64,000 nt of DNA from assembly GCF_044647545.1 (NCBI RefSeq), contig NZ_CP172818.1; one strand, given 5' to 3'. The notes beneath the pieces are model-generated. The model searched no databases, had not been told where the DNA came from, and saw only the letters and a program-made list of their open reading frames with translations. Positions 1 through 64,000 of this stretch are shown one piece after another (within the stretch, counting starts at the first letter, position 1; each line of letters begins with the position of its first letter). Source of the stretch: Escherichia coli (lineage in GTDB: Bacteria > Pseudomonadota > Gammaproteobacteria > Enterobacterales > Enterobacteriaceae). The translations under genes and the position numbers were made by a program.

Positions 1-60
1 TGCGATCTTTTCCTGTGTGGTACGCCGTCTGCGTTTCTCCGGCCCTAAGACATCAATCAT
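1..60 (-). CDS. insC: IS2 transposase OrfA (InsC), N-terminal 20 codons only; partial at window edge
   Basis: Minus-strand ATG at 58..60 reads MIDVLGPEKRRRRTTQEKIA to the window edge. Confidence 0.7.
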   Translation of the reverse strand, partial: MIDVLGPEKRRRRTTQEKIA

Positions 61-151
61 CTGTTCTCCAATGACTAGTCTAAAAACTAGTATTAAGACT
101 ATCACTTATTTAAGTGATATTGGTTGTCTGGAGATTCAGGGGGCCAGTCTA
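1..151 (-). mobile_element. IS2 left end (partial; element continues upstream of window), terminal inverted repeat ending at 151
   Basis: Reverse complement of 61..151 matches the IS2 left end as I recall it (TAGACTGGCCCCCTGAATCTCCAGACAACC...), followed by the insC start. Confidence 0.85.
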
Positions 152-206
152 AACCCCAGAACTTACTTATGCTGATTCCGGTGCGAAAATTGTTAATAAA
201 GGTACT
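152..206 (+). pseudogene. ydbA: 55-bp ydbA autotransporter fragment trapped between IS2 and IS30
   Basis: Reads in frame (…[15 protein letters not shown]) into the ydbA frame that resumes after IS30 once one copy of the CT duplication is removed. Confidence 0.6.
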
Positions 207-1427
207 TGTAGATTCAATTGGTCAACGCAACAGTTATGTGAAAACATGGGGTTGCGGAGGTTTTTTGAATGAGACGAACATTTACAGCAGAGGAAAAAGC
301 CTCTGTTTTTGAACTATGGAAGAACGGAACAGGCTTCAGTGAAATAGCGAATATCCTGGGTTCAAAACCCGGAACGATCTTCACTATGTTAAGGGATACT
401 GGCGGCATAAAACCCCATGAGCGTAAGCGGGCTGTAGCTCACCTGACACTGTCTGAGCGCGAGGAGATACGAGCTGGTTTGTCAGCCAAAATGAGCATTC
501 GTGCGATAGCTACTGCGCTGAATCGCAGTCCTTCGACGATCTCACGTGAAGTTCAGCGTAATCGGGGCAGACGCTATTACAAAGCTGTTGATGCTAATAA
601 CCGAGCCAACAGAATGGCGAAAAGGCCAAAACCGTGCTTACTGGATCAAAATTTACCATTGCGAAAGCTTGTTCTGGAAAAGCTGGAGATGAAATGGTCT
701 CCAGAGCAAATATCAGGATGGTTAAGGCGAACAAAACCACGTCAAAAAACGCTGCGAATATCACCTGAGACAATTTATAAAACGCTGTACTTTCGTAGCC
801 GTGAAGCGCTACACCACCTGAATATACAGCATCTGCGACGGTCGCATAGCCTTCGCCATGGCAGGCGTCATACCCGCAAAGGCGAAAGAGGTACGATTAA
901 CATAGTGAACGGAACACCAATTCACGAACGTTCCCGAAATATCGATAACAGACGCTCTCTAGGGCATTGGGAGGGCGATTTAGTCTCAGGTACAAAAAAC
1001 TCTCATATAGCCACACTTGTAGACCGAAAATCACGTTATACGATCATCCTTAGACTCAGGGGCAAAGATTCTGTCTCAGTAAATCAGGCTCTTACCGACA
1101 AATTCCTGAGTTTACCGTCAGAACTCAGAAAATCACTGACATGGGACAGAGGAATGGAACTGGCCAGACATCTAGAATTTACTGTCAGCACCGGCGTTAA
1201 AGTTTACTTCTGCGATCCTCAGAGTCCTTGGCAGCGGGGAACAAATGAGAACACAAATGGGCTAATTCGGCAGTACTTTCCTAAAAAGACATGTCTTGCC
1301 CAATATACTCAACATGAACTAGATCTGGTTGCTGCTCAGCTAAACAACAGACCGAGAAAGACACTGAAGTTCAAAACACCGAAAGAGATAATTGAAAGGG
1401 GTGTTGCATTGACAGATTGAATCTACA
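207..1427 (+). mobile_element. IS30, complete 1221-bp copy
   Basis: Imperfect 26-bp terminal inverted repeats (TGTAGATTCAATTGGTCAACGCAACA at 207..232, about 23 of 26 matching at 1402..1427), 2-bp CT target duplication at 205..206 and 1428..1429, one long transposase ORF. Confidence 0.9.
269..1420 (+). CDS. insI: IS30 transposase InsI (383 aa, DDE family)
   Basis: 383-aa ORF filling IS30; N-terminal helix-turn-helix and C-terminal DDE region recognised as IS30 transposase. Confidence 0.9.
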   Translation: MRRTFTAEEKASVFELWKNGTGFSEIANILGSKPGTIFTMLRDTGGIKPHERKRAVAHLTLSEREEIRAGLSAKMSIRAIATALNRSPSTISREVQRNRGRRYYKAVDANNRANRMAKRPKPCLLDQNLPLRKLVLEKLEMKWSPEQISGWLRRTKPRQKTLRISPETIYKTLYFRSREALHHLNIQHLRRSHSLRHGRRHTRKGERGTINIVNGTPIHERSRNIDNRRSLGHWEGDLVSGTKNSHIATLVDRKSRYTIILRLRGKDSVSVNQALTDKFLSLPSELRKSLTWDRGMELARHLEFTVSTGVKVYFCDPQSPWQRGTNENTNGLIRQYFPKKTCLAQYTQHELDLVAAQLNNRPRKTLKFKTPKEIIERGVALTD

Positions 1428-4400
1428 CTGTTGAAATTCAGAATTTAGGTTTTGCTTTTGTTACTGGTGAAAATACAACAGGTATAAATAGTGGCACGAT
1501 CTCGTTATTACAAAATGGTAAAGATCCGGCACCGTCTCCCATTGTTTTACTGGCTACTAACGGAGGGAGCGCCACTAATGCAGGTACGATCACAGGTAAA
1601 GTGACGGAACAACATAGCGTATTTAACAAGTATTCAACGGGCACATCGAATTCATTTATTTTTAATAACGATGTCAGTAGCATAACAGGGTTAGTCGCTC
1701 AATCGAATAGCACAATTATCAATACTGACAGCGGCATCATTGATTTGTATGGTCGTGGTAGTGTCGGCATGCTTGCTATAGCAGATTCAACAGCAGAAAA
1801 TCAGGGTAAAATTACACTGGATTCTATGTGGGTAGATGCAAATGACACTACCGCAATGCGAGATATAGCTAGCAACAGCGCCATTGACTTCGGTACAGGT
1901 GTGGGAGTTGGTACTGATAGTTATAGTGGTGCAGGGAAAAATGCAACAGCAATTAACCAATTGGGCGGTGTTATAACTATTTATAACGCCGGCGCAGGTA
2001 TGGCGGCCTATGGCGCCAGCAATACAGTTATTAACCAGGGGACGATTAACCTCGAAAAAAATGGTAATTATGACGATAGTCTGGCAGCAAATACTCTGGT
2101 AGGGATGGCTGTTTATGAGCATGGTACTGCTATCAACGACCAGACGGGTGTTATCAATATCAATGTTGGTACTGGTCAGGCGTTTTATAACGATGGCACA
2201 GGAACAATTGTTAACTATGGTACAATCTGCACTTTCGGCGTGTGCCAATCGGGGAATGAGTACAATAATACAGATGATTTCACCTCACTGATCTATACCG
2301 GTGGCGATACGATTACACGAAGCGGAGAAACTGTAACGCTAAATAAATCTGCTGCTGTGACTGATAAGCTGGCTGGGAATGTTGTTAATAGCGGAACGCT
2401 TTCCGGTGATCAAATTACGGTATCAAGCGGTCTTCTGGAAAATACCAGCGGTGGCATCATCAATAACTTAGTAAAACTTGACAAGGGTGCCGTCATTAAA
2501 AATGCCGGGGTGATGACGAATAACGTCGATGTTAGCGGTGGAATCCTCAATAATGCCGGAGAAATGACTGCGCAAATTACCATGAATGCTGGTGCTGATA
2601 GTTCGTTAGTGAACAACACCGGAACCATCAATAAAATCGTGCAGAACGCGGGGGTATTCAATAATAGTGGCAGTGTAACAGGGCGGATGATGTCGGCTGG
2701 CGGGGTCTTTAATAATCAAACTGACGGGGCGATTATGAGAGGTGCTGCGCTGACAGGTACTGCAGTGGCAAATAACGAAGGAACCTGGAACCTCGGAAGT
2801 AGTAGTGAGGGTAACAACACCGGGATGCTGGAAGTTAATAATAATTCAGCTTTCAATAACCGCGGCGAGTTTATTCTTGATAACGACAAGAATGCTGTGC
2901 ACATCAACCAGTCCGGTACGCTTTATAATACCGGTCACATGAACATCAGTAATTCTTCCCACAACGGAGCCGTTAATATGTGGGGCGGAAATGGTCGTTT
3001 TATCAATGACGGAACGATTGATGTTTCTGCGAAGTCACTGGTAGTCAGCGCTAATAATGCCGGCGATCAGAATGCCTTCTTCTGGAACCAGGATAACGGG
3101 GTCATCAACTTCGATCACGACAGCGCCAGTGCCGTGAAAGTCACCCACAGCAACTTTATTGCCCAGAATGACGGCATCATGAACATCAGCGGCACCGGTG
3201 CTGTGGCTATGGAAGGTGATAAGAACGCGCAGCTGGTTAACAATGGCACCATCAACCTCGGTACCGCAGGCACTACTGACACGGGTATGATCGGTATGCA
3301 ACTCGATGCCAACGCCACGGCGGATGCGGTAATCGAAAACAACGGCACCATCAATATCTTCGCCAATGACTCGTTTGCATTTAGCGTACTGGGTACAGTA
3401 GGTCATGTGGTTAACAACGGCACGGTGGTGATTGCCGATGGGGTTACGGGTTCTGGACTGATCAAGCAGGGCGACAGCATCAATGTTGAAGGTATGAACG
3501 GTAACAACGGTAATAGCAGCGAAGTGCATTATGGCGACTATACGTTGCCGGATGTGCCGAAGCCCAATACGGTTAGTGTAACGTCGGGAAGTGATGAGGC
3601 TGGTGGCAGCATGAACAACCTCAACGGCTATGTCGTCGGTACCAACGTTAACGGCAGCGCCGGGAAGCTGAAGGTTAACAATGCCAGCATGAACGGCGTG
3701 GAGATTAACACGGGCTTTACCGCTGGTACGGCAGACACCACTGTGAGTTTTGATAACGTAGTGGAAGGTAGCAACCTGACCGACGCTGACGCCATCACCT
3801 CAACGTCCGTGGTATGGACTGCCAAAGGCAGCACCGATGCCAGCGGTAACGTTGACGTCACCATGAGCAAAAATGCCTACACCGATGTGGCAACAGATGC
3901 CTCGGTGAATGACATCGCGAAAGCACTGGATGCGGGTTACACCAACAACGAACTGTTTACCAGCCTGAACGTCGGCACGACTGCTGAACTGAACAGTGCT
4001 CTGAAACAGGTCAGCGGTAGCCAGGCGACCACGGTATTCCGCGAAGCGCGCGTGTTAAGCAACCGCTTTAGTATGCTGGCAGATGCCGCGCCGAAAGTGG
4101 GTAACGGTCTGGCGTTCAACGTTGTCGCGAAAGGCGATCCGCGTGCCGAGTTAGGTAATAATACCGAATACGACATGCTGGCATTGCGTAAAACTATCGA
4201 CCTGAGCGAAAGCCAGACGATGAGTCTGGAGTACGGTATCGCTCGTCTCGATGGTGATGGTGCGCAGAAAGCGGGTGATAATGGCGTTACAGGCGGTTAT
4301 AGCCAGTTTTTTGGCCTGAAACATCAGATGTCGTTCGATAACGGCATGAACTGGAATAACGCCTTGCGTTACGACGTTCACAACCTTGACAGCAGCCGCT

Positions 4401-4924
4401 CGATTGCATTTGGCAACACGAACAAAACGGCTGATACCGACGTGAAACAGCAGTACCTGGAGTTCCGCAGCGAAGGGGCGAAGACTTTCGAACCGAGCGA
4501 AGGACTGAAGGTTACGCCATATGCGGGTGTAAAACTGCGTCACACACTGGAAGGTGGCTATCAGGAGCGCAATGCCGGAGACTTTAACCTGAATATGAAC
4601 AGTGGCAGCGAAACGGCGGTGGACAGCATCGTCGGGCTGAAACTGGACTACGCAGGTAAAGACGGCTGGAGCGCTAGCGCTACGCTGGAAGGCGGGCCGA
4701 ACCTGAGCTACGCGAAGAGCCAGCGTACGGCAAGCCTGGCAGGCGCAGGCAGTCAGCACTTTAACGTCGATGACGGTCAGAAGGGCGGCGGCATCAATAG
4801 CCTGACAAGCGTCGGCGTGAAGTACAGCAGCAAAGAAAGTTCGCTGAATCTGGATGCGTACAACTGGAAAGAGGATGGCATCAGCGATAAAGGCGTGATG
4901 CTGAACTTCAAGAAAACGTTCTAA
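1428..4924 (+). pseudogene. ydbA: ydbA C-terminal portion: autotransporter passenger repeats plus beta-barrel translocator; gene disrupted by IS2 and IS30
   Basis: Open frame runs from the IS30 junction with no start of its own; Gly/Asn/Thr-rich repeats and a C-terminal barrel ending in F; annotated ORF 1601..4924 is the internal Met-start part. Confidence 0.8.
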
Positions 4925-4944
4925 TTTTTAGCATGTGATACCTA

Positions 4945-4977
4945 AACCGCAACGCTGATACAGGTTGCGGTTTTTTA
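4945..4977 (+). terminator. Rho-independent terminator downstream of ydbA
   Basis: GC stem AACCGCAAC / GTTGCGGTT followed by a T6 run. Confidence 0.65.
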
Positions 4978-5131
4978 TTGCCGGATGCGGCGCTTGACGC
5001 GTTTTGTTTTGGTGTCTTCCAGGACAATAGAGCAACTCATCCAGTAATCTTGTTTACGCCTTCGCATTATTTAACTCTTTTCGTTTCTATACTGATTTTT
5101 CTGAATTCGTTTTATTACAGGGCAGGGTGCG

Positions 5132-5992
5132 ATGAGCAGCAATACATTTACTCTCGGTACAAAATCCGTTAACCGTCTTGGTTATGGCGCGATGCAACTG
5201 GCAGGTCCTGGGGTTTTTGGCCCCCCAAGAGATCGCCACGTCGCTATAACCGTGCTGCGTGAGGCGCTGGCATTGGGCGTCAATCACATTGATACCAGCG
5301 ACTTTTATGGTCCGCACGTCACCAATCAGATTATCCGCGAAGCGCTTTATCCTTACTCTGACGACCTGACCATTGTTACTAAAATTGGGGCGCGGCGTGG
5401 AGAGGACGCCTCCTGGTTGCCCGCATTTTCTCCGGCAGAGTTGCAAAAAGCGGTGCACGATAATCTACGTAATCTCGGGCTGGACGTACTGGATGTGGTT
5501 AACCTGCGCGTTATGATGGGGGATGGTCATGGCCCAGCGGAAGGATCGATTGAAGCCAGCCTGACCGTGCTGGCAGAGATGCAAGAACAAGGCCTGGTAA
5601 AACATATTGGCCTGAGCAACGTCACACCGACGCAGGTTGCAGAGGCGCGTAAGATTACCGAAATCGTCTGTGTGCAGAACGAATACAACATTGCTCATCG
5701 TGCTGATGACGCAATGATTGATGCTTTGGCTCGTGACGGCATTGCCTACGTGCCGTTCTTTCCGCTCGGGGGCTTTACGCCGCTGCAATCTTCAACGCTT
5801 TCCGATGTTGCTGCGAGCCTGGGTGCAACACCAATGCAGGTAGCGCTGGCGTGGCTGTTACAACGTTCACCGAATATTTTGTTGATTCCTGGAACATCTT
5901 CTGTTGCGCATTTACGGGAGAATATGGCCGCAGAAAAATTGCATCTTTCTGAGGAAGTGTTGTCTACGTTGGATGGTATTTCGCGAGAATAA
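5132..5992 (+). CDS. ydbC: Aldo-keto reductase family oxidoreductase
   Basis: 286-aa ORF with aldo-keto reductase motifs (…HIDTSDFYG…); Shine-Dalgarno-like site upstream. Confidence 0.85.
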   Translation: MSSNTFTLGTKSVNRLGYGAMQLAGPGVFGPPRDRHVAITVLREALALGVNHIDTSDFYGPHVTNQIIREALYPYSDDLTIVTKIGARRGEDASWLPAFSPAELQKAVHDNLRNLGLDVLDVVNLRVMMGDGHGPAEGSIEASLTVLAEMQEQGLVKHIGLSNVTPTQVAEARKITEIVCVQNEYNIAHRADDAMIDALARDGIAYVPFFPLGGFTPLQSSTLSDVAASLGATPMQVALAWLLQRSPNILLIPGTSSVAHLRENMAAEKLHLSEEVLSTLDGISRE

Positions 5993-6055
5993 CGAATATA
6001 CAAAAGGGAAAGATGCATTTCCCTTTTGTTTCTTTTTTAATGGCATGGAGTGCAT

Positions 6056-8362
6056 ATGTTTAAGCCCAGGATTTGCAGCTGGATAGGTTTACTTCCCCTG
6101 TTTATGCTGAGTCTTCCAGTACAGGCGGACCTTCGATGTGTTGCAAATGCAGTTGATATTGAACCATTTTTTTCTGCGGCTACCGCTGAAGATAAACAAC
6201 AAGTTGAACAAGCTATCAACAGTAGCGTGAATCTTGTCCCCTTCGGTTTATCTGCATCGGACTGGAAAGTGCATCGTGGCGATTTAGTGGTAGACGGTAA
6301 TATAGAGAGTAATCAAAAATTGATTGTTCTTGGCAATTTGACAGTCAAAGGTAATATTTCCACTTTCTCTCTTTCTAATCCATGGGTTATTCTCGGTAAC
6401 GTGACGGCAACGAATATAGTTACGGATTCACCACTGTTAATTACCGGTTCGATAAATGCAAGTGGACTGGTATTTATCGACTCATATTACGATAATCCGT
6501 CTACGATTAAGGGGAGTATTAATGCGCGTGGGATATTTATCAATGACATAATTGCACCTGTTGTTGCGTCTTCGACAAATAGTGAATTCATGGTCCGTGC
6601 GAGTGACAAAAATGACACTGAAAATGTCAAAAAAGCGCTGATGATAATAAATCCTGATGCATATTATTGGGATCTAATAAATGATGAAGATGCTCTGAAA
6701 GAAATTTTTAAGCGAAGCAATATTCGCATGGCAGGGAATGTCTGTAATCTGATGAAAAAAGAAGCGCTGTTTCGCCCTAAGCCTTCTCCTGAGTTAGTGC
6801 AGGAATTGCAAATGCTGGATGAAGGCAACGTTGCTGCATTTGAAGGACGAGATATTGCGACATTTGATCTTGCCATAATGCGAACTCTCCCAAGGCTTAA
6901 AGGAATTTCAGCTAACCTACGCAAACAACTTATTAATAGCAATGATGGACAAACGATTGAAAGTATGGCGAGATATATGCCTGACAATGAGATTCTGGAG
7001 TTGACCGATCAGCAATTGGGTTACCAGCCTGTTGTTCTGGGGTTGCTCGACCGTGAACCGCTCTCTGTCGAAATAATGACGCGAATGAGTCATCTACCTG
7101 ATGGTGTCGGTCCGTTGAATCTTGCGCTACGTGAAAATCTCCCTCTGGATATCGTCATGACTCTGGCGAAAAGAGATTGGGATATGATCATTCAGGAGCT
7201 TTATAAAGATGCGTGGTTATTGCCCGAATCCATTATTGATGGCTATATCCGCAGTGATGATTCCTCTATTCGTCAGGTCGGTGCTGGAGGACAACTCACC
7301 TACAATCAGGCAATGCAGTTGGCGAACGATTCATCAAACGATGTTGTCACAAGCTTAGCGTCAAAGCTGGCAGAGATGAAACACCATGGTCAATTGTTGC
7401 GGATGACGCCACAAGAGAGTGACAAAATAGCAGTATATTTATACCAAAAATTCGAGAATGACGATGATCTAATAGGTGCGTTATTTTTAGCGTTGCCAGA
7501 TAACTTACAGTTTAATTTTGTTAAAAGGATGGAGAAAAAATCCCCTGCCTACTTTTGCTGTCGGGATATGCAGGTAATTCACTCTGACGCTGCTTTACAA
7601 CGGTTATTGACACGTTTCAACGATCCTGAGGGGTGGAGTAATCTGGCGAAAAATCAGTATCTGAGTACGGCGATGAAACAAAAAATTTGGCATCGCGCTT
7701 TATCGCATCGAAAAAATAATCCGAAAGCAGATTCTGCAGCATATGAAACCAGCGCTGATATGATTTTGTCGGAGCTTATCAGCTACGGTGAAGTTGATGA
7801 CCAGATGCTATTAAATGCCGCCTCTCTGATACGTTCGGAAGGCTGGGACTTTTTAGAGAGTGCATTAGTTAGTTGGGATAATTTACCCGCTGTTGTCCTC
7901 AAGGAATTACAGCAAAATATGCCACGCAATGATATTTGGGCGAAGTTTTTTCTGAGGCAGGAAAACAGCTCTCGTGCGCAGGTTAACGAAGCGTTACGTG
8001 TTTATTATGCACTAGACCCCGATGCGTTAGCACAACTGGATGTACTGGCAAAACAACCGGATCGTATATGGTGGAGTTCGCTGGCGAAAAGCAATCTTAC
8101 ATTTTTCAAGTTCGGTGCACTTAACAATCGCCATACACCGTCTGCGGCACTGGCGGCAGAAATTGATCCCGAGTGGTGGATTGTGGCGATGAATAATCCC
8201 CGTTTTCCAGTTGATGTATTAAAGGCGAGGCTGAAACGTGATCCTTTGCTGGCGTTAGAGCTTGTTAAACCTGAACTGGATTTAGTCCGCCAGCTGGCGC
8301 TTAACGGTAAGACGCGCGCAATACGGGAACAAGCGATGAGAAAACTTGATGAGTTGTATTGA
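6056..8362 (+). CDS. ydbD: Secreted protein YdbD of unknown function (signal peptide, beta-helix-like repeats, C-terminal helical repeats)
   Basis: 768-aa ORF from the ATG at 6056 (track ORF begins at an upstream GTG, 6050); N-terminal signal peptide …LSLPVQA. Confidence 0.8.
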   Translation: MFKPRICSWIGLLPLFMLSLPVQADLRCVANAVDIEPFFSAATAEDKQQVEQAINSSVNLVPFGLSASDWKVHRGDLVVDGNIESNQKLIVLGNLTVKGNISTFSLSNPWVILGNVTATNIVTDSPLLITGSINASGLVFIDSYYDNPSTIKGSINARGIFINDIIAPVVASSTNSEFMVRASDKNDTENVKKALMIINPDAYYWDLINDEDALKEIFKRSNIRMAGNVCNLMKKEALFRPKPSPELVQELQMLDEGNVAAFEGRDIATFDLAIMRTLPRLKGISANLRKQLINSNDGQTIESMARYMPDNEILELTDQQLGYQPVVLGLLDREPLSVEIMTRMSHLPDGVGPLNLALRENLPLDIVMTLAKRDWDMIIQELYKDAWLLPESIIDGYIRSDDSSIRQVGAGGQLTYNQAMQLANDSSNDVVTSLASKLAEMKHHGQLLRMTPQESDKIAVYLYQKFENDDDLIGALFLALPDNLQFNFVKRMEKKSPAYFCCRDMQVIHSDAALQRLLTRFNDPEGWSNLAKNQYLSTAMKQKIWHRALSHRKNNPKADSAAYETSADMILSELISYGEVDDQMLLNAASLIRSEGWDFLESALVSWDNLPAVVLKELQQNMPRNDIWAKFFLRQENSSRAQVNEALRVYYALDPDALAQLDVLAKQPDRIWWSSLAKSNLTFFKFGALNNRHTPSAALAAEIDPEWWIVAMNNPRFPVDVLKARLKRDPLLALELVKPELDLVRQLALNGKTRAIREQAMRKLDELY

Positions 8363-8532
8363 ATAACAGCGTAATATTTTTTAACCCTTTGATTAATTGG
8401 GGATAATCATTCCTGACAGTGAGTCCCCAATACCTTGATATATTCTGAATTTTTAATGAAGCGGCGTGTTGCGATATCTCCATCAGGGGAATTGATGCAC
8501 CATAGCGCAAACCGAATTATCAAGGATTGATA

Positions 8533-9138
8533 ATGACGCTCTACCAGATAAAACCGCTCTTTCAGTCGCTGTTAAGGCCGACGATGTTTTGGCTTTATAA
8601 GCACCACGTTACAGCGAATCACATCACTCTTGCTGCACTGGCGCTTTCTCTTCTTACCGGATTGCTGTTGATGTTGGTGGCACAACCCATCCTCTTTTTG
8701 CTATTGCCTATCGTGCTTTTTATCCGTATGGCGCTCAATGCGCTGGATGGCATGTTGGCGCGTGAGTGCAATCAGCAAACACGTCTGGGGGAGATTTTGA
8801 ATGAAACTGGCGATGTTATTTCCGATATTGCGCTCTATTTACCGTTTTTATTTTTACCGGAAAGTAACCCATCACTCGTAATACTCATGTTATTTTGCAC
8901 CATATTGACTGAGTTTTGTGGTTTACTCGCGCAGACGATTAACGGTATTCGCAGTTTTGCCGGTCCATTTGGCAAAAGCGATCGCGCGTTAATATTTGGT
9001 CTGTGGGGGCTAGCCGTTGCCATTTATCCACAGTGGATGCAATGGAATAATCTTTTATGGGGCATTGCTTCAATTCTGCTTATCTGGACTGCGATTAATC
9101 GTTGTCGGAGTGTGCTCCTGATGAGTGCTGAAAGATAA
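8533..9138 (+). CDS. ynbA: CDP-alcohol phosphatidyltransferase family membrane protein
   Basis: 201-aa hydrophobic ORF from the ATG at 8533 carrying a D-G-x2-A-R…G…D-type motif; stop overlaps the ynbB start (TAATG). Confidence 0.8.
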   Translation: MTLYQIKPLFQSLLRPTMFWLYKHHVTANHITLAALALSLLTGLLLMLVAQPILFLLLPIVLFIRMALNALDGMLARECNQQTRLGEILNETGDVISDIALYLPFLFLPESNPSLVILMLFCTILTEFCGLLAQTINGIRSFAGPFGKSDRALIFGLWGLAVAIYPQWMQWNNLLWGIASILLIWTAINRCRSVLLMSAER

Positions 9139-10034
9139 TGATGGAAAAATCTCTGGCAACACTTTTCGCGTTGTTAATTTTAGCAACGCTGATAAACCGT
9201 TTTCGGGTATGGCGGTTACCGGAGAGAAAAGGGGATGAAGTTACATTACGTATTCGTACCTGGTGGGGCATCGTCATTTGTTTTTCACTGGTGATTTCAG
9301 GTCCACGCTGGATGACGTTGACGTTTTTTGCGCTGATAAGTTTTCTGGCATTGAAAGAATATTGTACGCTTATATCCGTACATTTTCCGCGTTGGTTATA
9401 TTGGGGTATTCCTCTTAACTATTTGCTTATCGGTCATAATTGCTTTGAGCTGTTTCTGTTATTTATACCTTTGGCTGGGTTTCTGATATTAGCCACCTGG
9501 CAAGTTTTTGTGGGTGACCCCTCCGGTTTTCTGCATACAGTGAGCGCCATTTTTTGGGGCTGGATAATGACCGTTTTCGCCTTGAGTCATGCCGCCTGGT
9601 TATTAATGTTGCCAACCATAAATATCCAGGGCGAGGCGTTACTGGTGTTATTTCTTTTGGCATTAACCGAGTCAAACGATATTGCACAGTATTTATGGGG
9701 AAAATCCTGCGGCAGAAGAAAAGTGGTCCCCAAAGTCAGCCCGGGAAAAACGCTGGAAGGTCTGGTGGGGGGCGTAATCACCACCATGATTGCGTCACTA
9801 ATTATTGGACCGTTGCTGACACCGCTAAATACATTACAGGCATTATTAGCGGGTTTGTTAATTGGTATTAGTGGTTTTTGCGGCGATGTAGTGATGTCAG
9901 CCATCAAACGAGATATTGGTGTTAAAGATAGTGGAAAACTATTACCAGGACATGGCGGACTCCTTGACAGGATTGACTCATTAATTTTCACCGCTCCGGT
10001 ATTTTTTTATTTTATTCGCTACTGCTGTTACTGA
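9138..10034 (+). CDS. ynbB: CDP-diglyceride synthetase (CdsA) paralogue, membrane protein
   Basis: 298-aa hydrophobic ORF with a CdsA-like C-terminal signature (…KRDIGVKDSGKLLPGHGGLLDRIDS…). Confidence 0.8.
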   Translation: MMEKSLATLFALLILATLINRFRVWRLPERKGDEVTLRIRTWWGIVICFSLVISGPRWMTLTFFALISFLALKEYCTLISVHFPRWLYWGIPLNYLLIGHNCFELFLLFIPLAGFLILATWQVFVGDPSGFLHTVSAIFWGWIMTVFALSHAAWLLMLPTINIQGEALLVLFLLALTESNDIAQYLWGKSCGRRKVVPKVSPGKTLEGLVGGVITTMIASLIIGPLLTPLNTLQALLAGLLIGISGFCGDVVMSAIKRDIGVKDSGKLLPGHGGLLDRIDSLIFTAPVFFYFIRYCCY

Positions 10035-10049
10035 AGGAAAATAGAGAAA

Positions 10050-13113
<3,064 letters not shown>

Positions 13114-13122
13114 GCGGATTGA

Positions 13123-13152
13123 GATGTGGACTGAATATCTACAGTCCACATC
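13123..13152. terminator. Bidirectional hairpin between convergent ynbD and azoR
   Basis: 11-bp inverted repeat GATGTGGACTG / CAGTCCACATC in the 53-bp convergent gap. Confidence 0.5.
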
Positions 13153-13166
13153 AAAATAGTGTCCGG

Positions 13167-13781
<615 letters not shown>

Positions 13782-13972
13782 TTATAGATGTTTGAATGGG
13801 CGATGCCCCGTTGCTTGTTGACACTTTATTCACAATCCTGCCACAGAGATAGCGCAATAAATCGAAGCCTATGTTCGAATTTATTGAACAACGCATAGAA
13901 AGCCGCGATGTGGTACTCTATATCTATCATTTAAAAGAAAATTAATCAGGCAGCCTACTGCCCACTAACGTT

Positions 13973-16900
13973 ATGACAGAACAACAAAAATTGACCTTTA
14001 CGGCCTTGCAGCAGCGGCTGGATTCGCTGATGCTGCGTGACAGACTGCGTTTTTCCCGCCGTCTGCACGGCGTGAAGAAGGTTAAAAATCCTGATGCACA
14101 ACAGGCCATTTTCCAGGAGATGGCGAAAGAGATTGACCAGGCGGCAGGGAAAGTCCTGCTGCGTGAAGCGGCACGTCCGGAAATTACTTATCCTGACAAT
14201 TTGCCGGTTAGTCAGAAAAAGCAGGACATTCTCGAAGCGATTCGTGATCACCAGGTGGTGATCGTCGCCGGGGAAACCGGTTCCGGTAAAACGACTCAGC
14301 TACCGAAAATCTGTATGGAGCTGGGGCGCGGTATTAAAGGGCTGATCGGTCATACCCAACCGCGTCGCCTGGCGGCACGAACGGTGGCGAACCGTATTGC
14401 GGAAGAGCTGAAAACGGAGCCGGGCGGTTGCATCGGTTACAAAGTGCGTTTCAGCGATCACGTAAGTGATAACACGATGGTCAAGCTGATGACCGACGGT
14501 ATCCTGCTGGCGGAGATCCAGCAAGACCGCCTGCTGATGCAGTACGACACTATCATTATTGACGAAGCGCACGAACGCAGCCTGAATATCGATTTTCTGC
14601 TCGGCTATTTGAAAGAGTTGCTGCCGCGGCGTCCTGACCTAAAAATCATTATCACTTCCGCGACTATCGACCCGGAACGCTTTTCGCGCCACTTTAATAA
14701 TGCGCCGATTATCGAAGTCTCCGGTCGTACCTATCCGGTGGAGGTGCGTTATCGCCCGATTGTTGAAGAAGCTGATGACACCGAGCGCGACCAGTTGCAG
14801 GCGATTTTTGATGCCGTAGACGAACTGAGCCAGGAAAGCCCTGGCGACATTCTGATTTTTATGAGCGGCGAGCGAGAAATTCGCGATACCGCCGATGCGC
14901 TGAACAAGCTGAACTTACGCCATACGGAAATCTTGCCGCTTTATGCGCGGCTTTCGAACAGCGAACAGAACCGCGTCTTCCAGTCGCACAGTGGACGGCG
15001 CATTGTGCTGGCGACCAACGTCGCGGAAACCTCGCTGACCGTACCGGGTATTAAATACGTTATCGACCCCGGTACAGCGCGTATCAGCCGCTACAGCTAT
15101 CGCACCAAAGTGCAGCGTTTGCCGATTGAACCCATTTCGCAGGCGTCTGCCAATCAGCGTAAAGGCCGCTGTGGTCGTGTGTCCGAAGGGATCTGTATTC
15201 GTCTCTATTCCGAAGACGATTTCCTTTCGCGCCCGGAATTTACCGATCCGGAGATTCTGCGTACCAACCTGGCCTCGGTTATTTTGCAGATGACTGCGCT
15301 GGGGCTGGGCGATATCGCTGCGTTCCCGTTTGTTGAAGCACCGGATAAACGCAATATCCAGGATGGCGTGCGTCTGCTCGAAGAACTGGGCGCGATCACC
15401 ACGGATGAACAGGCCAGCGCCTATAAACTGACGCCGCTCGGTCGCCAGCTCTCGCAGTTGCCTGTCGACCCACGTCTGGCGCGTATGGTGCTGGAAGCGC
15501 AAAAACATGGCTGCGTGCGTGAGGCGATGATTATCACGTCCGCGCTCTCCATTCAGGATCCGCGCGAGCGTCCGATGGATAAACAGCAGGCATCGGACGA
15601 AAAACATCGCCGCTTCCACGACAAAGAATCCGACTTCCTCGCGTTTGTAAATCTGTGGAATTATCTTGGCGAGCAGCAAAAGGCGCTTTCTTCCAACGCC
15701 TTCCGTCGCCTGTGTCGTACCGATTATCTCAACTATCTGCGCGTGCGCGAATGGCAGGATATCTACACCCAGTTGCGCCAGGTGGTGAAAGAACTTGGCA
15801 TTCCGGTTAACAGCGAACCGGCGGAGTATCGTGAAATTCACATTGCGTTGCTGACGGGTTTACTTTCCCATATCGGCATGAAAGATGCCGATAAACAAGA
15901 ATATACCGGCGCACGTAACGCGCGTTTCTCCATTTTCCCCGGTTCCGGCTTATTTAAAAAGCCGCCGAAATGGGTAATGGTGGCGGAACTGGTAGAAACC
16001 AGCCGCCTGTGGGGGCGCATTGCTGCGCGTATCGACCCGGAATGGGTAGAACCCGTTGCTCAGCATTTGATTAAACGCACCTACAGCGAACCGCACTGGG
16101 AACGGGCGCAGGGCGCGGTGATGGCAACGGAAAAAGTCACTGTTTATGGTTTGCCGATTGTTGCTGCGCGTAAGGTCAACTACAGCCAGATCGATCCGGC
16201 GTTATGTCGTGAACTCTTTATTCGCCACGCTCTGGTGGAAGGTGACTGGCAGACGCGTCACGCATTCTTCCGTGAAAACCTGAAACTGCGGGCCGAAGTG
16301 GAAGAGCTGGAACACAAATCACGTCGCCGCGATATTCTGGTTGATGACGAAACGCTGTTTGAGTTCTACGACCAGCGCATCAGCCACGATGTAATCTCCG
16401 CTCGTCACTTCGATAGCTGGTGGAAAAAAGTCAGCCGCGAAACGCCTGATTTGCTCAACTTTGAAAAGAGCATGTTGATCAAAGAAGGGGCGGAAAAAAT
16501 CAGCAAGCTGGATTATCCGAACTTCTGGCATCAGGGCAATCTCAAGCTGCGTTTGAGCTATCAGTTTGAGCCCGGCGCGGATGCTGACGGTGTGACTGTG
16601 CATATCCCGCTGCCGCTGCTTAATCAGGTAGAAGAGAGCGGGTTTGAATGGCAAATCCCCGGCCTGCGCCGCGAACTGGTGATTGCTCTGATTAAATCGT
16701 TGCCGAAACCGGTACGCCGTAATTTTGTGCCTGCACCAAACTACGCAGAAGCGTTTTTAGGCCGCGTCACACCGCTGGAGTTACCGTTGCTCGACAGCCT
16801 TGAGCGCGAGTTACGGCGGATGACTGGCGTCACCGTTGACCGCGAAGACTGGCACTGGGATCAGGTGCCCGATCACCTGAAAATCACCTTCCGCGTGGTG

Positions 16901-17875
16901 GATGAAAAAAACAAGAAGCTAAAAGAAGGGCGCTCATTACAGGATCTGAAAGACGCCCTGAAAGGCAAAGTGCAGGAAACGCTGTCTGCCGTGGCGGATG
17001 ACGGTATCGAGCAGAGCGGCTTACATATCTGGAGTTTTGGTCAGCTGCCGGAAAGCTACGAGCAGAAGCGCGGCAACTACAAAGTGAAGGCGTGGCCGGC
17101 GCTGGTGGATGAACGCGACAGCGTGGCGATCAAACTGTTTGATAATCCGCTGGAACAAAAGCAGGCAATGTGGAACGGTCTTCGCCGTCTACTGCTGCTG
17201 AATATTCCATCGCCGATCAAGTATTTGCATGAAAAGTTACCGAACAAAGCCAAGCTGGGGCTGTACTTTAACCCGTATGGCAAAGTGCTGGAGCTGATCG
17301 ACGACTGTATCTCCTGCGGGGTGGATCAACTGATCGACGCCAATGGTGGCCCGGTCTGGACGGAAGAAGGCTTTGCTGCGCTGCATGAGAAAGTGCGTGC
17401 CGAACTGAACGACACGGTGGTGGATATTGCGAAGCAGGTCGAGCAAATTCTTACGGCAGTGTTCAATATCAACAAACGTCTGAAAGGGCGGGTGGATATG
17501 ACCATGGCGCTGGGGCTTTCTGACATTAAAGCGCAGATGGGCGGGCTGGTGTATCGCGGTTTTGTGACTGGTAACGGCTTCAAACGGTTGGGCGACACGC
17601 TGCGTTATTTGCAGGCGATTGAAAAACGGCTGGAAAAACTGGCGGTTGACCCACATCGCGACCGTGCTCAGATGCTGAAAGTCGAAAATGTCCAGCAGGC
17701 GTGGCAGCAATGGATCAATAAACTGCCGCCCGCACGTCGTGAGGATGAAGACGTGAAAGAGATCCGTTGGATGATAGAAGAGTTGCGCGTTAGTTACTTC
17801 GCTCAACAACTTGGTACGCCTTATCCGATTTCAGATAAGCGTATTTTGCAGGCGATGGAGCAGATTAGCGGTTAA
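13973..17875 (+). CDS. hrpA: ATP-dependent RNA helicase HrpA (DEAH-box)
   Basis: 1300-aa ORF with Walker A (GETGSGKTTQ), DEAH (IIIDEAHERS) and the helicase C-terminal domains. Confidence 0.9.
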   Translation: MTEQQKLTFTALQQRLDSLMLRDRLRFSRRLHGVKKVKNPDAQQAIFQEMAKEIDQAAGKVLLREAARPEITYPDNLPVSQKKQDILEAIRDHQVVIVAGETGSGKTTQLPKICMELGRGIKGLIGHTQPRRLAARTVANRIAEELKTEPGGCIGYKVRFSDHVSDNTMVKLMTDGILLAEIQQDRLLMQYDTIIIDEAHERSLNIDFLLGYLKELLPRRPDLKIIITSATIDPERFSRHFNNAPIIEVSGRTYPVEVRYRPIVEEADDTERDQLQAIFDAVDELSQESPGDILIFMSGEREIRDTADALNKLNLRHTEILPLYARLSNSEQNRVFQSHSGRRIVLATNVAETSLTVPGIKYVIDPGTARISRYSYRTKVQRLPIEPISQASANQRKGRCGRVSEGICIRLYSEDDFLSRPEFTDPEILRTNLASVILQMTALGLGDIAAFPFVEAPDKRNIQDGVRLLEELGAITTDEQASAYKLTPLGRQLSQLPVDPRLARMVLEAQKHGCVREAMIITSALSIQDPRERPMDKQQASDEKHRRFHDKESDFLAFVNLWNYLGEQQKALSSNAFRRLCRTDYLNYLRVREWQDIYTQLRQVVKELGIPVNSEPAEYREIHIALLTGLLSHIGMKDADKQEYTGARNARFSIFPGSGLFKKPPKWVMVAELVETSRLWGRIAARIDPEWVEPVAQHLIKRTYSEPHWERAQGAVMATEKVTVYGLPIVAARKVNYSQIDPALCRELFIRHALVEGDWQTRHAFFRENLKLRAEVEELEHKSRRRDILVDDETLFEFYDQRISHDVISARHFDSWWKKVSRETPDLLNFEKSMLIKEGAEKISKLDYPNFWHQGNLKLRLSYQFEPGADADGVTVHIPLPLLNQVEESGFEWQIPGLRRELVIALIKSLPKPVRRNFVPAPNYAEAFLGRVTPLELPLLDSLERELRRMTGVTVDREDWHWDQVPDHLKITFRVVDEKNKKLKEGRSLQDLKDALKGKVQETLSAVADDGIEQSGLHIWSFGQLPESYEQKRGNYKVKAWPALVDERDSVAIKLFDNPLEQKQAMWNGLRRLLLLNIPSPIKYLHEKLPNKAKLGLYFNPYGKVLELIDDCISCGVDQLIDANGGPVWTEEGFAALHEKVRAELNDTVVDIAKQVEQILTAVFNINKRLKGRVDMTMALGLSDIKAQMGGLVYRGFVTGNGFKRLGDTLRYLQAIEKRLEKLAVDPHRDRAQMLKVENVQQAWQQWINKLPPARREDEDVKEIRWMIEELRVSYFAQQLGTPYPISDKRILQAMEQISG

Positions 17876-17900
17876 CACTGCTATTTGCCTGATAAATCTA

Positions 17901-17933
17901 AAACCCGGTAAGCATTTAGCGCCGGGTTTTTTA
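17901..17933 (+). terminator. Rho-independent terminator of hrpA
   Basis: Stem AAACCCGG / CCGGGTTT followed by a T-run. Confidence 0.65.
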
Positions 17934-18147
17934 TTAATTCTAAAAACGGTATGGGAAAAAATTCAGGAGTTCAGAAAAATACAATTCTCTGCTGCAAGAT
18001 GAATAATGTTTATCTACAGCATTTCCTTAAAAGATATGTCAGGCTTGCGGAGTGGCGGTTAAGGAAATACGACTTCCTCCTTTCAGAGTGCTCCGCTTCT
18101 CACTATTATCTCACGCAGTATTCTTAAGGGAACGATAAGGAGGAACC

Positions 18148-18948
18148 ATGAACATTACCCCGTTTCCGACGCTTTCGCCGGCAACCATAGATGCCATAAA
18201 TGTTATCGGACAGTGGCTGGCGCAGGATGATTTCTCCGGTGAGGTGCCGTATCAGGCCGATTGCGTGATCCTTGCAGGCAATGCGGTTATGCCGACTATC
18301 GATGCGGCATGTAAGATTGCCCGCGATCAGCAAATTCCTTTACTGATTAGTGGTGGTATCGGTCACTCGACAACTTTTTTGTATAGCGCCATCGCACAGC
18401 ATCCGCACTACAACACTATCCGCACCACTGGCAGAGCAGAAGCTACCATTCTGGCGGATATCGCTCATCAGTTCTGGCACATTCCGCATGAAAAAATCTG
18501 GATTGAAGACCAGTCAACAAACTGCGGTGAAAACGCACGCTTTAGCATCGCGCTATTGAATCAGGCCGTAGAACGAGTTCACACAGCTATCGTTGTTCAG
18601 GACCCCACCATGCAGCGGCGCACGATGGCGACGTTCCGCCGTATGACCGGGGACAATCCCGATGCACCACGCTGGTTAAGTTATCCCGGATTCGTTCCTC
18701 AGTTAGGAAATAACGCAGACAGTGTAATCTTTATTAATCAGTTACAAGGATTATGGCCGGTTGAGCGTTATCTATCACTACTCACTGGCGAGCTGCCGCG
18801 TTTACACGATGATAGCGATGGCTACGGCCCCCGCGGGCGAGATTTTATCGTTCACGTTGATTTTCCTGCAGAAGTCATTCAGGCATGGCAAACGCTGAAA
18901 CACGATGCGGTGCTCATCGAGGCGATGGAAAGTCGCTCGTTACGTTAA
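18148..18948 (+). CDS. ydcF: DUF218 family protein YdcF
   Basis: 266-aa ORF recognised as YdcF; strong Shine-Dalgarno site AAGGAGG upstream. Confidence 0.8.
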
Positions 18949-19144
18949 AAATTGCCCGTTTGTGAACCACTTGTTTGCAAACGGGCATAACTCCTGCCTT
19001 TTATTTCTGCCTCTTATTCCTTTTACACTTGTTTTTATGAAGCCCTTCACAGAATTGTCCTTTCATGATGCCGTCTCTCTGATGATTGATGTTAATTAAC
19101 AATGTATTTACCAAAAACAAACATATAAATCACAGGAGTCGCTC

Positions 19145-20584
19145 ATGTCAGTACCCGTTCAACATCCTATGTATATTGATGGACAGTTTGTTACCTGGCG
19201 TGGAGACGCATGGATTGATGTGGTAAACCCTGCTACAGAGGCTGTCATTTCCCGCATTCCCGATGGTCAGGCCGAGGATGCCCGTAAGGCAATCGATGCA
19301 GCAGAACGTGCACAACCAGAATGGGAAGCGTTGCCTGCTATTGAACGCGCCAGTTGGTTGCGCAAAATCTCCGCCGGGATCCGCGAACGCGCCAGTGAAA
19401 TCAGTGCGCTGATTGTTGAAGAAGGGGGTAAGATCCAGCGGCTGGCTGAAGTCGAAGTGGCTTTTACTGCGGACTATATCGATTACATGTCGGAGTGGGC
19501 ACGGCGTTATGAAGGCGAGATTATTCAAAGCGATCGTCCAGGAGAAAATATTCTTCTGTTTAAACGTGCGCTTGGCGTGACTACCGGCATTCTGCCGTGG
19601 AACTTCCCGTTCTTCCTCATTGCCCGCAAAATGGCTCCCGCTCTTTTGACCGGTAATACCATCGTCATTAAACCCAGTGAATTTACGCCAAACAATGCGA
19701 TTGCATTCGCCAAAATCGTCGATGAAATAGGCCTTCCGCGCGGCGTGTTTAACCTTGTTCTGGGGCGTGGTGAAACCGTTGGGCAAGAACTGGCAGGTAA
19801 CCCAAAGGTCGCAATGGTCAGTATGACAGGCAGCGTCTCTGCAGGTGAAAAGATTATGGCGACTGCGGCGAAAAACATCACCAAAGTGTGCCTGGAACTG
19901 GGGGGTAAAGCACCGGCTATCGTAATGGACGATGCCGATCTTGAACTGGCAGTCAAAGCCATCGTTGATTCACGCGTCATTAATAGTGGGCAAGTGTGTA
20001 ACTGTGCAGAACGTGTTTATGTACAGAAAGGCATTTATGATCAGTTTGTCAATCGGTTGGGTGAAGCGATGCAAGCGGTTCAATTTGGTAACCCCGCTGA
20101 ACGCAACGACATTGCGATGGGGCCGTTGATTAACGCCGCGGCGCTGGAAAGGGTCGAGCAAAAAGTGGCGCGCGCAGTAGAAGAAGGGGCGAGAGTGGCG
20201 TTGGGGGGCAAGGCAGTAGAGGGGAAAGGATATTATTATCCGCCGACATTGCTGCTGGATGTTCGCCAGGAAATGTCGATTATGCATGAGGAAACCTTTG
20301 GCCCGGTTCTGCCGGTGGTCGCATTTGACACGCTGGAAGAGGCTATCTCAATGGCGAATGATAGTGATTACGGCCTGACCTCATCAATCTATACCCAAAA
20401 TCTGAACGTCGCGATGAAAGCCATTAAAGGGCTGAAGTTTGGTGAAACTTACATCAACCGTGAAAACTTCGAAGCTATGCAAGGCTTCCACGCCGGATGG
20501 CGTAAATCCGGTATTGGCGGCGCAGATGGCAAACATGGCTTGCATGAATACCTGCAGACCCAGGTGGTTTATTTACAGTCGTAA
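19145..20584 (+). CDS. aldA: Lactaldehyde dehydrogenase (NAD-dependent aldehyde dehydrogenase A)
   Basis: 479-aa ORF with aldehyde dehydrogenase catalytic Cys/Glu motifs; recognised as AldA. Confidence 0.9.
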   Translation: MSVPVQHPMYIDGQFVTWRGDAWIDVVNPATEAVISRIPDGQAEDARKAIDAAERAQPEWEALPAIERASWLRKISAGIRERASEISALIVEEGGKIQRLAEVEVAFTADYIDYMSEWARRYEGEIIQSDRPGENILLFKRALGVTTGILPWNFPFFLIARKMAPALLTGNTIVIKPSEFTPNNAIAFAKIVDEIGLPRGVFNLVLGRGETVGQELAGNPKVAMVSMTGSVSAGEKIMATAAKNITKVCLELGGKAPAIVMDDADLELAVKAIVDSRVINSGQVCNCAERVYVQKGIYDQFVNRLGEAMQAVQFGNPAERNDIAMGPLINAAALERVEQKVARAVEEGARVALGGKAVEGKGYYYPPTLLLDVRQEMSIMHEETFGPVLPVVAFDTLEEAISMANDSDYGLTSSIYTQNLNVAMKAIKGLKFGETYINRENFEAMQGFHAGWRKSGIGGADGKHGLHEYLQTQVVYLQS

Positions 20585-20593
20585 TGAATGAAA

Positions 20594-20617
20594 GAGGCGG
20601 AGGTTTTTCCTCCGCCT
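20594..20617. terminator. Bidirectional hairpin between convergent aldA and gapC
   Basis: Stem GAGGCGGAGG / CCTCCGCCT with a TTTTT loop immediately after the aldA stop. Confidence 0.55.
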
Positions 20618-20624
20618 GTGCTGG

Positions 20625-21625
20625 TCAGAGTTTGGCGAATTTTTCCAGGGTACGAATGAGTTGAGTGACGAAACCATACTCGTTATCGTACCAGGCGACG
20701 GTCTTCACCAGTTGTAAATCGCCCACTGCGGTGATTTCCGTTTGGGTCGCATCAAACACCGAACCGAAATGGCTGCCAATGATATCGGAAGAGACAATTT
20801 CTTCGTCGGTATAACCAAACGATTCGTTATCGGTTGTTGCTTTTTTAAGTGCGTTATTCACCTCTTCAGCAGTCACTTTTTTCCCCAGGATAGACACCAG
20901 CTCGGTCACTGAACCTGTTTTCACTGGCACGCGTTGCGCATGGCCTTTAAGTTTGCCGCTAAGTTCGGGGATCACCAGACCAATGGCTTTTGCCGCACCT
21001 GTAGTGTGGGGAATGATATTTTCTGCCGCTGCACGTGAAGCGCGTAAATCTTTACCTCGCGGACCATCCACCAGTGACTGAGTGCCGGTATAGGCATGAA
21101 TGGTCGTCATCGTGCCGACTTCTATTCCGAAACTGTCATGCAAGGCTTTTGCCATCGGAGCAAGACAGTTAGTGGTACAGGATGCCACGGAAACAATGGT
21201 GTCGTTGCATCCAGAGTGTCGTCATTGACGTTATAAACGATAGTTTTCATTTCACCGGCAGGGGCGGAAATCAACACCTTCTTCGCGCCAGCATCGAGAT
21301 GCGCCTGAGATTTCTCGGCGGAGGTATAAAAGCCAGTACATTCGACAATGATTTCTGCGCCTTTCGCTTTCCACGGAATATTTTTAGCCTCTTTTTCGGC
21401 GTAAACCGCGATACTTTTCCCATCAACGATAAGTGAATCTTCCGTAAAATCAACGCTCCAGGGGAACGGTCCGTAGTTTGAATCATGTTTCAGCAGGTAG
21501 GCGAGAATTTTTGGGGAAGTGAGATCATTAATAGCGACAATGTCTATGTTGCTTTTGACTTCAAGTAATCGACGCAACACCAGTCGACCGATACGACCAA
21601 AACCGTTAATACCAACTTTACTCAT
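20625..21625 (-). pseudogene. gapC: Glyceraldehyde-3-phosphate dehydrogenase paralogue split by a frameshift
   Basis: Two overlapping minus-strand ORFs in different frames (21122..21625 is the N-terminal NAD-binding part, 20625..21188 the C-terminal part carrying [10 protein letters not shown]). Confidence 0.8.
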
Positions 21626-21813
21626 GGTCTTCTCCTGTCAGGAACGTTCGGATGAAAATTGATCCTTTCCAGGCTTAGACCAGGATGGCGGGATGGGCAA
21701 TCTACATTCTTGCAGTGAAACGTAACGTACTGAAAACGGGTGAACAATATTTAATGAAATTTTAAGAAAAGCCCGTTATGTTAACGGAAAATTATGTTAA
21801 AGCAGGAAATGTT

Positions 21814-22344
21814 ATGGGAAATAAATACTCAAGGTTACAAATCAGCATTCACTGGCTGGTCTTTTTGCTGGTTATCGTAGCGTATTGCGCAATGGAGTTT
21901 CGTGGTTTCTTCCCACGTAGCGATCGGCCCCTCATCAACATGATTCATGTTTCCTGTGGCATCTCAATTCTCGTACTGATGGTGGTTCGTCTTTTGTTAA
22001 GGCTGAAATACCCAACCCCGCCGATTATACCTAAGCCAAAACCGATGATGACGGGACTGGCGCATTTGGGACATTTGGTGATCTATCTCCTGTTTATTGC
22101 GCTGCCAGTGATTGGTTTGGTGATGATGTATAACCGGGGTAACCCGTGGTTTGCGTTTGGTATGACGATGCCTTATGCATCAGAGGCCAATTTCGAACGG
22201 GTTGATAGCTTAAAGTCGTGGCATGAAACGCTGGCGAATCTGGGATACTTTGTCATCGGGTTGCACGCTGCGGCTGCACTGGCACACCACTATTTCTGGA
22301 AGGACAACACACTTCTACGCATGATGCCGCGTAAACGTTCCTGA
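21814..22344 (+). CDS. cybB: Cytochrome b561
   Basis: 176-aa ORF from the internal ATG at 21814; four-helix membrane protein with conserved histidines. Confidence 0.85.
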   Translation: MGNKYSRLQISIHWLVFLLVIVAYCAMEFRGFFPRSDRPLINMIHVSCGISILVLMVVRLLLRLKYPTPPIIPKPKPMMTGLAHLGHLVIYLLFIALPVIGLVMMYNRGNPWFAFGMTMPYASEANFERVDSLKSWHETLANLGYFVIGLHAAAALAHHYFWKDNTLLRMMPRKRS

Positions 22345-22354
22345 AGGATATTTA

Positions 22355-22418
22355 AAGAAAACGCCTGTACTAAAACCGACCCGTGGTACAGGCGAAGAAT
22401 ACGGGTCTACATCGGAAG
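22355..22418 (-). ncRNA. rydC: Hfq-dependent small RNA RydC
   Basis: Minus strand matches the 64-nt RydC sequence as I recall it; its 3' stem (CGCCTGTAC…GTACAGGCG) lies directly after the cybB stop. Confidence 0.7.
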
Positions 22419-22588
22419 CGCCTATTATATTTATTTGTATGACAAATAAAACCATAATCCTGGTCCATACGTCCATCTGGCTTATCTTTAATCAATTCAC
22501 CCGATCTTTGATCTCATCAACGGTATCAAAATAAACCAGCGTATAACGTTCAAATCGAACATAAGATTCGATAAACCATGGAGGTTAT

Positions 22589-22762
22589 ATGAAAAAACTG
22601 GCACTTATCTTGGTTTTAGGAGCGCTTGTTTCCTTTTATGCCGATGCCGGGCGCAAACCCTGTTCTGGTTCGAAAGGGGGGATCTCACACTGTACGGCAG
22701 GCGGCAAATTTGTCTGTAATGATGGTTCTATTAGTGCATCGAAAAAAACATGCACTAACTGA
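22589..22762 (+). CDS. ydcA: Small secreted protein YdcA (57 aa) with signal peptide
   Basis: ATG at 22589 behind a GGAGG site; reads MKKLALILVLGALVSFYADAGRKPCSG…; too short for the ORF track. Confidence 0.75.
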   Translation: MKKLALILVLGALVSFYADAGRKPCSGSKGGISHCTAGGKFVCNDGSISASKKTCTN

Positions 22763-22806
22763 AGTGTAAAAGGGGTGCCATGAGAAAATGAATCTGCTAG
22801 TCAGAT

Positions 22807-22827
22807 GCGCGGGGAAAATCCCCGCGC
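22807..22827 (-). terminator. Hairpin downstream of hokB
   Basis: GC stem GCGCGGGG / CCCCGCGC with an AAAAT loop just 3' of the hokB stop. Confidence 0.5.
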
Positions 22828-22833
22828 TTGCCC

Positions 22834-23029
<196 letters not shown>

Positions 23030-23041
<12 letters not shown>

Positions 23042-23090
23042 GATAGAAATATCGGTCGGGGCCTTCGTCTTTCTGATTCCCGGTTAGCCT
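23030..23090 (+). ncRNA. sokB: sokB antisense RNA; position approximate
   Basis: Placed by analogy with hok/sok loci, where the antisense RNA is complementary to the mok translation-initiation region; ends not determined. Confidence 0.3.
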
Positions 23091-23291
23091 GAAAACAGAA
23101 AGTCTCAGGCACCCGCAGGCATCCTATGAGGTTTCCTTAGGGACGAAAATAATCACTTGACGAAATTGCGTGCTGTTTTCCAGAATTTTTCGTCATTCGG
23201 TTTAGCCGTTCGTTACTCTCTTCATTCCAATGGCATTATTCTTCTCTGCCATAATTGTTGTAAAAATGTGACGCAAAGAGGTTTTTGGTCA

Positions 23292-23318
23292 TAAGTAATT
23301 ACCGTCAAGTGCCGATGA
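23292..23318 (+). promoter_or_regulatory. Sigma-28 (FliA) promoter of trg
   Basis: TAAG-N15-GCCGATGA matches the TAAA-N15-GCCGATAA class III flagellar consensus about 40 bp upstream of the trg ATG. Confidence 0.6.
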
Positions 23319-23357
23319 CTTTCTATCAGGAGTAAACCTGGACGAGAGACAACGGTA

Positions 23358-24998
23358 ATGAATACAACTCCCTCACAGCGATTAGGTTTTTTGCATCACA
23401 TCAGGCTGGTTCCGTTATTTGCCTGCATTCTTGGCGGTATCTTAGTTCTATTAGCATTAAGTTCTGCTCTGGCTGGCTATTTCCTCTGGCAGGCCGATCG
23501 CGATCAGCGTGATGTTACTGCGGAGATTGAGATTCGGACCGGGTTAGCGAACAGTTCAGATTTTTTGCGTTCAGCCCGGATCAATATGATTCAGGCCGGT
23601 GCTGCGAGTCGTATTGCGGAAATGGAAGCAATGAAGCGAAATATTGCGCAAGCCGAATCGGAGATTAAACAGTCGCAGCAAGGTTATCGTGCTTATCAGA
23701 ATCGGTCGGTGAAAACACCTGCTGATGAAGCCCTCGACACTGAATTAAATCAACGCTTCCAGGCTTATATCACGGGTATGCAACCGATGTTGAAATATGC
23801 CAAAAATGGCATGTTTGAAGCGATTATCAATCATGAAAGTGAGCAGATCCGACCGCTGGATAATGCTTATACCGATATTTTGAACAAAGCCGTTAAGATA
23901 CGTAGCACCAGAGCCAACCAACTGGCGGAACTGGCCCATCAGCGCACCCGCCTGGGTGGGATGTTCATGATTGGCGCGTTTGTGCTTGCCCTGGTCATGA
24001 CGCTGATAACATTTATAGTGCTACGTCGGATCGTCATTCGTCCACTGCAACATGCCGCACAACGGATTGAAAAAATCGCCAGTGGCGATCTGACGATGAA
24101 TGATGAACCGGCGGGTCGTAATGAAATCGGTCGCTTAAGTCGTCATTTACAGCAAATGCAGCATTCACTGGGGATGACTGTAGGGACCGTTCGACAGGGC
24201 GCGGAAGAGATTTATCGTGGCACCAGCGAAATTTCCGCTGGCAATGCGGACCTTTCATCTCGCACCGAAGAACAAGCGGCGGCAATTGAACAAACTGCCG
24301 CCAGCATGGAGCAACTCACTGCGACGGTGAAACAGAATGCAGATAACGCGCATCATGCCAGCAAACTGGCGCAGGAGGCTTCTATTAAAGCCAGCGATGG
24401 CGGGCAGACGGTTTCCGGTGTAGTAAAAACGATGGGCGCTATCTCCACGAGTTCGAAGAAAATTTCTGAGATCACCGCCGTCATCAACAGTATTGCTTTC
24501 CAGACGAATATTCTGGCACTGAATGCTGCCGTTGAAGCCGCGCGAGCGGGTGAGCAAGGACGTGGATTTGCCGTTGTCGCCAGCGAAGTACGGACACTCG
24601 CAAGCCGCAGCGCTCAGGCGGCGAAAGAGATTGAAGGCTTGATCAGTGAATCAGTCAGATTAATTGACCTGGGATCGGATGAGGTGGCAACGGCAGGGAA
24701 AACCATGAGCACTATTGTTGATGCCGTCGCGAGTGTCACACATATCATGCAGGAAATTGCCGCCGCCTCGGATGAACAAAGCAGAGGCATAACGCAGGTT
24801 AGCCAGGCGATTTCAGAAATGGATAAGGTGACGCAACAGAATGCTTCTCTGGTAGAAGAGGCCTCAGCGGCGGCGGTGTCCCTTGAAGAACAGGCGGCAC
24901 GATTAACTGAGGCGGTGGACGTATTCCGTCTGAACAAACATTCTGTGTCGGCAGAACCTCGCGGAGCGGGTGAATCAGTTAGTTTCGCTACGGTGTGA
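23358..24998 (+). CDS. trg: Methyl-accepting chemotaxis protein III (ribose/galactose transducer)
   Basis: 546-aa ORF with two transmembrane segments, HAMP domain and the conserved chemoreceptor signalling and methylation region. Confidence 0.9.
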
Positions 24999-25010
24999 AA
25001 ATGTTCAAGG

Positions 25011-25032
25011 AAGGGATCGACAGATCCCTTCA
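25011..25032. terminator. Bidirectional hairpin between convergent trg and ydcI
   Basis: Stem GAAGGGATC / GATCCCTTC between the two stop codons. Confidence 0.55.
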
Positions 25033-25036
25033 CCTT

Positions 25037-25960
25037 TCAGAACGGCATTGATTTTCGAATAGCGTTAATCATCAACTGGCAACCAGAAGAGAACGTCGCA
25101 TCTACGCGGGTCAGTATTCCAATCGGTTCGCCTGCACCATGTCCCGGAACAGGCAGGGCCACCAGCGTGGCATGACGCAGGTCGTCTTTTACAGCGCCAG
25201 AAGGGACAAACCACACGTAGTCGTATTCAACCGTAAGTTGACGAGATAGCGAAGCAGACAGTGTTTCGATACAGCCCGAAGGAATTTTACAGCCCTGGCT
25301 CTGCACTAATGCATCTGAATGCTGGCGTGGCGCAGTGCCTTCTGGTGATACAACGACCGGCCATTCCAGCACCCGGCTTAGCGTTACGTTCTCCTGAAGT
25401 AGCGGATGATTAGGGCGGACAACCAGCTTCAGCGATTCAAGAAACAGCAGTTCGTAATTAAGTCCGGTCATCAGTTCAGGATCTGACATCCGACCAATGC
25501 CGATATCGATTTCCCCGGTTTTTAAACCCGCAAGAATCATAGGGTTACTCATTGTCGCAACTTGCAAGGTCGTCTCTTTTTGTTGCTGATGAAACTGACC
25601 TATAACCGAAGGTAATATCCCCAGTGCCGCAGTCGGTAGTGCACCAACCCTGACGACATCATTATTAAGACCTTCTTTACGATGAAGCGACTGTCCAGCA
25701 GTGTTGATGGCGTCAAGAACTCTGACTGCATGCGTTAAAAATTGTTCGCCGGGTAAGGTAAGTTGCGCCCCCTGACGACCACGCTCAAACAAGCGAGCGC
25801 CCGTCAGCTGCTCCAGTTCATTCAATGTCTTAGAGAGCGCAGGTTGACTCAAATTAAGGGTTTCAGCCGCGCGCCCCAAAGTTCCTTGTTGTGCGACAGC
25901 TACGAATGTATGAAGGTGGCGCAAACGGATGCGCTGACTAAACAGACTATTTTTTTCCAT
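25037..25960 (-). CDS. ydcI: LysR-type transcriptional regulator
   Basis: 307 aa from the internal start MEKNSLFSQRIRLRHLHTFVAV… (track ORF extends further upstream); N-terminal helix-turn-helix. Confidence 0.8.
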   Translation of the reverse strand: MEKNSLFSQRIRLRHLHTFVAVAQQGTLGRAAETLNLSQPALSKTLNELEQLTGARLFERGRQGAQLTLPGEQFLTHAVRVLDAINTAGQSLHRKEGLNNDVVRVGALPTAALGILPSVIGQFHQQQKETTLQVATMSNPMILAGLKTGEIDIGIGRMSDPELMTGLNYELLFLESLKLVVRPNHPLLQENVTLSRVLEWPVVVSPEGTAPRQHSDALVQSQGCKIPSGCIETLSASLSRQLTVEYDYVWFVPSGAVKDDLRHATLVALPVPGHGAGEPIGILTRVDATFSSGCQLMINAIRKSMPF

Positions 25961-26176
25961 AAGCGATGTTAAAAACGAAGCGGTGTCGCTGACAAGTGAA
26001 GTTGTTTGATTATGATAACTTGATTGCAAAATATTATTAACAATTAAAGCAATTATGTTACAGCAAAATGGATAATATTGATGTTTTCGCGGCGAGATCA
26101 CAGTTTGTAAATTCTTCCCGCCGGAGTGAATGCGGTTACCTACACTCCAGATTACTGACCACTGGAGGCAGACACT

Positions 26177-27520
26177 ATGGCGAACAGCATCACGGCGGAT
26201 GAGATTCGGGAACAGTTTTCGCAGGCAATGTCAGCCATGTACCAGCAAGAAGTTCCGCAGTACGGCACGCTGCTGGAACTGGTAGCTGATGTGAATCTGG
26301 CTGTGCTGGAAAACAATCCTCAACTGCACGAAAAAATGGTAAATGCAGACGAGCTGGCGCGACTGAATGTTGAACGTCATGGGGCGATTCGTGTTGGGAC
26401 TGCACAAGAGCTTGCTACTCTTCGGCGGATGTTTGCCATTATGGGGATGTACCCGGTGAGCTATTACGATCTCTCGCAGGCGGGAGTGCCGGTACATTCC
26501 ACAGCATTTCGGCCCATTGATGATGCTTCTCTGGCGCGTAATCCATTCCGCATTTTTACCTCATTACTCCGCCTTGAGCTTATCGAGAACGAATTTTTGC
26601 GCCAGAAAGCGGCGGAGATTCTGCGTCAGCGCGATATCTTCACCCCACGTTGTCGACAACTGTTAGAGGAATATGAGCAGCGGGGCGGTTTTAACGAAAC
26701 ACAGGCACAGGAGTTTGTGCAGGAAGCCCTGGAAACGTTTCGTTGGCACCAGTCAGCAACGGTAGATGAAGAAACCTATCGCGCCTTGCACAACGAACAT
26801 CGGTTGATTGCTGATGTGGTCTGTTTTCCTGGATGCCATATCAACCACCTGACGCCACGTACGCTGGATATTGACCGGGTGCAGTCGATGATGCCTGAAT
26901 GCGGGATTGAACCCAAAATTCTGATCGAAGGGCCGCCGCGCCGCGAGGTACCTATTTTACTACGCCAGACCAGCTTTAAAGCACTGGAAGAGACGGTGTT
27001 GTTTGCAGGGCAGAAACAGGGTACGCATACCGCGCGCTTTGGTGAAATAGAGCAGCGTGGTGTGGCATTAACGCCGAAAGGGCGACAACTGTATGATGAT
27101 CTTCTGCGTAACGCTGGAACCGGGCAGGATAATCTCACTCACCAAATGCATTTACAGGAAACCTTCCGCACTTTTCCTGACAGTGAGTTTTTAATGCGTC
27201 AGCAAGGGTTGGCATGGTTCCGGTACCGTCTGACGCCTTCAGGTGAGGCGCATCGTCAGGCGATTCATTCCGGAGACGATCCACAGCCCTTAATTGAACG
27301 TGGTTGGGTAGTGGCGCAACCCATTACCTATGAAGATTTCTTGCCTGTTAGCGCGGCGGGGATCTTCCAGTCAAATCTGGGTAATGAAACGCAGGCACGC
27401 AGTCACGGTAATGCCAGTCGCGAAGCATTTGAGCAGGCGTTGGGCTGCCCGGTTTTGGATGAGTTCCAGCTTTATCAGGAAGCGGAAGAACGCAGTAAAC
27501 GTCGCTGTGGTTTGCTTTAA
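26177..27520 (+). CDS. ydcJ: DUF1338 family protein, putative metal-dependent enzyme
   Basis: 447-aa ORF divergent from ydcI with a Shine-Dalgarno-like site upstream. Confidence 0.8.
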   Translation: MANSITADEIREQFSQAMSAMYQQEVPQYGTLLELVADVNLAVLENNPQLHEKMVNADELARLNVERHGAIRVGTAQELATLRRMFAIMGMYPVSYYDLSQAGVPVHSTAFRPIDDASLARNPFRIFTSLLRLELIENEFLRQKAAEILRQRDIFTPRCRQLLEEYEQRGGFNETQAQEFVQEALETFRWHQSATVDEETYRALHNEHRLIADVVCFPGCHINHLTPRTLDIDRVQSMMPECGIEPKILIEGPPRREVPILLRQTSFKALEETVLFAGQKQGTHTARFGEIEQRGVALTPKGRQLYDDLLRNAGTGQDNLTHQMHLQETFRTFPDSEFLMRQQGLAWFRYRLTPSGEAHRQAIHSGDDPQPLIERGWVVAQPITYEDFLPVSAAGIFQSNLGNETQARSHGNASREAFEQALGCPVLDEFQLYQEAEERSKRRCGLL

Positions 27521-27744
27521 ATTCTGACCATCCGCCTTTGCAAAAATTTGCCTGATTTTACAAACGAATCAGGCTCATCCCATCGACATAAAAAAAATGC
27601 CAATTTATGCATATTCTCTGAGTTCAACAATTGGATTATTAATAAATATTGTCTAGAGTGAGCGGTCATAAATAAGCACTTTCTTGCCGCTGAAAACGAC
27701 CAGCGCGGGACCATTCACAACACCAGAAGGACTCACTTTCAGGT

Positions 27745-29400
27745 ATGGATCGTAGACGATTTATTAAAGGTTCAATGGCTATGGCCGCCGTGTGCGGTAC
27801 CAGCGGCATTGCTTCTCTTTTTTCTCAGGCGGCATTCGCGGCAGATTCTGATATTGCCGACGGGCAAACCCAGCGTTTTGACTTCTCCATTCTACAGTCA
27901 ATGGCGCACGACTTAGCGCAAACCGCGTGGCGTGGTGCGCCGCGTCCGTTACCTGACACTCTGGCGACAATGACGCCGCAGGCTTATAACAGTATTCAAT
28001 ACGACGCCGAAAAATCGCTCTGGCATAACGTTGAGAACCGTCAACTGGACGCTCAGTTCTTCCATATGGGAATGGGATTCCGTCGCCGCGTTCGTATGTT
28101 TTCTGTTGATCCCGCAACACATCTGGCGCGTGAAATTCACTTTCGCCCGGAGTTGTTCAAATACAACGATGCGGGTGTTGATACCAAACAATTAGAAGGG
28201 CAAAGCGATCTCGGTTTTGCCGGTTTTCGCGTGTTTAAAGCCCCCGAACTGGCGCGCCGTGATGTCGTATCATTCCTCGGCGCGAGTTATTTCCGCGCCG
28301 TTGATGATACATATCAATACGGTTTGTCGGCCCGCGGCCTGGCGATCGACACTTACACCGACAGTAAAGAAGAGTTCCCCGACTTTACCGCCTTCTGGTT
28401 TGATACGGTAAAACCGGGGGCAACCACCTTTACCGTTTATGCGTTGCTCGATAGCGCCAGCATTACTGGTGCCTATAAGTTCACTATCCATTGCGAGAAA
28501 AGTCAGGTGATTATGGATGTGGAAAATCACCTGTATGCGCGCAAAGACATTAAACAGCTGGGCATTGCGCCGATGACCAGTATGTTCAGCTGCGGTACTA
28601 ATGAACGTCGGATGTGCGACACCATTCATCCGCAAATCCATGACTCTGATCGTTTGTCCATGTGGCGGGGCAACGGCGAGTGGATTTGTCGTCCGCTGAA
28701 CAATCCGCAAAAATTGCAGTTCAATGCTTACACCGACAACAACCCGAAAGGGTTTGGTTTATTGCAACTGGATCGTGATTTCTCCCATTATCAGGACATT
28801 ATGGGCTGGTATAACAAACGCCCAAGTCTGTGGGTGGAACCGCGTAACAAGTGGGGTAAGGGCACCATCGGCCTGATGGAAATCCCAACAACGGGCGAAA
28901 CGCTGGATAACATTGTCTGCTTCTGGCAGCCAGAAAAAGCTGTAAAAGCGGGTGATGAGTTTGCATTCCAGTATCGTCTGTACTGGAGTGCGCAACCGCC
29001 TGTTCATTGCCCATTAGCGCGCGTTATGGCGACGCGTACCGGCATGGGTGGTTTCCCGGAAGGTTGGGCTCCAGGTGAACACTATCCCGAAAAATGGGCG
29101 CGTCGTTTTGCCGTCGATTTAGTTGGTGGTGATCTGAAAGCTGCCGCGCCAAAAGGCATTGAGCCGGTGATTACGCTTTCCAGTGGGGAAGCGAAGCAAA
29201 TCGAAATTCTCTATATTGAACCCATTGATGGTTATCGTATTCAGTTTGACTGGTATCCGACTTCGGACTCCACTGATCCGGTCGATATGCGGATGTATCT
29301 GCGTTGTCAGGGCGACGCTATCAGTGAAACATGGCTGTATCAGTATTTCCCGCCAGCGCCCGATAAACGTCAGTATGTTGACGACCGCGTGATGAGTTAA
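27745..29400 (+). CDS. opgD: Osmoregulated periplasmic glucan biosynthesis protein D, Tat-exported
   Basis: 551-aa ORF with twin-arginine signal ([10 protein letters not shown]…AFA). Confidence 0.9.
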
Positions 29401-29539
29401 TCGTTTTTTCTTCGGCACCTTCTTCGGGAGGTGCCGTCTGGTTAAACACGATCCCGCTCGCATTTTTCCCTAAGTTAAATGAGTAATCTGATGGTGTGTA
29501 TTTCAGATACACCTAGTCAGCCACTAACAGGGAGTGCGT

Positions 29540-29764
29540 ATGTTTCCTGAATATCGAGATTTAATATCCCGTCTGAAAAACGAAAATCCTCGCTTTATGT
29601 CCTTGTTCGATAAACACAATAAACTTGATCATGAAATTGCCAGAAAGGAAGGTTCCGACGGTCGAGGGTACAATGCGGAAGTGGTCCGCATGAAAAAACA
29701 AAAGCTACAGTTAAAAGATGAGATGCTCAAAATCCTGCAGCAGGAGAGCGTCAAAGAGGTGTAA
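29540..29764 (+). CDS. ydcH: DUF465 family small protein
   Basis: 74 aa from the ATG at 29540 (MFPEYRDLISRLK…) behind a GGGAG site; the track ORF begins at an upstream GTG. Confidence 0.7.
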   Translation: MFPEYRDLISRLKNENPRFMSLFDKHNKLDHEIARKEGSDGRGYNAEVVRMKKQKLQLKDEMLKILQQESVKEV

Positions 29765-29772
29765 ACTTTCCT

Positions 29773-29797
29773 AAGCCGCCAGCCAGGCGGCTTTTTT
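29773..29797 (+). terminator. Rho-independent terminator after ydcH
   Basis: Stem AAGCCGCC / GGCGGCTT followed by T6. Confidence 0.65.
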
Positions 29798-29826
29798 AAC
29801 AACTGCATGGATTGACTGGAGATAAG

Positions 29827-30366
29827 ATGACCGAAACGATAAAAGTAAGTGAATCACTTGAATTACATGCTGTTGCAGAAAGTCATGTCACACCTCTTTA
29901 TCTGTTAATCTGTAAAAATAGAACCTGGCTACAGCAGTCGCTAAACTGGCCGCAGTTTGTTCAAAGTGAAGAGGACACGCGAAAAACGGTGCAGGGCAAT
30001 GTAATGTTGCATCAACGCGGATATGCCAAAATGTTCATGATTTTCAAAGAAGATGAACTTATCGGCGTTATCTCGTTTAATCGTATTGAACCACTGAATA
30101 AAACCGCTGAAATCGGCTACTGGCTGGACGAATCTCATCAGGGGCAGGGGATCATTTCTCAGGCGCTGCAGGCATTGATTCATCATTACGCTCAGTCTGG
30201 TGAACTTAGACGCTTCGTGATCAAATGTCGGGTGGACAATCCGCAAAGCAACCAGGTCGCTTTGCGCAATGGTTTTATCCTTGAAGGTTGCCTGAAACAG
30301 GCTGAGTTCCTGAATGATGCCTATGATGATGTGAACTTATACGCGCGTATTATCGATTCACAATAA
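29827..30366 (+). CDS. rimL: Ribosomal protein L7/L12 serine N-acetyltransferase (GNAT)
   Basis: 179 aa from the ATG at 29827 ([14 protein letters not shown]…); GNAT fold motifs. Confidence 0.8.
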
Positions 30367-31338
30367 CCCTGCCAGCGGCGTTCGAGTAATGCGCTCCTCG
30401 CCGTTAATGACTTTTGGACCACGGACATGAACCGTGTCGCCATCAAAGGCTTCAACGACGGCGTGGTCGGTTAACTCCACATGGTTTTCAATTATCACCG
30501 CACCTGTAATACGGCTCTCACCTTGTATGACAACGTGCTCGTCGAGCAGAATCGGTCCGCCACGTACCACGGCATTTCCGCCAATCAAGACATGATGTTT
30601 TAACACACAATTACCTTCCACAATGGCATATTCCGCCACCTGCGAACTGTAATGAATCGTCGGAATGGCATCTTCTTCTATGCCAGCTTTCACCTGCGCG
30701 TGACCGCAGACTTTAGCACAATCGCATAGCCAGACGTTGTTCTCCTCATTACCTTCAATACTGGCAAAATCAAAAACTTCGGCGCGATGTTCAATAAAAG
30801 CATACCGGACGACGGCATCGCCATAAATTTGTGCCTGGTGGACAATCCGCGAGGCGCTAACCCTCGCGCGATCATAAATTTGTAGCAGGAGTTGATGGTC
30901 GGGCGTTAAGCCTTGTGCGGCGACGATCATAGAATGTTGATCAATTAAGGCGTGACCAAATATTCTACATTGACCGCAAACTAATGAGCCACGAATGGTG
31001 ACACTGTCACTTATATGTGCACCCTGGCTGATTTCACTATTATCGATCCAGACGTTATCCGTTGCGTAAACCTCTCCCCACAGCACGCTGGTGCCGGTGA
31101 TACGCGTATTACCGGAAATCACCGTTCCGCCGAACGCAATAGCATTCTGGTCGTAAATCCAGCAATTTCCTTCCTGTGCTAACACCGTTTCGCGATCGAT
31201 CCAGCCGCCAGCGCTTCCTGCTATCACATCGTTAAAATCGCTAATGGCGATAATCTGCCGTAATAACACATTTTTTTTAGTGCCATCTTCCTGATAACTA
31301 AAGGCTCGCTGTTCTTCACTTAGACGATATTTGCGCAT
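30358..31338 (-). CDS. ydcK: Hexapeptide-repeat (left-handed beta-helix) acyltransferase-like protein
   Basis: 326-aa ORF with repeated hexapeptide motifs; its 3' end overlaps the rimL 3' end by 9 bp. Confidence 0.8.
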
Positions 31339-31461
31339 AGCGTTTTCCCACAGGTGACTTACTATAACCGTAGCAAATTCTGCGGCTCTGGCTATGCTCG
31401 AGAAAATTCCATAAAATGCATTTCAAATATACTTTATAAATTAAACAAAATGAGTAAGAAG

Positions 31462-32454
31462 ATGCAGAGCGATAAAGTGCTCAATTTGCCGGCAGGCTAC
31501 TTTAGTATTGTGTTGGGGACGATAGGGATGGGATTTGCCTGGCGCTATGCCAGCCAGGTTTGGCAGGTCAGCCACTGGTTGGGGGATGGGCTGGTGATTC
31601 TGGCGATGATCATCTGGGGATTATTGACTGGCGCATTTATTACCCGACTCATACGCTTTCCGCATAGCGTGCTGGCAGAAGTGCGCCATCCAGTGCTGAG
31701 CAGTTTTGTGAGTTTGTTTCCGGCAACGACGATGCTGGTGGCGATTGGTTTTGTTCCGTGGTTTCGCCCACTGGCGGTGTGCCTGTTCAGTTTTGGTGTC
31801 GTGGTTCAGTTGGCTTATGCCGCCTGGCAAACTGCGGGATTATGGCGCGGATCTCACCCTGAAGAAGCTACCACGCCTGGACTGTATCTGCCGACAGTTG
31901 CCAACAACTTTATCAGCGCAATGGCCTGTGGTGCGTTGGGCTACACCGACGCCGGTCTGGTGTTTTTAGGCGCAGGCGTTTTCTCATGGCTAAGCCTGGA
32001 ACCGGTGATCTTGCAGCGTCTGCGCAGTTCGGGAGAATTACCCACGGCGCTGCGGACATCACTCGGCATTCAGCTCGCTCCTGCGCTGGTGGCCTGTAGT
32101 GCCTGGCTGAGCGTCAACGGCGGCGAGGGTGACACGCTGGCGAAAATGCTTTTCGGTTATGGACTGCTGCAACTGCTGTTTATGCTACGTCTGATGCCAT
32201 GGTATCTCTCCCAGCCATTTAATGCTTCATTCTGGAGTTTCTCGTTCGGCGTATCTGCACTGGCAACCACCGGTTTGCATCTGGGGATTGGCAGCGATAA
32301 TGGATTTTTCCATACGCTGGCGGTGCCGCTGTTTATCTTTACCAATTTTATTATTGCAATACTGCTCATCCGTACTTTTGCGCTTCTGATGCAGGGAAAA
32401 TTGTTAATCAGAACCGAGCGCGCCGTTTTAATGAAAGCAGAGGACAAAGAATGA
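31462..32454 (+). CDS. tehA: Tellurite resistance / C4-dicarboxylate-type channel protein TehA
   Basis: 330 aa from [14 protein letters not shown]… (in-frame ATGs also at 31450 and further upstream); polytopic membrane protein; ATGA overlap with tehB. Confidence 0.85.
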
Positions 32455-33044
32455 TCATTCGTGACGAAAACTATTTTACTGATAAATATGAATTAACCCG
32501 CACACACTCTGAAGTGCTGGAAGCGGTGAAAGTGGTTAAACCGGGTAAAACGCTGGATCTGGGCTGTGGCAATGGTCGTAACAGTCTTTACCTGGCAGCC
32601 AATGGTTATGATGTTGACGCATGGGATAAAAATGCCATGAGTATCGCCAACGTCGAGCGCATTAAGTCCATTGAAAATCTGGATAATTTACACACCCGGG
32701 TCGTTGATCTGAATAACCTCACATTTGATGGACAGTACGATTTTATTCTTTCGACTGTGGTGCTGATGTTCCTTGAGGCTAAAACCATCCCAGGGCTGAT
32801 TGCCAATATGCAACGTTGCACTAAACCTGGCGGTTACAACCTGATTGTGGCGGCGATGGATACCGCTGATTATCCATGTACCGTCGGCTTCCCGTTTGCC
32901 TTCAAAGAGGGAGAATTACGTCGATATTACGAAGGCTGGGAGAGGGTGAAATACAATGAAGACGTCGGCGAGCTGCACCGCACCGACGCCAACGGTAATC
33001 GTATTAAACTGCGTTTCGCCACGATGCTGGCACGTAAAAAATGA
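32451..33044 (+). CDS. tehB: Tellurite methyltransferase TehB (SAM-dependent)
   Basis: 197-aa ORF with SAM-binding motif ([11 protein letters not shown]). Confidence 0.9.
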
Positions 33045-33346
33045 CCCGCTAAGAACAAGGCGCGTGAAAATTCCCCCCGCTGAGATGGTTTACTGTTCTT
33101 CTTTTCGGTAAGCATAATTTTTATCGAAGGGATGTGAAATTAATCACAGTAGTCGAAGTTTTTTAGCAGCTTAACTTACTGAAATTTAACTACTGATGAT
33201 TGACTTAGCCCCTTTTTCGGCATTGACTATGTCGTCTGTAAAGGGGCTGAAAAATTTATTTTCACCAACACTTTTTTTGCCACAACACGAAGCGGCGCTT
33301 TTTGCTATAACTTAAAAAGTAATATAATCATCTCAGGAAACTATTC

Positions 33347-34015
33347 ATGCGTACCACATCAATTGCGAAAGTTGCAGCTTTATGCGGCTTGTTGGCTCTG
33401 TCTGGTTGTGCCTCTAAAATCACCCAGCCAGATAAATATTCTGGTTTTTTAAACAATTACTCTGATTTAAAAGAAACAAATTCTGCAACGGGTAAACCTG
33501 TTTTACGTTGGGTAGACCCGAGTTTTGATCAAAGCAAATATGACAGCATCGTCTGGAACCCAATCACTTATTATCCGGTACCGAAACCTTCAACCCAGGT
33601 AGGGCAGAAAGTTCTGGATAAAATTTTGAACTATACCAACACCGAAATGAAAGAAGCGATAGCGCAGCGTAAACCACTGGTTACCACCGCTGGGCCGCGT
33701 AGTCTGATTTTCCGTGGGGCCATTACCGGTGTAGATACCAGCAAAGAAGGGCTGCAATTCTATGAAGTGGTTCCTGTTGCATTAGTGGTTGCGGGGACGC
33801 AAATGGCTACAGGCCACCGTACCATGGATACTCGCTTGTATTTTGAAGGTGAGCTGATTGATGCAGCGACTAATAAACCGGTTATCAAAGTCGTTCGTCA
33901 GGGCGAAGGTAAAGACCTGAATAACGAAAGTACGCCAATGGCTTTCGAAAATATTAAACAAGTTATTGATGACATGGCGACCGATGCCACCATGTTTGAC
34001 GTTAACAAAAAGTAG
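33347..34015 (+). CDS. ydcL: Lipoprotein YdcL
   Basis: 222-aa ORF with lipoprotein signal and lipobox (…LALSGC). Confidence 0.8.
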   Translation: MRTTSIAKVAALCGLLALSGCASKITQPDKYSGFLNNYSDLKETNSATGKPVLRWVDPSFDQSKYDSIVWNPITYYPVPKPSTQVGQKVLDKILNYTNTEMKEAIAQRKPLVTTAGPRSLIFRGAITGVDTSKEGLQFYEVVPVALVVAGTQMATGHRTMDTRLYFEGELIDAATNKPVIKVVRQGEGKDLNNESTPMAFENIKQVIDDMATDATMFDVNKK

Positions 34016-34023
34016 TTCCAGAC

Positions 34024-34048
34024 GCGCCATCGTTAGATGGCGCTTTTT
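34024..34048 (+). terminator. Rho-independent terminator after ydcL
   Basis: Stem GCGCCATC / GATGGCGC followed by T5. Confidence 0.65.
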
Positions 34049-34269
34049 ATTAACTGTAAAGGTTTCTCTTCTTTTTTCTTCAAATGCCAAAACCCTTATA
34101 ATCTCTCAATACTGTCGCTCCAAACCTACTCTTCTTTTCGCGTCCCAGTTATAGTTATTAACAATCTCTTCCCATCCATTCAACACACTCAAACGCAATA
34201 CATTAAGTATTTCCCTCATCAAAAATCTGATCGTATGTGACAAAGACCGTGAACACACAGGAAAACACA

Positions 34270-35450
34270 TGCCTTCCACGCCGATACGTTTCTTCACAGA
34301 CCAAAGTCATTTGCCTGTGAAACACTACAGCATTTAAATCCATTAGCCCGTGTCAAAGAGCGTGAAATGGCGCTTCCGGCGCATGTCGTTTCGTTTCAAT
34401 CTCTCTGGCACGTCAGAAGAGAATCATGAGCCGTAATAAATACATCCCTTACGGGAAAATGCTTCCTCTGTTGAGTGAAAAACGCCACGAAACCAATGCT
34501 AAAGATCGCCCTCACAGCCATTCAACACACTGAAAGACCTTGAGCGCTTAAAAAACTTCTCCAGAAGCCTGCTTTTCCCCGATCAAAAAGCGGGGACAGA
34601 AGATGCATTCGCTACCCGCAGGGCGTTAAGCTCGACAGGAAAACAGCCGTATTTTTCGCCGAAACTTGGCTGGATGCGCTACCGGAATAGCCGTCAGGTC
34701 ACGGGTGTGTGAAAAATGTCACTGTCAGCCAGTCCTGCGTAAGGTACATCAGTATCAGACTGAAAATGAAGTATCAACTCCGTTCACCCTTCAGCATCAA
34801 TGGTCGGCTGGAGCGCGGGCTAAACTCGCCACGCTGTCAGAGCAAGCTTTGACCTGAAACAGTTTTCAGAAAAACCAGAAGAAGCTGGCGAGACTTCAGC
34901 GACAGTTAAGCCGCAAGGTCAAATTCAGCAATAACTGGCAGAAGCAGAAACGCAAAATACAGCGACTGCATCCTGTACGCAAATATCCGCAGGGACTACC
35001 TTCACAAAGTCACAACGACCGTCAGCAAAAACCACGCAATGATAGTCATTGAGGATTTGAAGGTCAGCAACATGTCAAAGTCAGCAGCGGGTACGGTCAG
35101 CCAGCCGGGGCGCAATGTCCGGGCAAAATCAGGTTTAAACCGTTCGATACTGGATCAGGGCTGGTATGAAATGCGCCGCCAGCTTGAGTACAAGCACCTG
35201 GCGTGGCGGTCAGGTGCTTGCTGCCGCCAGCGTACACAAGCCAGCGTTGCGCGTGCTGTGGTCATACAGCGAAAGAAAATCGCCTGTCACAAAGTAAATT
35301 CAGATGCCAGCATGTGGATATACAGCGAACGCCGATGAAATGCCTCGTAACATTTTAGCGGCGGGGCACGCCGTTCTTGCCTGTGGAGAGATGGTGCATC
35401 AGCCGCTCGTTGAAGCAGGAACCCCCCGAAATGATTTAGCGACAGCCTGA
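34270..35450 (+). pseudogene. insQ: Decayed IS200/IS605-family (IS609-like) tnpB / insQ-type gene
   Basis: TnpB-like peptide segments (…KLGWMRYRNSRQVTGV…, …KKLARLQRQLSRKVKFSNNWQKQKRKIQRLH…, …MIVIEDLKVSNMSK…) lie in different frames with in-frame stops; no ORF over 99 aa on either strand. Confidence 0.65.
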
Positions 35451-35487
35451 ACGTAGCAGGGATCCACGTCCTTCAGGGCGTGAGGAT

Positions 35488-36663
35488 TCAATATCGGTTT
35501 CTGTCAGCGATTAAATTCAACACCACGTAACAAACGCCTCCGGCAATTAATCCCCAAAACGCAGAACCAATCCCGGCCAGCGTCAATCCACTTGCCGTTA
35601 CCAGAAATGCCACCACCGCCGCGTCGCGCTCACGCTCATTATGCAGCGCCTGATACAAACTGCCGCCAATGGTACTCAACAGCGCCAGACCTGCCAGCAT
35701 CTGGATCCAACTTACGGGCAGGGCAGCCATCATCCCGGTAATGGCACTACCAAACAGACCTGCGAGCAAATAGAAAATGCCTGCAACGGCAGCTGCCAGC
35801 CAACGTTGATCTTTATCCGGATGCGCTTCCGGGCTTTGGCAAATAGCCGCGGTGATTGCCGCAATACCGACGGAATAAACGCCGAAAGGGGAAAAAACCA
35901 GTGCCAGCAATCCAGTAAATACAATTAATGGCGAAACAGGAGCCGAATATCCGGCTGCTTTCATTGCTGCGATACCCGGTGCGTTTTGCGATGCCATCGT
36001 CACCAGAAAAAGGGGGAGTGCAACGCTCAGGCTGTGAGCAAACGAAAAATCAGGGCTAATATAAGTGGGGAGAACGGGTTTAAAGACAACATCAGTTGTG
36101 ACAACGTCACCTTGCGCGATAACGATCACGCCCCCAATAATCATCGCGGCAATTACCGCATAGCGCGGCGCAACGGCCCTGGTTGCCAGCCATACCAGCA
36201 ACATACTGCCACACAACGTAAATTGACCATCCAGGCTCGCAAACGCCTGTAAACCAAAGCGTAATAAAATCCCGGCAAGCATTGCCGCCGCAAGCGAGTG
36301 CGGAATAATGCGCATCAGACGAGCAAAGAGTCCCGTTATGCCGCAGAGGACTATTAACGCGTTGGTGACAATAAAAACGCCGATGGTTTCGTTAAGTGTT
36401 AGTCCCTGCAATCCGGTGACCAACAAAGCCGCGCCAGGCGTTGACCATGCGGTGAGAACAGGTACGCGATACCATAATGTCAGAGCCAGCGTACTGACGC
36501 CCATTGCCAGCCCCAGCGCCGTCATCCAGCCAGAGATTTGTGCAGTGGTGGCTCCGGCGACAATCGCTGCTTGCCAGATTATTGCCGCTGAACTGGCGTA
36601 GCCAATTAATACCGCCAGAAACCCCGCCAGTAGCGTGGGCGGAGGAATAGAAAACAGACGCAT
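35488..36663 (-). CDS. ydcO: BenE-family (benzoate-type) inner-membrane transporter
   Basis: 391 aa from MRLFSIPPPTLLAGF…; highly hydrophobic multi-pass protein. Confidence 0.8.
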   Translation of the reverse strand: MRLFSIPPPTLLAGFLAVLIGYASSAAIIWQAAIVAGATTAQISGWMTALGLAMGVSTLALTLWYRVPVLTAWSTPGAALLVTGLQGLTLNETIGVFIVTNALIVLCGITGLFARLMRIIPHSLAAAMLAGILLRFGLQAFASLDGQFTLCGSMLLVWLATRAVAPRYAVIAAMIIGGVIVIAQGDVVTTDVVFKPVLPTYISPDFSFAHSLSVALPLFLVTMASQNAPGIAAMKAAGYSAPVSPLIVFTGLLALVFSPFGVYSVGIAAITAAICQSPEAHPDKDQRWLAAAVAGIFYLLAGLFGSAITGMMAALPVSWIQMLAGLALLSTIGGSLYQALHNERERDAAVVAFLVTASGLTLAGIGSAFWGLIAGGVCYVVLNLIADRNRY

Positions 36664-36754
36664 AGTCACCTCGTGCGTTATAGCATACAGGCACCGTAGC
36701 ATTTGTCCGTTATAACGCACAAGTGATAAACTTACGTTTTGCCGGAGGAGTCGC

Positions 36755-37291
36755 ATGGAAAATCTCGCTCGCTTTTTATCCACCACACTTAAACAACTAC
36801 GTCAGCAGCGCGGCTGGAGTCTTTCGCGACTGGCAGAAGCGACGGGCGTTTCTAAAGCGATGTTAGGGCAGATTGAGCGTAATGAATCCAGCCCGACGGT
36901 CGCGACATTATGGAAAATAGCCACCGGGTTGAACGTGCCATTTTCGACATTTATTTCTCCGCCGCAGTCCGCAACGCCTTCAGTTTATGATCCACAACAA
37001 CAGGCGATGGTGATCACTTCGCTGTTTCCTTATGATCCACAACTCTGCTTTGAACACTTCTCGATTCAGATGGCACCCGGTGCAATAAGCGAATCGACGC
37101 CCCATGAGAAGGGAGTAATCGAACATGTTGTCGTCATTGATGGGCAACTTGATCTGTGCGTTGATGGTGAATGGCAGAGCCTTAATTGTGGGGAAGGCGC
37201 TCGATTTGCTGCAGACGTCACGCATGTCTATTGTAATGGTGGGGAGCAAATCGTACATTTTCATTCCCTCATCCATTACCCACGCAGTTAA
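36755..37291 (+). CDS. sutR: XRE-family helix-turn-helix plus cupin-domain transcriptional regulator
   Basis: 178-aa ORF with N-terminal helix-turn-helix (…LSRLAEATGVSKAMLGQIERNES…); divergent from ydcO. Confidence 0.75.
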   Translation: MENLARFLSTTLKQLRQQRGWSLSRLAEATGVSKAMLGQIERNESSPTVATLWKIATGLNVPFSTFISPPQSATPSVYDPQQQAMVITSLFPYDPQLCFEHFSIQMAPGAISESTPHEKGVIEHVVVIDGQLDLCVDGEWQSLNCGEGARFAADVTHVYCNGGEQIVHFHSLIHYPRS

Positions 37292-37363
37292 GCGGGAAAA
37301 CTATTTCGCAACGTCGCGCTTGTGGCTAAAATAGCCGCCATTTTTCAGCTACTGGATAAGAAT

Positions 37364-39325
37364 GTGACCGTATCTTCTCATCGACTTGAACTGTTAAGCC
37401 CGGCACGCGATGCCGCCATTGCCCGCGAAGCTATTTTGCACGGTGCCGATGCTGTTTATATCGGCGGCCCTGGTTTTGGTGCCCGTCATAATGCCAGTAA
37501 TAGCCTGAAAGATATTGCCGAGCTGGTGCCGTTTGCCCATCGTTATGGTGCAAAAATTTTCGTCACGCTTAACACAATTTTGCATGATGATGAGCTGGAA
37601 CCCGCGCAACGGCTGATTACTGACCTCTACCAGACCGGCGTCGATGCGCTGATTGTTCAGGATATGGGGATTCTGGAACTTGATATTCCGCCGATTGAAC
37701 TGCACGCCAGTACGCAGTGCGATATTCGCACAGTAGAAAAAGCGAAGTTCCTCTCTGATGTTGGCTTTACGCAGATTGTGCTGGCGCGAGAGCTGAATCT
37801 TGAGCAGATCCGCGCGATTCACCAGGCCACGGACGCGACCATTGAATTCTTTATTCATGGCGCACTGTGCGTGGCCTATTCGGGTCAGTGCTACATTTCT
37901 CATGCGCAAACAGGGCGTAGCGCCAACCGTGGCGATTGCTCGCAGGCGTGCCGTTTGCCATACACATTGAAAGACGATCAGGGGCGGGTGGTTTCCTATG
38001 AAAAACATCTGCTGTCGATGAAAGATAACGATCAGACTGCCAACCTCGGCGCGCTGATTGATGCTGGCGTACGCTCCTTCAAGATTGAAGGGCGTTACAA
38101 AGATATGAGCTACGTGAAGAATATCACCGCCCATTATCGCCAGATGCTGGATGCCATTATTGAAGAACGTGGCGATCTGACGCGTGCTTCATCAGGTCGT
38201 ACTGAACATTTCTTTGTTCCATCGACGGAAAAGACTTTCCACCGTGGTAGCACAGATTATTTTGTGAATGCCCGTAAAGGCGATATTGGCGCGTTCGATT
38301 CGCCGAAATTTATCGGCCTGCCGGTGGGCGAAGTATTGAAAGTAGCGAAAGATCATATTGATGTTGCCGTTACCGAGCCACTGGCAAATGGCGATGGCCT
38401 GAACGTGATGATTAAACGTGAAGTCGTCGGTTTTCGTGCCAATACGGTCGAGAAAACCGGAGAAAATCAGTACCGCGTCTGGCCCAATGAAATGCCAGCA
38501 GATTTGCACAAAATTCGCCCGCATCACCCACTAAACCGTAATCTTGATCATAACTGGCAGCAGGCACTGACAAAAACCTCCAGCGAACGTCGGGTGGCGG
38601 TAGACATTGAACTGGGCGGCTGGCAGGAACAACTGATTCTGACCCTCACCAGTGAAGAGGGTGTCAGCATCACGCATACGCTGGACGGGCAGTTCGACGA
38701 AGCCAATAACGCCGAAAAAGCAATGAACAATCTAAAGGATGGTCTGGCAAAACTGGGGCAAACCATCTATTACGCCCGCGATGTGCAAATTAATTTGCCG
38801 GGTGCGCTGTTTGTACCAAACAGTCTGTTAAACCAGTTCCGCCGTGAAGCCGCCGACATGCTGGATGCTGCACGTCTTGCCGGTTACCAGCGGGGCAGCC
38901 GTAAACCGGTTGCTGATCCTGCGCCGGTTTATCCGCAAACGCATCTGAGTTTCCTCGCGAACGTATACAACCAGAAAGCGCGTGAATTTTATCATCGCTA
39001 TGGTGTGCAACTGATTGACGCGGCGTATGAGGCACATGAAGAGAAGGGCGAAGTCCCGGTGATGATCACCAAGCATTGTCTGCGCTTTGCCTTCAATCTG
39101 TGCCCGAAACAGGCGAAAGGCAATATCAAAAGCTGGAAGGCGACGCCAATGCAACTGGTTAACGGCGATGAAGTATTAACGCTAAAGTTTGATTGCCGCC
39201 CATGCGAGATGCACGTCATTGGCAAAATCAAAAATCACATACTGAAAATGCCGTTACCGGGAAGCGTAGTGGCATCCGTAAGTCCGGATGATCTGCTGAA
39301 AACATTGCCGAAGCGAAAAGGGTAA
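37364..39325 (+). CDS. ydcP: Peptidase U32 family protein (YdcP/RlhA, implicated in 23S rRNA hydroxylation)
   Basis: 653 aa from the GTG at 37364 (MTVSSHRLELLSPARD…); the track ORF starts at an upstream GTG, 37322. Confidence 0.75.
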   Translation: MTVSSHRLELLSPARDAAIAREAILHGADAVYIGGPGFGARHNASNSLKDIAELVPFAHRYGAKIFVTLNTILHDDELEPAQRLITDLYQTGVDALIVQDMGILELDIPPIELHASTQCDIRTVEKAKFLSDVGFTQIVLARELNLEQIRAIHQATDATIEFFIHGALCVAYSGQCYISHAQTGRSANRGDCSQACRLPYTLKDDQGRVVSYEKHLLSMKDNDQTANLGALIDAGVRSFKIEGRYKDMSYVKNITAHYRQMLDAIIEERGDLTRASSGRTEHFFVPSTEKTFHRGSTDYFVNARKGDIGAFDSPKFIGLPVGEVLKVAKDHIDVAVTEPLANGDGLNVMIKREVVGFRANTVEKTGENQYRVWPNEMPADLHKIRPHHPLNRNLDHNWQQALTKTSSERRVAVDIELGGWQEQLILTLTSEEGVSITHTLDGQFDEANNAEKAMNNLKDGLAKLGQTIYYARDVQINLPGALFVPNSLLNQFRREAADMLDAARLAGYQRGSRKPVADPAPVYPQTHLSFLANVYNQKAREFYHRYGVQLIDAAYEAHEEKGEVPVMITKHCLRFAFNLCPKQAKGNIKSWKATPMQLVNGDEVLTLKFDCRPCEMHVIGKIKNHILKMPLPGSVVASVSPDDLLKTLPKRKG

Positions 39326-39370
39326 AACGTCAGTTTTCGGGTTACTCACCACTCATCAAATCTGCATGAT

Positions 39371-39405
39371 ATTGCCTGGCGGGTAAGGCGTCATGCCGCA
39401 TCCGG
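39371..39405. repeat. REP (repetitive extragenic palindrome) element
   Basis: Reverse complement TTGCCGGATGCGGCATGACGCCTTACCCGCCAGGC matches the REP consensus; sits in the convergent ydcP/yncJ gap. Confidence 0.6.
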
Positions 39406-39416
39406 CAACAAATGAC

Positions 39417-39647
39417 TCAACGCTGTCCCGCTTCTGGTTTGCGCGATTTTTGCCAGTAAAAATGCTCGCGCAAACCTTCCGCCGACTCTTCCGCCACAGC
39501 ACGCAATTCATCGCTGTCCGCTTCATGACGCAGCTGATGATCCACATTCTTTACCCACATAAATTCATGTCCTTTGTGCCCTGCCATGAGTTGTCCTGAG
39601 AACAGTGCACACGTTAATAAGACAACCGATAACGCCTTCGAAAACAT
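39417..39647 (-). CDS. yncJ: DUF2554 family secreted small protein
   Basis: 76-aa ORF with signal peptide (MFSKALSVVLLTCALFSGQLMA). Confidence 0.7.
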   Translation of the reverse strand: MFSKALSVVLLTCALFSGQLMAGHKGHEFMWVKNVDHQLRHEADSDELRAVAEESAEGLREHFYWQKSRKPEAGQR

Positions 39648-39868
39648 CCCGCCACCTTTTTCTAACCTTTTGCCGCTATGATGCCAATCGTTTCTTGAGG
39701 TTATTATTCAGTTTTGCAAATTAGCGCAAAGAAATTCTGGAATCTTCCTTCCTGATTTTGCATTGCATTCTGCCGTTGCGGCGATTTAGTGCTATTTTCG
39801 AGCAAATTACACACGGAGGTAAACACTAATGTTTACTTTGTTGATATACTCAGCGGCAGGGAGGCGAT

Positions 39869-40045
39869 GTGAAACAAAGCGAGTTCAGACGTTGGCTCGA
39901 ATCTCAGGGCGTCGATGTAGCGAATGGCAGCAACCATTTAAAACTGAGGTTTCATGGGAGGCGCAGTGTCATGCCGCGTCACCCCTGCGATGAGATTAAA
40001 GAACCATTGCGTAAAGCAATCCTGAAACAACTCGGTTTGAGTTAA
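39869..40045 (+). CDS. hicA: Type II toxin HicA (mRNA interferase), 58 aa
   Basis: GTG start at 39869 behind a GGGAGG site; reads VKQSEFRRWLESQGVDVANGSNHLKLRFHG…; directly upstream of hicB. Confidence 0.8.
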   Translation: MKQSEFRRWLESQGVDVANGSNHLKLRFHGRRSVMPRHPCDEIKEPLRKAILKQLGLS

Positions 40046-40090
40046 TCGCCAATTAAAAAGGTTAATGACATGCGAGAGACAGTCGAAATT

Positions 40091-40507
<417 letters not shown>

Positions 40508-40585
40508 TTACAGTTAACGAAAAGTTGTCATTTTTAACAACTGATATAGACTGCCGAATCATCTGCACATAATTACGATTCGATA

Positions 40586-41992
40586 ATGAAAAAATACCAG
40601 CAGCTTGCAGAACAATTACGCGAGCAGATTGCGTCGGGTATCTGGCAACCCGGCGATCGTTTGCCTTCGTTGCGTGACCAGGTGGCGCTTTCTGGCATGA
40701 GCTTTATGACCGTGAGCCATGCCTATCAGTTGCTCGAAAGTCAGGGATATATTATCGCGCGACCGCAGTCGGGTTATTACGTTGCGCCACAGGCAATAAA
40801 AATGCCGAAAGCGCCAGTCATTCCAGTCACTCGAGATGAAGCAGTCGATATCAACACCTATATTTTTGATATGTTGCAGGCCAGTCGCGATCCGTCGGTA
40901 GTTCCGTTTGCCTCGGCCTTTCCCGACCCGCGACTTTTCCCCCTCCAACAACTAAACCGCTCGCTGGCGCAGGTAAGCAAAACCGCCACGGCGATGAGCG
41001 TGATTGAAAACTTACCGCCAGGAAACGCAGAACTGCGTCAGGCTATTGCTCGTCGCTATGCCTTACAGGGCATCACCATTTCTCCTGATGAAATTGTCAT
41101 TACTGCCGGGGCGTTAGAGGCATTAAACCTCAGTTTGCAAGCGGTAACTGAACCGGGCGATTGGGTGATAGTAGAGAATCCTTGTTTCTACGGCGCGTTG
41201 CAGGCGCTGGAGCGGTTACGGCTGAAGGCGTTATCGGTGGCGACGGACGTTAAAGAAGGGATAGATCTTCAGGCGCTGGAACTGGCGTTGCAGGAGTATC
41301 CGGTGAAAGCGTGCTGGCTGATGACTAATAGCCAGAATCCACTCGGATTTACCTTAACACCGCAAAAAAAAGCACAACTGGTGGCGTTGCTCAATCAGTA
41401 CAACGTAACGCTGATTGAAGATGACGTATACAGCGAACTTTATTTTGGACGGGAAAAACCGCTGCCTGCGAAAGCGTGGGATCGCCACGATGGCGTTTTG
41501 CATTGCTCTTCGTTTTCGAAATGTCTGGTGCCTGGTTTTCGTATTGGTTGGGTCGCCGCCGGAAAACATGCACGTAAAATTCAACGCTTGCAGTTGATGA
41601 GTACGCTTTCCACCAGCTCACCGATGCAGCTTGCGCTGGTGGATTACCTTTCCACGCGCCGATACGACGCCCATCTTCGTCGCCTGCGTCGCCAGCTTGC
41701 GGAACGTAAACAACGTGCCTGGCAGGCACTGCTGCGTTATCTGCCTGCGGAAGTGAAAATTCATCATAATGACAGCGGTTATTTTCTCTGGCTGGAGCTC
41801 CCCGCGCCGTTAGATGCGGGCGAATTAAGCCTGGCAGCACTGACGCATCATATCAGTATTGCGCCGGGTAAAATGTTTTCTACCGGTGAAAACTGGTCAC
41901 GTTTTTTCCGTTTTAATACCGCGTGGCAGTGGGGAGAACGTGAAGAACAGGCGGTTAAACAATTAGGCACACTTATTCAAGAACGGCTGTAA
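40586..41992 (+). CDS. ydcR: MocR/GabR-type regulator: GntR helix-turn-helix fused to a PLP aminotransferase-like domain
   Basis: 468-aa ORF; N-terminal winged helix-turn-helix and class-I aminotransferase-like body. Confidence 0.8.
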   Translation: MKKYQQLAEQLREQIASGIWQPGDRLPSLRDQVALSGMSFMTVSHAYQLLESQGYIIARPQSGYYVAPQAIKMPKAPVIPVTRDEAVDINTYIFDMLQASRDPSVVPFASAFPDPRLFPLQQLNRSLAQVSKTATAMSVIENLPPGNAELRQAIARRYALQGITISPDEIVITAGALEALNLSLQAVTEPGDWVIVENPCFYGALQALERLRLKALSVATDVKEGIDLQALELALQEYPVKACWLMTNSQNPLGFTLTPQKKAQLVALLNQYNVTLIEDDVYSELYFGREKPLPAKAWDRHDGVLHCSSFSKCLVPGFRIGWVAAGKHARKIQRLQLMSTLSTSSPMQLALVDYLSTRRYDAHLRRLRRQLAERKQRAWQALLRYLPAEVKIHHNDSGYFLWLELPAPLDAGELSLAALTHHISIAPGKMFSTGENWSRFFRFNTAWQWGEREEQAVKQLGTLIQERL

Positions 41993-42236
41993 TAGCGTTT
42001 AATTTAATTCCTCTCAGGTTGGGTAATATGAATTTCGAATAGCAGTCATATTTCCTAACTCCTTGTCTATACTCCAGAAGATAACCTTACAGACGGCATA
42101 ATGCGCGGTAGCTCACAACCTGATTAAATTTTCTCAGGGGCGAAGGTGTGCCTGCAAGCCGCCGTCTATGGTTAAACAAGGAGATATTTTTACGGCACGG
42201 CGGCTGAACAATTAATTACGACAGGAGTAAGACTTT

Positions 42237-43382
42237 ATGAGCAAGACATTTGCCCGCAGCAGCCTGTGTGCGCTTACCATGACATTAATGACCGCCCACG
42301 CCGCCGAACCTCCCACAAATTTAGATAAACCGGAAGGGCGACTGGATATTATCGCCTGGCCGGGATACATCGAACGCGGACAAACTGATAAACAATACGA
42401 CTGGGTAACGCAATTCGAAAAAGAGACAGGCTGCGCGGTGAATGTGAAAACCGCCGCGACTTCCGATGAAATGGTCAGTCTGATGACCAAAGGGGGTTAC
42501 GATCTGGTTACGGCATCCGGCGATGCCTCGCTGCGCCTGATTATGGGCAAACGCGTGCAGCCGATTAATACCGCATTGATTCCCAACTGGAAAGCGCTCG
42601 ATCCGCGCGTGGTTAAAGGCGACTGGTTTAACGTTGGCGGCAAAGTTTACGGCACACCTTACCAATGGGGGCCGAACCTGCTGATGTACAACACTAAAAC
42701 CTTCCCGACGCCGCCGAATAGCTGGCAAGTGGTTTTTGTTGAGCAGAATCTGCCGGACGGCAAGAGCAATAAAGGCCGCGTTCAGGCTTATGATGGCCCT
42801 ATCTACATTGCGGACGCTGCGTTGTTCGTTAAAGCCACTCAGCCACAGTTGGGCATCAGCGATCCGTATCAACTCACCGAAGAACAGTACCAGGCGGTGC
42901 TGAAAGTGCTGCGCGATCAACATAGTTTGATCCATCGCTACTGGCATGACACTACCGTGCAAATGAGCGATTTCAAAAACGAGGGTGTGGTTGCTTCCAG
43001 TGCATGGCCCTATCAGGCCAACGCCCTGAAAGCCGAAGGCCAGCCTGTCGCTACCGTTTTCCCGAAGGAGGGCGTTACCGGTTGGGCTGATACCACCATG
43101 CTACATAGCGAAGCGAAACATCCGGTTTGCGCCTACAAATGGATGAACTGGTCATTAACCCCAAAAGTGCAGGGCGATGTAGCGGCCTGGTTTGGCTCGC
43201 TACCGGTAGTGCCGCAAGGGTGTAAAGCCAGTCCGTTATTAGGCGAGAAAGGTTGTGAAACAAACGGTTTTAACTATTTCGATAAAATCGCCTTCTGGAA
43301 AACGCCTATCGCAGAAGGGGGCAAGTTTGTTCCCTACAGTCGCTGGACGCAGGATTACATTGCCATTATGGGTGGTCGCTAA
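42237..43382 (+). CDS. ydcS: Periplasmic polyamine-binding protein of an ABC transporter
   Basis: 381-aa ORF with signal peptide (…MTLMTAHAAEP); PotD/PotF-like. Confidence 0.85.
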   Translation: MSKTFARSSLCALTMTLMTAHAAEPPTNLDKPEGRLDIIAWPGYIERGQTDKQYDWVTQFEKETGCAVNVKTAATSDEMVSLMTKGGYDLVTASGDASLRLIMGKRVQPINTALIPNWKALDPRVVKGDWFNVGGKVYGTPYQWGPNLLMYNTKTFPTPPNSWQVVFVEQNLPDGKSNKGRVQAYDGPIYIADAALFVKATQPQLGISDPYQLTEEQYQAVLKVLRDQHSLIHRYWHDTTVQMSDFKNEGVVASSAWPYQANALKAEGQPVATVFPKEGVTGWADTTMLHSEAKHPVCAYKWMNWSLTPKVQGDVAAWFGSLPVVPQGCKASPLLGEKGCETNGFNYFDKIAFWKTPIAEGGKFVPYSRWTQDYIAIMGGR

Positions 43383-43399
43383 CTTCGCTGGGGTGTTTT

Positions 43400-44413
43400 A
43401 TGACGTACGCAGTGGAGTTTGACAACGTCTCACGGTTGTACGGTGACGTGCGCGCAGTAGATGGCGTCAGTATTGCGATAAAAGATGGTGAGTTCTTCTC
43501 TATGCTGGGGCCGTCCGGTTCCGGCAAAACCACCTGCCTGCGCCTGATTGCTGGATTCGAACAACTTTCCGGCGGGGCTATCTCTATCTTTGGTAAACCC
43601 GCCAGCAATCTGCCACCGTGGGAGCGGGACGTGAATACTGTCTTCCAGGACTACGCGCTATTTCCGCATATGTCGATTCTTGACAACGTCGCCTACGGGC
43701 TGATGGTCAAAGGCGTGGATAAAAAACAGCGGCATGCGATGGCGCAAGAGGCGCTGGAGAAAGTGGCGCTGGGTTTTGTTCAGCAACGTAAACCGTCACA
43801 ACTTTCTGGTGGTCAGCGCCAGCGGGTTGCTATCGCCAGAGCATTGGTGAATGAACCGCGTGTGTTGTTGCTGGATGAACCGCTCGGCGCACTGGATCTC
43901 AAATTGCGTGAGCAGATGCAACTGGAACTGAAAAAGCTGCAACAGTCTCTCGGTATCACTTTTATCTTCGTTACCCACGATCAGGGCGAAGCGTTATCGA
44001 TGTCCGATCGTGTGGCGGTTTTCAATAATGGACGCATTGAGCAGGTCGATTCCCCGCGTGATCTCTATATGCGCCCGCGCACGCCGTTTGTTGCCGGGTT
44101 CGTCGGGACATCGAATGTTTTTGATGCACTGATGGCAGACAAACTTTGTGGCATGACGGGAAGCTTCGCCCTGCGACCGGAACATATCCGCTTCAACATC
44201 CCCGGCGAAGTGCAGGCTAATGGCACGATCCAGGCGGTGCAGTATCAGGGCGCGGCGACCCGTTTTGAACTGAGACTGAACGGCGGTGAAAAACTGCTGG
44301 TGAGTCAGGCCAATATGACAGGCGAAGAACTGCCCGCCACACTCACGCCCGGAAAACAGGTGATGGTTTCCTGGTCGCGTGATGTGATGGTACCGCTGGT
44401 TGAGGAGAGGTGA
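43400..44413 (+). CDS. ydcT: ABC transporter ATP-binding protein (PotA-like)
   Basis: 337-aa ORF with Walker A (GPSGSGKTT), ABC signature (LSGGQRQR) and Walker B. Confidence 0.85.
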   Translation: MTYAVEFDNVSRLYGDVRAVDGVSIAIKDGEFFSMLGPSGSGKTTCLRLIAGFEQLSGGAISIFGKPASNLPPWERDVNTVFQDYALFPHMSILDNVAYGLMVKGVDKKQRHAMAQEALEKVALGFVQQRKPSQLSGGQRQRVAIARALVNEPRVLLLDEPLGALDLKLREQMQLELKKLQQSLGITFIFVTHDQGEALSMSDRVAVFNNGRIEQVDSPRDLYMRPRTPFVAGFVGTSNVFDALMADKLCGMTGSFALRPEHIRFNIPGEVQANGTIQAVQYQGAATRFELRLNGGEKLLVSQANMTGEELPATLTPGKQVMVSWSRDVMVPLVEER

Positions 44414-45355
44414 ATGGCGATGAACGTATTGCAATCACCTTCACATCCAGGTCTGGGTAAGGTGTCCGGTTTCTTCTGGCGTAATCCGGGGCTGGGGCTG
44501 TTTTTACTGCTGCTTGGCCCGCTAATGTGGTTTGGCATTGTCTATTTCGGCTCGCTGCTGACACTGTTATGGCAGGGATTTTATACCTTTGACGATTTCA
44601 CCATGTCGGTAACGCCGGAACTGACGCTGGCCAATATCCGTGCGCTGTTTAATCCGGCGAATTACGACATCATTCTCCGCACGCTGATTATGGCTGTGGC
44701 AGTCACTATCGCCAGCGCCATTCTGGCTTTTCCAATGGCGTGGTATATGGCGCGCTATACCAGCGGGAAAATGAAAGCGTTTTTTTATATCGCGGTAATG
44801 TTGCCGATGTGGGCGAGCTACATTGTGAAAGCCTATGCCTGGACGTTATTGCTTGCAAAAGATGGCGTGGCGCAGTGGTTTTTACAACATCTGGGGCTGG
44901 AACCACTGCTGACGGCGTTCCTTACATTACCTGCGGTGGGCGGCAATACGCTGTCAACTTCCGGGCTGGGGCGCTTTCTGGTGTTTCTCTATATCTGGCT
45001 GCCGTTCATGATCCTGCCCGTGCAGGCGGCGCTTGAGCGTTTGCCGCCGTCATTGTTGCAGGCGTCAGCTGATCTCGGCGCACGTCCACGACAAACCTTT
45101 CGCTATGTGGTGCTGCCGCTGGCGATCCCGGGTATTGCTGCTGGCTCTATCTTTACCTTCTCACTCACACTGGGCGATTTTATCGTCCCGCAGCTGGTTG
45201 GCCCGCCAGGATATTTTATCGGCAATATGGTTTATTCCCAGCAGGGGGCGATTGGCAATATGCCGATGGCGGCGGCATTCACCCTGGTGCCGATTGTTCT
45301 CATCGCACTGTACCTGGCGTTCGTGAAACGTCTGGGAGCGTTCGATGCACTCTGA
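44414..45355 (+). CDS. ydcU: ABC transporter permease (PotB-like)
   Basis: 313-aa membrane ORF; start abuts the ydcT stop. Confidence 0.85.
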
Positions 45356-46139
45356 ACGCGCACCGTTTTTCCTCAAACTGGCGGCCTGGGGCGGCGTGGT
45401 TTTCCTACATTTTCCCATCCTGATTATCGCCGCCTATGCGTTTAACACTGAAGATGCGGCGTTTAGTTTTCCACCGCAAGGCCTGACGCTGCGCTGGTTT
45501 AGCGTGGCAGCACAGCGTAGTGATATTCTTGATGCCGTGACACTGTCACTTAAAGTGGCAGCGCTGGCGACATTAATCGCGCTGGTGTTAGGGACGCTGG
45601 CCGCTGCCGCGCTGTGGCGACGAGACTTTTTCGGCAAAAACGCCATTTCGCTGTTACTGCTGCTGCCCATTGCGCTGCCGGGCATTGTCACTGGTCTGGC
45701 GCTATTAACCGCCTTTAAAACCATCAATCTGGAGCCGGGATTTTTCACCATCGTGGTCGGCCATGCGACTTTTTGCGTAGTGGTGGTGTTTAACAATGTC
45801 ATCGCCCGTTTTCGCCGCACCTCGTGGAGTCTGGTTGAGGCGTCAATGGATCTTGGGGCCAATGGCTGGCAAACCTTCCGCTACGTAGTGTTGCCGAATC
45901 TCAGTTCGGCGCTACTGGCAGGAGGAATGCTGGCGTTTGCCTTGTCGTTCGATGAAATCATCGTGACGACCTTTACGGCAGGTCATGAACGAACGTTACC
46001 GTTGTGGTTGCTCAATCAGCTTGGGCGACCGCGTGATGTACCGGTAACCAACGTGGTGGCACTGCTGGTTATGTTGGTAACAACCTTGCCGATCCTGGGA
46101 GCCTGGTGGCTAACCCGCGAAGGCGACAATGGTCAATAA
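45345..46139 (+). CDS. ydcV: ABC transporter permease (PotC-like)
   Basis: 264-aa membrane ORF overlapping ydcU by 11 bp. Confidence 0.85.
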
Positions 46140-46160
46140 CCACTGATACAGGAATATGCT

Positions 46161-47585
46161 ATGCAACATAAGTTACTGATTAACGGAGAACTGGTTAGCG
46201 GCGAAGGGGAAAAACAGCCTGTCTATAATCCGGCAACGGGGGACGTTTTACTAGAGATTGCCGAGGCATCCGCAGAGCAGGTGGATGCTGCTGTTCGCGC
46301 GGCAGATGCAGCATTTGCCGAATGGGGGCAAACCACGCCGAAAGCGCGTGCGGAATGCCTGCTGAAACTGGCTGATGTTATCGAAGAAAATGGTCAGGTT
46401 TTTGCCGAACTGGAGTCCCGTAACTGTGGCAAACCGCTGCATAGTGCGTTCAATGATGAAATTCCGGCGATTGTCGATGTCTTTCGCTTTTTCGCCGGAG
46501 CAGCTCGCTGCCTGAATGGTCTGGCGGCAGGTGAATATCTTGAAGGTCATACTTCGATGATCCGTCGCGATCCGTTGGGAGTCGTGGCTTCTATCGCACC
46601 GTGGAATTATCCGCTGATGATGGCAGCGTGGAAACTGGCTCCGGCGCTGGCGGCAGGGAACTGCGTAGTGCTCAAACCATCAGAAATTACCCCGCTGACC
46701 GCGTTGAAGTTGGCAGAGCTGGCGAAAGATATCTTCCCGGCAGGCGTGATTAACGTACTGTTTGGCAGAGGCAAAACGGTGGGCGATCCGCTGACCGGAC
46801 ATCCCAAAGTGCGGATGGTGTCGCTGACGGGCTCTATCGCCACTGGGGAACACATCATCAGCCATACCGCGCCGTCCATTAAGCGTACTCATATGGAACT
46901 TGGTGGCAAAGCGCCAGTGATTGTTTTTGATGATGCGGATATTGAAGCTGTGGTCGAAGGTGTACGTACTTTTGGCTATTACAATGCCGGACAGGATTGT
47001 ACTGCGGCTTGTCGGCTCTACGCGCAAAAAGGCATTTACGATACGCTGGTGGAAAAACTCGGTGCTGCGGTGGCAACGTTAAAATCGGGTTCGCCGGATG
47101 ACGAGTCTACGGAGCTTGGACCTTTAAGCTCGCTGGCGCATCTCGAACGCGTCAGCAAGGCGGTAGAAGAGGCGAAAGCGACAGGGCACATCAAAGTGAT
47201 CACTGGCGGTGAAAAGCGCAAGGGTAATGGCTATTACTATGCGCCGACGCTGCTGGCTGGCGCATTACAGGACGATGCCATCGTGCAAAAAGAGGTATTT
47301 GGTCCGGTAGTGAGTGTTACGCTCTTCGACAACGAAGAACAGGTGGTGAATTGGGCAAATGACAGCCAGTACGGACTTGCATCCTCGGTATGGACGAAAG
47401 ATGTGGGCAGGGCGCATCGCGTCAGCGCGCGGCTGCAATATGGTTGTACCTGGGTCAATACCCATTTCATGCTGGTAAGTGAAATGCCGCACGGTGGGCA
47501 GAAACTTTCTGGTTACGGCAAGGATATGTCACTTTATGGGCTGGAGGATTACACCGTCGTCCGCCACGTCATGGTTAAACATTAA
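46161..47585 (+). CDS. patD: Gamma-aminobutyraldehyde dehydrogenase
   Basis: 474-aa aldehyde dehydrogenase ORF, last gene of the ydcSTUV cluster. Confidence 0.9.
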
Positions 47586-47681
47586 GGGTAATATTGCAGA
47601 TCGTAAGAGTATGAGATGATCTTGCGTACTGTCAGAGCACTGATTTCTCTGACAGTACGTGCTGCGTGCAAAATCACTACA

Positions 47682-47777
47682 TCAAATAAACCAGCCAAAT
47701 CTCATAGAGATAAGAGTAAACAAACCAACAGCAGCAAAGACATTTATCAGTACTACAGTTCTACTGGAAACATTCAT
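47682..47777 (-). CDS. yncL: Small membrane protein YncL (31 aa)
   Basis: Minus-strand reading MNVSSRTVVLINVFAAVGLFTLISMRFGWFI behind a GGTGG site; below the ORF-track length cutoff. Confidence 0.7.
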   Translation of the reverse strand: MNVSSRTVVLINVFAAVGLFTLISMRFGWFI

Positions 47778-47971
47778 TTTTGCCACCTTTTATCATTGCC
47801 CCTATGTGTATAGTACGGGTTAAGAAAATCCGCAATAATACTCATTCTGAAGATGGATAAGGACAAGTTGCTGTTTGATGATTTTTTCTCAAACTGGTGA
47901 AAAAATTTGATGCACGTCAAAAAATGACGCATATTTGCGCGCGTTTTATTCATCTGGCTGGACGCCCGTAC

Positions 47972-48145
47972 ATGTCTCTCTATCAACACATGCTTGTTTT
48001 TTATGCGGTTATGGCAGCAATCGCATTTCTTATCACCTGGTTTCTTTCTCACGATAAGAAACGCATCCGTTTCTTAAGCGCCTTTCTGGTGGGGGCAACA
48101 TGGCCGATGAGTTTCCCGGTGGCGCTGTTGTTTTCACTGTTTTAA
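47972..48145 (+). CDS. ortT: Orphan membrane toxin OrtT (YdcX), 57 aa
   Basis: Internal ATG of track ORF 47897..48145 gives MSLYQHMLVFYAVMAAIAFLITWFLSHDKKRIRF…; in-frame ATG at 47924 is an alternative start. Confidence 0.7.
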   Translation: MSLYQHMLVFYAVMAAIAFLITWFLSHDKKRIRFLSAFLVGATWPMSFPVALLFSLF

Positions 48146-48230
48146 ATCTTACTCACTGGCTTGACGGCACCACGCAGACTTATATCATTTGGATGAATCG
48201 ATAAATTTCACAAGTGGCTAAGGAGAAAGT

Positions 48231-48464
48231 ATGTCGCATCTGGATGAAGTCATCGCGCGCGTGGATGCCGCGATTGAAGAGAGCGTCATTGCCCATATGA
48301 ACGAATTATTAATCGCCCTGAGCGATGACGCGGAGTTAAGTCGGGAAGATCGCTACACCCAGCAGCAGCGTTTGCGCACAGCGATCGCCCATCACGGTCG
48401 CAAGCATAAAGAAGATATGGAAGCGCGCCATGAACAGTTAACCAAAGGCGGCACCATCCTGTGA
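48231..48464 (+). CDS. ydcY: DUF2526 family small protein
   Basis: 77-aa ORF (MSHLDEVIARVDAAIEESV…). Confidence 0.7.
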   Translation: MSHLDEVIARVDAAIEESVIAHMNELLIALSDDAELSREDRYTQQQRLRTAIAHHGRKHKEDMEARHEQLTKGGTIL

Positions 48465-48914
48465 TTAAAATGAGCGTCTGGCTACCAACCAGGCGCCAAC
48501 CACAAGTAAAATTGCGCCACAAATTGGGCCGAACAACGCCCGTAGTGGTACGCCATGACTGCGAAAGATATCCAGCACCAGACCGCCAATCAGCTGGCTG
48601 GCGACCAGTACTGCAATAGTTGTCGCCGCTCCCACATTCTGATATCCGCTGATACTGGCGAAGACAAAAAACGATCCCAGCAAGCCAGGTATAAGTGTCC
48701 ACCAGCGCACGCTGGACACCAGTTCGCCAAACCCCGCCATACCTTGTTTAAACCATAAAATAGAAACAAAGAGCACAATCCCCACCAGTGAGTTCAGCAA
48801 CATGGCGATGAGAATGGTAGAGGAGGTCTGGGTGATGCGCACCATCAGCGTGTTCTGGACTACCAGACCAATTCCGGCGGCAATCAAAAAAGCAAGGGTG
48901 AGCGACTGATTCAT
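48465..48914 (-). CDS. ydcZ: DMT-superfamily inner-membrane protein
   Basis: 149-aa hydrophobic ORF; 4-bp overlap with mnaT. Confidence 0.75.
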   Translation of the reverse strand: MNQSLTLAFLIAAGIGLVVQNTLMVRITQTSSTILIAMLLNSLVGIVLFVSILWFKQGMAGFGELVSSVRWWTLIPGLLGSFFVFASISGYQNVGAATTIAVLVASQLIGGLVLDIFRSHGVPLRALFGPICGAILLVVGAWLVARRSF

Positions 48915-49429
48915 CCAATCGCGTCCGGTTCAGTGCGCTCGTCGAGTTGCAACTGCATAAATGTCAGATCCAGCCAGCGCCCAAATTTAGTGCCCACCTG
49001 CGGCATTTGTGCGGTGATGACAAATCCCAGCGACTGGTGGAGATGCAGCGAAGCCTGATTTTGCGATTCGATCCCGGCGACCATGACATGCTTCCCGCAA
49101 TCCCGCGCTTCATCAATCAATCGGCTTAACAATTTACGCCCCAGACCTTTGCCCTGATGATCGGGATGGACATAAACCGAATGTTCCACGGTATGGCGAA
49201 AACCATCGAAACTACGCCAGTCGCCAAACGAGGCATATCCCGTCACTACGCCATCTTGTTCACTTACCAGCACTGGATAACCAGCTAAAGTCCGCGCTTC
49301 AAACCAGGCAATGCGATTATCTGCATCCACCGTTTGGTCATTCCAGATAGCCGCCGTATACAACACGGCGTGGTTATAAATTTCCGCAATGGCAGCACAG
49401 TCGGCTTTGCGGGCAAAACGGATGGACAT
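48911..49429 (-). CDS. mnaT: GNAT-family L-amino acid N-acyltransferase
   Basis: 172 aa from MSIRFARKADCAAIAEIYNHAV…; track ORF extends further upstream. Confidence 0.8.
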   Translation of the reverse strand: MSIRFARKADCAAIAEIYNHAVLYTAAIWNDQTVDADNRIAWFEARTLAGYPVLVSEQDGVVTGYASFGDWRSFDGFRHTVEHSVYVHPDHQGKGLGRKLLSRLIDEARDCGKHVMVAGIESQNQASLHLHQSLGFVITAQMPQVGTKFGRWLDLTFMQLQLDERTEPDAIG

Positions 49430-49609
49430 GTTTGGCCTCAATAAAATAATGATGATGACGTTATCAATACTATCGAAAACAGCCCGAAGCAACGGATTCC
49501 TCGATGAAATTATTGCGTGTTGCAGAGGGGATGTGACGGCTGCAAACAAAACCATTCCTGCGAGCCTGCTACTATTGATGGATTCATGCCAAAAGCACAG
49601 GAGAGCATT

Positions 49610-50647
49610 ATGGGGCAACAAAAGCAGCGTAACCGCCGTTGGGTTCTGGCCTCGCGTCCGCATGGCGCGCCGGTTCCGGAGAATTTCCGTCTTGAAGAAG
49701 ATGATGTCGCCACACCGGGTGAAGGACAGGTGTTACTGCGCACAGTTTATTTGTCCCTGGACCCGTATATGCGTGGACGTATGAGCGATGAGCCATCTTA
49801 TTCACCGCCTGTTGATATTGGCGGCGTTATGGTCGGCGGCACGGTGAGCCGTGTCGTGGAGTCGAATCATCCTGATTATCAGCCTGGCGACTGGGTACTG
49901 GGCTACAGTGGATGGCAGGACTATGACATATCCAGTGGTGATGAACTGGTGAAACTTGGCGATCATCCGCAAAATCCATCGTGGTCGCTGGGTGTGCTGG
50001 GGATGCCAGGCTTTACTGCTTATATGGGCCTACTGGATATCGGTCAGCCTAAAGAGGGCGAAACGCTGGTGGTTGCGGCGGCGACAGGACCAGTAGGGGC
50101 GACGGTGGGGCAAATCGGCAAACTTAAAGGTTGCAGAGTGGTGGGGGTAGCCGGTGGCGCGGAAAAATGCCGCCATGCTACCGAGGTGTTAGGCTTCGAT
50201 GTTTGCCTTGATCACCACGCGGACGATTTTGCCGAACAACTGGCGAAAGCGTGCCCAAAAGGTATTGATATCTATTATGAAAACGTGGGCGGTAAGGTAT
50301 TTGATGCAGTGCTACCATTACTTAATACATCTGCGCGCATTCCCGTTTGTGGCTTAGTGAGCAGCTATAACGATACAGAGCTACCACCCGGTCCGGATCG
50401 TTTACCCCTGTTGATGGCAACGGTGCTGAAAAAACGCATTCGCTTGCAAGGGTTTATTATTAGTCAGGATTATGGTCACCGCATCCATGAGTTTCAGCAA
50501 GAGATGGGGCAGTGGGTAAAAGAGGGAAAAATTCACTATCGTGAACAAGTTACCAACGGTTTGGAGAACGCCCCACAGACGTTTATTGGCCTGCTGAACG
50601 GCAAAAACTTCGGTAAAGTTGTTATTCGCGTCGCGGGTGATGACTAA
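49610..50647 (+). CDS. curA: NADPH-dependent curcumin/enone reductase (medium-chain dehydrogenase family)
   Basis: 345 aa from MGQQKQRNRRWVLAS… behind an AGGAGAG site; Rossmann motif AAATGPVGATVGQ. Confidence 0.85.
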   Translation: MGQQKQRNRRWVLASRPHGAPVPENFRLEEDDVATPGEGQVLLRTVYLSLDPYMRGRMSDEPSYSPPVDIGGVMVGGTVSRVVESNHPDYQPGDWVLGYSGWQDYDISSGDELVKLGDHPQNPSWSLGVLGMPGFTAYMGLLDIGQPKEGETLVVAAATGPVGATVGQIGKLKGCRVVGVAGGAEKCRHATEVLGFDVCLDHHADDFAEQLAKACPKGIDIYYENVGGKVFDAVLPLLNTSARIPVCGLVSSYNDTELPPGPDRLPLLMATVLKKRIRLQGFIISQDYGHRIHEFQQEMGQWVKEGKIHYREQVTNGLENAPQTFIGLLNGKNFGKVVIRVAGDD

Positions 50648-50845
50648 AGATACGACGGCGGCGTAAAGCCGCCACAAAAATCCAGGCAAAAATCTTATTT
50701 CCAGCTTTAATTAACTAACTACATCACTGTTCGACGGCTAATAACAATAAAGATGAGTGGATAATGATTATTCAGCTTCATACGCCAGGTAAACAACTTC
50801 TGCTATACCGGCAGAGTTAGAACGAATACACGTGAAGGAAATAAC

Positions 50846-51511
50846 ATGCCTGGAACGGAAAAAATACCGCATATCAGTTTGACTATGCAGGTTGAGAACG
50901 ACCTGAAACATCAGCTTAGTATTGGCGCATTAAAACCTGGCGCACGCCTGATTACTAAAAATCTGGCGGAGCAATTAGGTATGAGTATTACACCCGTGCG
51001 TGAAGCATTATTACGTCTGGTTTCGGTGAATGCGCTTTCTGTCGCACCAGCGCAAGCATTTACAGTTCCGGAAGTGGGGAAACGTCAATTAGACGAAATC
51101 AATCGGATTCGCTACGAACTGGAATTAATGGCAGTTACTCTGGCTGTTGAAAACCTCACCCCGCAAGACCTGGCGGAACTAGAGGAATTGCTCGAGAAAT
51201 TACAGCAGGCGCAAGAAAAGGGCGACATGGAACAAATCATTAATGCGAACAGGCTATTTCGCTTAGCGATTTATCATCGTTCAAATATGCCCATCCTGTG
51301 TGAAATGATTGAGCAACTGTGGATCAGGATGGGACCTGGTTTACATTATCTTTATGAAGCGATTAACCCAGCGGAATTACGTGAGCGTATAGAAAGCTAT
51401 CATGAACTACTCGCCGCGTTAAAAGTAAAAGACAAAGAGGGATGCAGTCATTGTCTTGCTGAAATTATGCAAAAAAACGTTGCTATGTTATACCAGCAAT
51501 ATAATCGTTAA
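50846..51511 (+). CDS. mcbR: GntR/FadR-family transcriptional regulator
   Basis: 221-aa ORF with N-terminal GntR helix-turn-helix and FadR-type helical C-terminal domain. Confidence 0.8.
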   Translation: MPGTEKIPHISLTMQVENDLKHQLSIGALKPGARLITKNLAEQLGMSITPVREALLRLVSVNALSVAPAQAFTVPEVGKRQLDEINRIRYELELMAVTLAVENLTPQDLAELEELLEKLQQAQEKGDMEQIINANRLFRLAIYHRSNMPILCEMIEQLWIRMGPGLHYLYEAINPAELRERIESYHELLAALKVKDKEGCSHCLAEIMQKNVAMLYQQYNR

Positions 51512-51517
51512 AGTAAG

Positions 51518-51537
51518 TGCCCGGCAAATACCGGGCA
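51518..51537. terminator. Bidirectional hairpin between convergent mcbR and yncD
   Basis: Stem TGCCCGG / CCGGGCA with loop CAAATA. Confidence 0.5.
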
Positions 51538-51546
51538 TCAAGGTAA

Positions 51547-53649
51547 TCACTCAAATCGCCACGCAACATTCACGCCGATACCATAATTTCGTCCGGGCGC
51601 AGGTTCGTAATATCGCCCGTTTGACTCATTGACAATGACAGAACCAACGTATTCTTTATCGAATAAATTATCGACACGACCAAATAAATCCACGGTTAAA
51701 TTGTGGTAATTGTATTTATACCCGGTGAATAAGCCGACGAGTGTATAAGACGGCGCTTTTGCCGTATTTTCATCATCTGCCATAATATCGCCCATATAAC
51801 GCGCTTCCGTGCCTGCATACCAACCATCTTCCGGTATATAACCTATCGACGCAAAGCCCATATTACGGGCGATCCCTGGCATCCGGTTACCGTTACAATC
51901 CTGTTCATTGCAAACATTGCTGCGATAGGTCGCATCAAGCCAGGTCCAGGACGCTTTTACGCGAAAATCTCCCGCGAAACGTTGATCCCATGCCAGTTCA
52001 GCGCCTTGACGACGGGTCTTTCCGGCATTTTTGTAAGTCGTACGCCCACCGCTACTGCTATCGACAACAATTTCATCATCGGTGTCGGTCTGGAACAATG
52101 CGAGACTAAGCAGCCCATCACCAATACGCGTTTTACTGCCGATCTCAATTGTATCGTTGGTGGAGGGTTTTAACCCAAAGTTCATACCGCTTTGTCCATC
52201 AGCACGATAAGACAGCTCATTAATCGTCGGCGTTTCAAAACCTCGCCCGGCTGCCAGATAGATATTCCAGGCATCGGTCATTGCATATTTTAACGAACCG
52301 GCAGGTAGCCATTTGTGATAACTGGCATCACCGCTGTCATCGCCGTTACCCGGAGTAACGTAATGGTCGTTGGAATCAAACCACACGGAGCTGTAGCGCA
52401 CGCCAGCATCCAGCGACAGTTTTTCGCTCAGCTGCCACTGCGTCTGTAAATAGGGATCGACGTTCCACATCAGATTGCGTTCGTCGCGGCGCAACTCACC
52501 TTTTTGCCCGTATTCCGGCACGCCGCTATTCAGGCGGAAGTTATTGTAGCCCTTGCGGTTTTCACTCATGTTTTCGTAGTTCAGGCCGGTAGTGAACGTG
52601 AGCGGAACGCCCAGTTCACCACGGTGTGTCCAGCGGCTGTCTATCCCCTGATAATGGCGTTGCAGAGTAATCACGCCGCCCGCATGTGACGGGTTAAGTT
52701 GGGGAGCCATCGGGATTGACTGGTACTGGGTCGTTTCTCGCTCCCCGGCATACATCATCACACTCATCTCATCCCGCGAACTCAGGCTACGCTCATAGCG
52801 CAACCCAGCCTGAGTTTGCTTGATGGTTTTTCGCGTGTCGTACTGTTCAGCGCGTGGCGCTTGTTGCGGATTCGCCTTCCATTCTGCTTCGGTTAGCCCA
52901 CCTGGGTCATCTGCTTTGATATCCACACTATTGAAAATCAGGCTTAATTTGCTGGCGTCATCAATGCGTACGCCCAGTTTGGCATTGGCTAAATTTTTCT
53001 GTGCGCCACTATGGTCACGATAGCCGTGGGTCGTAAAACGCGTGGTTGAGACGGTGTAATCGACATCGCCAGGCTGTGTGCCGTCGCCCGTTGCGCCTGT
53101 TGCTTTCAGCCCATAGCGCCAGCTGCCAAAACTGCCGTAGTAACTACTGGCTTCAATGGTTGGTGGCTGTTGTCCGGTCTGGGTGATGACATTCATTACA
53201 CCGCCAGACGCGTTGCCATACAGAGCAGAGAAGGGGCCACGCAGCACTTCCACATTTTGCACACTGCTTAAATCGATGTTGGATGTTTGCCCTTGCCCGT
53301 CGGGCATGGTGGCGGGAATACCGTCCACATACAGGCGAATACCGCGAATTCCGTAAGTGGAGCGGGAGCCAAATCCGCGAATCGACAGCTGTAAATCTTG
53401 CGCATAGTTCTGCCGGTTTTGTACCTGCAAACCAGGCACGCCAGTCAGTGATTCAGACAAGTTAATGCGCGGTGTTGCCAGGCGCATCTCCTCGCCATCC
53501 ACCACGCTCACGGCTGCTGGGGTATCCAGTTCTGAAATCACCTGCGGCGCGGCACTGACAATCATGGTCTGTTCATCAGCGGCAAAAACAACGGGGGAAA
53601 GGACAAGCAGTGCGGGCAAAACGGTCTGTCGGACGGAAAAAATCTTCAT
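51547..53649 (-). CDS. yncD: TonB-dependent outer-membrane receptor
   Basis: 700-aa ORF with signal peptide, plug domain and C-terminal barrel ending in aromatic F. Confidence 0.85.
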   Translation of the reverse strand: MKIFSVRQTVLPALLVLSPVVFAADEQTMIVSAAPQVISELDTPAAVSVVDGEEMRLATPRINLSESLTGVPGLQVQNRQNYAQDLQLSIRGFGSRSTYGIRGIRLYVDGIPATMPDGQGQTSNIDLSSVQNVEVLRGPFSALYGNASGGVMNVITQTGQQPPTIEASSYYGSFGSWRYGLKATGATGDGTQPGDVDYTVSTTRFTTHGYRDHSGAQKNLANAKLGVRIDDASKLSLIFNSVDIKADDPGGLTEAEWKANPQQAPRAEQYDTRKTIKQTQAGLRYERSLSSRDEMSVMMYAGERETTQYQSIPMAPQLNPSHAGGVITLQRHYQGIDSRWTHRGELGVPLTFTTGLNYENMSENRKGYNNFRLNSGVPEYGQKGELRRDERNLMWNVDPYLQTQWQLSEKLSLDAGVRYSSVWFDSNDHYVTPGNGDDSGDASYHKWLPAGSLKYAMTDAWNIYLAAGRGFETPTINELSYRADGQSGMNFGLKPSTNDTIEIGSKTRIGDGLLSLALFQTDTDDEIVVDSSSGGRTTYKNAGKTRRQGAELAWDQRFAGDFRVKASWTWLDATYRSNVCNEQDCNGNRMPGIARNMGFASIGYIPEDGWYAGTEARYMGDIMADDENTAKAPSYTLVGLFTGYKYNYHNLTVDLFGRVDNLFDKEYVGSVIVNESNGRYYEPAPGRNYGIGVNVAWRFE

Positions 53650-53783
53650 GAAAAAAGCCAGGTTAAGAATGGGAAAACGCCGTCATGGTAATAAAATTGT
53701 AAATTTATGGAAAACGAAACGGCACGATACGTTAAGTAATTGAGAAAATTGTAGTCGTAACGGCAAGAAATGCTCCACATTTG

Positions 53784-53802
53784 ATAAAATAATGATTACC
53801 AT
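53784..53802. promoter_or_regulatory. Putative Fur box in the yncD/yncE divergent region
   Basis: GATAAAATAATGATTACCA resembles the Fur consensus GATAATGATAATCATTATC; a second partial match AACGATGATTACG lies about 25 bp downstream. Confidence 0.5.
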
Positions 53803-53890
53803 TCCCATTTATAACAAAAGCGTAACGATGATTACGCTTAGCGAAGCATTGTGAAGCAGCAAAAATATCGGTTCATCAAAGGGAGTCGTC

Positions 53891-54952
53891 ATGCATTTAC
53901 GTCATCTGTTTTCATCGCGCCTGCGTGGTTCATTACTGTTAGGTTCATTGCTTGTTGCTTCATCATTCAGTACGCAGGCCGCAGAAGAAATGCTGCGTAA
54001 AGCGGTAGGTAAAGGTGCCTACGAAATGGCTTATAGCCAGCAAGAAAACGCGCTGTGGCTCGCCACTTCGCAAAGCCGCAAAGTGGATAAAGGCGGCGTG
54101 GTTTATCGTCTTGATCCGGTTACTCTGGAAGTGACGCAGGCGATCCATAACGATCTCAAGCCGTTTGGTGCCACCATCAATAACACGACTCAGACGTTGT
54201 GGTTTGGTAACACTGTAAACAGCGCGGTCACGGCGATAGATGCCAAAACGGGCGAAGTGAAAGGCCGTCTGGTGCTGGATGATCGTAAGCGCACGGAAGA
54301 GGTGCGCCCGCTTCAACCGCGTGAGCTGGTAGCTGATGATGCCACGAACACCGTTTACATCACTGGTATTGGTAAAGAGAGCGTGATTTGGGTCGTTGAT
54401 GGCGAGAATATCAAACTGAAAACCGCCATCCAGAACACCGGTAAAATGAGTACCGGTTTAGCGCTGGATAGCAAAGGCAAACGTCTTTACACCACTAACG
54501 CTGACGGCGAATTGATTACCATCGACACCGCCGACAATAAAATCCTCAGCCGTAAAAAGCTGCTGGATGACGACAAAGAGCACTTCTTTATCAACATCAG
54601 CCTTGATACCACCAATCAGCGTGCATTTATCACCGATTCTAAAGCGGCAGAAGTGTTAGTGGTTGATACCCGTAATGGCAATATTCTTGCGAAGGTTGCG
54701 GCACCGGAATCACTGGCTGTGCTGTTTAACCCAGCGCGTAATGAAGCCTACGTGACGCATCGTCAGGCAGGTAAAGTCAGTGTGATTGACGCGAAAAGCT
54801 ATAAAGTGGTGAAAACGTTCGATACGCCGACTCATCCGAACAGCCTGGCGCTGTCTGCCGATGGCAAAACGCTGTATGTCAGTGTGAAACAAAAATCCAC
54901 TAAACAGCAGGAAGCTACCCAGCCGGACGATGTGATTCGTATTGCGCTGTAA
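53891..54952 (+). CDS. yncE: Periplasmic seven-bladed beta-propeller protein YncE
   Basis: 353-aa ORF with signal peptide (…SSFSTQAAEE) and repeating propeller blades. Confidence 0.8.
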   Translation: MHLRHLFSSRLRGSLLLGSLLVASSFSTQAAEEMLRKAVGKGAYEMAYSQQENALWLATSQSRKVDKGGVVYRLDPVTLEVTQAIHNDLKPFGATINNTTQTLWFGNTVNSAVTAIDAKTGEVKGRLVLDDRKRTEEVRPLQPRELVADDATNTVYITGIGKESVIWVVDGENIKLKTAIQNTGKMSTGLALDSKGKRLYTTNADGELITIDTADNKILSRKKLLDDDKEHFFINISLDTTNQRAFITDSKAAEVLVVDTRNGNILAKVAAPESLAVLFNPARNEAYVTHRQAGKVSVIDAKSYKVVKTFDTPTHPNSLALSADGKTLYVSVKQKSTKQQEATQPDDVIRIAL

Positions 54953-55033
54953 TAGATATGGCGAGGGTGAAAACGGAGAGACTTGCCTGACTTTTATCAC
55001 GCCGTATCCGGCACCTTCGTCAGTAATTTGAAT

Positions 55034-55060
55034 TTGCCCGGCACGCAGCCGGGCAATTTT
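55034..55060 (+). terminator. Rho-independent terminator after yncE
   Basis: Stem GCCCGG / CCGGGC followed by AATTTT. Confidence 0.5.
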
Positions 55061-55064
55061 GCAA

Positions 55065-56564
55065 TTAACTCGCCGTTTCAGGTTTAAACACAATTTCCTG
55101 TTTTTCTTCATCTTCCTCGACGACTGGCGCAGTGCTGTGAATTTCAGCAACGCGTTTGCGCACACCAAACCAGCCTATAACCAGCAGAATACCGATAATC
55201 GGCAGCGCCGCGATAGTATAAGTCCCGTTCGGGTAATCGAACGCCATCAGCACCAGAACACTCAGTAAAAACAGTAATGTCAGCCAGGAAGTGAAGGGCG
55301 CGCCAGGCAGTTTAAAACTGACATCCGCTGCTTTGCCTTCTTTAATCGCTTTACGCAGGCGCATCTGGCACACGATGATAAACGCCCATGAAGCGATGAT
55401 TCCCAGCGACGCGAAGTTCAACACAATCTCAAATACGCGCGACGGCACCAGATAGTTGAGGAATACGCCGACGACATACACAACCAGTGTCGCCAGAATC
55501 CCGGCATACGGCACATGCTGACGACTCATTTTCGCCATAAAACTCGGTGCGGAACCGCCCATCGCCATTGAGCGCAGAATGCGTCCGGTGCAGTACAGAC
55601 CTGAATTCAGGCTGGAGAGGGCAGCGGTCAGCACCACAATGTTCATAATGCTGCCGATATATGGCACACCCAGTTTAGAGAAAAACGTCACGAACGGACT
55701 TTGCCCCGCCTGATACGCGCTCCACGGCAATAACATAACCAGCAACACCACGGAGCCGACGTAAAACAGGCCAATACGCCAAATCACACTGTTAATGGCT
55801 TTAGGCACCATGGTCTGCGGATCTTTACATTCTCCGGCAGCTGTCCCCACCATTTCAATGGAGGCAAAAGCAAACACTACGCCCTGAATCAACACCAGCG
55901 CAGGCAGCAAACCGTGGGGGAAGAAGCCGCCATTATCGGTGATTAAATGAAAGCCAGTGGTGTTGCCATCCAGCGGCTGACCACTACCGAGGAACACTGT
56001 ACCCACGACCAAAAAGGTCACAATGGCGAGCACTTTAATAAGCGCAAACCAGAACTCCATCTCCGCAAACCATTTCACACCGATCATATTCATGGTGCCA
56101 ACGATGGTAAGTGCAGCGAGCGCAAAGACCCACTGCGGCACGCCGCCAAACGCACCCCAGTAATGCATATACAGAGCGACGGCGGTAATATCAACAATCC
56201 CCGTCATCGCCCAGTTGATGAAGTACATCCAGCCAGCAACATAAGCGGCTTTCTCACCCAAAAACTCACGGGCATAAGAGACAAAACTGCCACTGGAAGG
56301 GCGGTGTAGCACCAGCTCACCCAATGCACGCAGAATAAAAAACGAAAACAAGCCACAAATTAAATAAACCAGTGCCAGTGCTGGACCCGCCATTTGCAGT
56401 CGGGCTCCTGCACCTAAAAACAAGCCGGTGCCAATCGCGCCGCCAATGGCGATCATCTGTACCTGGCGATTGCCCATCGCTTTGTGATACCCCTCTTCGT
56501 GGGCATTAAGCCAGCGGCGTTTCGCGGCGTGTTGATCTGAAGTGTCGGTGTCGTGTTTACTCAT
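55065..56564 (-). CDS. ansP: L-asparagine permease (amino acid-polyamine-organocation family)
   Basis: 499 aa from MSKHDTDTSDQHAAKRRWLNAHEEGYHKAMGNRQVQMIAIGGAIGTGLFLG…; 12 predicted transmembrane segments. Confidence 0.9.
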   Translation of the reverse strand: MSKHDTDTSDQHAAKRRWLNAHEEGYHKAMGNRQVQMIAIGGAIGTGLFLGAGARLQMAGPALALVYLICGLFSFFILRALGELVLHRPSSGSFVSYAREFLGEKAAYVAGWMYFINWAMTGIVDITAVALYMHYWGAFGGVPQWVFALAALTIVGTMNMIGVKWFAEMEFWFALIKVLAIVTFLVVGTVFLGSGQPLDGNTTGFHLITDNGGFFPHGLLPALVLIQGVVFAFASIEMVGTAAGECKDPQTMVPKAINSVIWRIGLFYVGSVVLLVMLLPWSAYQAGQSPFVTFFSKLGVPYIGSIMNIVVLTAALSSLNSGLYCTGRILRSMAMGGSAPSFMAKMSRQHVPYAGILATLVVYVVGVFLNYLVPSRVFEIVLNFASLGIIASWAFIIVCQMRLRKAIKEGKAADVSFKLPGAPFTSWLTLLFLLSVLVLMAFDYPNGTYTIAALPIIGILLVIGWFGVRKRVAEIHSTAPVVEEDEEKQEIVFKPETAS

Positions 56565-56830
56565 TGCTCTCCCTGATTGCTTTAATGAAAAAGTCATATA
56601 AGTTGCCATGAACAATGTTTATTCATCCTGGCGATGATAGTTATCACCATTATTCTTTATGGGTATAAAACTATCGGCGCAGCATCCTACCCGTTATCGA
56701 TAAACGATGCAAAACATCCCCTTACAATCCTGAAGGGGAATAATACAACTGACGAAAAAATGACAAATCCTTTTGCTGGTTAACCTGTGTACTGTCCTAC
56801 ACTTAATCTTTAAAAGATTGTGAGGGGCAT

Positions 56831-57448
56831 ATGATTAAGGTGTATGGCGTACCCGGATGGGGCTCTACAATCAGTGAGCTGATGCTAACACTGGCTGATA
56901 TTCCTTATCAGTTCTTTGATGTCAGTGGTTTTGACCACGAGGGAACTTCACGCGAGTTATTGAAAACCCTGAACCCGTTGTGTCAGATTCCGACACTGGC
57001 GCTGGAAAATGACGAGATTATGACGGAGACAGCGGCGATTGCATTGATGGTTCTCGATCGTCGCCCGGACCTTGCGCCACCGGTTGGGCGCGCCGAACGT
57101 CAGCAGTTTCAACGGCTATTGGTCTGGCTGGTTGCTAATGTCTATCCAACATTCACTTTCGCCGATTACCCTGAGCGTTGGGCTCCTGACGCACCTGAAC
57201 AGTTAAAGAAGAATGTTATTGAATATCGAAAATCGCTTTATATCTGGTTGAATTCGCAGCTCACTGCTGAACCTTATGCGTTTGGTGAGCAACTAACGCT
57301 GGTGGACTGTTATCTTTGCACTATGCGCACATGGGGGCCTGGGCATGAATGGTTTCAGGATAATGCCACGAATATCAGTGCGATTGCTGATGCTGTATGT
57401 CAGTTACCGAAATTACAAGAAGTATTAAAAAGGAATGAAATTATTTGA
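56831..57448 (+). CDS. yncG: Glutathione S-transferase-like protein
   Basis: 205-aa ORF with thioredoxin-like N-terminus. Confidence 0.8.
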   Translation: MIKVYGVPGWGSTISELMLTLADIPYQFFDVSGFDHEGTSRELLKTLNPLCQIPTLALENDEIMTETAAIALMVLDRRPDLAPPVGRAERQQFQRLLVWLVANVYPTFTFADYPERWAPDAPEQLKKNVIEYRKSLYIWLNSQLTAEPYAFGEQLTLVDCYLCTMRTWGPGHEWFQDNATNISAIADAVCQLPKLQEVLKRNEII

Positions 57449-57523
57449 GTGGGATACCAGAAGATTATGTTATTTATTATTCAGTAACTTTATCCACAAT
57501 GATGGGCGTAATTAATTAAATTC

Positions 57524-57736
57524 ATGTTATGTTTTTTAATTTATATCACTCTCCCTTTCATTCAGCTTGTCTATTTCATTTCCTCTGAAAAGAAACTAAC
57601 TATTCACATTGTGCAGATGTTTCAGTTGTTATCACAGGTATTCTATAATCTCAAAATGTTTTTAATGATGGATATGCTCGGAGTTGGAGATGCAATTAAT
57701 ATTAATACAAATAAAAATATCCGGCAGGTATGCTAA
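57524..57736 (+). CDS. yncH: Small hydrophobic protein YncH (70 aa) in AT-rich DNA
   Basis: ATG-start ORF MLCFLIYITLPFIQLVYFISSEKK… in strongly AT-rich sequence; coding status uncertain. Confidence 0.5.
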   Translation: MLCFLIYITLPFIQLVYFISSEKKLTIHIVQMFQLLSQVFYNLKMFLMMDMLGVGDAININTNKNIRQVC

Positions 57737-58474
57737 AAGGATAAATGGCGTTCTCTGTATTTATTCGCAATTATCTGTAGGACAAATATGGAGAGCTTGA
57801 TGAGTCAGAGCTAAAACAGCAATTGATTAATAAACATGTTGATTTATTCAAGAAAATGGATGTATTTTAAATATTGATTCTTAATATAACCTAATCAATA
57901 GATTATCACGTGAGAGCTGCACATTATTGGAGGGGCAGGGGAAAACACCATTTTGGGAACAATGCATCAGGTACTCTTACCACTGAAGCAAGATCATCCG
58001 GGCACCAGGTGGTGGTGCAGTGCTTTGGAAATGGTCCCCTCGGGGGAGTTGTCATTATTTTCTATGCTATTTGCTTATTATATTCATCAGGTGAATTTAA
58101 TAAATTCCTAATTTGAAATATCCACTATTAAGCCAGTGTTTAACGACGTTAAGATGGCAATGTGCAGATCATGTTATCAGGGTGGGGCGGTAGCGTATAT
58201 TCCTTATACAAACCATCATTCATTTCAATGATTGTTATTGAATTATTTATTGTTGTGAATAAAAAGACATTATGAATATTGGTTTGACTTTGCATATCAG
58301 GTTTTTTATTACTCGCTGTAATGTACGAGCCTGTCGTGAATAACGTCGAGAACCCATCCGTTGCGTTTGTGATTATTTTGTTGACTAAACAGACACCCGT
58401 TTCTCTGAAGTAAAATCCCAGACTAAATCATCACATAACCATGACATTTTTCTGATATTCCCCGGTAACGCCAG

Positions 58475-60109
58475 ATGTCGACTCGCTTATCCACCCTCAG
58501 CCATACCAGTGAAGGCCACCGCGTGTCGGTCCACTACGGCTATGACGATAAAGGCCGCCTGACCGGCGAACGCCAGACGGTGGAGAACCCGGAGACGGGG
58601 GAACTGCTGTGGCACCATGAGACCGGACATGCGTACAACGAACAGGGGCTGGCAAACCGCGTCACGCCGGACAGTCTGCCGCCGGTGGAGTGGCTGACCT
58701 ACGGCAGCGGCTATCTTGCGGGCATGAAGCTGGGCGGGACGCCGCTGCTGGAGTTCACGCGCGACCGCCTGCACCGTGAGACGGTGCGCAGCTTCGGCAG
58801 CATGGCAGGCAGTAATGCCGCATATAAACTGACCAGCACATACACCCCCGCAGGCCAGTTACAGAGCCAGCACCTGAACAGCCTGGTGTATGACCGTGAC
58901 TACGGGTGGAATGACAACGGCGACCTGGTGCGCATCAGCGGCCCGCGACAGACGCGGGAATACGGCTACAGCGCCACGGGCAGGCTGGAGAGTGTGCGCA
59001 CCCTCGCACCAGACCTGGACATCCGCATCCCGTATGCCACGGACCCGGCGGGCAACCGGCTGCCGGACCCGGAGCTGCACCCGGACAGTACACTCACAGT
59101 GTGGCCGGATAACCGCATCGCGGAGGATGCGCACTATGTCTACCGCCACGATGAATACGGCAGGCTGACGGAGAAGACGGACCGCATCCCGGCGGGTGTG
59201 ATACGGACGGACGACGAGCGGACCCACCACTACCACTACGACAGCCAGCACCGCCTGGTGTTCTACACGCGGATACAGCATGGCGAGCCACTGGTCGAGA
59301 GCCGCTACCTCTACGACCCGCTGGGACGGCGAATGGCAAAACGGGTCTGGCGGCGGGAGCGTGACCTGACGGGGTGGATGTCGCTGTCGCGTAAACCGGA
59401 GGTGACGTGGTATGGCTGGGACGGAGACAGGCTGACGACGGTGCAGACTGACACCACACGTATCCAGACGGTATACGAGCCGGGAAGCTTCACGCCGCTC
59501 ATCCGGGTCGAGACAGAGAACGGCGAGCGGGAAAAAGCGCAGCGGCGCAGCCTGGCAGAGACGCTCCAGCAGGAAGGGAGTGAGAACGGCCACGGCGTGG
59601 TGTTCCCGGCTGAACTGGTGCGGCTGCTGGACAGGCTGGAGGAAGAAATCCGGGCAGACCGCGTGAGCAGTGAAAGCCGGGCGTGGCTTGCGCAGTGCGG
59701 GCTGACGGTGGAGCAACTGGCCAGACAGGTGGAGCCGGAATACACACCGGCGCGAAAAGTTCATTTTTACCACTGCGACCACCGGGGCCTGCCGCTGGCG
59801 CTCATCAGCGAAGACGGCAATACGGCGTGGCGCGGGGAGTATGATGAATGGGGCAACCAGCTTAATGAGGAGAACCCGCATCACCTGCACCAGCCGTACC
59901 GTCTGCCAGGGCAGCAGTATGATAAGGGAGTCGGGCTGGTACTTATAACCGTCACCGGTACTACGATCCGTTGCAGGGGCGGTATATCACCCGGGACCCG
60001 ATTGGGTTGAGAGGTGGATATGGATATGTATCAGTATCCGTTGAATCCCATACAAGTGATAGACCCAATGGGGTTAGATGCGATTGAGAATATCATAATA
60101 TCAGGCTAA
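58475..60109 (+). pseudogene. rhsE: rhsE remnant: C-terminal part of an Rhs core with a frameshifted tail
   Basis: GC-rich ORF 58475..60010 with YD-repeat content (…[12 protein letters not shown]…[12 protein letters not shown]…); the conserved end (…[17 protein letters not shown]… and DPMGL) continues in the two other frames; no N-terminal half upstream. Confidence 0.8.
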
Positions 60110-61204
60110 TTAATTTATGCCGTATCTGGTGTACCTGGATTGATTGCTGCAAACAGCATTACTAACAGTGCTTACCAGTTCGGTTATGATATGGATGCTA
60201 TTGTTGGCGGAAGCTCATAATGGGGCCGCCGATGCAATGAGACATATCGTCACTTGATGTGTCGAATGACTAAGACATTTGGATCAAACAATAGCTGACG
60301 TGATAGGAAAAATCATGAGGCGGCAGGGATAACAAGGTCAGCCAGCTAAAGAAAAGTAATCATGGATCTAAAAAATAACACTGTCGGTATTGCTTGTGGC
60401 GATTTTTGGCCAAATGTAGCGATGATGTATTGTAAAATATAACACTGGGAAAACTCTTCGGGTTAGATGGTATAAAAGCAGATAACTCCAATAAAAACAA
60501 AGCAAGGGAGTTTCAGACGCTTCAAATTATTAGAGGCAAACTTGTCATTTTTTTTAATTACCCTTTGTTTATTTGTTGTTTACAATCTTCTGGGTTTGAT
60601 AACAATTCAAATTCTTGATATTGTCATTTTATGGACATAAATACCTAAAGAGCGTTGAGATATCTTTCTGAAAAAAATATTATTTATAAAATAATTAATG
60701 ACCAAAAAATTAGTAGAGGGAATGGTCATTTTATAAGTATAATGGTTAATAATTACAGGACGCACTGTGGAGTGGTTGATAAACTTAATTTTTTCAATGA
60801 TATTCTTTATAGCGTGCGATTAAAAAACATTAAAGCAAACTTGCAGAATATGGAGTTCTGCGCTAAAAAATAATGCGTATTTTAGTGATAAAAACAAGAA
60901 GGCTAGTTATAAAATAATTAATTATGGAGAACTATCACGATGTTGATTATTATGATAACAATTTGAAAAATGAAGCTTTTTGACTGGATTGGTAAATGGT
61001 CATAATGAACAACACCAGAAAGTAGAAAAATATAAAATACATACAGAAGATACTAGAAGCAAGGGACGGGCAGGGCAATATTATGAAAATTGTGATGTAA
61101 AATCACGATTTTCATCTTGGCTTGAACGCTAGCAGGCTATTAAAATTTAACCTTTGGATAAATGGAAAAAGATAAAAAAGGACCAAGTGATATTTTAAGT
61201 TTGC

Positions 61205-62290
61205 TTGATTATATTTAGCTATCTCTATATACGACAACAAGGAAGCTTAAACATAAATCTATCCGCTATTTTGTTTCTCACCGTATGTGAGAATTGCGAG
61301 GCCCATGAGTGGCAGGAAATTGAAGATTTTGGACATGAAAGACTTGAATGGCTAAAGAAATATGGTGATTTTGATAATGGGATTGCGGTCGATGACACCA
61401 TTGCACGCGTTGTGAGTAACATTGACAGTTTGGCCTTTGGAAGATGTTTATTGAATGGATGCAGGAGTGCCATGAAATCACTGATGGTGAAATTATAGCA
61501 ATAGATGGAAAGACCATAAGAGGCTCCTTTGATAAGGAAAGAAAAGGAGCAATCCATATGGTGAGTGCATTCTCAACCAAATGGTGTTGTACTCCGGCAG
61601 GCGAAACGGAAGCCAAAAGTAATGAGATTACAGCCATTCCACAGTTGCTTAACCTACTGTATTTAAAGAAAATTTTGATAACCATCGACGCTATGGGCTG
61701 TCAGAAAGATATCGCTTCGAAGATTAAAAGATAAAAAAGCAGATTATCTTCTGGCAGAAAAGGCAATCAGGGGAAATTACATCATGCATTCGAGGAAAAA
61801 TTTCCTGTAAATGTGTTTTCTAATTATAGGCGATTCGTTTAGTACGCAGGAGATAGTCATGGAAGAAAAGAAACACGTTTTCATATTGTAGTAACGTAAC
61901 GCCTGAACTTTTGTGATTTTGAATTCAATGGAAGGGATTAAAAAAGCTTTGTGTAGCATTGTCATTCAGGCAGAAGAAAGAAGATAAATCAGCAGAAGGT
62001 GTAAGCATCCGATACTATATTTCATCAAAGGATATGGATGCTAAAGAATTTGCACATGCTATCAGAGCGCACTGGCTGATCGAGCACAGTCTTCATTGGG
62101 TGTTAGATGTAAAAATGAATGAAGATGCCGCCGGATAAGAAGAGGAAACGCAGCCTAAATAATATCTGGAATAAAGAAGATGGCACTGAATTTATTAAGA
62201 GATTGCAAAGACATTAAGGGTGAAGAGGAAAAGAAAGAAGGCTGCGTTAAACACAGGGAAAGATCATCAGAAGTTCACTTTTTGTACTAA
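61205..62290 (+). pseudogene. yncI: Degenerate H-repeat (ISAs1-family) transposase copy
   Basis: ORFs 61205..61498 and 61444..61734 plus downstream fragments align piecewise to the ydcC protein (…WQEIEDFGHERLEWLKKYGDFDNGI…, …IAIDGKTIRGSFDK…AIHMVSAFS…) with several frameshifts and stops. Confidence 0.65.
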
Positions 62291-62397
62291 ATAATTCGCA
62301 TTTTATGTTTAAAAATTGAGATATTCCTCATTACCTGAAGCTGTTTTTTATTGCTTATACATGATCAAATACTCCTTACATAATTAAGGAGAACAAA

Positions 62398-63533
62398 ATG
62401 GAACTTAAAAAATTGATGGAACATATTTCTATTATCCCCGATTACAGACAAGCCTGGAAAGTGGAGCATAAATTATCGGACATTCTACTGTTGACTATTT
62501 GTGCCGTTATTTCTGGTGCAGAAGGCTGGGAAGATATAGAGGATTTTGGGGAAACACATCTCGATTTTTTGAAGCAATATGGTGATTTTGAAAATGGTAT
62601 TCCTGTTCACGATACCATTGCCAGAGTTGTATCCTGTATCAGTCCTGCAAAATTTCACGAGTGCTTTATTAACTGGATGCGTGACTGCCATTCTTCAGAT
62701 GATAAAGACGTTATTGCAATTGATGGAAAAACGCTCCGGCACTCTTATGACAAGAGTCGCCGCAGGGGAGCGATTCATGTCATTAGTGCGTTCTCAACAA
62801 TGCACAGTCTGGTCATCGGACAGATCAGGACGGATGAGAAATCTAATGAGATTACAGCTATCCCTGAACTTCTTTACATGTTGGACATTAAAGGAAAAAT
62901 CATCACAACTGATGCGATGGGTTGCCAGAAAGATATTGCAGAGAAGATACAAAAACAGGGAGGTGATTATTTATTCGCTGAAAATGAAACCAGGGGCGGC
63001 TAAATAAAGCCTTCGAGGAAAAATTTCCGCTGAAAGAATTAAATAATCCAGAGCATGACAGTTACGCAATGAGTGAAAAGAGTCACGGCAGAGAAGAAAT
63101 CCGTCTTCACATTGTTTGCGATGTCCCTGATGAACTTATTGATTTCACGTTTGAATGGAAAGGTCTGAAGAAATTATGCGTGGCAGTCTCCTTTCGGTCA
63201 ATAATAGCAGAACAAAAGAAAGAGCCAGAAATGACGGTCAGATATTATATCAGTTCTGCTGATTTAACCGCAGAGAAGTTCGCCACAGCAATCCGAAACC
63301 ACTGGCACGTGGAGAATAAGCTGCACTGGCGTCTGGACGTGGTAATGAATGAAGACGACTGCAAAATAAGAAGAGGAAATGCAGCAGAATTATTTTCAGG
63401 GATACGGCACATCGCTATTGATATTTTGACGAATGATAAGGTATTCAAGGCAGGGTTAAGACGTAAGATGCGAAAAGCAGTCATGGACAGAAACTATCTG
63501 GCGTCAGTCCTTGCGGGGAGCGGGCTTTCGTAA
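62398..63533 (+). pseudogene. ydcC: H-repeat-associated (ISAs1-family) transposase, split into two frames in this sequence
   Basis: ORF 62398..63003 ([18 protein letters not shown]…) and ORF 63069..63533 are contiguous parts of one protein; the span is 1136 bp (not a multiple of 3), with the frame change near 62985..63003. Confidence 0.65.
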
Positions 63534-63912
63534 TCTTTCCCTGGAGTGGCAAAGAACTGGTGGTGAATAATCCCGTTATTAGCAGACTTTTAACAATATG
63601 ATTAAGCTGCATCTTAAGCGTCTCCAGAATGGACTTTTATTGGGGGTATTTACGGATAAAAATTTTTGTGAGGGGAAAAATAAATATAATGGGCGTTAAT
63701 AAATTGGCAAGCCGGGAATTTTTTTTTTTTTAATGGCATGTTGGCAAAAAATATATTCTGCAAGTTTTTTTTTTTGGCTTTTTTTTTAAAAGGGTGTAAA
63801 ACAAACCTGTACAAATTCAAGTAGGCATTATTGCCGTAAAAAAGCATCACCGGACACATAACATTCACAACGTGTGTTAATTTTACTGACATCTTTCAAA
63901 AGGAGCACAATC

Positions 63913-64000
63913 ATGCCGCACATAGACATTAAATGTTTTCCACGTGAACTGGACGAACAACAAAAAGCAGCACTTGCTGCAGATATTACCGACGTTATTA
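63913..64000 (+). CDS. pptA: Tautomerase PptA (4-oxalocrotonate tautomerase family), N-terminal part; continues past window end
   Basis: ATG at 63913 behind AAAGGAGC; reads [29 protein letters not shown], starting with the catalytic Pro typical of the family. Confidence 0.8.

Follow-up and report, generated by a model that had tools for sequence, protein, structure and literature searches.

YdcR and ydcSTUV-patD of Escherichia coli: two neighbouring and probably separately controlled units

MocR regulators such as GabR control the catabolism of GABA and amines. GabR of B. subtilis and PdxR, like YdcR, consist of a GntR winged helix-turn-helix (HTH) and a PLP-binding, aminotransferase-like dimerisation domain. 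YdcR also resembles GabR and PdxR in having an operator of two widely spaced repeats, in binding at its own promoter and, among YdcR relatives, in having a divergent target operon. The arms of the YdcR operator are inverted at a spacing of 23 nt, whereas GabR has direct repeats, and the predicted target of YdcR is a terminal oxidase, not an amino-compound pathway. The genes that follow ydcR are regarded in published work as a single operon, ydcSTUV-patD, encoding a PotD/PotF-like ABC importer and a gamma-aminobutyraldehyde dehydrogenase. Expression of ydcS, ydcT and ydcU is RpoS-dependent and is reduced in rpoS mutants. Dependence on cAMP was 8.9-fold for ydcS and 11.9-fold for ydcU, and control of ydcSTUV-patD by Nac has been reported.

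The locus was analysed within a 64,000-nt stretch of E. coli DNA (the window). It is the known core-genome ydcR–ydcSTUV–patD locus, for which the genes, the operon, the RpoS control and the binding of YdcR at its own promoter have already been published. The stretch matched annotated E. coli chromosomes at 100% identity and was found in 5398 of 5426 complete genomes. The genes and the region between ydcR and ydcS were as follows:
40586-41992, plus strand: ydcR, MocR-subfamily regulator (ORF, Pfam)
41993-42236, plus strand: ydcR-ydcS intergenic region, holding the ydcSTUV-patD promoter and no YdcR-type site (PWM, EMSA control)
42237-43382, plus strand: ydcS, substrate-binding protein, SBP (ORF, Pfam SBP_bac_8/1)
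43400-44413, plus strand: ydcT, ATPase (ORF, Pfam ABC_tran+TOBE_2)
44414-45355, plus strand: ydcU, permease (ORF, Pfam BPD_transp_1)
45345-46139, plus strand: ydcV, permease (ORF, Pfam BPD_transp_1)
46161-47585, plus strand: patD, gamma-aminobutyraldehyde dehydrogenase (ORF, Pfam Aldedh)

From ydcR to patD, the spacings were 244, 17, 0, -11, and 21 bp. The ORF coordinates, the gene order, the 244-bp ydcR/ydcS gap and the 11-bp ydcU/ydcV overlap given in a preliminary description of this DNA were all exact; the tight packing was also confirmed, except that the ydcV/patD gap of 21 bp exceeded its range of 0-20 bp by 1 bp. E. coli K-12 has the same genes in the same order [ydcR (b1439), ydcSTUV (b1440-b1443), and patD/ydcW (b1444)]. 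Both intergenic regions had the same lengths in K-12 and in the window; the hicB-ydcR gap was identical, while the ydcR-ydcS gap differed at 5 of 244 positions, which were strain-level substitutions only. Synteny of ydcR with ydcSTUV and patD was kept in about 64 of 80 Enterobacteriaceae loci. This conservation could reflect a functional link and was counted against a separation of the locus into two units.

Pfam analysis showed that YdcR carried a GntR winged HTH at residues 3-66 (PF00392, E = 1.1e-14) and a fold-type-I aminotransferase-like domain at residues 141-445 (PF00155, Aminotran_1_2, E = 1.3e-33). The protein aligned over its full length with GabR structures, including 4N0B, and its top NCBIfam matches were MocR-like models. 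YdcR scored below the cut-off of every named MocR equivalog (PdxR, 268.6 bits vs. 320; GabR, 125 vs. 600). YdcR has been reported to be enriched by a pyridoxal probe, and its PLP binding was confirmed by intact-protein MS (PMC9321722). The description of YdcR as an HTH fused to a PLP fold, which is the standard MocR-type annotation, thus agreed with the Pfam domains and the published PLP binding.

Footprinting of the 80 Enterobacteriaceae loci revealed an inverted repeat with 9-nt arms in 76 loci. In the window it lies upstream of ydcR:
40507-40547, unstranded: YdcR operator, inverted repeat of ATTACAGTT (40507-40515), 23 nt and AACTGATAT (40539-40547) (footprinting and PWM)
40525-40552, plus strand: promoter-like hexamers of putative function for ydcR, TTGTCA - 16 nt - TAGACT, overlapping the right arm of the operator (consensus scan)

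The operator overlaps the end of the hicB stop codon by a single base, its first. The CAG-to-CTG distance was 30 nt in 73 loci and 31 nt in 3 loci, and the spacer sequence was variable. A PWM of the operator, built without the window's own sequence, gave a single match in the 64-kb window (41.9 bits; runner-up, -2.8 bits). In the published EMSA (PMC9321722, 2022), as far as its primer data and legend describe it, the ydcR promoter fragment was shifted by YdcR from 50 nM; the primers of this fragment map to 40471-40673, with the operator inside. In other genera the right arm continues into TATAAT/TATACT-like hexamers. Because its operator overlaps the promoter of ydcR itself, YdcR is most likely autoregulated, with a presumed direction of regulation.

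The preliminary description had placed YdcR elsewhere, on repeated TCTCAGG and ACGGCA motifs in the gap at 41993-42236. The legend of the published EMSA (PMC9321722) lists the 244-bp ydcR-ydcS fragment among the negative controls, at one YdcR concentration (200 nM) and with no effector mentioned in that legend. The forward primer of this fragment begins at TAGCGTTTAATT, the same as the gap start. No YdcR-type operator was found by PWM in the gap (best score, -12.5 bits), nor in 63 orthologous ydcR-ydcS gaps and 12 ydcR-patD gaps, where no score exceeded -2.7 bits. Downstream of ydcR, the 80 loci contained no operator site of at least 15 bits. Binding of YdcR in the gap was therefore contradicted by the published control, within what its legend states, and by the PWM.

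The motifs are present twice each (TCTCAGG at 42012 and 42132; ACGGCA at 42093 and 42192), as the preliminary description had said. Their number was at chance level: 2 repeated 7-mers were observed against 1.7 expected from dinucleotide shuffles, and 7 repeated 6-mers against 6.85. Between 47 and 51% of the shuffles matched or exceeded the repeated-word counts of the gap, and repeated words were rarer in the gap than in typical 244-bp tiles of the window. Over 64 distinct orthologous gaps, mean identity was 0.40-0.42 at the first ACGGCA and at each of the two TCTCAGG copies, compared with 0.62 gap-wide. Only the second ACGGCA (42192-42197) was conserved (0.99); it belongs to a longer block beginning at the transcription start of ydcS. 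Of 63 orthologous gaps, just one contained two TCTCAGG copies. In K-12 the position of the first copy reads TCTTAGA; this copy was created by a substitution in the window's strain. The motifs were rejected as regulator sites, being chance-level and non-conserved repeats, one of which is absent from K-12.

These data bear on the proposal that YdcR binds the gap repeats and, with a polyamine-related effector, switches on ydcSTUV-patD, so that the six genes form one module. It has in its favour that ydcR adjoins ydcS in the same orientation, with the synteny described above, that GabR and other MocR regulators govern GABA/amine catabolism, and that a weak operator-like match with correct arm spacing (TTACAG...CTGAT, -12.5 bits) lies at 42083-42129. 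This match scored 54 bits below the real operator, its left arm is non-conserved and K-12 differs in the right arm. The gap fragment's use as a non-binding control (by the EMSA legend), the chance-level and poorly conserved repeats, the scores of at most -2.7 bits in all orthologous gaps and a terminator after ydcR in many genera also argue against the proposal. It is further opposed by published regulogs and distant relatives, which tie YdcR to a bd oxidase and not to transporters. We regard it as already largely refuted and highly improbable.

In 69 of the 80 loci the operator faced a divergent gene pair for cytochrome bd subunits I and II. Where the pair and ydcR are apart, a second operator lies ~80 bp before the oxidase gene. 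Escherichia lacks the bd oxidase operon at this locus and has yncJ-hicAB in its place. The published regulon reconstruction linked the orthologues of YdcR with genes for cytochrome bd oxidase and with ylaC-like and NapH-like genes, never with ydcSTUV, and the neighbourhood analysis agreed with this regulog assignment. None of six sampled YdcR relatives at 42-55% identity adjoined an SBP/ABC transporter or PatD, and adjacency of the regulator to ydcSTUV-patD was thus not seen beyond close relatives. One of the six was divergent from cytochrome bd I/II, and one stood before a FixG/NapH-like gene; the relative at 55% identity shared both the divergent bd arrangement and the half-site. From this conserved arrangement, we infer that the bd-type oxidase operon is the conserved target of YdcR. 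The link of the YdcR family to a terminal oxidase is so far a computational prediction only.

An E-sigmaS ChIP-seq peak and a transcription start site (TSS) have been published for the ydcS promoter (PMC4447067), the TSS at K-12 v2 coordinate 1509623 (Table 1 therein). K-12 v2 coordinates were converted with an offset of +1976; as a check, the tabulated TSS of lpp falls 38 nt before its ATG. The promoter features of the gap were as follows:
42055-42077, plus strand: conserved block CTAACTCCTTGTCTATACTCCAG, containing a second sigma-S-like -10, TCTATACT (42066-42073)
42099-42120, unstranded: CRP-like site TAATGCGC-GGTAGC-TCACAACC, predicted from sequence, centred at -72.5 from the mapped TSS
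42165-42175, plus strand: sigma-S-type extended -10, TCTATGGTTAA, with hexamer TATGGT at 42167-42172 and C at -13
42182, plus strand: ydcS transcription start, converted from the published TSS with a precision of a few nt; 55-nt 5' UTR

The -10 element matched TCTATACTTAA at 9 of 11 positions, with TTA after C(-13)-TAnnnT, and lies in the middle of the E-sigmaS ChIP peak, which converts to 42085-42256. C-13, T-12, A-11, and T-7 were invariant over the 64 gaps, while the middle bases were variable. The distance of 10 nt from the end of the hexamer to the converted TSS is slightly long; the precision of the TSS is therefore a few nt. The CRP-like site matched the consensus at 13 of 22 positions, with a perfect right half and a weak left half (3/5; TGCGC vs. 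TGTGA). Its half-sites were conserved at 0.8-1.0, against 0.03-0.75 for the central 6 nt. This conserved site probably explains the cAMP dependence, although the cAMP effect could be indirect. The promoter resembles RpoS-dependent, CRP-assisted stationary-phase promoters in the type of its -10, its E-sigmaS ChIP peak and TSS, and its RpoS- and cAMP-dependent expression, as well as in a CRP-like site at -72.5, which is a class I position. The block at 42055-42077 had a mean identity of 0.92 over the 64 distinct gaps and lies outside the ChIP peak. Species without ydcSTUV retain the promoter core before patD. The conserved blocks of the gap fit the published RpoS-dependent ydcS promoter; with the operator lying upstream of ydcR, this spoke against the claim that YdcR controls the transporter through gap sites.

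Taken together, the locus is best explained, with good confidence, as two separately controlled units, ydcR and ydcSTUV-patD, with YdcR binding its own promoter and not the gap, and with the repeats due to chance. In the first unit, a PLP-binding MocR-type dimer of YdcR would bind the long-spaced inverted repeat ATTACAGTT-N23-AACTGATAT over its own promoter. In most Enterobacteriaceae this operator would be shared with the control region of a divergent bd-type oxidase or duplicated before it; in Escherichia the oxidase operon would have been lost, so that its own operator would be the only one left to YdcR at this locus. In the second unit, ydcSTUV-patD would be transcribed from the gap promoter (-10 at 42165-42175, TSS near 42182), dependent on RpoS and cAMP.

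No recognisable terminator was found between ydcR and ydcS in E. coli, which was counted against the separation into two units; some read-through coupling is therefore conceivable. In such an Escherichia-specific, indirect coupling, read-through that begins at the ydcR promoter under YdcR control, and perhaps at hicAB as well, would modulate basal expression of the transporter and PatD. Since E. coli lacks an intrinsic terminator after ydcR, transcripts may run from there into ydcSTUV-patD. A terminator-like hairpin was absent after ydcR in the window and in 3 of 4 other Escherichia loci, compared with its presence in 36 of 64 gaps overall; the region after the ydcR stop had no significant structure (z = -0.6), and all genes are co-directional. 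Against this, the main signal for ydcS lies at the gene's own RpoS promoter, Rho-dependent termination is plausible in the 244-bp untranslated gap, and expression of ydcR is probably weak. We consider this coupling unlikely. A broader scenario, which appears quite unlikely, is that loss of the bd operon in Escherichia made YdcR an orphaned PLP-sensing regulator, that loss of the terminator let read-through from the autoregulated promoter tune ydcSTUV-patD, and that the YdcR family is a PLP-/amino-compound-responsive switch of an alternative terminal oxidase. If true, the coupling of YdcR to ydcSTUV-patD would be lineage-specific and indirect, rather than operator-based.

By Pfam, the YdcSTUV cluster comprised an SBP, an ATPase and two permeases (spacings as above), the four-component architecture of PotFGHI and PotABCD, and Pot proteins were the closest named families for every Ydc subunit. 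The Ydc subunits nevertheless fell far below the cut-off of all Pot equivalogs. YdcS was outside the PotF (61.5 bits vs. 636) and PotD (46.1 vs. 582) equivalogs and belonged to its own NCBIfam equivalog, NF041888 (811 bits; structure 6NLP), with PotF/SpuD-type structures as its nearest non-self PDB matches; YdcT scored 357 bits against the PotA model (cut-off, 482). In the literature, YdcSTUV is termed a 'putative' putrescine importer by homology or is listed from the transporter classification database, and other roles have been reported for YdcS and YdcV (cPHB synthase, DNA uptake). YdcSTUV thus appears to be an importer distantly like PotD/PotF/PotABC, for which a polyamine substrate is suggested at the level of homology only. 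PatD belonged to the TIGR03374 ABALDH equivalog (1039 bits; cut-off, 909.3). The idea of one catabolic module was supported for ydcSTUV-patD as an operon of a PotD/PotF-like importer and an aminobutyraldehyde dehydrogenase, already standard annotation, and lacked support for control by YdcR.

The outcome is mainly corrective and its discovery value is small: a MocR regulator beside a 'polyamine' transporter should not be taken as regulation. The present evidence, like the published EMSA, indicates an operator elsewhere and, among relatives, another target, namely a cytochrome bd-type oxidase. The EMSA proposed in the preliminary description had been published in 2022, which spares a repeat of the wet-lab test.

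At the other end of the operon, one further feature was noted between patD and the convergent yncL:
47626-47658, unstranded: perfect 12-bp inverted repeat, GTACTGTCAGAG...CTCTGACAGTAC, with no T-run after it

This inverted repeat is likely to mark the end of the operon.

The 8-kb stretch carrying ydcR and its downstream genes matched several complete E. coli chromosomes at 100% identity, and 5398 of the 5426 complete genomes contained it. RefSeq annotation placed yncL, ortT and ydcY after the run hicAB, ydcR, ydcS, ydcT, ydcU, ydcV and patD; the spacings from ydcR to patD were 244, 17, 0, -11 and 21 bp. Pfam analysis showed that YdcR consisted of a GntR helix-turn-helix and a class I/II aminotransferase domain; the genes after it encoded a periplasmic binding protein, an ABC ATPase bearing a TOBE domain, a pair of permeases and an aldehyde dehydrogenase. 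In NCBIfam, PatD scored 1039 bits against the aminobutyraldehyde dehydrogenase equivalog, above its cut-off of 909. YdcS (crystal structure 6NLP) belonged to an equivalog of its own and bore only a remote likeness to PotF (61.5 bits; cut-off 636) and PotD (46.1 bits; cut-off 582). YdcR grouped with the MocR-like factors, under the cut-off of every named equivalog, and its nearest solved full-length relative was GabR. The preliminary description had read these genes as one catabolic module, with possible regulator binding sites in the 244-bp ydcR-ydcS gap (41993-42236). Its ORF coordinates were exact and its descriptive part agreed with the standard annotation; the operon and the general function class stood, but control by YdcR through the gap did not hold, so that the interpretation overall was partly supported. 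The locus and its regulation have already been described. Between patD and the small convergent gene yncL lay an inverted repeat (47626-47658) whose 12-bp arms pair perfectly around a 9-nt loop; neither flank carried a T-run, and the repeat likely marks where transcripts end in both directions.

Binding of YdcR to the gap, which the preliminary description had proposed to assay by mobility shift, has already been addressed by Pfanzelt et al. 2022 (PMC9321722), who captured YdcR with a pyridoxal probe and verified that it binds PLP. According to the text and legends of that paper, the TAMRA-labelled fragments were PRydcR (hicB-ydcR region) and PRydcR-ydcS (244 bp); PRydcR was shifted by YdcR from 50 nM, and the use of PRydcR-ydcS instead of PRydcR was one of the negative controls listed in the EMSA legend. 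Further lanes contained PLP alone or PLP together with putrescine. The forward primer of the control fragment starts with TAGCGTTTAATTTAATTCCTCT, the first base past the ydcR stop codon, and the PRydcR primers mapped to 40471-40673. The bound fragment is given as 189 bp in the paper versus 203 bp between the primers in the window; the printed PRydcR forward primer differed from the window at one position, and the K-12 locus gave no exact match to it.

Comparison of 80 Enterobacteriaceae loci with a YdcR of 81-96% identity revealed an inverted repeat, ATAACAGTT - 23 nt - AACTGATAT, upstream of ydcR in 76 loci, whichever gene lay upstream. CAG and CTG were 30 nt apart in 73 loci and 31 nt apart in the other 3, and the spacer sequence varied freely. 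A weight matrix was built from 68 distinct orthologous sites (33-51 bits), with the window left out. The operator and the matrix scores were as follows.

Predicted YdcR operator and weight-matrix scores
40507-40515: operator left arm ATTACAGTT, inverted-repeat arm
40539-40547: operator right arm AACTGATAT, inverted-repeat arm
40504-40550: window site, 41.9 bits
Next best site in the 64-kb window: -2.8 bits
Window ydcR-ydcS gap: best -12.5 bits
Any orthologous ydcR-ydcS gap: best -2.7 bits
Any ydcR-patD gap: best -22 bits or lower

No site of at least 15 bits was found downstream of ydcR in the 80 loci. The window operator was identical to that of K-12 and lay within the EMSA-positive fragment; this analysis independently reproduces and sharpens the published YdcR operator prediction. 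In proposed arm mutants, the left arm ATTACAGTT would be replaced by ATTAGTCTT. The runner-up of an arms-only matrix, at 27983, was within a 551-aa ORF and probably arose by chance.

The right arm ran into -10-like hexamers (TAGACT in the window, TATAAT or TATACT in other genera), which fits autoregulation; we infer both the autoregulation and its direction. The left arm in Escherichia was ATTACAGTT versus the family consensus ATAACAGTT, and the hicB stop codon TAA (40505-40507) shared the first base of this arm, which together suggest that the yncJ-hicAB DNA ends at the operator edge.

In 69 of the 80 loci, a cytochrome bd oxidase subunit I/II pair (PF01654, PF02322; 465 and 336 aa) lay upstream of ydcR on the opposite strand. 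The start codons of the oxidase and ydcR were 147-177 bp apart with a single operator between them in about 15 loci. In Enterobacter, Lelliottia and others, where other DNA (about 660-700 bp) separated the two, ydcR kept the first operator copy, and a second (20-43 bits) was located some 80 bp ahead of the oxidase gene. This divergent layout matches the published regulon reconstruction, in which the YdcR group (65 regulators, 12 regulogs) was assigned CydA/CydB-like, ylaC-like and NapH-like targets and never ydcSTUV. No oxidase genes were found at the Escherichia locus or across the window, and yncJ-hicAB occupied that place. The oxidase beside ydcR in the 69 loci was a third, short form of the bd type, reaching just 295 bits with the bd-II subunit 1 model, whose cut-off is 1025; example operon positions in the fetched loci were L029 6317-8724 and L071 5999-8349, and about 7000-9000 in L008-L081.

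A perfect half-site ATAACAGTT was present about 95 nt upstream of K-12 ylaC (about 3346-3375 in L084, NC_000913.3 476000-486000), followed 11 nt on by ATTACAATT in a direct, not inverted, arrangement. The half-site is consistent with the published prediction of ylaC in the E. coli YdcR regulon. Distant YdcR relatives (six, 42-55% identity) were taken from a representative library, the word-index protein search having returned only proteins of at least 76% identity. One of the six was divergent from cytochrome bd I/II/DUF2474 genes, and the 152-bp region shared by the two sides held two copies of ATAACAG. Another sat ahead of a FixG/NapH-like gene; none of the six had ABC transporter or PatD neighbours.

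The repeated motifs in the gap, proposed earlier as regulator sites, were present (TCTCAGG at 42012 and 42132; ACGGCA at 42093 and 42192) and carried no signal above chance. The gap held 2 repeated 7-mers and 7 repeated 6-mers versus 1.7 and 6.85 in dinucleotide shuffles, and ordinary 244-bp window tiles had more repeated words. When 64 distinct orthologous gaps, drawn from about 20 genera, were aligned, column identities were 0.40-0.42 at both TCTCAGG copies and the first ACGGCA, versus a gap-wide mean of 0.62; the second ACGGCA, inside the block GGAGATATTTTTACGGCA, was the sole conserved copy (0.99). K-12 has TCTTAGA at the first TCTCAGG position. Four other candidate regulator sites were rejected: the TTAATTCCTCTCAGG/TTAAATTTTCTCAGG direct repeat and the CCTGATTAAATTTTCTCAGG palindrome lay in non-conserved columns; the AGCCGCCGT/ACGGCGGCT inverted repeat, whose full 9-bp pairing was confined to Escherichia, had its left arm overlapping the -10 region by one base and its right arm in the early transcript; and a weak operator-like match (42083-42129) had an unconserved left arm and a right arm differing in K-12.

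The conserved blocks of the gap fit the published ydcS promoter. Sigma-S ChIP-seq (PMC4447067) gave a peak at K-12 v2 1509526-1509697 and a validated ydcS TSS at 1509623. Converted to the current K-12 record with a +1976 offset (checked on lpp, whose tabulated TSS then fell 38 nt before the ATG), these corresponded to 42085-42256 and 42182 in the window.

Probable elements of the ydcS promoter
42099-42120: CRP-like TAATGCGC-N6-TCACAACC, centred at -72.5, a class I CRP position; conserved half-sites, variable core
42165-42175: sigma-S-type extended -10 TCTATGGTTAA, just upstream of the TSS; 9/11 versus consensus TCTATACTTAA

In the -10 element, C-13, T-12, A-11 and T-7 were invariant across genera and the middle bases variable. 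In published transcriptomics, ydcS and ydcU were 7- to 12-fold lower without RpoS or cAMP, and ydcS and ydcT were lower in an rpoS mutant; Nac control of the ydcS operon is cited from earlier work.

A block CTAACTCCTTGTCTATACTCCAG (42055-42077; 92% identity over 64 distinct Enterobacteriaceae gaps) contained a second sigma-S-style -10, TCTATACT. The block lies beyond the ChIP peak, some 100 bp ahead of the mapped TSS, and could be a second promoter or the binding site of another factor. A further conserved block (42023-42042) read CATAGGAAATnTGCATAG in other genera. At 42193-42207, most non-Escherichia genera (L006-L081) carried CGGCAYGGCTGCCGC, which has the GG-N10-GC spacing of sigma-54 promoters and could fold into a 5-bp hairpin; E. 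coli carried CGGCACGGCGGCTGA, without that spacing or hairpin, and a sigma-54 promoter was rejected there, E. coli having GA at -13/-12. A permissive Rfam scan of 39300-49000 found no RNA family in either gap and one sub-threshold chance match in patD.

In 12 species, ydcSTUV had been lost and ydcR was followed directly by patD across a 138-355 bp gap (L022, L023, L024, L026, L040, L054, L067, L071-L073, L076 and L077; Salmonella enterica subsp. diarizonae, Enterobacter cloacae, E. hormaechei, Citrobacter sedlakii and Superficieibacter among them). Eight of the 12 kept the -10 block GCsGTCTA of the ydcS promoter ahead of patD, which argues that the promoter belongs to the downstream unit and that PatD can be expressed without the transporter genes.

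A hairpin with a T-run occurred within 140 nt of the ydcR stop codon in 36 of 64 gaps. None was found after ydcR in the window or in three of four other Escherichia loci, and no significant RNA structure followed the stop codon in the window; in E. coli, transcription may therefore run on from ydcR into ydcS, and such read-through may be the sole route seen by which YdcR could influence the transporter. A terminator-like hairpin with a T-run, ACCGGTGAAAACTGGT CACGTTTTTT (41882-41907), was located inside the 3' end of ydcR about 95 nt before the stop and is probably due to chance.

Follow-up and report, generated by a model that had tools for sequence, protein, structure and literature searches.

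What is the role of a perfect 13-bp palindrome that lies between the ends of two convergent genes but has no U-tract to make it an intrinsic terminator? The question is raised by the patD / yncL / ortT region of Escherichia coli, found within the 64-kb stretch of DNA that was analysed here (henceforth, the window). A first-pass annotation made from the sequence had placed the palindrome between patD and the 3' end of yncL, had judged that it was not a standard intrinsic terminator, and had proposed that it was either a processing or stability element or a palindrome bound by a protein, without assigning it to yncL over patD. It had also set down beforehand that the lack of a transcript end at the palindrome and of conservation beyond this strain would speak against these proposals. 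We consider below the genes at the locus, the RNA that ends there, and the fate of the palindrome in related bacteria.

The genes around the palindrome

RefSeq names patD, yncL, ortT, and ydcY on DNA identical to that of the window, and the 681 bases surrounding the palindrome find matches of 97-100% identity in 5415 of 5426 complete E. coli genomes. A re-check of the sequence gave the same 386-bp gap between patD and ortT and the same coordinates throughout as had been given before, and both the sequence and the RefSeq annotation agree with the earlier description of a minus-strand yncL encoding 31 amino acids and a plus-strand ortT encoding 57 (Table 1). YncL scores 72.5 bits against NCBIfam NF000537 (cut-off 35; E = 1.8e-20), and OrtT matches Pfam PF10753 with E = 9e-28, above the curated cut-off. 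The description of OrtT as a single-helix peptide, however, was wrong, as two transmembrane segments are predicted for the protein, at residues 6-26 and 34-54 (PMC4344625). The list of open reading frames offers a GTG-started ortT of 82 amino acids. All 81 of 81 loci, however, have the ATG at 47972, and an in-frame stop is found immediately upstream of that ATG in eight species. In several others, such a stop comes within 3-8 codons of it. These comparisons of sequence support the form of 57 amino acids over the longer one. In the search of E. coli genomes, plasmid-classed records accounted for six copies of the yncL-ortT segment, and a few genomes had two.

Table 1. Positions of genes and other features at the patD-ortT junction, in coordinates of the window
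Feature	Position	Strand	Basis or remark
patD coding sequence	46161..47585	+	Convergent with yncL; stop codon 39 nt before the hairpin
Antisense-patD stretch with bicyclomycin-sensitive read-through	47300..47621	-	Peak Rho score at 47336; C/G 1.2-2.2
C-rich, G-poor 40-nt tail directly past the hairpin, candidate rut sequence	47585..47624	-	C 12, G 3
yncL 3' UTR	47622..47681	-	Starts one base past the stop codon and extends as far as the mapped steady-state 3' end (Adams et al. 2021)
3'-terminal stem-loop of the yncL transcript (13-bp stem, 9-nt loop)	47625..47659	-	Folding, covariation, mapped RNA 3' end
yncL coding sequence (31 amino acids; stress-response small membrane protein)	47682..47777	-	RefSeq and NCBIfam NF000537
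yncL Shine-Dalgarno sequence, AAGGTGG	47789-47783	-	Reading of the sequence
Promoter-like block of yncL (TTGCGG, 17 nt, (C)TATACA)	47807..47835	-	Conserved in an 18-locus alignment; hexamers assigned by reading
ortT coding sequence (57 amino acids; GhoT/OrtT toxin family)	47972..48145	+	Divergent from yncL; RefSeq and Pfam PF10753

The promoter-like block and the Shine-Dalgarno sequence of yncL are almost invariant in Escherichia, Citrobacter, and Salmonella. With its upstream C, the -10 element looks sigma-S-like, in agreement with the sigma-S dependence of the Salmonella orthologue, which was first catalogued as the sRNA STnc1110 (PMC5437024). On the other side of the intergenic region, a second conserved promoter-like block precedes ortT (TTGATG-17-CATATT, window 47907-47950), and the sigma-32-like CTTGAT...CGCATAT can be read there as well. 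A scan for terminators gives two matches, one on the minus strand within this block (47927-47944) and one inside the ortT coding sequence (48003-48026). Adams et al. (PMC7815308) also report a Term-seq 3' end on the plus strand at 47940, weak in signal (848 reads, Rho score 0.5) and essentially at the predicted start site, and this may come from read-through from patD, antisense to yncL.

The palindrome and the 3' end of yncL RNA

The two arms of the inverted repeat, CGTACTGTCAGAG (47625-47637) and CTCTGACAGTACG (47647-47659), are each 13 nt long, 100% complementary, and separated by 9 nt, just as the first pass had them. No other perfect hairpin in the window is as long, and resampling with a first-order Markov model leads one to expect only 0.03 such hairpins per 64 kb. 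Folded as RNA, either strand attains an energy of about -21 to -22 kcal/mol, with z = -4.2 to -4.7 relative to shuffled sequences. No T-run follows the stem on either strand (the tails read CAAGATCATCTC on the minus strand and TGCTGCGTGCAA on the plus strand), the tail CAAGAUCAUCUC contains no uridine-rich tract, and a scan for terminators and sigma-70 promoters reported nothing at the hairpin, so that the claim of no U-tract on either strand is confirmed. A scan of 47000-48800 against Rfam, with a cut-off of E <= 10, turned up just two matches, both below threshold and ascribed to chance, and neither of them at the hairpin.

Two further long perfect hairpins occur in the window, at 13123-13152 and 6000-6029. 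An 11-bp hairpin, GATGTGGACTG...CAGTCCACATC, is flanked by no T-run and possibly represents a further U-less 3' stem-loop, while one of 12 bp, ACAAAAGGGAAA...TTTCCCTTTTGT, followed by TTCTTTTTT, is a typical intrinsic terminator.

That the hairpin marks the end of an RNA can be seen in published Term-seq results. Adams et al. 2021 (eLife, PMC7815308) give, in supplementary file 1, a minus-strand 3' end at position 1517039 of MG1655, with 75,265 reads in LB at OD 0.4 and 536,300 at OD 2.0, a sevenfold higher signal. Few counts in the examined parts of the table are as high, and the same end occurs three times in the three-condition file. The position is equivalent to 47622 in the window, 3 nt past the last pair of the stem and 60 nt after the yncL stop codon. 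The offset on which this equivalence depends (1469417) is fixed independently by the 3' end upstream of ortT (1517357, or window 47940), the hairpin and its flanks are identical in K-12 and the window, and the 61-nt context printed for 1517039 is exactly this hairpin, on the strand of yncL, and then CAA. (The strings in the table consist of 50 + 1 + 10 nt, though the caption gives 40 nt upstream.) A transcript thus does end at the palindrome, on the minus strand. In the published table, the end is labelled 'antisense, patD', because 60 nt exceeds the 50 nt permitted by the rule for a 'primary' end of yncL, while patD lies within 50 nt. The same resource leaves yncL with no assigned 3' end. If the start of the RNA is read from the promoter-like block, then the yncL transcript would run on the minus strand from about 47800 to 47622, a length of about 180 nt, which fits both the cataloguing of STnc1110 as an sRNA (PMC5437024) and the sevenfold rise in Term-seq signal at OD 2.0.

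The end is not of the sort made by an intrinsic terminator. Classical terminators in the Adams table, SgrS among them, end within U-runs at position 51 (SgrS after eight U's), unlike the yncL end, whose 8-nt tail, CAAGAUCA, has a single U. The canonical arrangement, a U-rich tract of 7-8 nt with the 3' end inside it, was accordingly rejected for this hairpin. With no U-tract, and with an RNA end 3 nt past the stem and outside any U-run, the earlier judgement that this is not a standard intrinsic terminator is borne out.

Might the end be the product of an endonuclease, with the hairpin as a processing signal? RNase III could act on the stem or on a duplex of patD and yncL RNA, or RNase E could cut beside the stem, but we consider this very unlikely. 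RNase III usually needs roughly two helical turns, more than a 13-bp stem provides, and the mapped end falls outside the stem rather than within it. Two points lean the other way: overlapping convergent transcripts have been proposed as substrates of RNase III (PMC12288877), and tiling arrays and a northern blot found the abundance of yncL mRNA altered in mutants of RNase E and/or RNase III (Stead et al. 2011).

What happens to transcription beyond the hairpin is indicated by supplementary file 2 of Adams et al. 2021 (PMC7815308), where a minus-strand region of Rho termination has its peak at 1516753, equivalent to window 47336 and 286 nt downstream of the hairpin. Reads upstream and downstream number 220 and 9 without bicyclomycin and 106 and 72 with it, for a Rho score of 16.6 (the criterion in that study being > 2) and p = 5e-21 (PMC7815308). 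The values come from DirectRNA-seq in windows of 800 nt, and part of the induced antisense-patD signal could be from other promoters. The change from 9/220 to 72/106 means that when Rho is inhibited, most transcription passes the hairpin. The RNA just past the stem is C-rich and G-poor, and on the minus strand the ratio of C to G remains 1.2-2.2 over 400 nt. The literature searched contained no paper linking ydcW with bicyclomycin.

Such read-through, amounting to 68% of upstream coverage with bicyclomycin, bears on a different view of the hairpin, that it is a noncanonical, U-less terminator common to the convergent genes patD and yncL, which stops polymerase directly, perhaps by way of head-on collisions, with Rho acting as a backstop. 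The position of the hairpin between convergent genes invites this view, a stem-loop has been reported to be required for positioning collisions at convergent gene boundaries, the two strands fold equally well, C exceeds G in both downstream directions, and patD-yncL is among the convergent pairs listed as having transcript ends that overlap in 50% or more of 58 MG1655 RNA-seq samples (PMC12288877). We nonetheless regard it as rather improbable, since besides the extent of read-through, A- and U-tracts are absent on both sides, the mapped 3' end falls 3 nt beyond the stem instead of in a U-run, and loci in which some other gene is the convergent neighbor still have the hairpin. Across the three conditions sampled, the Adams table also has no plus-strand 3' end in the several hundred bases around the hairpin, though patD appears to be weakly expressed there and the absence is to that extent uninformative.

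The explanation we favor, with a probability of about three in four, is that the palindrome forms an exonuclease-blocking stem-loop with which mature yncL mRNA ends, once Rho has terminated transcription within antisense patD. It builds on features with direct support: the hairpin, its covariation (see below), its linkage to yncL, the 3' end found in vivo at its base, and the bicyclomycin-sensitive read-through downstream. According to the model, RNA polymerase would read through the hairpin, because there is no U-tract to bring about release. Rho would then load on the C-rich, G-poor RNA just past the hairpin and terminate transcription diffusely over the next few hundred nucleotides, antisense to patD, at sites whose exact positions we infer. 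PNPase and RNase II, acting 3' to 5', would trim the resulting tail as far as the stable stem, as the class of transcripts discussed in the last section suggests, and what would remain is a protected 3' end 3 nt past the stem. The same palindrome is able to fold in RNA reading through from patD on the plus strand, and since it sits between convergent genes, it probably caps that RNA also.

A more elaborate possibility is that yncL RNA serves two functions. The RNA pairs with RprA according to both RIL-seq and TRIC-seq, and one can imagine that the U-less hairpin and the conserved tail GATCTTCCCAC constitute a specific recognition module, with ProQ or some other 3'-end-binding protein as its partner, or else a switch that links the expression of yncL and patD by way of their shared palindrome, in place of a generic block to exonucleases. 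We think this quite unlikely.

Conservation and covariation of the hairpin

If the hairpin belongs to yncL, then one might expect the two to travel together. A search for OrtT in contigs representing one genome per species found 80 ortT loci, and yncL lies divergently upstream of ortT in 27 of them, from Escherichia, Citrobacter, Salmonella enterica subsp. arizonae and diarizonae, Intestinirhabdus, and a Pluralibacter MAG. In the loci from Enterobacter, Kosakonia, Lelliottia, Leclercia, Phytobacter, Pantoea, and others, a search reaching 3 kb from ortT detected no yncL. Of the 27 loci with yncL, 26 have a hairpin after its stop codon, and in 25 a stable hairpin begins 13-34 nt past the stop. 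Only in Intestinirhabdus alba does the sequence after yncL give a weak fold and no convincing hairpin. The hairpin keeps its place beside yncL however far off patD lies (about 100 nt, 370-700 nt, about 2.3 kb, or more than 2.7 kb), and it is retained in E. coli C7, where an insert of 1.3 kb parts it from patD. Among the 5426 complete E. coli genomes, the 61-nt segment containing the hairpin is present in 5411, in a median of one place each, with variation mainly in the loop.

The stem is maintained by paired changes. RNAalifold, given an unguided MAFFT alignment of 24 distinct sequences, finds a core of 9 pairs, and in the same alignment 7 of the 13 pairs of the window stem show changes on both sides. 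Over those 13 pairs, 83% of cells are paired, as opposed to 34-51% in controls where the partners were slid by 1-3 columns, and in none of 500 shuffles was the observed covariation score reached. Within Escherichia alone, the outer stem occurs as CGTAC/GTACG, CGCAC/GTGCG, CATAC/GTATG, and CACAC/GTGTG, while the Salmonella arm is different and rich in GC (TTGGCGGGGAGG). The loop ranges from 3 to 9 nt among the loci. Which strand the pairing serves was addressed through G-U as against A-C pairs, and here one variant, E29, favors the sense of yncL and another, Escherichia sp. E1V33, the sense of patD. Conservation therefore extends across genera, with compensatory changes, well beyond this strain.

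The pattern of change also weighs against the second function proposed in the first pass, that the palindrome is bound by a protein, for example as the operator of a dimeric regulator resembling LexA, with half-sites TACTGT and ACAGTA. The dyad is perfect, its outer bases do by eye resemble the half-sites of LexA, and Escherichia and Citrobacter have much the same inner core, CTG(T/G)CAGAG. But the arms drift by paired substitutions that keep the pairing rather than a recognition sequence, a loop varying between 3 and 9 nt would shift the half-sites apart, and the site lies in the 3' region of convergent genes instead of at a promoter. A LexA (SOS) box, moreover, is a dyad of the form CTGT-N8-ACAG, and was rejected, as the spacing here is 19 nt rather than 8 and the halves vary by compensatory changes. 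Binding by such a regulator therefore seems extremely unlikely. The first of the two proposed functions, a processing or stability element, is supported both by the RNA end 3 nt past the stem and by the compensatory changes across genera, and to it can now be added the assignment to yncL.

Past the stem, the 40-nt tail contains a block, GATC(T/A)TC(T/C)CA(C/T), that is conserved in Escherichia and Citrobacter, and the 40-nt tails in the loci of these two genera have 10-16 C's and 2-7 G's. In other genera, the end of yncL looks different. In Salmonella arizonae and diarizonae, the stem is GC-rich and a U-rich run lies 9-10 nt past its core, and the Pluralibacter MAG has, starting directly after the yncL stop codon, a canonical terminator, AAAAAAGCAGCC...GGCTGCTTTTTT, with A-tract, hairpin, and T-tract. 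There is thus an apparent switching of terminator type at the same position, from U-less in Escherichia and Citrobacter to a distal U-rich run in Salmonella to canonical in Pluralibacter, and to judge from these sequences, the mechanism may differ from genus to genus.

The insert in E. coli C7 deserves some description. It is an AT-rich segment of 1.33 kb (positions 2687-4010 of the C7 locus), inserted at a point equivalent to window 47576-47590 and encoding, between patD and the yncL hairpin, a CatB-related O-acetyltransferase. Near-identical direct repeats, TAAACATTAAG and TAAATATTAAG, lie at its edges, with the region of the patD stop duplicated, and in strains bearing the insert, patD is followed by a small hairpin of its own plus a T-run. 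An integron attC site was considered for the CatB-like insert, but no resemblance to its core site was evident by eye. The flank in Escherichia sp. MOD1-EC7003 is similar to that in C7. In 6 of 30 evenly spread rows from the matches to E. coli genomes, the matched stretch lacks patD, and of 5412 matching records, 879 are in the band of 90-95% identity where the C7-type allele lies. E. coli genomes of these two kinds appear to carry the C7-type segment of 1.33 kb.

Relation to known kinds of 3' ends

The model of a protective stem-loop was reportedly first proposed by Peters et al. 2012. Both the class to which we assign the hairpin and the 3' end itself, as an entry in a published table, were already known. 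What is added here is the assignment of that end to yncL, the support from covariation, and the picture across genera. A strong Term-seq end mislabelled as antisense to patD can now be given to a yncL mRNA of about 180 nt, and the gene, encoding a small, stress-induced membrane protein, provides a clear case, backed by covariation, of a protective stem-loop that has no U-tract and sits at a Rho-dependent 3' end. Beyond annotation, the significance is slight.

The hairpin resembles that of a canonical intrinsic terminator in the size and energy of its stem-loop and in its position at the end of a gene. It differs in having no U-tract, in an RNA that stops 3 nt past the stem, where an intrinsic terminator would put the end 7-9 nt into a U-run, and in read-through that depends on Rho. 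Bidirectional terminators, said to have been treated by Ju et al. 2019, also come to mind, but bidirectional intrinsic terminators are typically flanked by A- and U-tracts. The yncL hairpin has no such flanks, and only a minus-strand 3' end has so far been observed. It is nevertheless similar to those terminators, and to 'excludon' overlaps, in that one hairpin lies between convergent genes, and patD-yncL is listed as an overlapping pair (ExcludonFinder, PMC12288877).

A third comparison is with the REP elements in 3' UTRs that act as terminators and stabilizers, such as REP325. These are likewise extragenic palindromes, REP being often found between convergent genes, and they stabilize upstream mRNA and have been linked to termination that is partly Rho-dependent (bioRxiv 10.64898/2026.03.23.713779). 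REP elements, however, form a dispersed family of repeats, while the yncL hairpin is single-copy. No further exact copy of its arms occurs in the window, only partial matches at the level of chance, and a REP element was rejected for the palindrome on the grounds of a median of one place per genome in 5411 E. coli genomes and no match in Rfam.

The closest parallel is with the transcripts described by Dar & Sorek 2018 (NAR, PMC6061677), whose termination is Rho-dependent but which end precisely after stable stem-loops that lack U-tracts. In that class, the stem-loops protect the RNA from PNPase and RNase II, and rut sites are found just downstream (PMC6061677). The yncL hairpin is alike in the following respects: a stable stem-loop (about -21 kcal/mol, z = -4.2) directly upstream of a dominant 3' end, no U-tract, an excess of C over G just downstream, and read-through that is bicyclomycin-sensitive (as measured in 800-nt windows). 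It is because the features match point for point that we read the hairpin as a protective 3' stem-loop of yncL. There is no essential difference between the two, the particulars of the present case being that the end lies 60 nt after an open reading frame of 31 codons and that the palindrome is perfect and shared with a convergent gene. The several types of 3' end found after yncL in different genera also illustrate the switching of terminator type that Dar & Sorek predicted (PMC6061677).

Follow-up and report, generated by a model that had tools for sequence, protein, structure and literature searches.

The Fur box between pqqU (yncD) and yncE of Escherichia coli is most probably the operator of yncE

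Introduction

The core Fur regulon of E. coli comprises genes whose Fur boxes overlap their promoters, such as fhuA, cirA, fiu, fhuF, and ryhB, and the palindromic motif of these boxes, AATGATAATCATTATCATT, is common to the box upstream of yncE that is described here. Like the core boxes, the yncE box scores within the range of the training sites used below, is occupied by Fur in iron-replete cells only, and precedes a gene that is strongly derepressed. Unlike theirs, its downstream gene is no recognised iron transporter, siderophore, or storage gene; the E. coli yncE box also scores in the lower third of the range.

A second group of described systems consists of the divergent regions fepA–fes, fepD–entS, and fepB–entC. 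As in these, the yncE box is situated in a short divergent region beside a gene for a TonB-dependent receptor. Contrary to these systems, only yncE responds consistently at the pqqU–yncE locus, pqqU being unresponsive in MG1655; moreover, the receptor PqqU carries pyrroloquinoline quinone (PQQ), and some 100 bp separate the predicted promoter of pqqU from the box. A further parallel is provided by cirA, which, like yncE, is repressed by Fur at the level of transcription and activated by RyhB post-transcriptionally. The leader of yncE also contains complementarity to the RyhB core, as do the RyhB-activated mRNAs of cirA and shiA, although the pairing site of yncE is a predicted one.

The presence of a Fur box and the iron repression of yncE are correct and already documented; publications have described Fur control of yncE from 2003 onwards, with confirmation by ChIP-seq or ChIP-exo and by RNA-seq in several strains. 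YncE is among the most strongly Fur- and RyhB-controlled proteins of E. coli and a conserved vaccine antigen. The present analysis adds the position of the operator at the level of base pairs, evidence from genome comparison that assigns the operator solely to yncE, and a conserved hairpin in the leader which, together with a predicted RyhB site, offers concrete targets for mutagenesis.

The pqqU–yncE locus

The locus was analysed within a window of 64 kb, i.e., the whole stretch of DNA under study, which derives from an E. coli chromosome. Several E. coli chromosomes match the 701 bp surrounding the site at 100% identity, and of 5426 complete E. coli genomes, 5411 contain this region. The gene pqqU (yncD; 51547–53649, minus strand) encodes the TonB-dependent PQQ importer, annotated by RefSeq as TonB-dependent receptor PqqU, and its product scores 1311.9 bits against NCBIfam NF041535, above the curated equivalog cut-off of 1200. 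On the plus strand, yncE (53891–54952), the gene under Fur control, encodes a Sec-exported seven-bladed beta-propeller that scores 561 bits against NF052280 (curated equivalog cut-off 400). Near-identical solved structures are available for both proteins, namely PDB 6V81 and 9C4O for PqqU, and 3VGZ, 3VH0, and 7SEU for YncE. The two genes are separated by a divergent gap of 241 bp (53650–53890); mcbR and curA follow beyond pqqU, and ansP and yncG beyond yncE.

Sequence and register of the Fur box

The Fur-box-like site that an earlier note on this DNA had placed in the 241-bp gap is real and well beyond chance, with its core 5–8 bp to the right of the string quoted there. That string, GATAAAATAATGATTACCA, occurs once in the window, at 53783–53801, and is in its exact register a poor match to the 19-bp Fur consensus. 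A search of the 64-kb window for the classical 19-bp consensus GATAATGATAATCATTATC with at most three mismatches returned no site, because the real site carries four; the best match to the consensus in the 64 kb, on either strand, lies at 53788–53806 (15 of 19 positions) and overlaps the quoted string.

The register was established with a matrix trained on 15 intergenic regions of well-known Fur-repressed MG1655 genes (fepA–fes, fepD–entS, fepB–entC, fhuA, fiu, cirA, tonB, exbB, fecI, fhuE, fhuF, ryhB, sufA, feoA, and fur) by unseeded palindromic expectation-maximisation, which makes it independent of any preset consensus. The top five of 1147 starts converged on equal likelihood, and the learned motif AATGATAATCATTATCATT (15.9 bits) is the Fur box. 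When the window was scanned with this matrix, the primary Fur box AATGATTACCATTCCCATT at 53791–53809 reached 15.34 bits, the top score among about 64,000 positions, with the runner-up more than 4 bits lower. The training sites themselves score between 10.7 and 22.0 bits, five of the 15 falling below the E. coli yncE box, whose sequence is hence comparable with that of bona fide Fur sites. When the 241 bp were shuffled 5000 times with dinucleotides preserved, no more than 4 of the shuffles (0.08%) attained 15.34 bits.

Fur hexamer arrays are typically phase-shifted by 6 bp. A second, overlapping Fur-like site is found at 53785–53803, displaced from the primary box by 6 bp; both sites overlap the quoted string. 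The second site scores 8.29 bits in this strain, whereas K-12, with G at position 53785, reaches only 4.0 bits.

Other candidates in the window were set aside. The second-ranking matrix match (position 20672, 11.1 bits) lies inside an open reading frame, and the third (position 50264, 10.1 bits) falls by its coordinates inside the open reading frame 49517–50647. The palindrome GATAGTTATCACCATTATT between ansP and yncG (56636–56654) matches the consensus at 14 of 19 positions on both strands but does not exceed 3.2 bits with the matrix, and it is probably not a Fur site. Expression of ansP is reported to be 2.6-fold down in the MG1655 fur deletion.

Conservation of the box and its association with yncE

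One genome per species was taken for comparison, which yielded 79 yncE loci from Escherichia, Citrobacter, Salmonella, Enterobacter, Klebsiella, Raoultella, Kluyvera, Lelliottia, and other genera. A Fur site of at least 9 bits is present between −110 and −50 of yncE in 72 of the 79 loci, mostly at −94 to −104, and in all 60 loci with an adjacent yncD. The seven exceptions comprise two loci at a contig end, two distant relatives with a strong site farther upstream, and three Erwinia loci that lack a site. The conserved sequence of the box reads AATGATTAC[C/T]ATTC[C/T/G]CAT[T/C], and in many genera the site reaches 18–20 bits, above the E. coli box with its 15.3 bits and four mismatches.

In the alignment, the flanks diverge freely and the box is near-unchanged across more than 15 genera. 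The block CTCCAC[A/T]TT (53773–53781), located just 5' of the box, is invariant in 25 aligned genera or species, among them genomes without yncD. Across 5379 E. coli records, the 32 bp surrounding the box do not differ, even though most genomes share only 95–99% identity over the 701 bp of this region.

The loss of the neighbouring receptor gene in some lineages reveals to which gene the box belongs. In ten Citrobacter loci, yncD has been cleanly deleted, which leaves mcbR or curA as the upstream neighbour of yncE; in these loci, the box remains at −97 to −100 from yncE and scores 18–20 bits. Additionally, yncD is truncated in E. albertii (L019) and pqqU is frameshifted in CFT073 (L095), and both retain yncE with the box at an unchanged distance from it. 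Since the box keeps its distance to yncE after the loss of yncD, it belongs to yncE. The homology of the genomes with the deletion breaks to the left of about 53745, which indicates that the stretch from 53745 to the ATG is the control region of yncE itself and that the conserved blocks at 53680–53740 travel with yncD. The operator is thus not linked in evolution to both of the divergent genes. The deletion loci, some with and some without mcbR, carry the identifiers L023, L024, L026, L028, L031, L032, L034, L038, L079, and L090 in the comparative set.

Fur occupancy and derepression of yncE in published data

Published work provides the in vivo counterpart of these observations. Several papers cite McHugh et al. 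(2003) for the finding that yncE is iron-repressed via Fur and for the Fur box noted there, and Beauchene et al. (2015) found Fur bound upstream of yncE and its RNA levels raised by RyhB. When the box is mapped onto the strains for which binding data are available, it coincides with the reported signals: it corresponds to 1711867–1711885 in CFT073, with the ChIP-seq summit of Banerjee et al. (2020) inside it at 1711868, and to 1524921–1524939 in W3110, where the ChIP-exo peak of Gao et al. (2023; PMC10164565) at 1524928–1524940 falls on the box. In MG1655, the box lies at about 1521229–1521247 (version 2 coordinates) and is overlapped by the peak of the same study at 1521238–1521250, which is seen under iron-replete conditions only. 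The published peaks, as mapped here, therefore place Fur on the site in vivo in an iron-dependent manner. A supplementary note of a 2026 preprint states that RegulonDB holds no annotation of this Fur site.

Two details of the ChIP-exo data concern the use of this resource. In the MG1655 sheet of Dataset 2 of PMC10164565, the gene, locus-tag, and location columns are one row off from P37 onward; the tonB peak is consequently labelled acnA and the yncE peak adhP, and a literal reading misassigns the yncE site. Furthermore, an MG1655 ChIP-exo Fur peak lies inside the 5' part of yncD, at 1520944–1520980 (version 2), corresponding to about 53507–53543 of the window. The matrix scan found no Fur-like motif under this peak (best score −0.6 bits), which may represent a shoulder of the main peak or non-specific signal.

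The expression data point in the same direction for yncE. In the RNA-seq of Banerjee et al. (2020) for CFT073, yncE was raised 147-fold in the fur mutant and 18-fold in the fur ryhB double mutant relative to the wild type. Gao et al. (2023) reported derepression of yncE in eight of nine strains upon deletion of fur, with log2 fold changes from 3.1 (MG1655) to 8.1 (W3110), i.e., a 9- to 280-fold rise. YncE was over-produced in a fur mutant by western blot, yncE rose 16-fold with a chelator, and the gene is listed in the Fur-1 and Fur-2 iModulons as well as in the direct Fur regulons of MG1655 and CFT073. Derepression of yncE is thus documented in published values both for fur mutants and for iron limitation.

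These data bear directly on the possibility that the site is a chance resemblance in AT-rich DNA and that yncE responds to iron indirectly, e.g., via RyhB alone. The intergenic DNA is indeed AT-rich, the site lies four mismatches from the 19-bp consensus with none in the window within three, and RyhB does raise yncE. However, the box holds the top score of the 64 kb, at a level that shuffled sequences hardly ever reach, and it is kept across genera while its flanks diverge; the ChIP peaks centre on it in three strains, and an 18-fold derepression persists in the double mutant from which RyhB is missing. This explanation is already contradicted, and we give it next to no credence. We therefore propose, with a probability of roughly 0.93, that the motif serves Fe2+-Fur as its operator at the yncE promoter, with RyhB as a second layer of control, and that the operator is that of yncE and not of pqqU/yncD.

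The yncE promoter and the mode of repression

The best sigma-70-like pair on the plus strand is TCCACA and TACCAT with a 17-bp spacer, a weak pair matching at 8 of 12 positions. The candidate −35 hexamer TCCACA (53774–53779) is located inside the invariant block 53773–53781, and the candidate −10 hexamer TACCAT (53797–53802) inside the Fur box itself, where it reads TACTAT or TATTAT in other genera. From the position of these hexamers, transcription of yncE would start at about 53809. The conserved candidate hexamers, despite their weak match of 8/12, put the box over the predicted −10 element and start site, an arrangement that suggests repression by promoter occlusion.

In iron-replete cells, Fur occupies the operator and yncE is kept off; Fur dimers over 53785–53809 would cover the putative −10 element and start site and so exclude RNA polymerase. 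Upon iron scarcity, or when fur is deleted, Fur leaves and yncE is transcribed. RyhB then raises the mRNA level and translation several-fold, through pairing with the yncE leader that is predicted at 53843–53859, immediately 3' of a conserved hairpin. Since RyhB is itself repressed by Fur, Fur controls yncE twice, directly and via RyhB; the direct branch and the branch through RyhB together constitute a coherent feed-forward loop.

The mode of repression depends on where transcription begins. If the start of yncEp in RegulonDB lies elsewhere, e.g., near 53771, repression would come from Fur as a roadblock downstream of the start and not from occlusion. The MarA site that RegulonDB gives at −41.5 of yncEp fits a start at about 53809 only if it corresponds to the marbox-like stretch that is centred near 53768. 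Control of yncE by MarA was not retained as a candidate; it is a weak RegulonDB annotation and was not recovered in Reg-Seq.

Regulation of pqqU and the question of a shared operator

The earlier note had expected one or both of yncD and yncE to be iron-repressed. This holds for yncE, with Fur peaks in three strains and strong derepression; for yncD, the support is weak and varies with the strain. In the fur deletions of Gao et al. (2023), yncD showed a log2 fold change of 0.12 in MG1655, which was not significant, of 2.95 in W3110 (7.7-fold, p 3e-51), and of 2.02 (4-fold) in strain 042. Grinter and Lithgow (2020) and Hantke and Friz (2022) describe yncD as neither iron-induced nor Fur-regulated. 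The statement that yncD is not Fur-regulated is true for MG1655 but is not absolute, and the response in the fur mutants of W3110 and 042 implies that the operator may not be strictly one-directional.

A single bidirectional Fur operator repressing both pqqU/yncD and yncE, as at fepA–fes or fepB–entC, would account for the two responsive strains. In Gao et al. (2023), the W3110 peak is attributed to the two transcription units alike, and according to a review, MAPS recovered yncD and yncE together as head-to-head overlapping untranslated regions. Moreover, a distal pqqU promoter match on the minus strand, TTCACA-16-AATCAT (53855–53828), is located inside the yncE leader; with 9 of 12 positions it is the best on that strand, and transcription from it would cross the box. 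Against a shared operator, the W3110 and MG1655 intergenic DNA is identical, and yncD is nevertheless unresponsive in MG1655; two papers place the gene outside Fur and iron control; and yncD was significant in only two of the nine strains, making it an accessory member of the Fur regulon, compared with eight of nine for yncE, so that joint derepression of the two genes was not observed as a rule. The −10 element of the distal match is also poorly conserved, reading AGTCAT in Enterobacter and related genera, and the cargo of PqqU is PQQ, not iron.

The layout of the region argues in the same sense. A candidate proximal pqqU promoter on the minus strand (53685–53713) consists of a −35 hexamer TTTCCA (53713–53708) and a −10 hexamer TACCAT (53690–53685) with a 17-bp spacer, matching at 8 of 12 positions, and each hexamer sits in a block whose conservation is confined to genomes with yncD. 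These yncD-linked promoter blocks are separated from the box by 75 bp or more, and the Fur box is about 110–130 bp upstream of the putative pqqU start, too far for occlusion. The distance between the box and yncE, as noted above, survives the deletion of yncD. Taken together, these observations leave a shared bidirectional operator unlikely, and an operator belonging to yncE is preferred.

With the operator assigned to yncE, the response of yncD in W3110 and 042 could reflect Fur-sensitive read-through from the distal minus-strand promoter match or could be indirect. It is also conceivable, though we consider it distinctly improbable, that the operator gives pqqU a conditional, strain-dependent iron response, that PQQ scavenging is in part tied to iron starvation, and that YncE takes part in a periplasmic step of PQQ or gluconate metabolism. 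Such a conditional response of pqqU might arise through the distal promoter, whose transcription would cross the box, or through coupling to the derepressed divergent yncE promoter.

A further conserved element of the region lies just upstream of the candidate proximal pqqU promoter, at 53720–53739. This marbox-like, TTAAC-N10-GTTAA sequence, ACGGCACGATACGTTAAGTA, is conserved across yncD-bearing genera and is lost along with yncD in Citrobacter.

Function of pqqU and yncE as a pair

The earlier note had also suggested that the receptor and the beta-propeller form a two-component uptake or scavenging system with an unknown ligand. The ligand of the receptor has in fact been established, since YncD is PqqU, a high-affinity TonB-dependent importer of PQQ, for which the ligand was identified in 2022 and the complex solved (published 2025). 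A contribution of YncE to this uptake has not been borne out: in the work of Hantke and Friz (2022), a pqqU deletion required 30–100 times more PQQ, and in PQQ growth and MacConkey assays the yncE deletion did not differ from the parent, so that the two genes do not share a loss phenotype. Nor do they co-occur strictly, for yncE is found without a functional adjacent yncD in several lineages. The wild-type behaviour of the yncE deletion and the repeated loss of yncD beside a retained yncE argue against an obligate two-component uptake system.

A looser version of this proposal holds that pqqU and yncE are a functional pair for PQQ or a PQQ-linked product, e.g., gluconolactone, and that the Fur box ties the use of PQQ to iron starvation. 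The divergent arrangement in 60 of the 79 loci would be consistent with it; some databases name YncE a 'PQQ-like domain' or 'PQQ-dependent catabolism-associated beta-propeller' protein, and Hantke and Friz speculate that YncE might be a periplasmic gluconolactonase. However, YncE scores only 65 bits against TIGR03866, far under the cut-off of 287, and is not mentioned in a large PqqU survey. The parental phenotype of the yncE deletion, the retention of yncE where yncD has been lost, and the difference in Fur response between the two genes also speak against the pairing, which we regard as very unlikely.

The yncE leader: a conserved hairpin and complementarity to RyhB

The 5' leader of yncE contains a conserved stem-loop of 7 bp with the loop CGAUGA (53819–53838, plus strand), which was detected by RNAalifold covariation. 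All seven pairs display compensatory double changes, and the loop C[G/C]AUGA is kept across genera. In the alignment, 91.9% of the cells are paired, compared with 36–52% in slid controls, and none of 500 shuffles attained the covariation score. G-U cells (28) outnumber A-C cells (5), which indicates that the hairpin is read on the plus strand, i.e., as RNA of yncE. A promoter scan had reported only a minus-strand promoter and a terminator-like hairpin; the reading as a terminator was rejected on the grounds that the covariation and the G-U bias denote a plus-strand RNA and that no conserved T-run follows the hairpin on the minus strand. The hairpin may lend stability to the mRNA, offer a binding site to Hfq or another protein, or be part of a RyhB-responsive fold.

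Downstream of the hairpin, the leader segment GAAGCAUUGUGAAGCAG (53843–53859, plus strand) is complementary to nucleotides 42–58 of the RyhB core. When leader windows of 24 nt were paired with the RyhB core, the duplex of RyhB with this segment had a predicted energy of −20 kcal/mol, a value attained by 0.8% of random 24-mers of the window. Most genera retain complementarity to the same region of RyhB at −45 to −54, with energies of −19 to −31 kcal/mol, despite sequence changes. From its sequence, the segment may be where RyhB pairs when it activates yncE.

Previously, RyhB has been found to activate a yncE-lacZ fusion, and yncE is a major RIL-seq partner of RyhB. The contribution of RyhB to yncE expression is roughly 3- to 8-fold; a review gives a CopraRNA energy of only about −5 kcal/mol for the RyhB–yncE pair. 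The leader hairpin and the RyhB-complementary stretch agree with the published activation of yncE by RyhB.

In the loci of Pseudescherichia vulneris and its relatives (L042, L048, and L051), the box lies at −55 to −59 from yncE and not at about −100. The leader of these three loci lacks both the hairpin and the RyhB-complementary segment, and it thus constitutes a natural leader deletion variant.

Follow-up and report, generated by a model that had tools for sequence, protein, structure and literature searches.

The RhsE element of Escherichia coli K-12 is reportedly truncated, according to work of the Hill laboratory (Sadosky 1991; Wang/Zhao/Hill 1998), and the same laboratory is said to have found that vgr genes precede RhsE and RhsG in isolates from nature. 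In the MG1655 annotation, the order at this locus is yncG-yncH-rhsE(pseudogene)-ydcD-yncO-yncI-ydcC-pptA, with no feature between yncH and rhsE. K-12 rhsE has been described as a pseudogene (PMC3032704), the rhsE of EDL933 lies downstream of its own vgrG (PMC7216683), and the 'vgrE orphan locus' of EHEC O157:H7 and aEPEC O55:H7 corresponds to Z2253-Z2262 (PMC12981562).

Here we analyzed a 64,000-nucleotide stretch of E. coli DNA (hereafter the window), in which yncE, ansP, yncG and yncH are followed by a 738-bp gap, an Rhs fragment, ydcD-like DNA and H-rpt (ISAs1) copies. This is the 32.9-min locus of E. coli, yncG-yncH-rhsE-ydcD-H-rpt, with rhsE truncated as in K-12. The slot characteristic of the RhsE element (yncG/yncH through pptA, followed by H-rpt/ISAs1) is present, and an H-rpt occupies 62254-63543 with the inverted repeats CAGGGAAAGAT/ATCTTTCCCTG. 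The window is 97-98% identical to MG1655 overall and distinct from K-12. Our comparison with the K-12 RhsE element (b1456) reveals that both share the slot (yncH ... rhsE-ydcD-H-rpt), a deletion junction and an identical Rhs core (58500-59800), but the window has T instead of A at 58490 and carries three extra frame-breaking single-nucleotide insertions that are absent from K-12. Unlike the identical core, the tip/ydcD/yncI region (59800-61800) is 5-15% divergent from K-12, and this pattern suggests that recombination may have occurred downstream of a shared deletion.

By comparison, the intact vgrE locus of O157:H7 shares with the window the flanks yncG, yncH and pptA and the 820-bp intergenic DNA at 98-99% identity as far as 66 nt 5' of vgrG, but retains vgrG (702 aa) and a 1400-aa Rhs, whereas the window is without these 4.44 kb. 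A further relative is the cusS-linked vgrG-eagR(DcrB-like)-rhs island ('vgrG-2 / vgrG1-rhsF' in EDL933), which shares the unit beginning at 58052 at 88-90% identity, but lies at another chromosomal site and, besides carrying an EagR-type chaperone gene, encodes a different Rhs. The locus is therefore ordinary and largely already known, through the truncated rhsE of K-12 and the intact vgrE-rhsE island of EHEC. New here are the junction at base level, the source of the fragment's start codon and the demonstration that a 68-aa open reading frame (ORF) in the spacer is spurious. The biology is little changed by these findings; a short conserved element, block B, is the one point of wider reach and the only item that merits follow-up.

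The loci used for comparison were those of FDAARGOS_497 (L001), O157:H7 (L005), Nord122 (L006) and JNEC-KY174 (L007), together with cusS-linked vgrG islands (L002, L003) and PAAR-type islands (L008-L010). On both sides (56801-58491 and 62254-63638), FDAARGOS_497 matches the window at 100% identity, and between these identical flanks it has vgrG in intact form, with an ISEc1 insertion at rhs codon 6 (L001 9301). The window's own combination of segments found no match among complete RefSeq genomes. The features of the locus are listed in Table 1.

Table 1. Positions of the features at the yncH-rhsE locus of the window, and sequences at the deletion junction
Feature	Position	Strand	Remarks
yncH (DUF5445, 70 aa)	57524..57736	+	Pfam PF17520, E = 9e-41; last annotated gene 5' of the spacer
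Locus-specific AT-rich non-coding DNA	57737..58051	.	3' of yncH; outside the vgrG unit
68-aa ORF, GTG start	57910..58116	+	Apparent chance ORF, not a gene
GC-rich patch	57985..58051	.	59.7% GC (flanks 26-34%); right end coincides exactly with the left edge of the vgrG unit
vgrG (vgrE) upstream-region relic	58052..58491	+	First 440 of the 505 bp before the vgrG start codon
Block A (GAATTTAATAAATTCCTAATTT)	58093..58114	+	15-21 of 22 identical across four island types
Block B (GTGCAGATCATGTTATCAGGGTGGGGCGGTAGCGTAT)	58162..58198	+	Candidate shared promoter/operator; 34-37 of 37 identical across island types
TTATCA-16-TATATT	58174..58201	+	Candidate -35/-10 pair; consensus scan, 9 of 12 positions
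TTGACT-17-TATTAC	58284..58312	+	Predicted rhsE promoter; K-12 RNA polymerase-sigma70 genomic SELEX; position confirmed in the window
Fused 'rhsE' ORF	58475..60010	+	5 leader codons (MSTRL), then Rhs core from codon 734
Deletion junction	58487..58492	+	TTA(T/A)C microhomology
Junction sequence, vgrG leader			...CGCTTATC|TCATCC; longer reading ...GACTCGCTTATC / TCATCC...
Junction sequence, rhs gene (Nord122, L006 17467)			...GGTGGTTAAC|CACCCTCAGCC; longer reading ...GGGTGGTTAAC / CACCCTCAGCC...
Junction sequence, window			CGCTTATCCACCC; longer reading ...GACTCGCTTATCCACCCTCAGCC...
Junction sequence, K-12			CGCTTAACCACCC; longer reading ...GACTCGCTTAACCACCCTCAGCC...

The spacer and its vgrG leader relic

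The spacer (57737-58474) extends from the yncH stop codon (57736) to the ATG of the Rhs fragment (58475) and comprises 738 bp of non-coding DNA. A preliminary description of this DNA had reported roughly 730 bp of AT-rich DNA in front of an Rhs fragment without an N-terminal domain, and both points are borne out: the GC content is 36.7%, as against 62-68% in the Rhs core, and Pfam detects only RHS_repeat and RHS in the 511-aa ORF of the fragment, whereas the intact O157:H7 Rhs additionally has DUF6531 at residues 46-123. When 57449-58474 was compared by megablast with 5426 complete E. coli genomes, the whole stretch was recovered in 3552 of them, with yncH as its sole annotation, and many of the 5426 contain a second copy of 58081-58472 adjoining cusS. 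In some strains (NZ_CP076646.1, NZ_CP195498.1), an IS1 is inserted inside this spacer stretch (57449-58474).

The 5' part of the spacer, 57737-58051, is found at this locus only, in 3575 genomes at 95-100% identity, and is never annotated; as a single-copy segment, 57737-58060 does not occur outside the yncH-rhsE locus. Searched against all fetched island DNA (tblastx, blastn-short), 57737-58060 gave chance-level matches only (E of at least 0.17), and a search of a plasmid collection with the spacer segment returned one match, a mislabelled E. coli chromosome.

By comparison, the 3' part is colinear with the vgrG leader of intact islands. The relic at 58052-58491 is 100% identical to FDAARGOS_497 6604-7043, where vgrG starts at 7109, that is, 83 bp after the position equivalent to 58474. 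It is also 97-99% identical to the DNA upstream of vgrG in O157:H7, Nord122 and JNEC-KY174 (L005-L007), and 89% (L002) and 80% (L003) identical to that upstream of the cusS-linked vgrG genes. Homology with the cusS island begins at the left edge, 58052, and, at 88-90% identity, covers the leader as well as the initial 1.5 kb of vgrG. Because it is unbroken from 58052 into vgrG, the unit consists of a 505-bp leader together with vgrG. The possibility that the entire spacer represents ordinary intergenic DNA without any relation to the Rhs element, into which rhsE was inserted as a fragment, would fit the locus-specific and unmatched segment 57737-58051. It is, however, refuted by the colinearity of 58052-58491 with vgrG-upstream DNA here and at two other loci, and by the junction alignments, which place the break 66 nt short of the vgrG start on one side and at rhs codon 734 of the same intact arrangement on the other, with microhomology; we regard it as extremely improbable. 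Instead, the spacer is very probably the remnant of the yncH-vgrG intergenic DNA of an orphan type VI secretion (T6SS) island, which the literature calls the RhsE element or 'vgrE' locus and from which one deletion of ~4.44 kb took vgrG and the front half of rhs.

The leader relic contains a 30-aa ORF with an ATG start (58321-58413), which is not conserved, its ATG being ATA in the cusS-linked leader; in Nord122, the ATG region is deleted. An Rfam scan of 57300-58700 gave no match at E <= 1, and RNAalifold on five vgrG leaders returned a covariation term of +4.38 (a penalty), with one compensatory pair of 97.

The yncH gene itself is part of strain-variable DNA that starts right after the yncG stop. 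In ~1140 genomes, homology with the window ends at this stop codon (57446), and another island fills the slot. There, the alternative contents are PAAR-vgrG-DUF2169-PAAR-like or PAAR-vgrG-M35 (L008-L010 9830-10370). Some genomes are also without yncG, so that the island directly follows ansP, and small ORFs-vgrG-eagR-rhs is another filling (L011, L014). Given these alternative fillings after yncG or ansP, the slot is a hot spot of orphan T6SS islands, one of the alternatives being that which includes yncH with its 315 bp of unique DNA. A search for YncH paralogues beside other islands found none, and a literature search on yncH found no work on the gene.

The deletion junction and the start codon of rhsE

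The breakpoints were located by alignment with the intact loci of O157:H7, Nord122 and JNEC-KY174, in which yncH is followed by ~820 bp, vgrG (2109 bp), 66 bp and rhs (~4.2 kb). Homology ends at 58491, corresponding to L005 13042 and lying 66 nt 5' of the vgrG ATG, and resumes at 58492-58497, corresponding to L005 17485-17490 in codon 734 of the 1400-codon rhs. Compared with O157:H7, the window thus misses 4442 bp, and compared with Nord122, 4440 bp. The missing DNA comprises the terminal 66 nt of the leader, the whole of vgrG (702 codons), the 66-nt vgrG-rhs gap and rhs codons 1-733. In terms of Pfam domains, the loss comprises Phage_GPD, Phage_base_V and Gp5_trimer_C of VgrG, and DUF6531 and most RHS repeats of Rhs. 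The intact form, with vgrG and a full-length Rhs including its N-terminal domain, is accordingly absent from the window.

The junction falls at 58491/58492, and the first base of Rhs-derived DNA is ambiguous within 58490-58492 owing to microhomology. The preliminary description had put the start of the rhsE core at about 58460; Rhs DNA starts at 58492, and the rise in GC content from 58460 belongs to the end of the vgrG leader, which is GC-richer (58460-58491, 59% GC). The joined repeats form an imperfect 5-bp pair, TTATC in the leader and TTAAC in rhs, and the sole difference between the window and K-12 at the junction is the mismatched base of these repeats. The deletion thus appears to be microhomology-mediated and to have removed vgrG too, and in the window and the K-12 lineage it would represent a single event between TTATC and TTAAC.

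A 120-nt junction probe was matched end to end in 410 of the 5426 complete genomes, and in ~3100 others it matched with its leader half only. Those of the 410 that were listed are all K-12 derivatives or K-12-like; they match at 99.2% identity and carry A, the rhs-type base, at 58490. The window has T, the leader-type base, at this position, unlike the listed junction-bearing genomes. Since the window has T where the 410 genomes have A, a second event is conceivable, and the lineage of the window might in principle have undergone an independent deletion at the same microhomology.

Through the deletion, the vgrG leader now borders directly on the central part of the Rhs core. The first codon of the 'rhsE' ORF, the ATG at 58475 from which b1456 is annotated to start, is leader DNA, as are the next four codons; it is AAG in cusS-linked leaders, and no Shine-Dalgarno sequence is visible 5' of it. 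This ATG, which the leader contains by chance, is in frame with the core and so gives rise to the ORF annotated as the 'rhsE' pseudogene. For annotation, this means that the K-12-type 'rhsE' pseudogene starts with a codon of the vgrG leader and not of Rhs.

Compared with K-12, the window has three extra single-base insertions at 59925-60035, around the conserved Rhs C-terminal motif. Because of these insertions, the fused ORF ends at 60010 (511 aa) instead of extending over 682 codons. They may reflect either genuine decay or errors of sequencing.

The 68-aa ORF and the GC-rich patch

The preliminary description had drawn attention to a GTG-started 68-aa ORF with a GC-rich centre and had taken it for a relic of a deleted upstream gene. 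Both the ORF and its GC-rich centre are present, and the deletion and a relic exist as well, but the relic is 58052-58491 and not the ORF, which lies with its GC-rich centre almost entirely 5' of the vgrG unit, in locus-unique DNA. The alignment to intact rhs loci proposed there located the deletion endpoint at 58491/58492 and separated a 3' part that is Rhs-linked, though non-coding, from an ORF-bearing part that is unrelated. The alternative formulated there, an ordinary spacer without Rhs-linked similarity, consequently holds for the ORF part and fails for the 3' part.

Both the window and FDAARGOS_497 have an uninterrupted ORF, as would be expected of a real small gene or of the decayed remnant of a gene once upstream of rhsE. 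However, a 1-nt deletion at 58000 shifts its frame in K-12 and JNEC-KY174 (L007), and a T>G change at 58079 creates a premature stop in O157:H7 and Nord122 (L006). A 51-mer centred on the deletion site was matched by megablast in only 1729 of the 3575 segment-bearing genomes; as such a match needs a 28-nt word, about half of the 3575 genomes would, judging from the megablast misses, carry the 1-nt deletion. In addition, the ORF has never been annotated by PGAP, Pfam gave no match to it or to overlapping ORFs, and no Shine-Dalgarno sequence precedes its GTG. Searched against 5.8e9 and 1.84e9 proteins, the 68-aa ORF and a 43-aa antisense ORF retrieved only incomplete hypothetical proteins of E. 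coli that derive from this locus, so that the translated search suggested earlier yielded nothing beyond partial translations of this DNA. The sole outside protein match, P0007, was rejected as a tandem-repeat translation artefact sharing 'HGNGPLG'. In any frame (tblastx), the region showed nothing below E = 0.17 against vgrG, rhs, eagR and PAAR DNA.

The length of the ORF is uninformative, because an ORF of at least 68 aa arises in 38.5% of 2000 dinucleotide shuffles of the spacer. The frame is thus broken in orthologous loci, lacks relatives and domains, and is no longer than chance would give. With broken frames, no annotation, no Pfam or protein relatives and a chance length, it appears to be a chance frame and should not be called a gene; a small gene or gene relic is very unlikely, even though two properties of the GC-rich centre speak for one. 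Firstly, the anomaly is real: the GC maximum of the patch (67-bp window) is reached in 0.2% of the 2000 dinucleotide shuffles, which indicates genuine compositional heterogeneity. Secondly, the patch stops exactly at the edge of the vgrG unit, as the remnant of a former neighbour might.

As for the patch itself, it has no similarity to vgrG, rhs, PAAR or eagR DNA (tblastx, blastn) and no Rfam match, and both of its strands fold no better than shuffles (z-scores -0.7 to +0.45). The only feature found in it is a weak terminator-like hairpin at 58035-58047. Patch and hairpin together might act as an intrinsic terminator and shield the island against read-through from yncH, a role to which a 5-bp stem with four GC pairs, a T-rich tail and a place directly before the vgrG unit would be suited. 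The stem is short, however, with a 3-nt loop, the folding z-scores (-0.67 to +0.45 against shuffles) are unremarkable, the scan gave two such sites against an expected 0.8, and the site lies 300 nt past the yncH stop, so that we consider a terminator function unlikely.

Conserved blocks and candidate promoters in the leader relic

In K-12, genomic SELEX detected binding sites of the RpoD holoenzyme (in vitro) and of H-NS within the yncH>rhsE spacer (PMC3946193), which is listed at 32.89 min with an H-NS mark in Table 3 of Shimada 2014 (PMC3946193). The promoter predicted from this work, TTGACT-17-TATTAC, is degraded in cusS-linked leaders. Our promoter scan found fewer promoter-like sites than in shuffles, and both candidates in Table 1 are consensus matches. 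Taken with block B and the -35/-10-like pair, the binding of RNA polymerase and H-NS in K-12 suggests that the relic may still carry the promoter region of the island. Transcription of the rhsE fragment and of ydcD, if any, would then begin in the relic leader and be silenced by H-NS. Any rhsE product would be undeliverable, since vgrG and the N-terminus of Rhs have been lost and K-12, like B, has no T6SS (PMC6730261).

Two short blocks within the leader are conserved between island types, while the segments flanking them are down to 37-50% identity. Block B occurs upstream of yncH-vgrG, cusS-vgrG, ansP-linked and yncG-PAAR-vgrG islands, and is kept in the yncG-PAAR context though vgrG there is only 70% identical. 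Besides the window, copies lie at L008 10033-10069, L011 7085-7121 and L002 8082-8118. Block B overlaps the -35/-10-like pair at 58174-58201, and in three contexts homology stops a few bases after it. An 86-nt query containing block B (58130-58215) was matched in 4738 of the 5426 E. coli genomes, and of two scans of the GTDB species representatives (100,044) for block B, the first gave no match and the second a single one, an E. coli-like contig binned as Citrobacter; block B seems confined to E. coli.

It is possible, though we hold the idea only tentatively and think it the less probable case, that block B, perhaps with block A, is an E. coli-specific cis-element heading diverse orphan T6SS effector islands. 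These would include vgrG-rhs, vgrG-eagR-rhs, small ORFs-vgrG-eagR-rhs and PAAR-vgrG islands at no fewer than three chromosomal sites (at least three). If so, block B would be a shared promoter or operator that couples island expression, or a fixed 'entry' sequence before exchanged cassettes, and its copy in the window would be a fossil before a dead rhsE. In EHEC, the main T6SS promoter does not drive the orphan vgrG islands, and replacement of the vgrG1 promoter gave neither VgrG1 nor RhsF (PMC13141884). Since the regulation of orphan T6SS islands in E. coli is poorly understood, a shared cis-element would offer a testable handle.

Other roles for block B were considered and set aside. A GATC at 58167-58170 inside the block adjoins a -35-like element, as in the likewise T6SS-linked, Fur/Dam-controlled promoter of EAEC sci1 (PMC3145626), and a Fur-box-like GATCATGTTATC stands beside it. 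This resemblance was noted by eye, and the spacing is off by one; in contrast to the sci1 promoter, the half-site spacing in the window is unfit for a 19-bp Fur box. With the spacing off and the GATC lost in 2 of 12 copies (L006 and L014), a Fur/Dam switch was dropped as a weak lead. An att site or terminal repeat was rejected as well, as the window has no second copy of block B (up to 3 mismatches) and no matching repeats. So was an ISAs1 target site, as other ISAs1 left ends have unrelated flanks. In PAAR-type leaders, a truncated ISAs1/H-rpt left end starts 5 nt after block B (L008 10075, L009 10076, L010 10058 and L012 121(-)); it consists of the inverted repeat CAGGGAAAGAT, ~145 bp and the first codons of the transposase.

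Follow-up and report, generated by a model that had tools for sequence, protein, structure and literature searches.

Between yncH and pptA, the window (the whole 64,000-nucleotide stretch of Escherichia coli DNA analysed here) carries a GC-rich fragment of an Rhs core gene whose C-terminal continuation is scattered over several reading frames. The locus raises two questions: which element the fragment belongs to, and whether the scrambled tail records a biological process. An earlier note had read the tail as the relic of a toxin tip and the AT-rich DNA behind it as a possible seat of a displaced orphan toxin/immunity pair. We compared the locus with K-12, with other E. coli genomes and with metagenome contigs, and conclude that it is very probably a known RhsE element with an artefactually corrupted tail, a reading drawn from sequence comparison. 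The features discussed are collected in Table 1.

Table 1. Features of the RhsE locus and of the damaged patches in the window
Feature	Position	Strand	Basis or remark
rhsE', 511-aa ORF, Rhs core without N-terminus	58475..60010	+	NF041261 profile match
Deletion junction of the K-12-type RhsE remnant	58491..58492	.	Identity breakpoints against MS6198 and K-12
Span of window-private damage	59918..62130	.	Alignment to K-12 and natural copies
Hyperconserved core/tip boundary motif PxxxxDPxGL	60047..60076	+	Letters intact; frame block and profile match
RhsE C-terminal toxin tip relic (DUF6973 in K-12)	60077..60533	+	At least 9 blocks in three frames
ydcD relic, gene in the immunity position	60517..61005	+	At least 5 frame switches; tblastn, profile match
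yncO relic, small ORF in two frames	60920..61105	-	tblastn matches 61099-60968 and 60981-60931
ISAs1/H-rpt pseudogene, equivalent of K-12 yncI	61180..62290	+	Alignment to K-12
Second ISAs1 copy, ydcC position	62398..63533	+	ORFs of 201 aa and 154 aa
IS609 tnpA'/insQ island, damaged	34053-35491		Absent from MS6198
Third private patch	63649-63800		18 AT-biased substitutions, 4 deleted bases; best match 95.2%

A truncated Rhs core at the K-12 RhsE locus

In the 511-aa ORF, the match to the NCBIfam RHS_core profile (NF041261) is confined to positions 734-1216 of 1261 (E = 0); the ORF therefore represents the C-terminal ~40% of an Rhs core, in agreement with the truncation proposed in the earlier note. 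Its score of 1055.8 bits lies below the curated cutoff of 2000; given this score and the partial profile coverage, the ORF does not qualify as a complete core with an N-terminal delivery region. The YD_repeat profile TIGR01643 is also matched. Rhs homology begins at ~58487-58492, directly after the intergenic DNA on the yncH side, and the ATG at 58475 lies inside former vgrG-upstream DNA. At the other end, the final ~27 codons, past ...QQYDK at ~59930, are out-of-frame read-through. The GC content is 0.64-0.66 over 58500-59850, compared to 0.27-0.30 at 60450-61050 and ~0.30 at 57450-57900. The description of a high-GC core between AT-rich flanks thus holds (64-66% against 27-40% GC), and this arrangement is the classical signature of Rhs elements (Jackson et al. 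2009, PMC2935791).

The K-12 MG1655 locus could be aligned end to end, in the order ansP-yncG-yncH-rhsE'-ydcD-yncO-yncI (ISAs1 pseudogene)-ydcC (ISAs1)-pptA, a correspondence well beyond chance. Apart from one 1-nt indel near 58000-58250, the alignment is free of gaps over 54300-59917, across the junction, and it remains collinear to 63544. From 58492 to 59917, the window is 100% identical to K-12 rhsE, with zero differences. The K-12 gene is itself a pseudogene of 679 codons that matches RHS_core positions 734-1261, PF03527 and, in its tip, DUF6973. Judged by these alignments, the element is the already known RhsE locus of E. coli K-12, with which it shares the chromosomal position, the deletion junction, the gene order, the core and the tip/ydcD/yncO/H-rpt content. 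It differs in that the rhsE frame, ydcD and yncO are uninterrupted in K-12, in ~130 changes private to the window, and in the origin of its alleles: the tail resembles that of strain AH01, and the flanks are of ST648 type.

The left junction can be placed to the nucleotide. To its left lies yncH-vgrG intergenic DNA common to ST648-type genomes, and to its right lies mid-core rhs sequence. The 100% identity to MS6198, a genome of the ST648 type, stops at 58491, and vgrG in MS6198 starts 66 nt beyond this breakpoint. The ST648 allele is still present at 58490, and the junction itself is identical in K-12. No vgrG is found between yncH and the Rhs core in the window.

RhsE as the remainder of a vgrG-rhs island

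The same locus takes several forms in E. coli. ST648-type genomes contain an intact vgrG, an ISAs1 copy, a gene for a 150-aa hypothetical protein and a frameshifted ISAs1, with no rhs. In ABW_A32, a 5' vgrG fragment is fused to a 2.6-kb 3' part of rhs, and ECJXMCRH7 carries an rhs remnant of 2.8 kb; among the strains compared, the shortest remnant is that of K-12 and the window. The islands of ABW_A32, ECJXMCRH7 and MS6198 share with the window the ansP-yncG-yncH genes on the left and ISAs1/pptA on the right, and the former two have the rhs tail, ydcD and yncO in common with it as well. In contrast to the window, these islands have retained vgrG, whole or in part, or a longer rhs remnant. Because one locus shows a series of different truncations across strains, RhsE is, on this comparative evidence, the remainder of a vgrG-rhs T6SS effector island. 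A deletion took away vgrG together with the initial ~58% of the rhs core, and it left the 3' GC-rich core, the PxxxxDPxGL boundary, the AT-rich DUF6973 tip, ydcD, yncO and the ISAs1/H-rpt copies.

In Rhs toxins, a YD-repeat shell encloses the tip, VgrG and the T6SS deliver it, and the product of a downstream gene protects siblings (PMC2935791; PMC8765631). By analogy with this family, an intact RhsE would act like any other Rhs polymorphic toxin. The remnant, even in K-12, would be an undeliverable orphan, since it lacks both the N-terminal delivery domain and vgrG. Orphan rhs tips have been described in Serratia marcescens and E. coli clade IV (Jackson et al. 2009, PMC2935791) and in Salmonella (PMC7043789). 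Like the window, they feature a short GC-rich core fragment that ends in the boundary motif and is followed by an AT-rich tip, with a small gene behind it, and they are silent for want of delivery parts. Unlike them, the window contains neither an upstream full-length rhs nor a stack of alternative tips, and its fragment stems from an upstream deletion rather than from C-terminal displacement.

A toxin tip scattered over three frames

Past the core, K-12 RhsE can be recovered from the window only as exact peptide blocks in changing frames. Residues 406-477 are read in frame 2, residues 492-510 in frame 1 and residues 513-573 again in frame 2. The last of these blocks holds the boundary motif and, at 60110-60211, the peptide ...LIYAVSGVPGLIAANSITNSAYQFGYDMDAIVGG, followed by a stop at 60218-60220. 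Behind this block, shorter RhsE blocks switch among frames 0, 2 and 1 as far as 60533, which brings the total to at least 10 frame switches across ~200 codons of the RhsE C-terminal region. The earlier note had placed a three-frame spread of the C-terminus within 60010..60109; the three frames are real, but the third appears first at 60213. The boundary-motif fragment matches RHS_core positions 1243-1261 and is cut off from the core ORF by two net frameshifts and the stop at 60008-60010.

The stop-interrupted peptide LIYAVSG...IVGG, previously suggested to be a toxin-tip relic, proved to be just that: the K-12 tip, whose stop codon corresponds to 60531-60533 of the window, matches Pfam DUF6973 (E 5.7e-11). 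With three frames and stops, no translatable AT-rich tip exists in the window. The only lead to a toxic activity of the tip is a weak sequence match (E 0.16) to PDB 9uu0, a T6SS effector of Bacteroides fragilis. The relatives retrieved in a protein search were E. coli sequences only, and a literature search on DUF6973 returned nothing specific.

Conserved peptide blocks that survive in several frames could in principle be joined by programmed frameshifting or be part of a phase-variable tip, but their bare survival is all that points to such functional frame changes. The switches, at least 10 in ~200 codons, mostly lack a slippery or repeat context, stops interrupt the frames, the ydcD start codon is lost, and the damage goes on through intergenic DNA and the IS pseudogene. 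We regard a functional explanation as vanishingly improbable.

Downstream genes

The DNA behind the tip contains only short ORFs, as had been noted. The one singled out earlier, a 72-aa ORF at 60655-60873 in the position of an immunity gene, is a fragment of ydcD: it corresponds to YdcD residues ~45-114, the middle of the gene, and matches NF050020 (YdcD_fam) over profile positions 47-117 (E 6.8e-26). The 160-aa YdcD of K-12 both matches and defines this family profile; its solved structure was deposited under the name "Uncharacterized protein YdcD" (PDB 8wj5). A private C at 60518 turns the ATG start of the ydcD relic into ACG. The position of ydcD makes it the presumed immunity gene for the RhsE tip; our search of the literature on RhsE/YdcD function found no paper in which YdcD neutralises RhsE-CT (residues ~530-678 of the K-12 protein).

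Next to ydcD and the yncO relic lie two ISAs1/H-rpt copies. The first, equivalent to yncI, is frameshifted already in K-12 and bears additional damage in the window up to 62129. The second is broken into two ORFs of 201 aa and 154 aa, the very split seen in ST648-type genomes, and 62254-63648 is 100% identical to MS6198; identical copies of the two ORFs elsewhere carry PF13808 and PF01609. A tblastn search with K-12 RhsE against 58400-61300 revealed no second core or tip fragment. We therefore reject an additional displaced orphan toxin/immunity pair, as the earlier note had envisaged: what lies downstream is ydcD, yncO and the two ISAs1/H-rpt copies.

Damage private to the window

Within the damaged span, we counted ~63 substitutions (35 transitions and 28 transversions) along with 32 insertion and 37 deletion events of 1-3 nt each, a ratio of indel events to substitutions of ~1.1 : 1. 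Two stretches of ~100 nt (60110-60210 and 60670-60770) are free of damage; otherwise it runs unchanged through intergenic DNA and the IS pseudogene. Only ~40% of the tail indels lie in a homopolymer context, and a homopolymer-type sequencing error (454, Ion Torrent or nanopore consensus) was rejected as the sole cause on this ground. Copying from ISAs1 paralogues, through mis-mapped reads or gene conversion, was likewise rejected as the source of the yncI changes: 5 of 58 match the paralogues examined.

The module is otherwise well represented and nearly invariant. Among 5,426 complete E. coli genomes, 2,434 carry the region, and the best identity to 59900-62150 is 94.0%. Compared to K-12, the tail is 93.6% identical, with 62 mismatches and 70 gap openings. 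We collected 56 natural copies, namely AH01 and 55 metagenome contigs that contain a canonical 36-mer of this stretch. Their identity to K-12 ranges from 98.6 to 100%, and none exceeds 11 mismatches or 6 gap openings; over the pooled 103 kb, the mismatches number 220 and the gap openings 38. A 37-mer of the window from the damaged part of the same stretch had no exact match among the metagenome contigs or the GTDB-representative contigs searched; an example k-mer from the private stretches of the window is TTGAGAGGTGGATATGGATATGTATCAGTATCCGTTG. Look-ups of the exact proteins encoded by the 511-aa ORF and by a 96-aa ORF within the damage gave no match. The literature describes rhs tips as well conserved and free of rapid divergence (Jackson et al., PMC2935791).

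The allele beneath the noise can still be recognized. The module occupies different chromosomal sites in K-12 and AH01, yet only 12 positions of the tail distinguish the two; the window follows AH01 at 9 of these 12 diagnostic sites, some of which are unique to AH01 among the copies compared. The switch from a K-12-type to an AH01-type allele falls between 59908 and 59918, which is the exact onset of the noise.

Two further patches show private damage. In the IS609 island, we found 69 deletion events and zero insertions, and the lost bases comprise 42 G, 28 T, 6 A and 4 C. Beneath the deletions lies a natural allele that is not that of K-12 and differs by 12 substitutions from strain EC21Z-078; the best E. 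coli match of the island is 92.5%. The segment 34053-34377 is a 324/325 subsequence of 569 nt of the natural allele, compared to 82% for shuffled controls; 43% of the bases have therefore simply been dropped. The third patch is the short one at the right end of the window (Table 1).

Could these changes be genuine, strain-specific pseudogene decay, in which the tip, ydcD, yncO and yncI of a useless element gained frameshifts and substitutions? The damaged genes are dispensable, the gene content fits a decaying orphan module, and single natural frameshifts are known in it: ydcD is naturally frameshifted in AH01, and the natural tip variants P0018 and P0019, of 144 aa, each contain one. Decay would have to account, however, for ~130 changes in 2.2 kb next to none, relative to other genomes, in the adjacent 1.4-kb core and in ~50 kb of flank, and for an indel-to-substitution ratio of ~1.1:1, whereas the natural copies have 38 to 220. 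Transitions are about as frequent as transversions, none of the changes occurs in the other genomes or metagenomes searched, and two unrelated patches, one with nothing but deletions, carry damage that is just as private. We consider natural decay unlikely, and the scrambling is no evidence for it: the changes are private to the window, and their profile is error-like.

The sharp edges of the damaged span, and the coincidence of its start with the allele switch, would also be expected if the tail had been imported by recombination from an unsampled, long-diverged lineage with a long-decaying module. The template, however, is a modern E. coli allele, AH01-like at most diagnostic sites, rather than that of an ancient lineage. 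Long divergence would have produced mostly substitutions with an excess of transitions, not an equal share of indels, and the protein search gave no relatives of the tip outside E. coli. Such an import seems very unlikely.

A composite window

In both stretches that were compared, 1-49580 and 54300-64000, the window keeps the gene order of K-12, yet most of its sequence is not that of K-12. The segments 4916-34052, 35492-58491, 62254-63648 and 63801-64000 are 100% identical to ST648-type DNA (MS6198), with one mismatch in total, and ~50 kb of flank is identical to ST648-type genomes. Positions 1-4915, in turn, are 100% identical to the K-12-specific ydbA::IS30::IS2 block. By its pattern of identities, the window is a composite, with the gene order of K-12 and ST648-type sequence wherever the two share DNA. 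Natural recombination between K-12 and ST648 was rejected as the source of this mosaic: ST648 alleles are still present at 34051 and 58490, 1-2 bp short of the island borders, and switches this close to the borders leave no homology tract.

The scrambled tail most likely stems from how the sequence was built, not from biology. The observed pattern would result from a consensus, reference-guided or drawn from mixed strains, in which some patches had poor support, or from corruption in silico, and a consensus built on a K-12 reference or a mixed-strain assembly would fit both the mosaic and the dropped bases. Noisy assemblies do produce such patterns: P0027, a short Logan contig, is a noisy copy of the same tip with multiple frameshifts. 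For corruption speak the private damage, the near-invariance of natural copies, the error-like profile of the changes, the clean neighbouring sequence, the two other damaged patches, the mosaic and the coincident boundaries. Against it count the error profiles, which differ among the three patches, the uneven spread of the damage with its two clean stretches, the small share of yncI changes that ISAs1 paralogues account for, and the random insertions, which a plain K-12 consensus alone leaves unexplained. Such a consensus also fails to explain the AH01-like tail template, because MS6198, the closest relative examined, has no AH01-like rhs tail/ydcD module at its T6SS-1/yafV locus, a possible source of template reads. 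On balance, we still favour the artefactually corrupted RhsE element, and the caveat of the earlier note, to exclude assembly indels, is the right one. If K-12 served as the backbone of the consensus, the real organism, like its closest relatives, probably has vgrG-ISAs1 here. The organism from which most of the sequence derives may lack the rhsE block at this locus.

The damage might alternatively be real and reflect a lineage-specific process that sprays small indels and substitutions on recently acquired AT-rich islands and leaves the core genome untouched. We hold this to be highly improbable; if true, it would represent localised hypermutation or inactivation of foreign DNA, here the rhs tip and immunity gene, IS609 and an intergenic insert.

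Implications

The practical outcome is about the quality of the data: at least three patches of the composite window are corrupted, and apparent pseudogene decay, frameshifts or novel short ORFs in 34053-35491, 59918-62130 and 63649-63800 should not be read as biology. The locus adds little to the biology itself, since earlier work has long covered RhsE and its tip as well as ydcD and the H-rpt copies. The strain comparison also traces a series of deletions that struck the vgrG-rhsE island independently in different E. coli strains, and this series explains the origin of the K-12 remnant.

Mosaic structure and private changes of the window

The window as a whole is a mosaic, with the gene order of K-12 and the sequence of ST648. 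Its first 4.9 kb (1-4915) match the ydbA::IS30::IS2 arrangement specific to K-12 at 100% identity, its shared backbone is 100% ST648-type, and the switch points coincide with island borders.

Besides the tail of the RhsE element, two stretches carry changes that are private to the window. The IS200/IS605-type element has sustained 69 deletion events and no insertions, with a bias to G and T, and the deletion density climbs to 43% at its left end; its top E. coli match is 92.5%. The spacer patch, the third private patch, differs from ST648-type genomes by 18 substitutions, mostly G/C-to-A/T, and four deleted bases, and its top match among 5,426 genomes is 95.2%. Apart from these changes, the ST648-type genomes are identical in sequence here.

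In contrast to the frameshifts in the tail of the RhsE element, the frameshift that splits the ISAs1 copy at the ydcC position is natural: many ST648-type genomes encode precisely this 201-aa product (122 index blocks).

Coordinates of the features discussed
Feature	Sequence	Position
IS200/IS605-type element (tnpA remnant and insQ/TnpB); K-12 counterpart between ydcL and ydcO	Window	34053-35491
ISAs1 copy, ydcC position, split into 201-aa and 154-aa ORFs	Window	62398-63533
Third private patch, spacer from ISAs1 copy to pptA	Window	63649-63800
K-12 ydcD	L001, K-12	6208-6687
Intact vgrG without rhs	L002, MS6198	4201-6309
Tip-ydcD-yncO-ISAs1 module	L004, AH01	6608-7091
vgrG 5' fragment fused to rhs 3' part	L005, ABW_A32	6957-10831
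2.8-kb rhs remnant	L006, ECJXMCRH7	6898-9729

The tip module and the vgrG-rhsE island in other strains

At the T6SS-1/yafV locus of strain AH01, the same tip-ydcD-yncO-ISAs1 module lies downstream of a different rhs core, indicating that the tip module moves between rhs loci. Such movement has already been described for clade I tips. The ydcD of AH01 carries one natural frameshift. The RhsE tip/ydcD junction has a further copy in public data, protein P0027 (Logan contig, 942 nt). This copy contains many frameshifts; its source is a short read-archive assembly, and it is an independent case of noisy assemblies yielding scrambled versions of this module.

The structure of K-12 YdcD has been solved (PDB 8wj5), still under the label "uncharacterized". 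The K-12 RhsE tip (residues ~530-678) has a weak sequence match (E 0.16) to the structure of a Bacteroides fragilis T6SS effector (9uu0), which may provide a lead to the activity of DUF6973.

Across E. coli strains, the vgrG-rhsE island has been truncated independently. Taken together, the truncations in ABW_A32, ECJXMCRH7 and MS6198 show the route by which the K-12 remnant arose.

Follow-up and report, generated by a model that had tools for sequence, protein, structure and literature searches.

In Escherichia coli K-12 two H-repeat genes lie side by side next to rhsE: the pseudogene yncI (b1459) and ydcC (b1460), which encodes an H repeat-associated putative transposase. The gene order is rhsE'-ydcD-yncO-yncI-ydcC-pptA, the ydcC element begins with its left inverted repeat directly behind the truncated yncI, and ydcC is an intact ORF of 378 aa. 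H-repeats are associated with Rhs elements and listed in ISfinder, and their transposition has not been observed (PMC3032704). ISEc1, also named H-rpt (Hinc repeat of Rhs elements), is a 1.29-kb element of the ISAs1 family with CAGGGAAAGAT as terminal inverted repeat and one transposase gene with a PF13808 and PF01609 architecture. Insertion of ISAs1-family elements generates direct target-site duplications of about 8–10 bp. A further close relative, FH07_RS11905 of E. coli ST648 (NZ_CP008697.1), is 1136 nt long and lies immediately in front of a spacer and pptA; PGAP annotates it as "ISAs1 family transposase, frameshifted".

Here we analyse the corresponding locus in a stretch of 64,000 nt of E. 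coli DNA (contig NZ_CP172818.1), which is called the window below. This locus harbours the well-known pair of RhsE-associated H-repeats of E. coli, with the position, gene order, and orientation that yncI and ydcC have in K-12. Both copies, here called copy 1 (yncI position) and copy 2 (ydcC position), are ordinary dead ISAs1-family (H-repeat) transposase genes next to the RhsE/pptA locus. With considerable confidence we interpret copy 2 as a real ISEc1-like pseudogene killed by a compound mutation, copy 1 as an old yncI remnant, and the adjacency of the two as artefactual.

Copy 2 is a complete ISEc1-like element

The ORF listing and the domain scans of the window revealed two ISAs1-type transposase genes, both on the + strand. 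These scans and our alignments confirmed the earlier note on this DNA, which had placed two H-repeat transposase copies at the yncI and ydcC positions. The coordinates given below for both copies and their parts, for the lesion, for the K-12-type block with yncI, and for the spacer in front of pptA all refer to the + strand.

In the Pfam scan the N-terminal half of copy 2 matched PF13808 (2.8e-34) and PF01609 (3.2e-14), and the C-terminal half matched PF01609 (9.9e-9). Positions 3–106 of the PF01609 profile fell on the N-terminal half, positions 128–198 on the C-terminal half. The NCBIfam model NF033564 (cutoff 70 bits) was also divided between the two halves, which covered profile positions 1–166 (245 bits) and 170–314 (143 bits), respectively. 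Both the domain architecture (DDE_Tnp_1_assoc, PF13808, and DDE_Tnp_1, PF01609) and the NCBIfam model are those of the ISAs1 family, and copy 2 also has the family's length of about 1.2–1.5 kb and its short terminal inverted repeats. In neither copy is the transposase encoded by one continuous ORF, which has about 378 aa in ISEc1, and the two copies are therefore pseudogenes, dead representatives of the ISAs1 family and not active elements.

Identity and homology breakpoints defined copy 2 as a complete ISEc1-like element of 1290 bp at 62254–63543, one base shorter than the intact copy of 1291 bp. The left terminal inverted repeat, CAGGGAAAGAT (62254–62264, 11 nt), is 100% complementary to 63533–63543 and forms a perfect 11-bp pair with the right repeat, ATCTTTCCCTG (63533–63543), which shares one base with the stop codon. 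Homology with K-12, with ST648, and with strains without the IS breaks off at the ends of the element: that to K-12 stops at 63543/63544, at the right end of copy 2, and in IS-less strains homology to the downstream spacer begins at 63543. The nucleotide identity was 97.4% to K-12 ydcC and about 98.1% to the gene that PGAP names "ISAs1-like element ISEc1 family transposase". Copy 2 thus shares length, terminal repeats, and the architecture of a single transposase gene with ISEc1, but its ORF is interrupted and its flanks show no direct target repeat. We read the flanks in the window (...GCGTTAAACA to the left of the IS and GAGTGGCAAA... to its right) and in ST648 (...CCCCCCCCC and GAGTGG..., respectively) and saw no target-site duplication around copy 2 in either. 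This is expected if a flank was later rearranged or deleted.

The transposase gene of copy 2 carries two lesions

The reading frame of copy 2 (62398–63533) spans 1136 bp, which is 1137 minus 1, as had been counted before. Its N-terminal ORF (62398–63003, 201 aa) contains DDE_Tnp_1_assoc and the first half of the DDE domain and ends with seven aberrant residues (ENETRGG) followed by TAA. The C-terminal half (62988–63533) comprises 181 codons (NQGRLNK...GSGLS and stop) with 97% identity to residues 198–378 of YdcC, and the longest ATG-initiated ORF within it encodes 154 aa (63069–63533). It is read in the –1 frame (equal to +2) relative to the upstream ORF and not in the +1 frame, as the earlier note had it.

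The same note had attributed the split to one indel. Alignments to K-12 ydcC and to intact ISEc1 identified instead a compound lesion at 62980–62987. The T of GTA (Val195) is lost between 62980 and 62981 (GTA>G-A), and 4 nt past this deletion a G>T change at 62985 converts GGA (Gly197) to TGA (62985–62987) in the original frame. The intact copies (K-12 ydcC, LR-06 ydcC, and ST648 ISEc1) read GCT/GCG GTA AAA GGA AAC/AAT; the window reads GCT G-A AAA TGA AAC. Comparison with the reference ydcC, which had been proposed as a check, thus showed an intact K-12 gene with GTA AAA GGA at the site of the lesion. Because of the TGA, adding one base back still leaves a stop, and the restoration of a 378-aa ORF by one extra base, envisaged earlier, is impossible.

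Compared to the three intact copies, copy 2 has six synonymous and three missense private changes in addition to the nonsense change and the 1-bp deletion. This tally indicates that most of the divergence is older than the inactivation. Both halves are otherwise clean, which also suggests that inactivation is comparatively young. The description of copy 2 as a very recent pseudogene therefore held for its pseudogene status and its clean halves, and we grade its age as comparatively young, of the age of the clade. Synthetic 71- and 72-mers representing alleles with only the deletion or only the TGA had no match in 5426 complete E. coli genomes, so that the two changes may have come in either order. 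The mutated 11-mer TCGCTGAAAAT is complementary at 10 of 11 positions to 63392–63402 in the same gene, and TGAAAATG is present as a direct copy at 62589–62596. It seems to us quite unlikely that both lesions come from one template-switch event and/or that the 201-aa fragment acts in trans on ISEc1.

The DDE catalytic domain is split over two polypeptides, and neither product of copy 2 would thus be able to function as transposase. With two intact terminal inverted repeats, copy 2 would be at most a non-autonomous passenger. In natural carriers an intact, 98.06% identical ISEc1 sits 2.3 kb upstream of the split copy, and it is conceivable that an intact ISEc1 copy could move copy 2 in trans.

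The close proximity of an intact ISEc1 in natural genomes and the retention of a complete DDE_Tnp_1_assoc N-terminal domain would also fit a 201-aa fragment that has been preserved to regulate or inhibit the transposition of ISEc1 in trans. By analogy with truncated transposases derived from other IS elements such a role may be imagined, but we regard it as very improbable: three of the private changes are missense, the sampled carriers are close relatives and give no sign of selection, and the fragment is indistinguishable from the product of a neutral pseudogene.

The split allele is inherited and not a sequencing error

We compared copy 2 to public E. coli sequences. The window was 100% identical to ST648 over 62258–63648. 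An exact 71-mer across the lesion was found in 75 of the 5426 complete genomes, while the junction of IS end and spacer was common to 83 genomes. The exact 201-aa product was encoded on 117 public contigs and the exact 154-aa product on 110. The 1290-bp element was 100% identical in four independent assemblies (ST648 and three further loci, L006–L008) and 99.8–99.9% identical in two more, and all six independently assembled loci contained the lesion. FH07_RS11905 and the corresponding genes of about 75 complete genomes share the right flank of spacer and pptA with the window. The left neighbourhood differs and consists, in ST648 and all other carriers that we read, of vgrG, an intact ISEc1, and a 150-aa ORF instead of the K-12-type yncI. 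Upstream vgrG, intact ISEc1, and a hypothetical ORF were likewise present on 23 of 23 contigs with the 201-aa ORF.

The earlier note had left open that the base missing from copy 2 was a sequencing or assembly error. The gene would then really be an intact 378-aa ydcC, reading GTAAAAGG at 62980–62987. Artefact-like indels do occur elsewhere in the window, and an intact ydcC occupies the same position in K-12 and about 2000 other genomes. Nevertheless, we consider an error at this site extremely improbable. The identical allele recurs in the 75 complete genomes, the exact truncated ORFs are on more than 100 contigs from several sources, the whole element is invariant in the four independent assemblies, and copy 2 lies within a stretch without private differences. 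Furthermore, the nearby G>T change places the TGA in the original frame, so that an added base does not give an intact gene.

On these comparisons the split allele is real and inherited within a clade of E. coli to which ST648 belongs. It is already annotated as frameshifted in RefSeq and in this sense already known; literature searches on H-rpt, ISAs1, and ydcC gave nothing on it beyond the general statement on H-repeats (PMC3032704). As the sampled carriers are close relatives, conservation of the allele says nothing about selection.

A stable allele with two open halves, the downstream one in the –1 frame, resembles the organisation of IS1- and IS3-family elements, in which a first ORF is followed by another one in the –1 frame. 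Programmed –1 ribosomal frameshifting could in principle join the two ORFs of copy 2 into one transposase. However, the –1-frame TGA (62985–62987) is located just upstream of the point of resumption and leaves only 62988–63000 (AACCAGGGGCGGC) for a shift. No X XXY YYZ slippery heptamer is in phase in AACCAGGGGCGGC, between the –1-frame TGA and the 0-frame TAA (63001–63003), in contrast to what is seen in the overlaps of IS1 and IS3. A fusion would replace the conserved VKG (NF033564 positions 167–169) by ENE and further out-of-frame residues. Copy 2 also belongs to another IS family, in which each intact member has one ORF: the close relatives K-12 ydcC, LR-06 ydcC, and ST648 ISEc1 are single 378-aa ORFs. 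The split organisation is not conserved in the family and is represented by one allele only, in the 75 of 5426 genomes. ISAs1-family elements are described with a single ORF and are not known to use frameshifting. The –1-frame TGA, the lack of a slippery heptamer, and the one-ORF relatives led us to reject programmed frameshifting, to which we assign next to no probability.

Copy 1 is a truncated yncI remnant with additional private damage

Domain scans and alignments placed copy 1, a yncI-type ISAs1/H-repeat remnant, at 61072–62253. Its left end, CAGGGCAA(t)AT(t)ATGAAAATTG at about 61072, resembles that of copy 2 and reads CAGGGCAAGATCATGAAAATTG in K-12. Towards its 3' side, copy 1 breaks off at 62253, some 13 codons ahead of the expected stop, and has no right inverted repeat. 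The truncation falls exactly where the left repeat of copy 2 starts, and the truncated yncI of K-12 likewise abuts the left repeat of the ydcC element. The previously described gap of about 100 bp between the copies is correct as a distance between ORFs (107 bp, 62291–62397), but the elements themselves abut, and the gap is the 5' untranslated part of copy 2.

Short ORFs of copy 1 at 61205–62290 matched PF13808 and PF01609, with about 50% amino acid identity to K-12 YdcC. The alignment to YdcC ran through four frames, with at least four frame switches and several stops. The yncI of K-12 has far fewer lesions: one frame is maintained over residues 1–250, and only about two frameshifts and three stops are present. 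Between K-12 and LR-06 a single nucleotide differs across 60000–62253. In the window this region contains about 150 private differences, and 64 indel events were counted for 60000–61960 versus K-12. The best match to 61150–61450 among the complete E. coli genomes did not exceed 91.3%. The heavy decay reported earlier for copy 1 is thus present in the form of frame switches and stops, but much of it is private to the window. Most of this decay is most likely of non-biological origin, as judged from the sequence comparisons.

Copy 1 itself corresponds to the yncI of K-12, an old H-repeat remnant, and derives from an ISAs1 lineage other than that of copy 2. A recent tandem duplication of copies 1 and 2 was ruled out by the 50–56% amino acid identity and a patchy nucleotide identity of 72–84%. 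In its fragmented state and without a right end, copy 1 is not expected to have transposase function.

The window is a probable composite of K-12-type and ST648-type sequence

The two copies had been taken for genuine neighbours. Alignment of the window to K-12 MG1655 and ST648 did not support this assumption and placed copy 1 in a K-12-type block within otherwise ST648-identical sequence. Positions 1–4939 are 100% identical to K-12 MG1655, contain the end of IS2D, IS30C, and fragment 3 of ydbA, and represent a region that is absent from ST648. Positions 4916–34052 together with 35492–58491 are 99.99% identical to ST648; these about 52 kb contain four SNPs and not a single indel. Between these two segments a K-12-only IS609 block (34053–35491) has ST648 flanks, and its edges are exactly at structural breakpoints. 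The second K-12-type block, rhsE'-ydcD-yncI (58492–62253), replaces the ST648-type vgrG, intact ISEc1, and 150-aa ORF; its edges are the exact structural breakpoints to ST648, which is without the block. The sequence from the right end of the IS to pptA (spacer, 63544–63914) is again of the ST648 type, and its first 280 bp (63545–63823) are absent from K-12, where no such spacer precedes pptA.

The spectrum of changes differed strongly along the window. In the IS609 block (34053–35491) 83 deletions, no insertions, and 25 substitutions were found (indel/substitution ratio 3.3, transition/transversion ratio 3.2), and the error density dropped from left to right. Positions 60000–61960 had 34 deletions, 30 insertions, and 60 substitutions (both ratios 1.07). 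The backbone showed 17 indels in total and about 1290 substitutions, with an indel/substitution ratio of 0.00–0.02 and a transition/transversion ratio of 1.7–1.9. Both ydcD and yncI were riddled with private indels, which broke ydcD into ORFs of 32, 72, and 50 aa. In the spacer the centre (63649–63800) had private changes towards poly-T and poly-A, while the edges were 100% ST648; compared to six natural loci, the spacer showed 94% identity and its flanks 100%.

The damage is limited to three patches of the window. Generalised poor assembly quality was ruled out, since 46 kb of the backbone had three SNPs and no indels versus ST648. Unpolished repeats in a hybrid assembly were also unconvincing as a cause, because the multi-copy Rhs core and copy 2 are clean and the normally single-copy ydcD-yncI region is damaged. 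Within the K-12-type regions the damage is uneven: 58492–59999 and 61961–62253 are nearly clean, and 1–4939 is perfect. One simple error process can therefore not explain everything.

yncI next to the split allele was found in none of the 5426 complete genomes and on none of the 23 longest contigs with the 201-aa ORF that we read. The window may nevertheless be faithful and represent a natural recombinant of the ST648 clone that has acquired K-12-type IS609 and rhsE'-ydcD-yncI segments, both truly hyper-decayed. Rhs/vgrG regions and IS copies are hot spots of recombination, and the K-12-type yncI-ydcC tandem occurs in about 2051 genomes. IS200/IS605-family elements can insert at specific targets and excise precisely. 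We nevertheless judge a natural recombinant unlikely, because the edges of all K-12-type blocks are structural breakpoints and the flanks are without K-12-type SNPs, and also because positions 1–4939 match MG1655 completely, including IS30C and IS2D inside ydbA. The numerous deletions of the IS609 block without a single insertion, the thinning of its errors from left to right, indel-to-substitution ratios at least 50-fold above the backbone, and an ST648-only spacer of which just the centre is smoothed towards poly-T also argue against it, as does the absence of the arrangement from the genomes and contigs just mentioned.

We infer from these data a composite window of K-12 MG1655 and ST648 sequence, produced by templating on K-12 or otherwise. 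In a composite window copies 1 and 2 are probably not true neighbours. The adjacency of yncI and the split ydcC, the broken ydcD, and most of the extra decay of copy 1 are most likely products of assembly or composition.

Discussion

On our reading, copy 2 at the ydcC position is an ISEc1-like IS of the ISAs1 family, and its only transposase gene was killed by the loss of one T and a G>T change four bases downstream that created a TGA. Copy 1 is the yncI remnant, 3'-truncated exactly at the start of copy 2, and the K-12-type block that carries it was most likely placed in otherwise ST648 sequence by assembly or composition, for example by templating on a K-12 reference. The locus differs from K-12 in the ydcC copy, which has a deletion and a TGA in place of an intact ORF.

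Features in 1–4939, 34053–35491, 58492–62253, and 63649–63800 should be read with a composite and locally corrupted window in mind. As a clean marker, the compound lesion identifies the clade that has the IS copy beside the pptA spacer; it is present in 75 of the 83 genomes with this junction. The biological importance of the locus is very small: a dead IS lies beside an older dead one at a well-described Rhs-associated locus.

Composite Make-Up of the Window and the IS609 Block

The first 4939 nt of the window were 100.00% identical to E. coli K-12 MG1655 and comprised the end of IS2D, IS30C/insI2, and ydbA fragment 3 of that strain. The region corresponding to 1-4939 is lacking in the ST648 genome (NZ_CP008697.1), and at 4916-4940 the window changed over to 99.99% identity to ST648. 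This makes the window, judged by sequence identity, a K-12/ST648 composite.

A K-12-type IS609 (yncK/insQ) was present at 34053-35491 between flanks of the ST648 type. The edges of the insert coincided exactly with the K-12 IS609 boundaries, and ST648 has no insertion sequence at this site. Compared with K-12, the block carried 83 deletions, no insertions, and only 25 substitutions. Its left end was CT-rich and could not be aligned, and the density of errors dropped rightward. This damage does not look like natural decay.

Lesions in ydcD and in the Split IS Copy

The ydcD gene of K-12 and of the comparison strain LR-06 is intact and encodes 160 aa. In the window (about 60516-61004, inside 60000-61000) it was disrupted by private single-base insertions and deletions, leaving ORFs of 32, 72, and 50 aa. 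Lesions of the same type were seen in the yncI remnant of the window.

The mutated site of the split ISEc1-like copy, TCGCTGAAAAT (62975-62985), was complementary at 10 of 11 positions to ATTTTCAGGGA (63392-63402), 406 nt downstream, and a direct copy of TGAAAATG was found at 62589-62596, 390 nt upstream of the site. These matches could hint at a templated origin of the compound mutation, or they could have arisen by chance in A/T-rich sequence.

Surroundings of the Split IS Copy

In the natural loci carrying the split copy (L003 1525-5000 of ST648, and L006-L010), an intact ISEc1 in the same orientation was located 2.3 kb upstream. Between the two copies, just after vgrG, lay an ORF of 150 aa, for which Pfam gave no match. 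This layout, with two IS copies around an ORF, resembles a composite transposon.

The spacer between the split copy and pptA had about 18 private changes at 63649-63800 that replaced mixed sequence by runs of T and A; in one instance, GGGAACTTGATGTTTTCTTAATGG had become GGGAATTTTTTTTTTTTTTAATGG. The six natural loci agreed with each other over this stretch while the window differed from all of them; the spacer edges were 100% ST648. Since K-12 lacks the 280-bp spacer (window 63544-63823; about 7964 in the K-12 locus), its ydcC element directly adjoins the pptA upstream region. The spacer was present in about 524 genomes, and only 83 of those had the IS adjoining it; what precedes the spacer in strain 2D is an alkyl/aryl-sulfatase gene. 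Such a pattern points to a deletion next to the IS, or to a local history of another kind, in the K-12 lineage.
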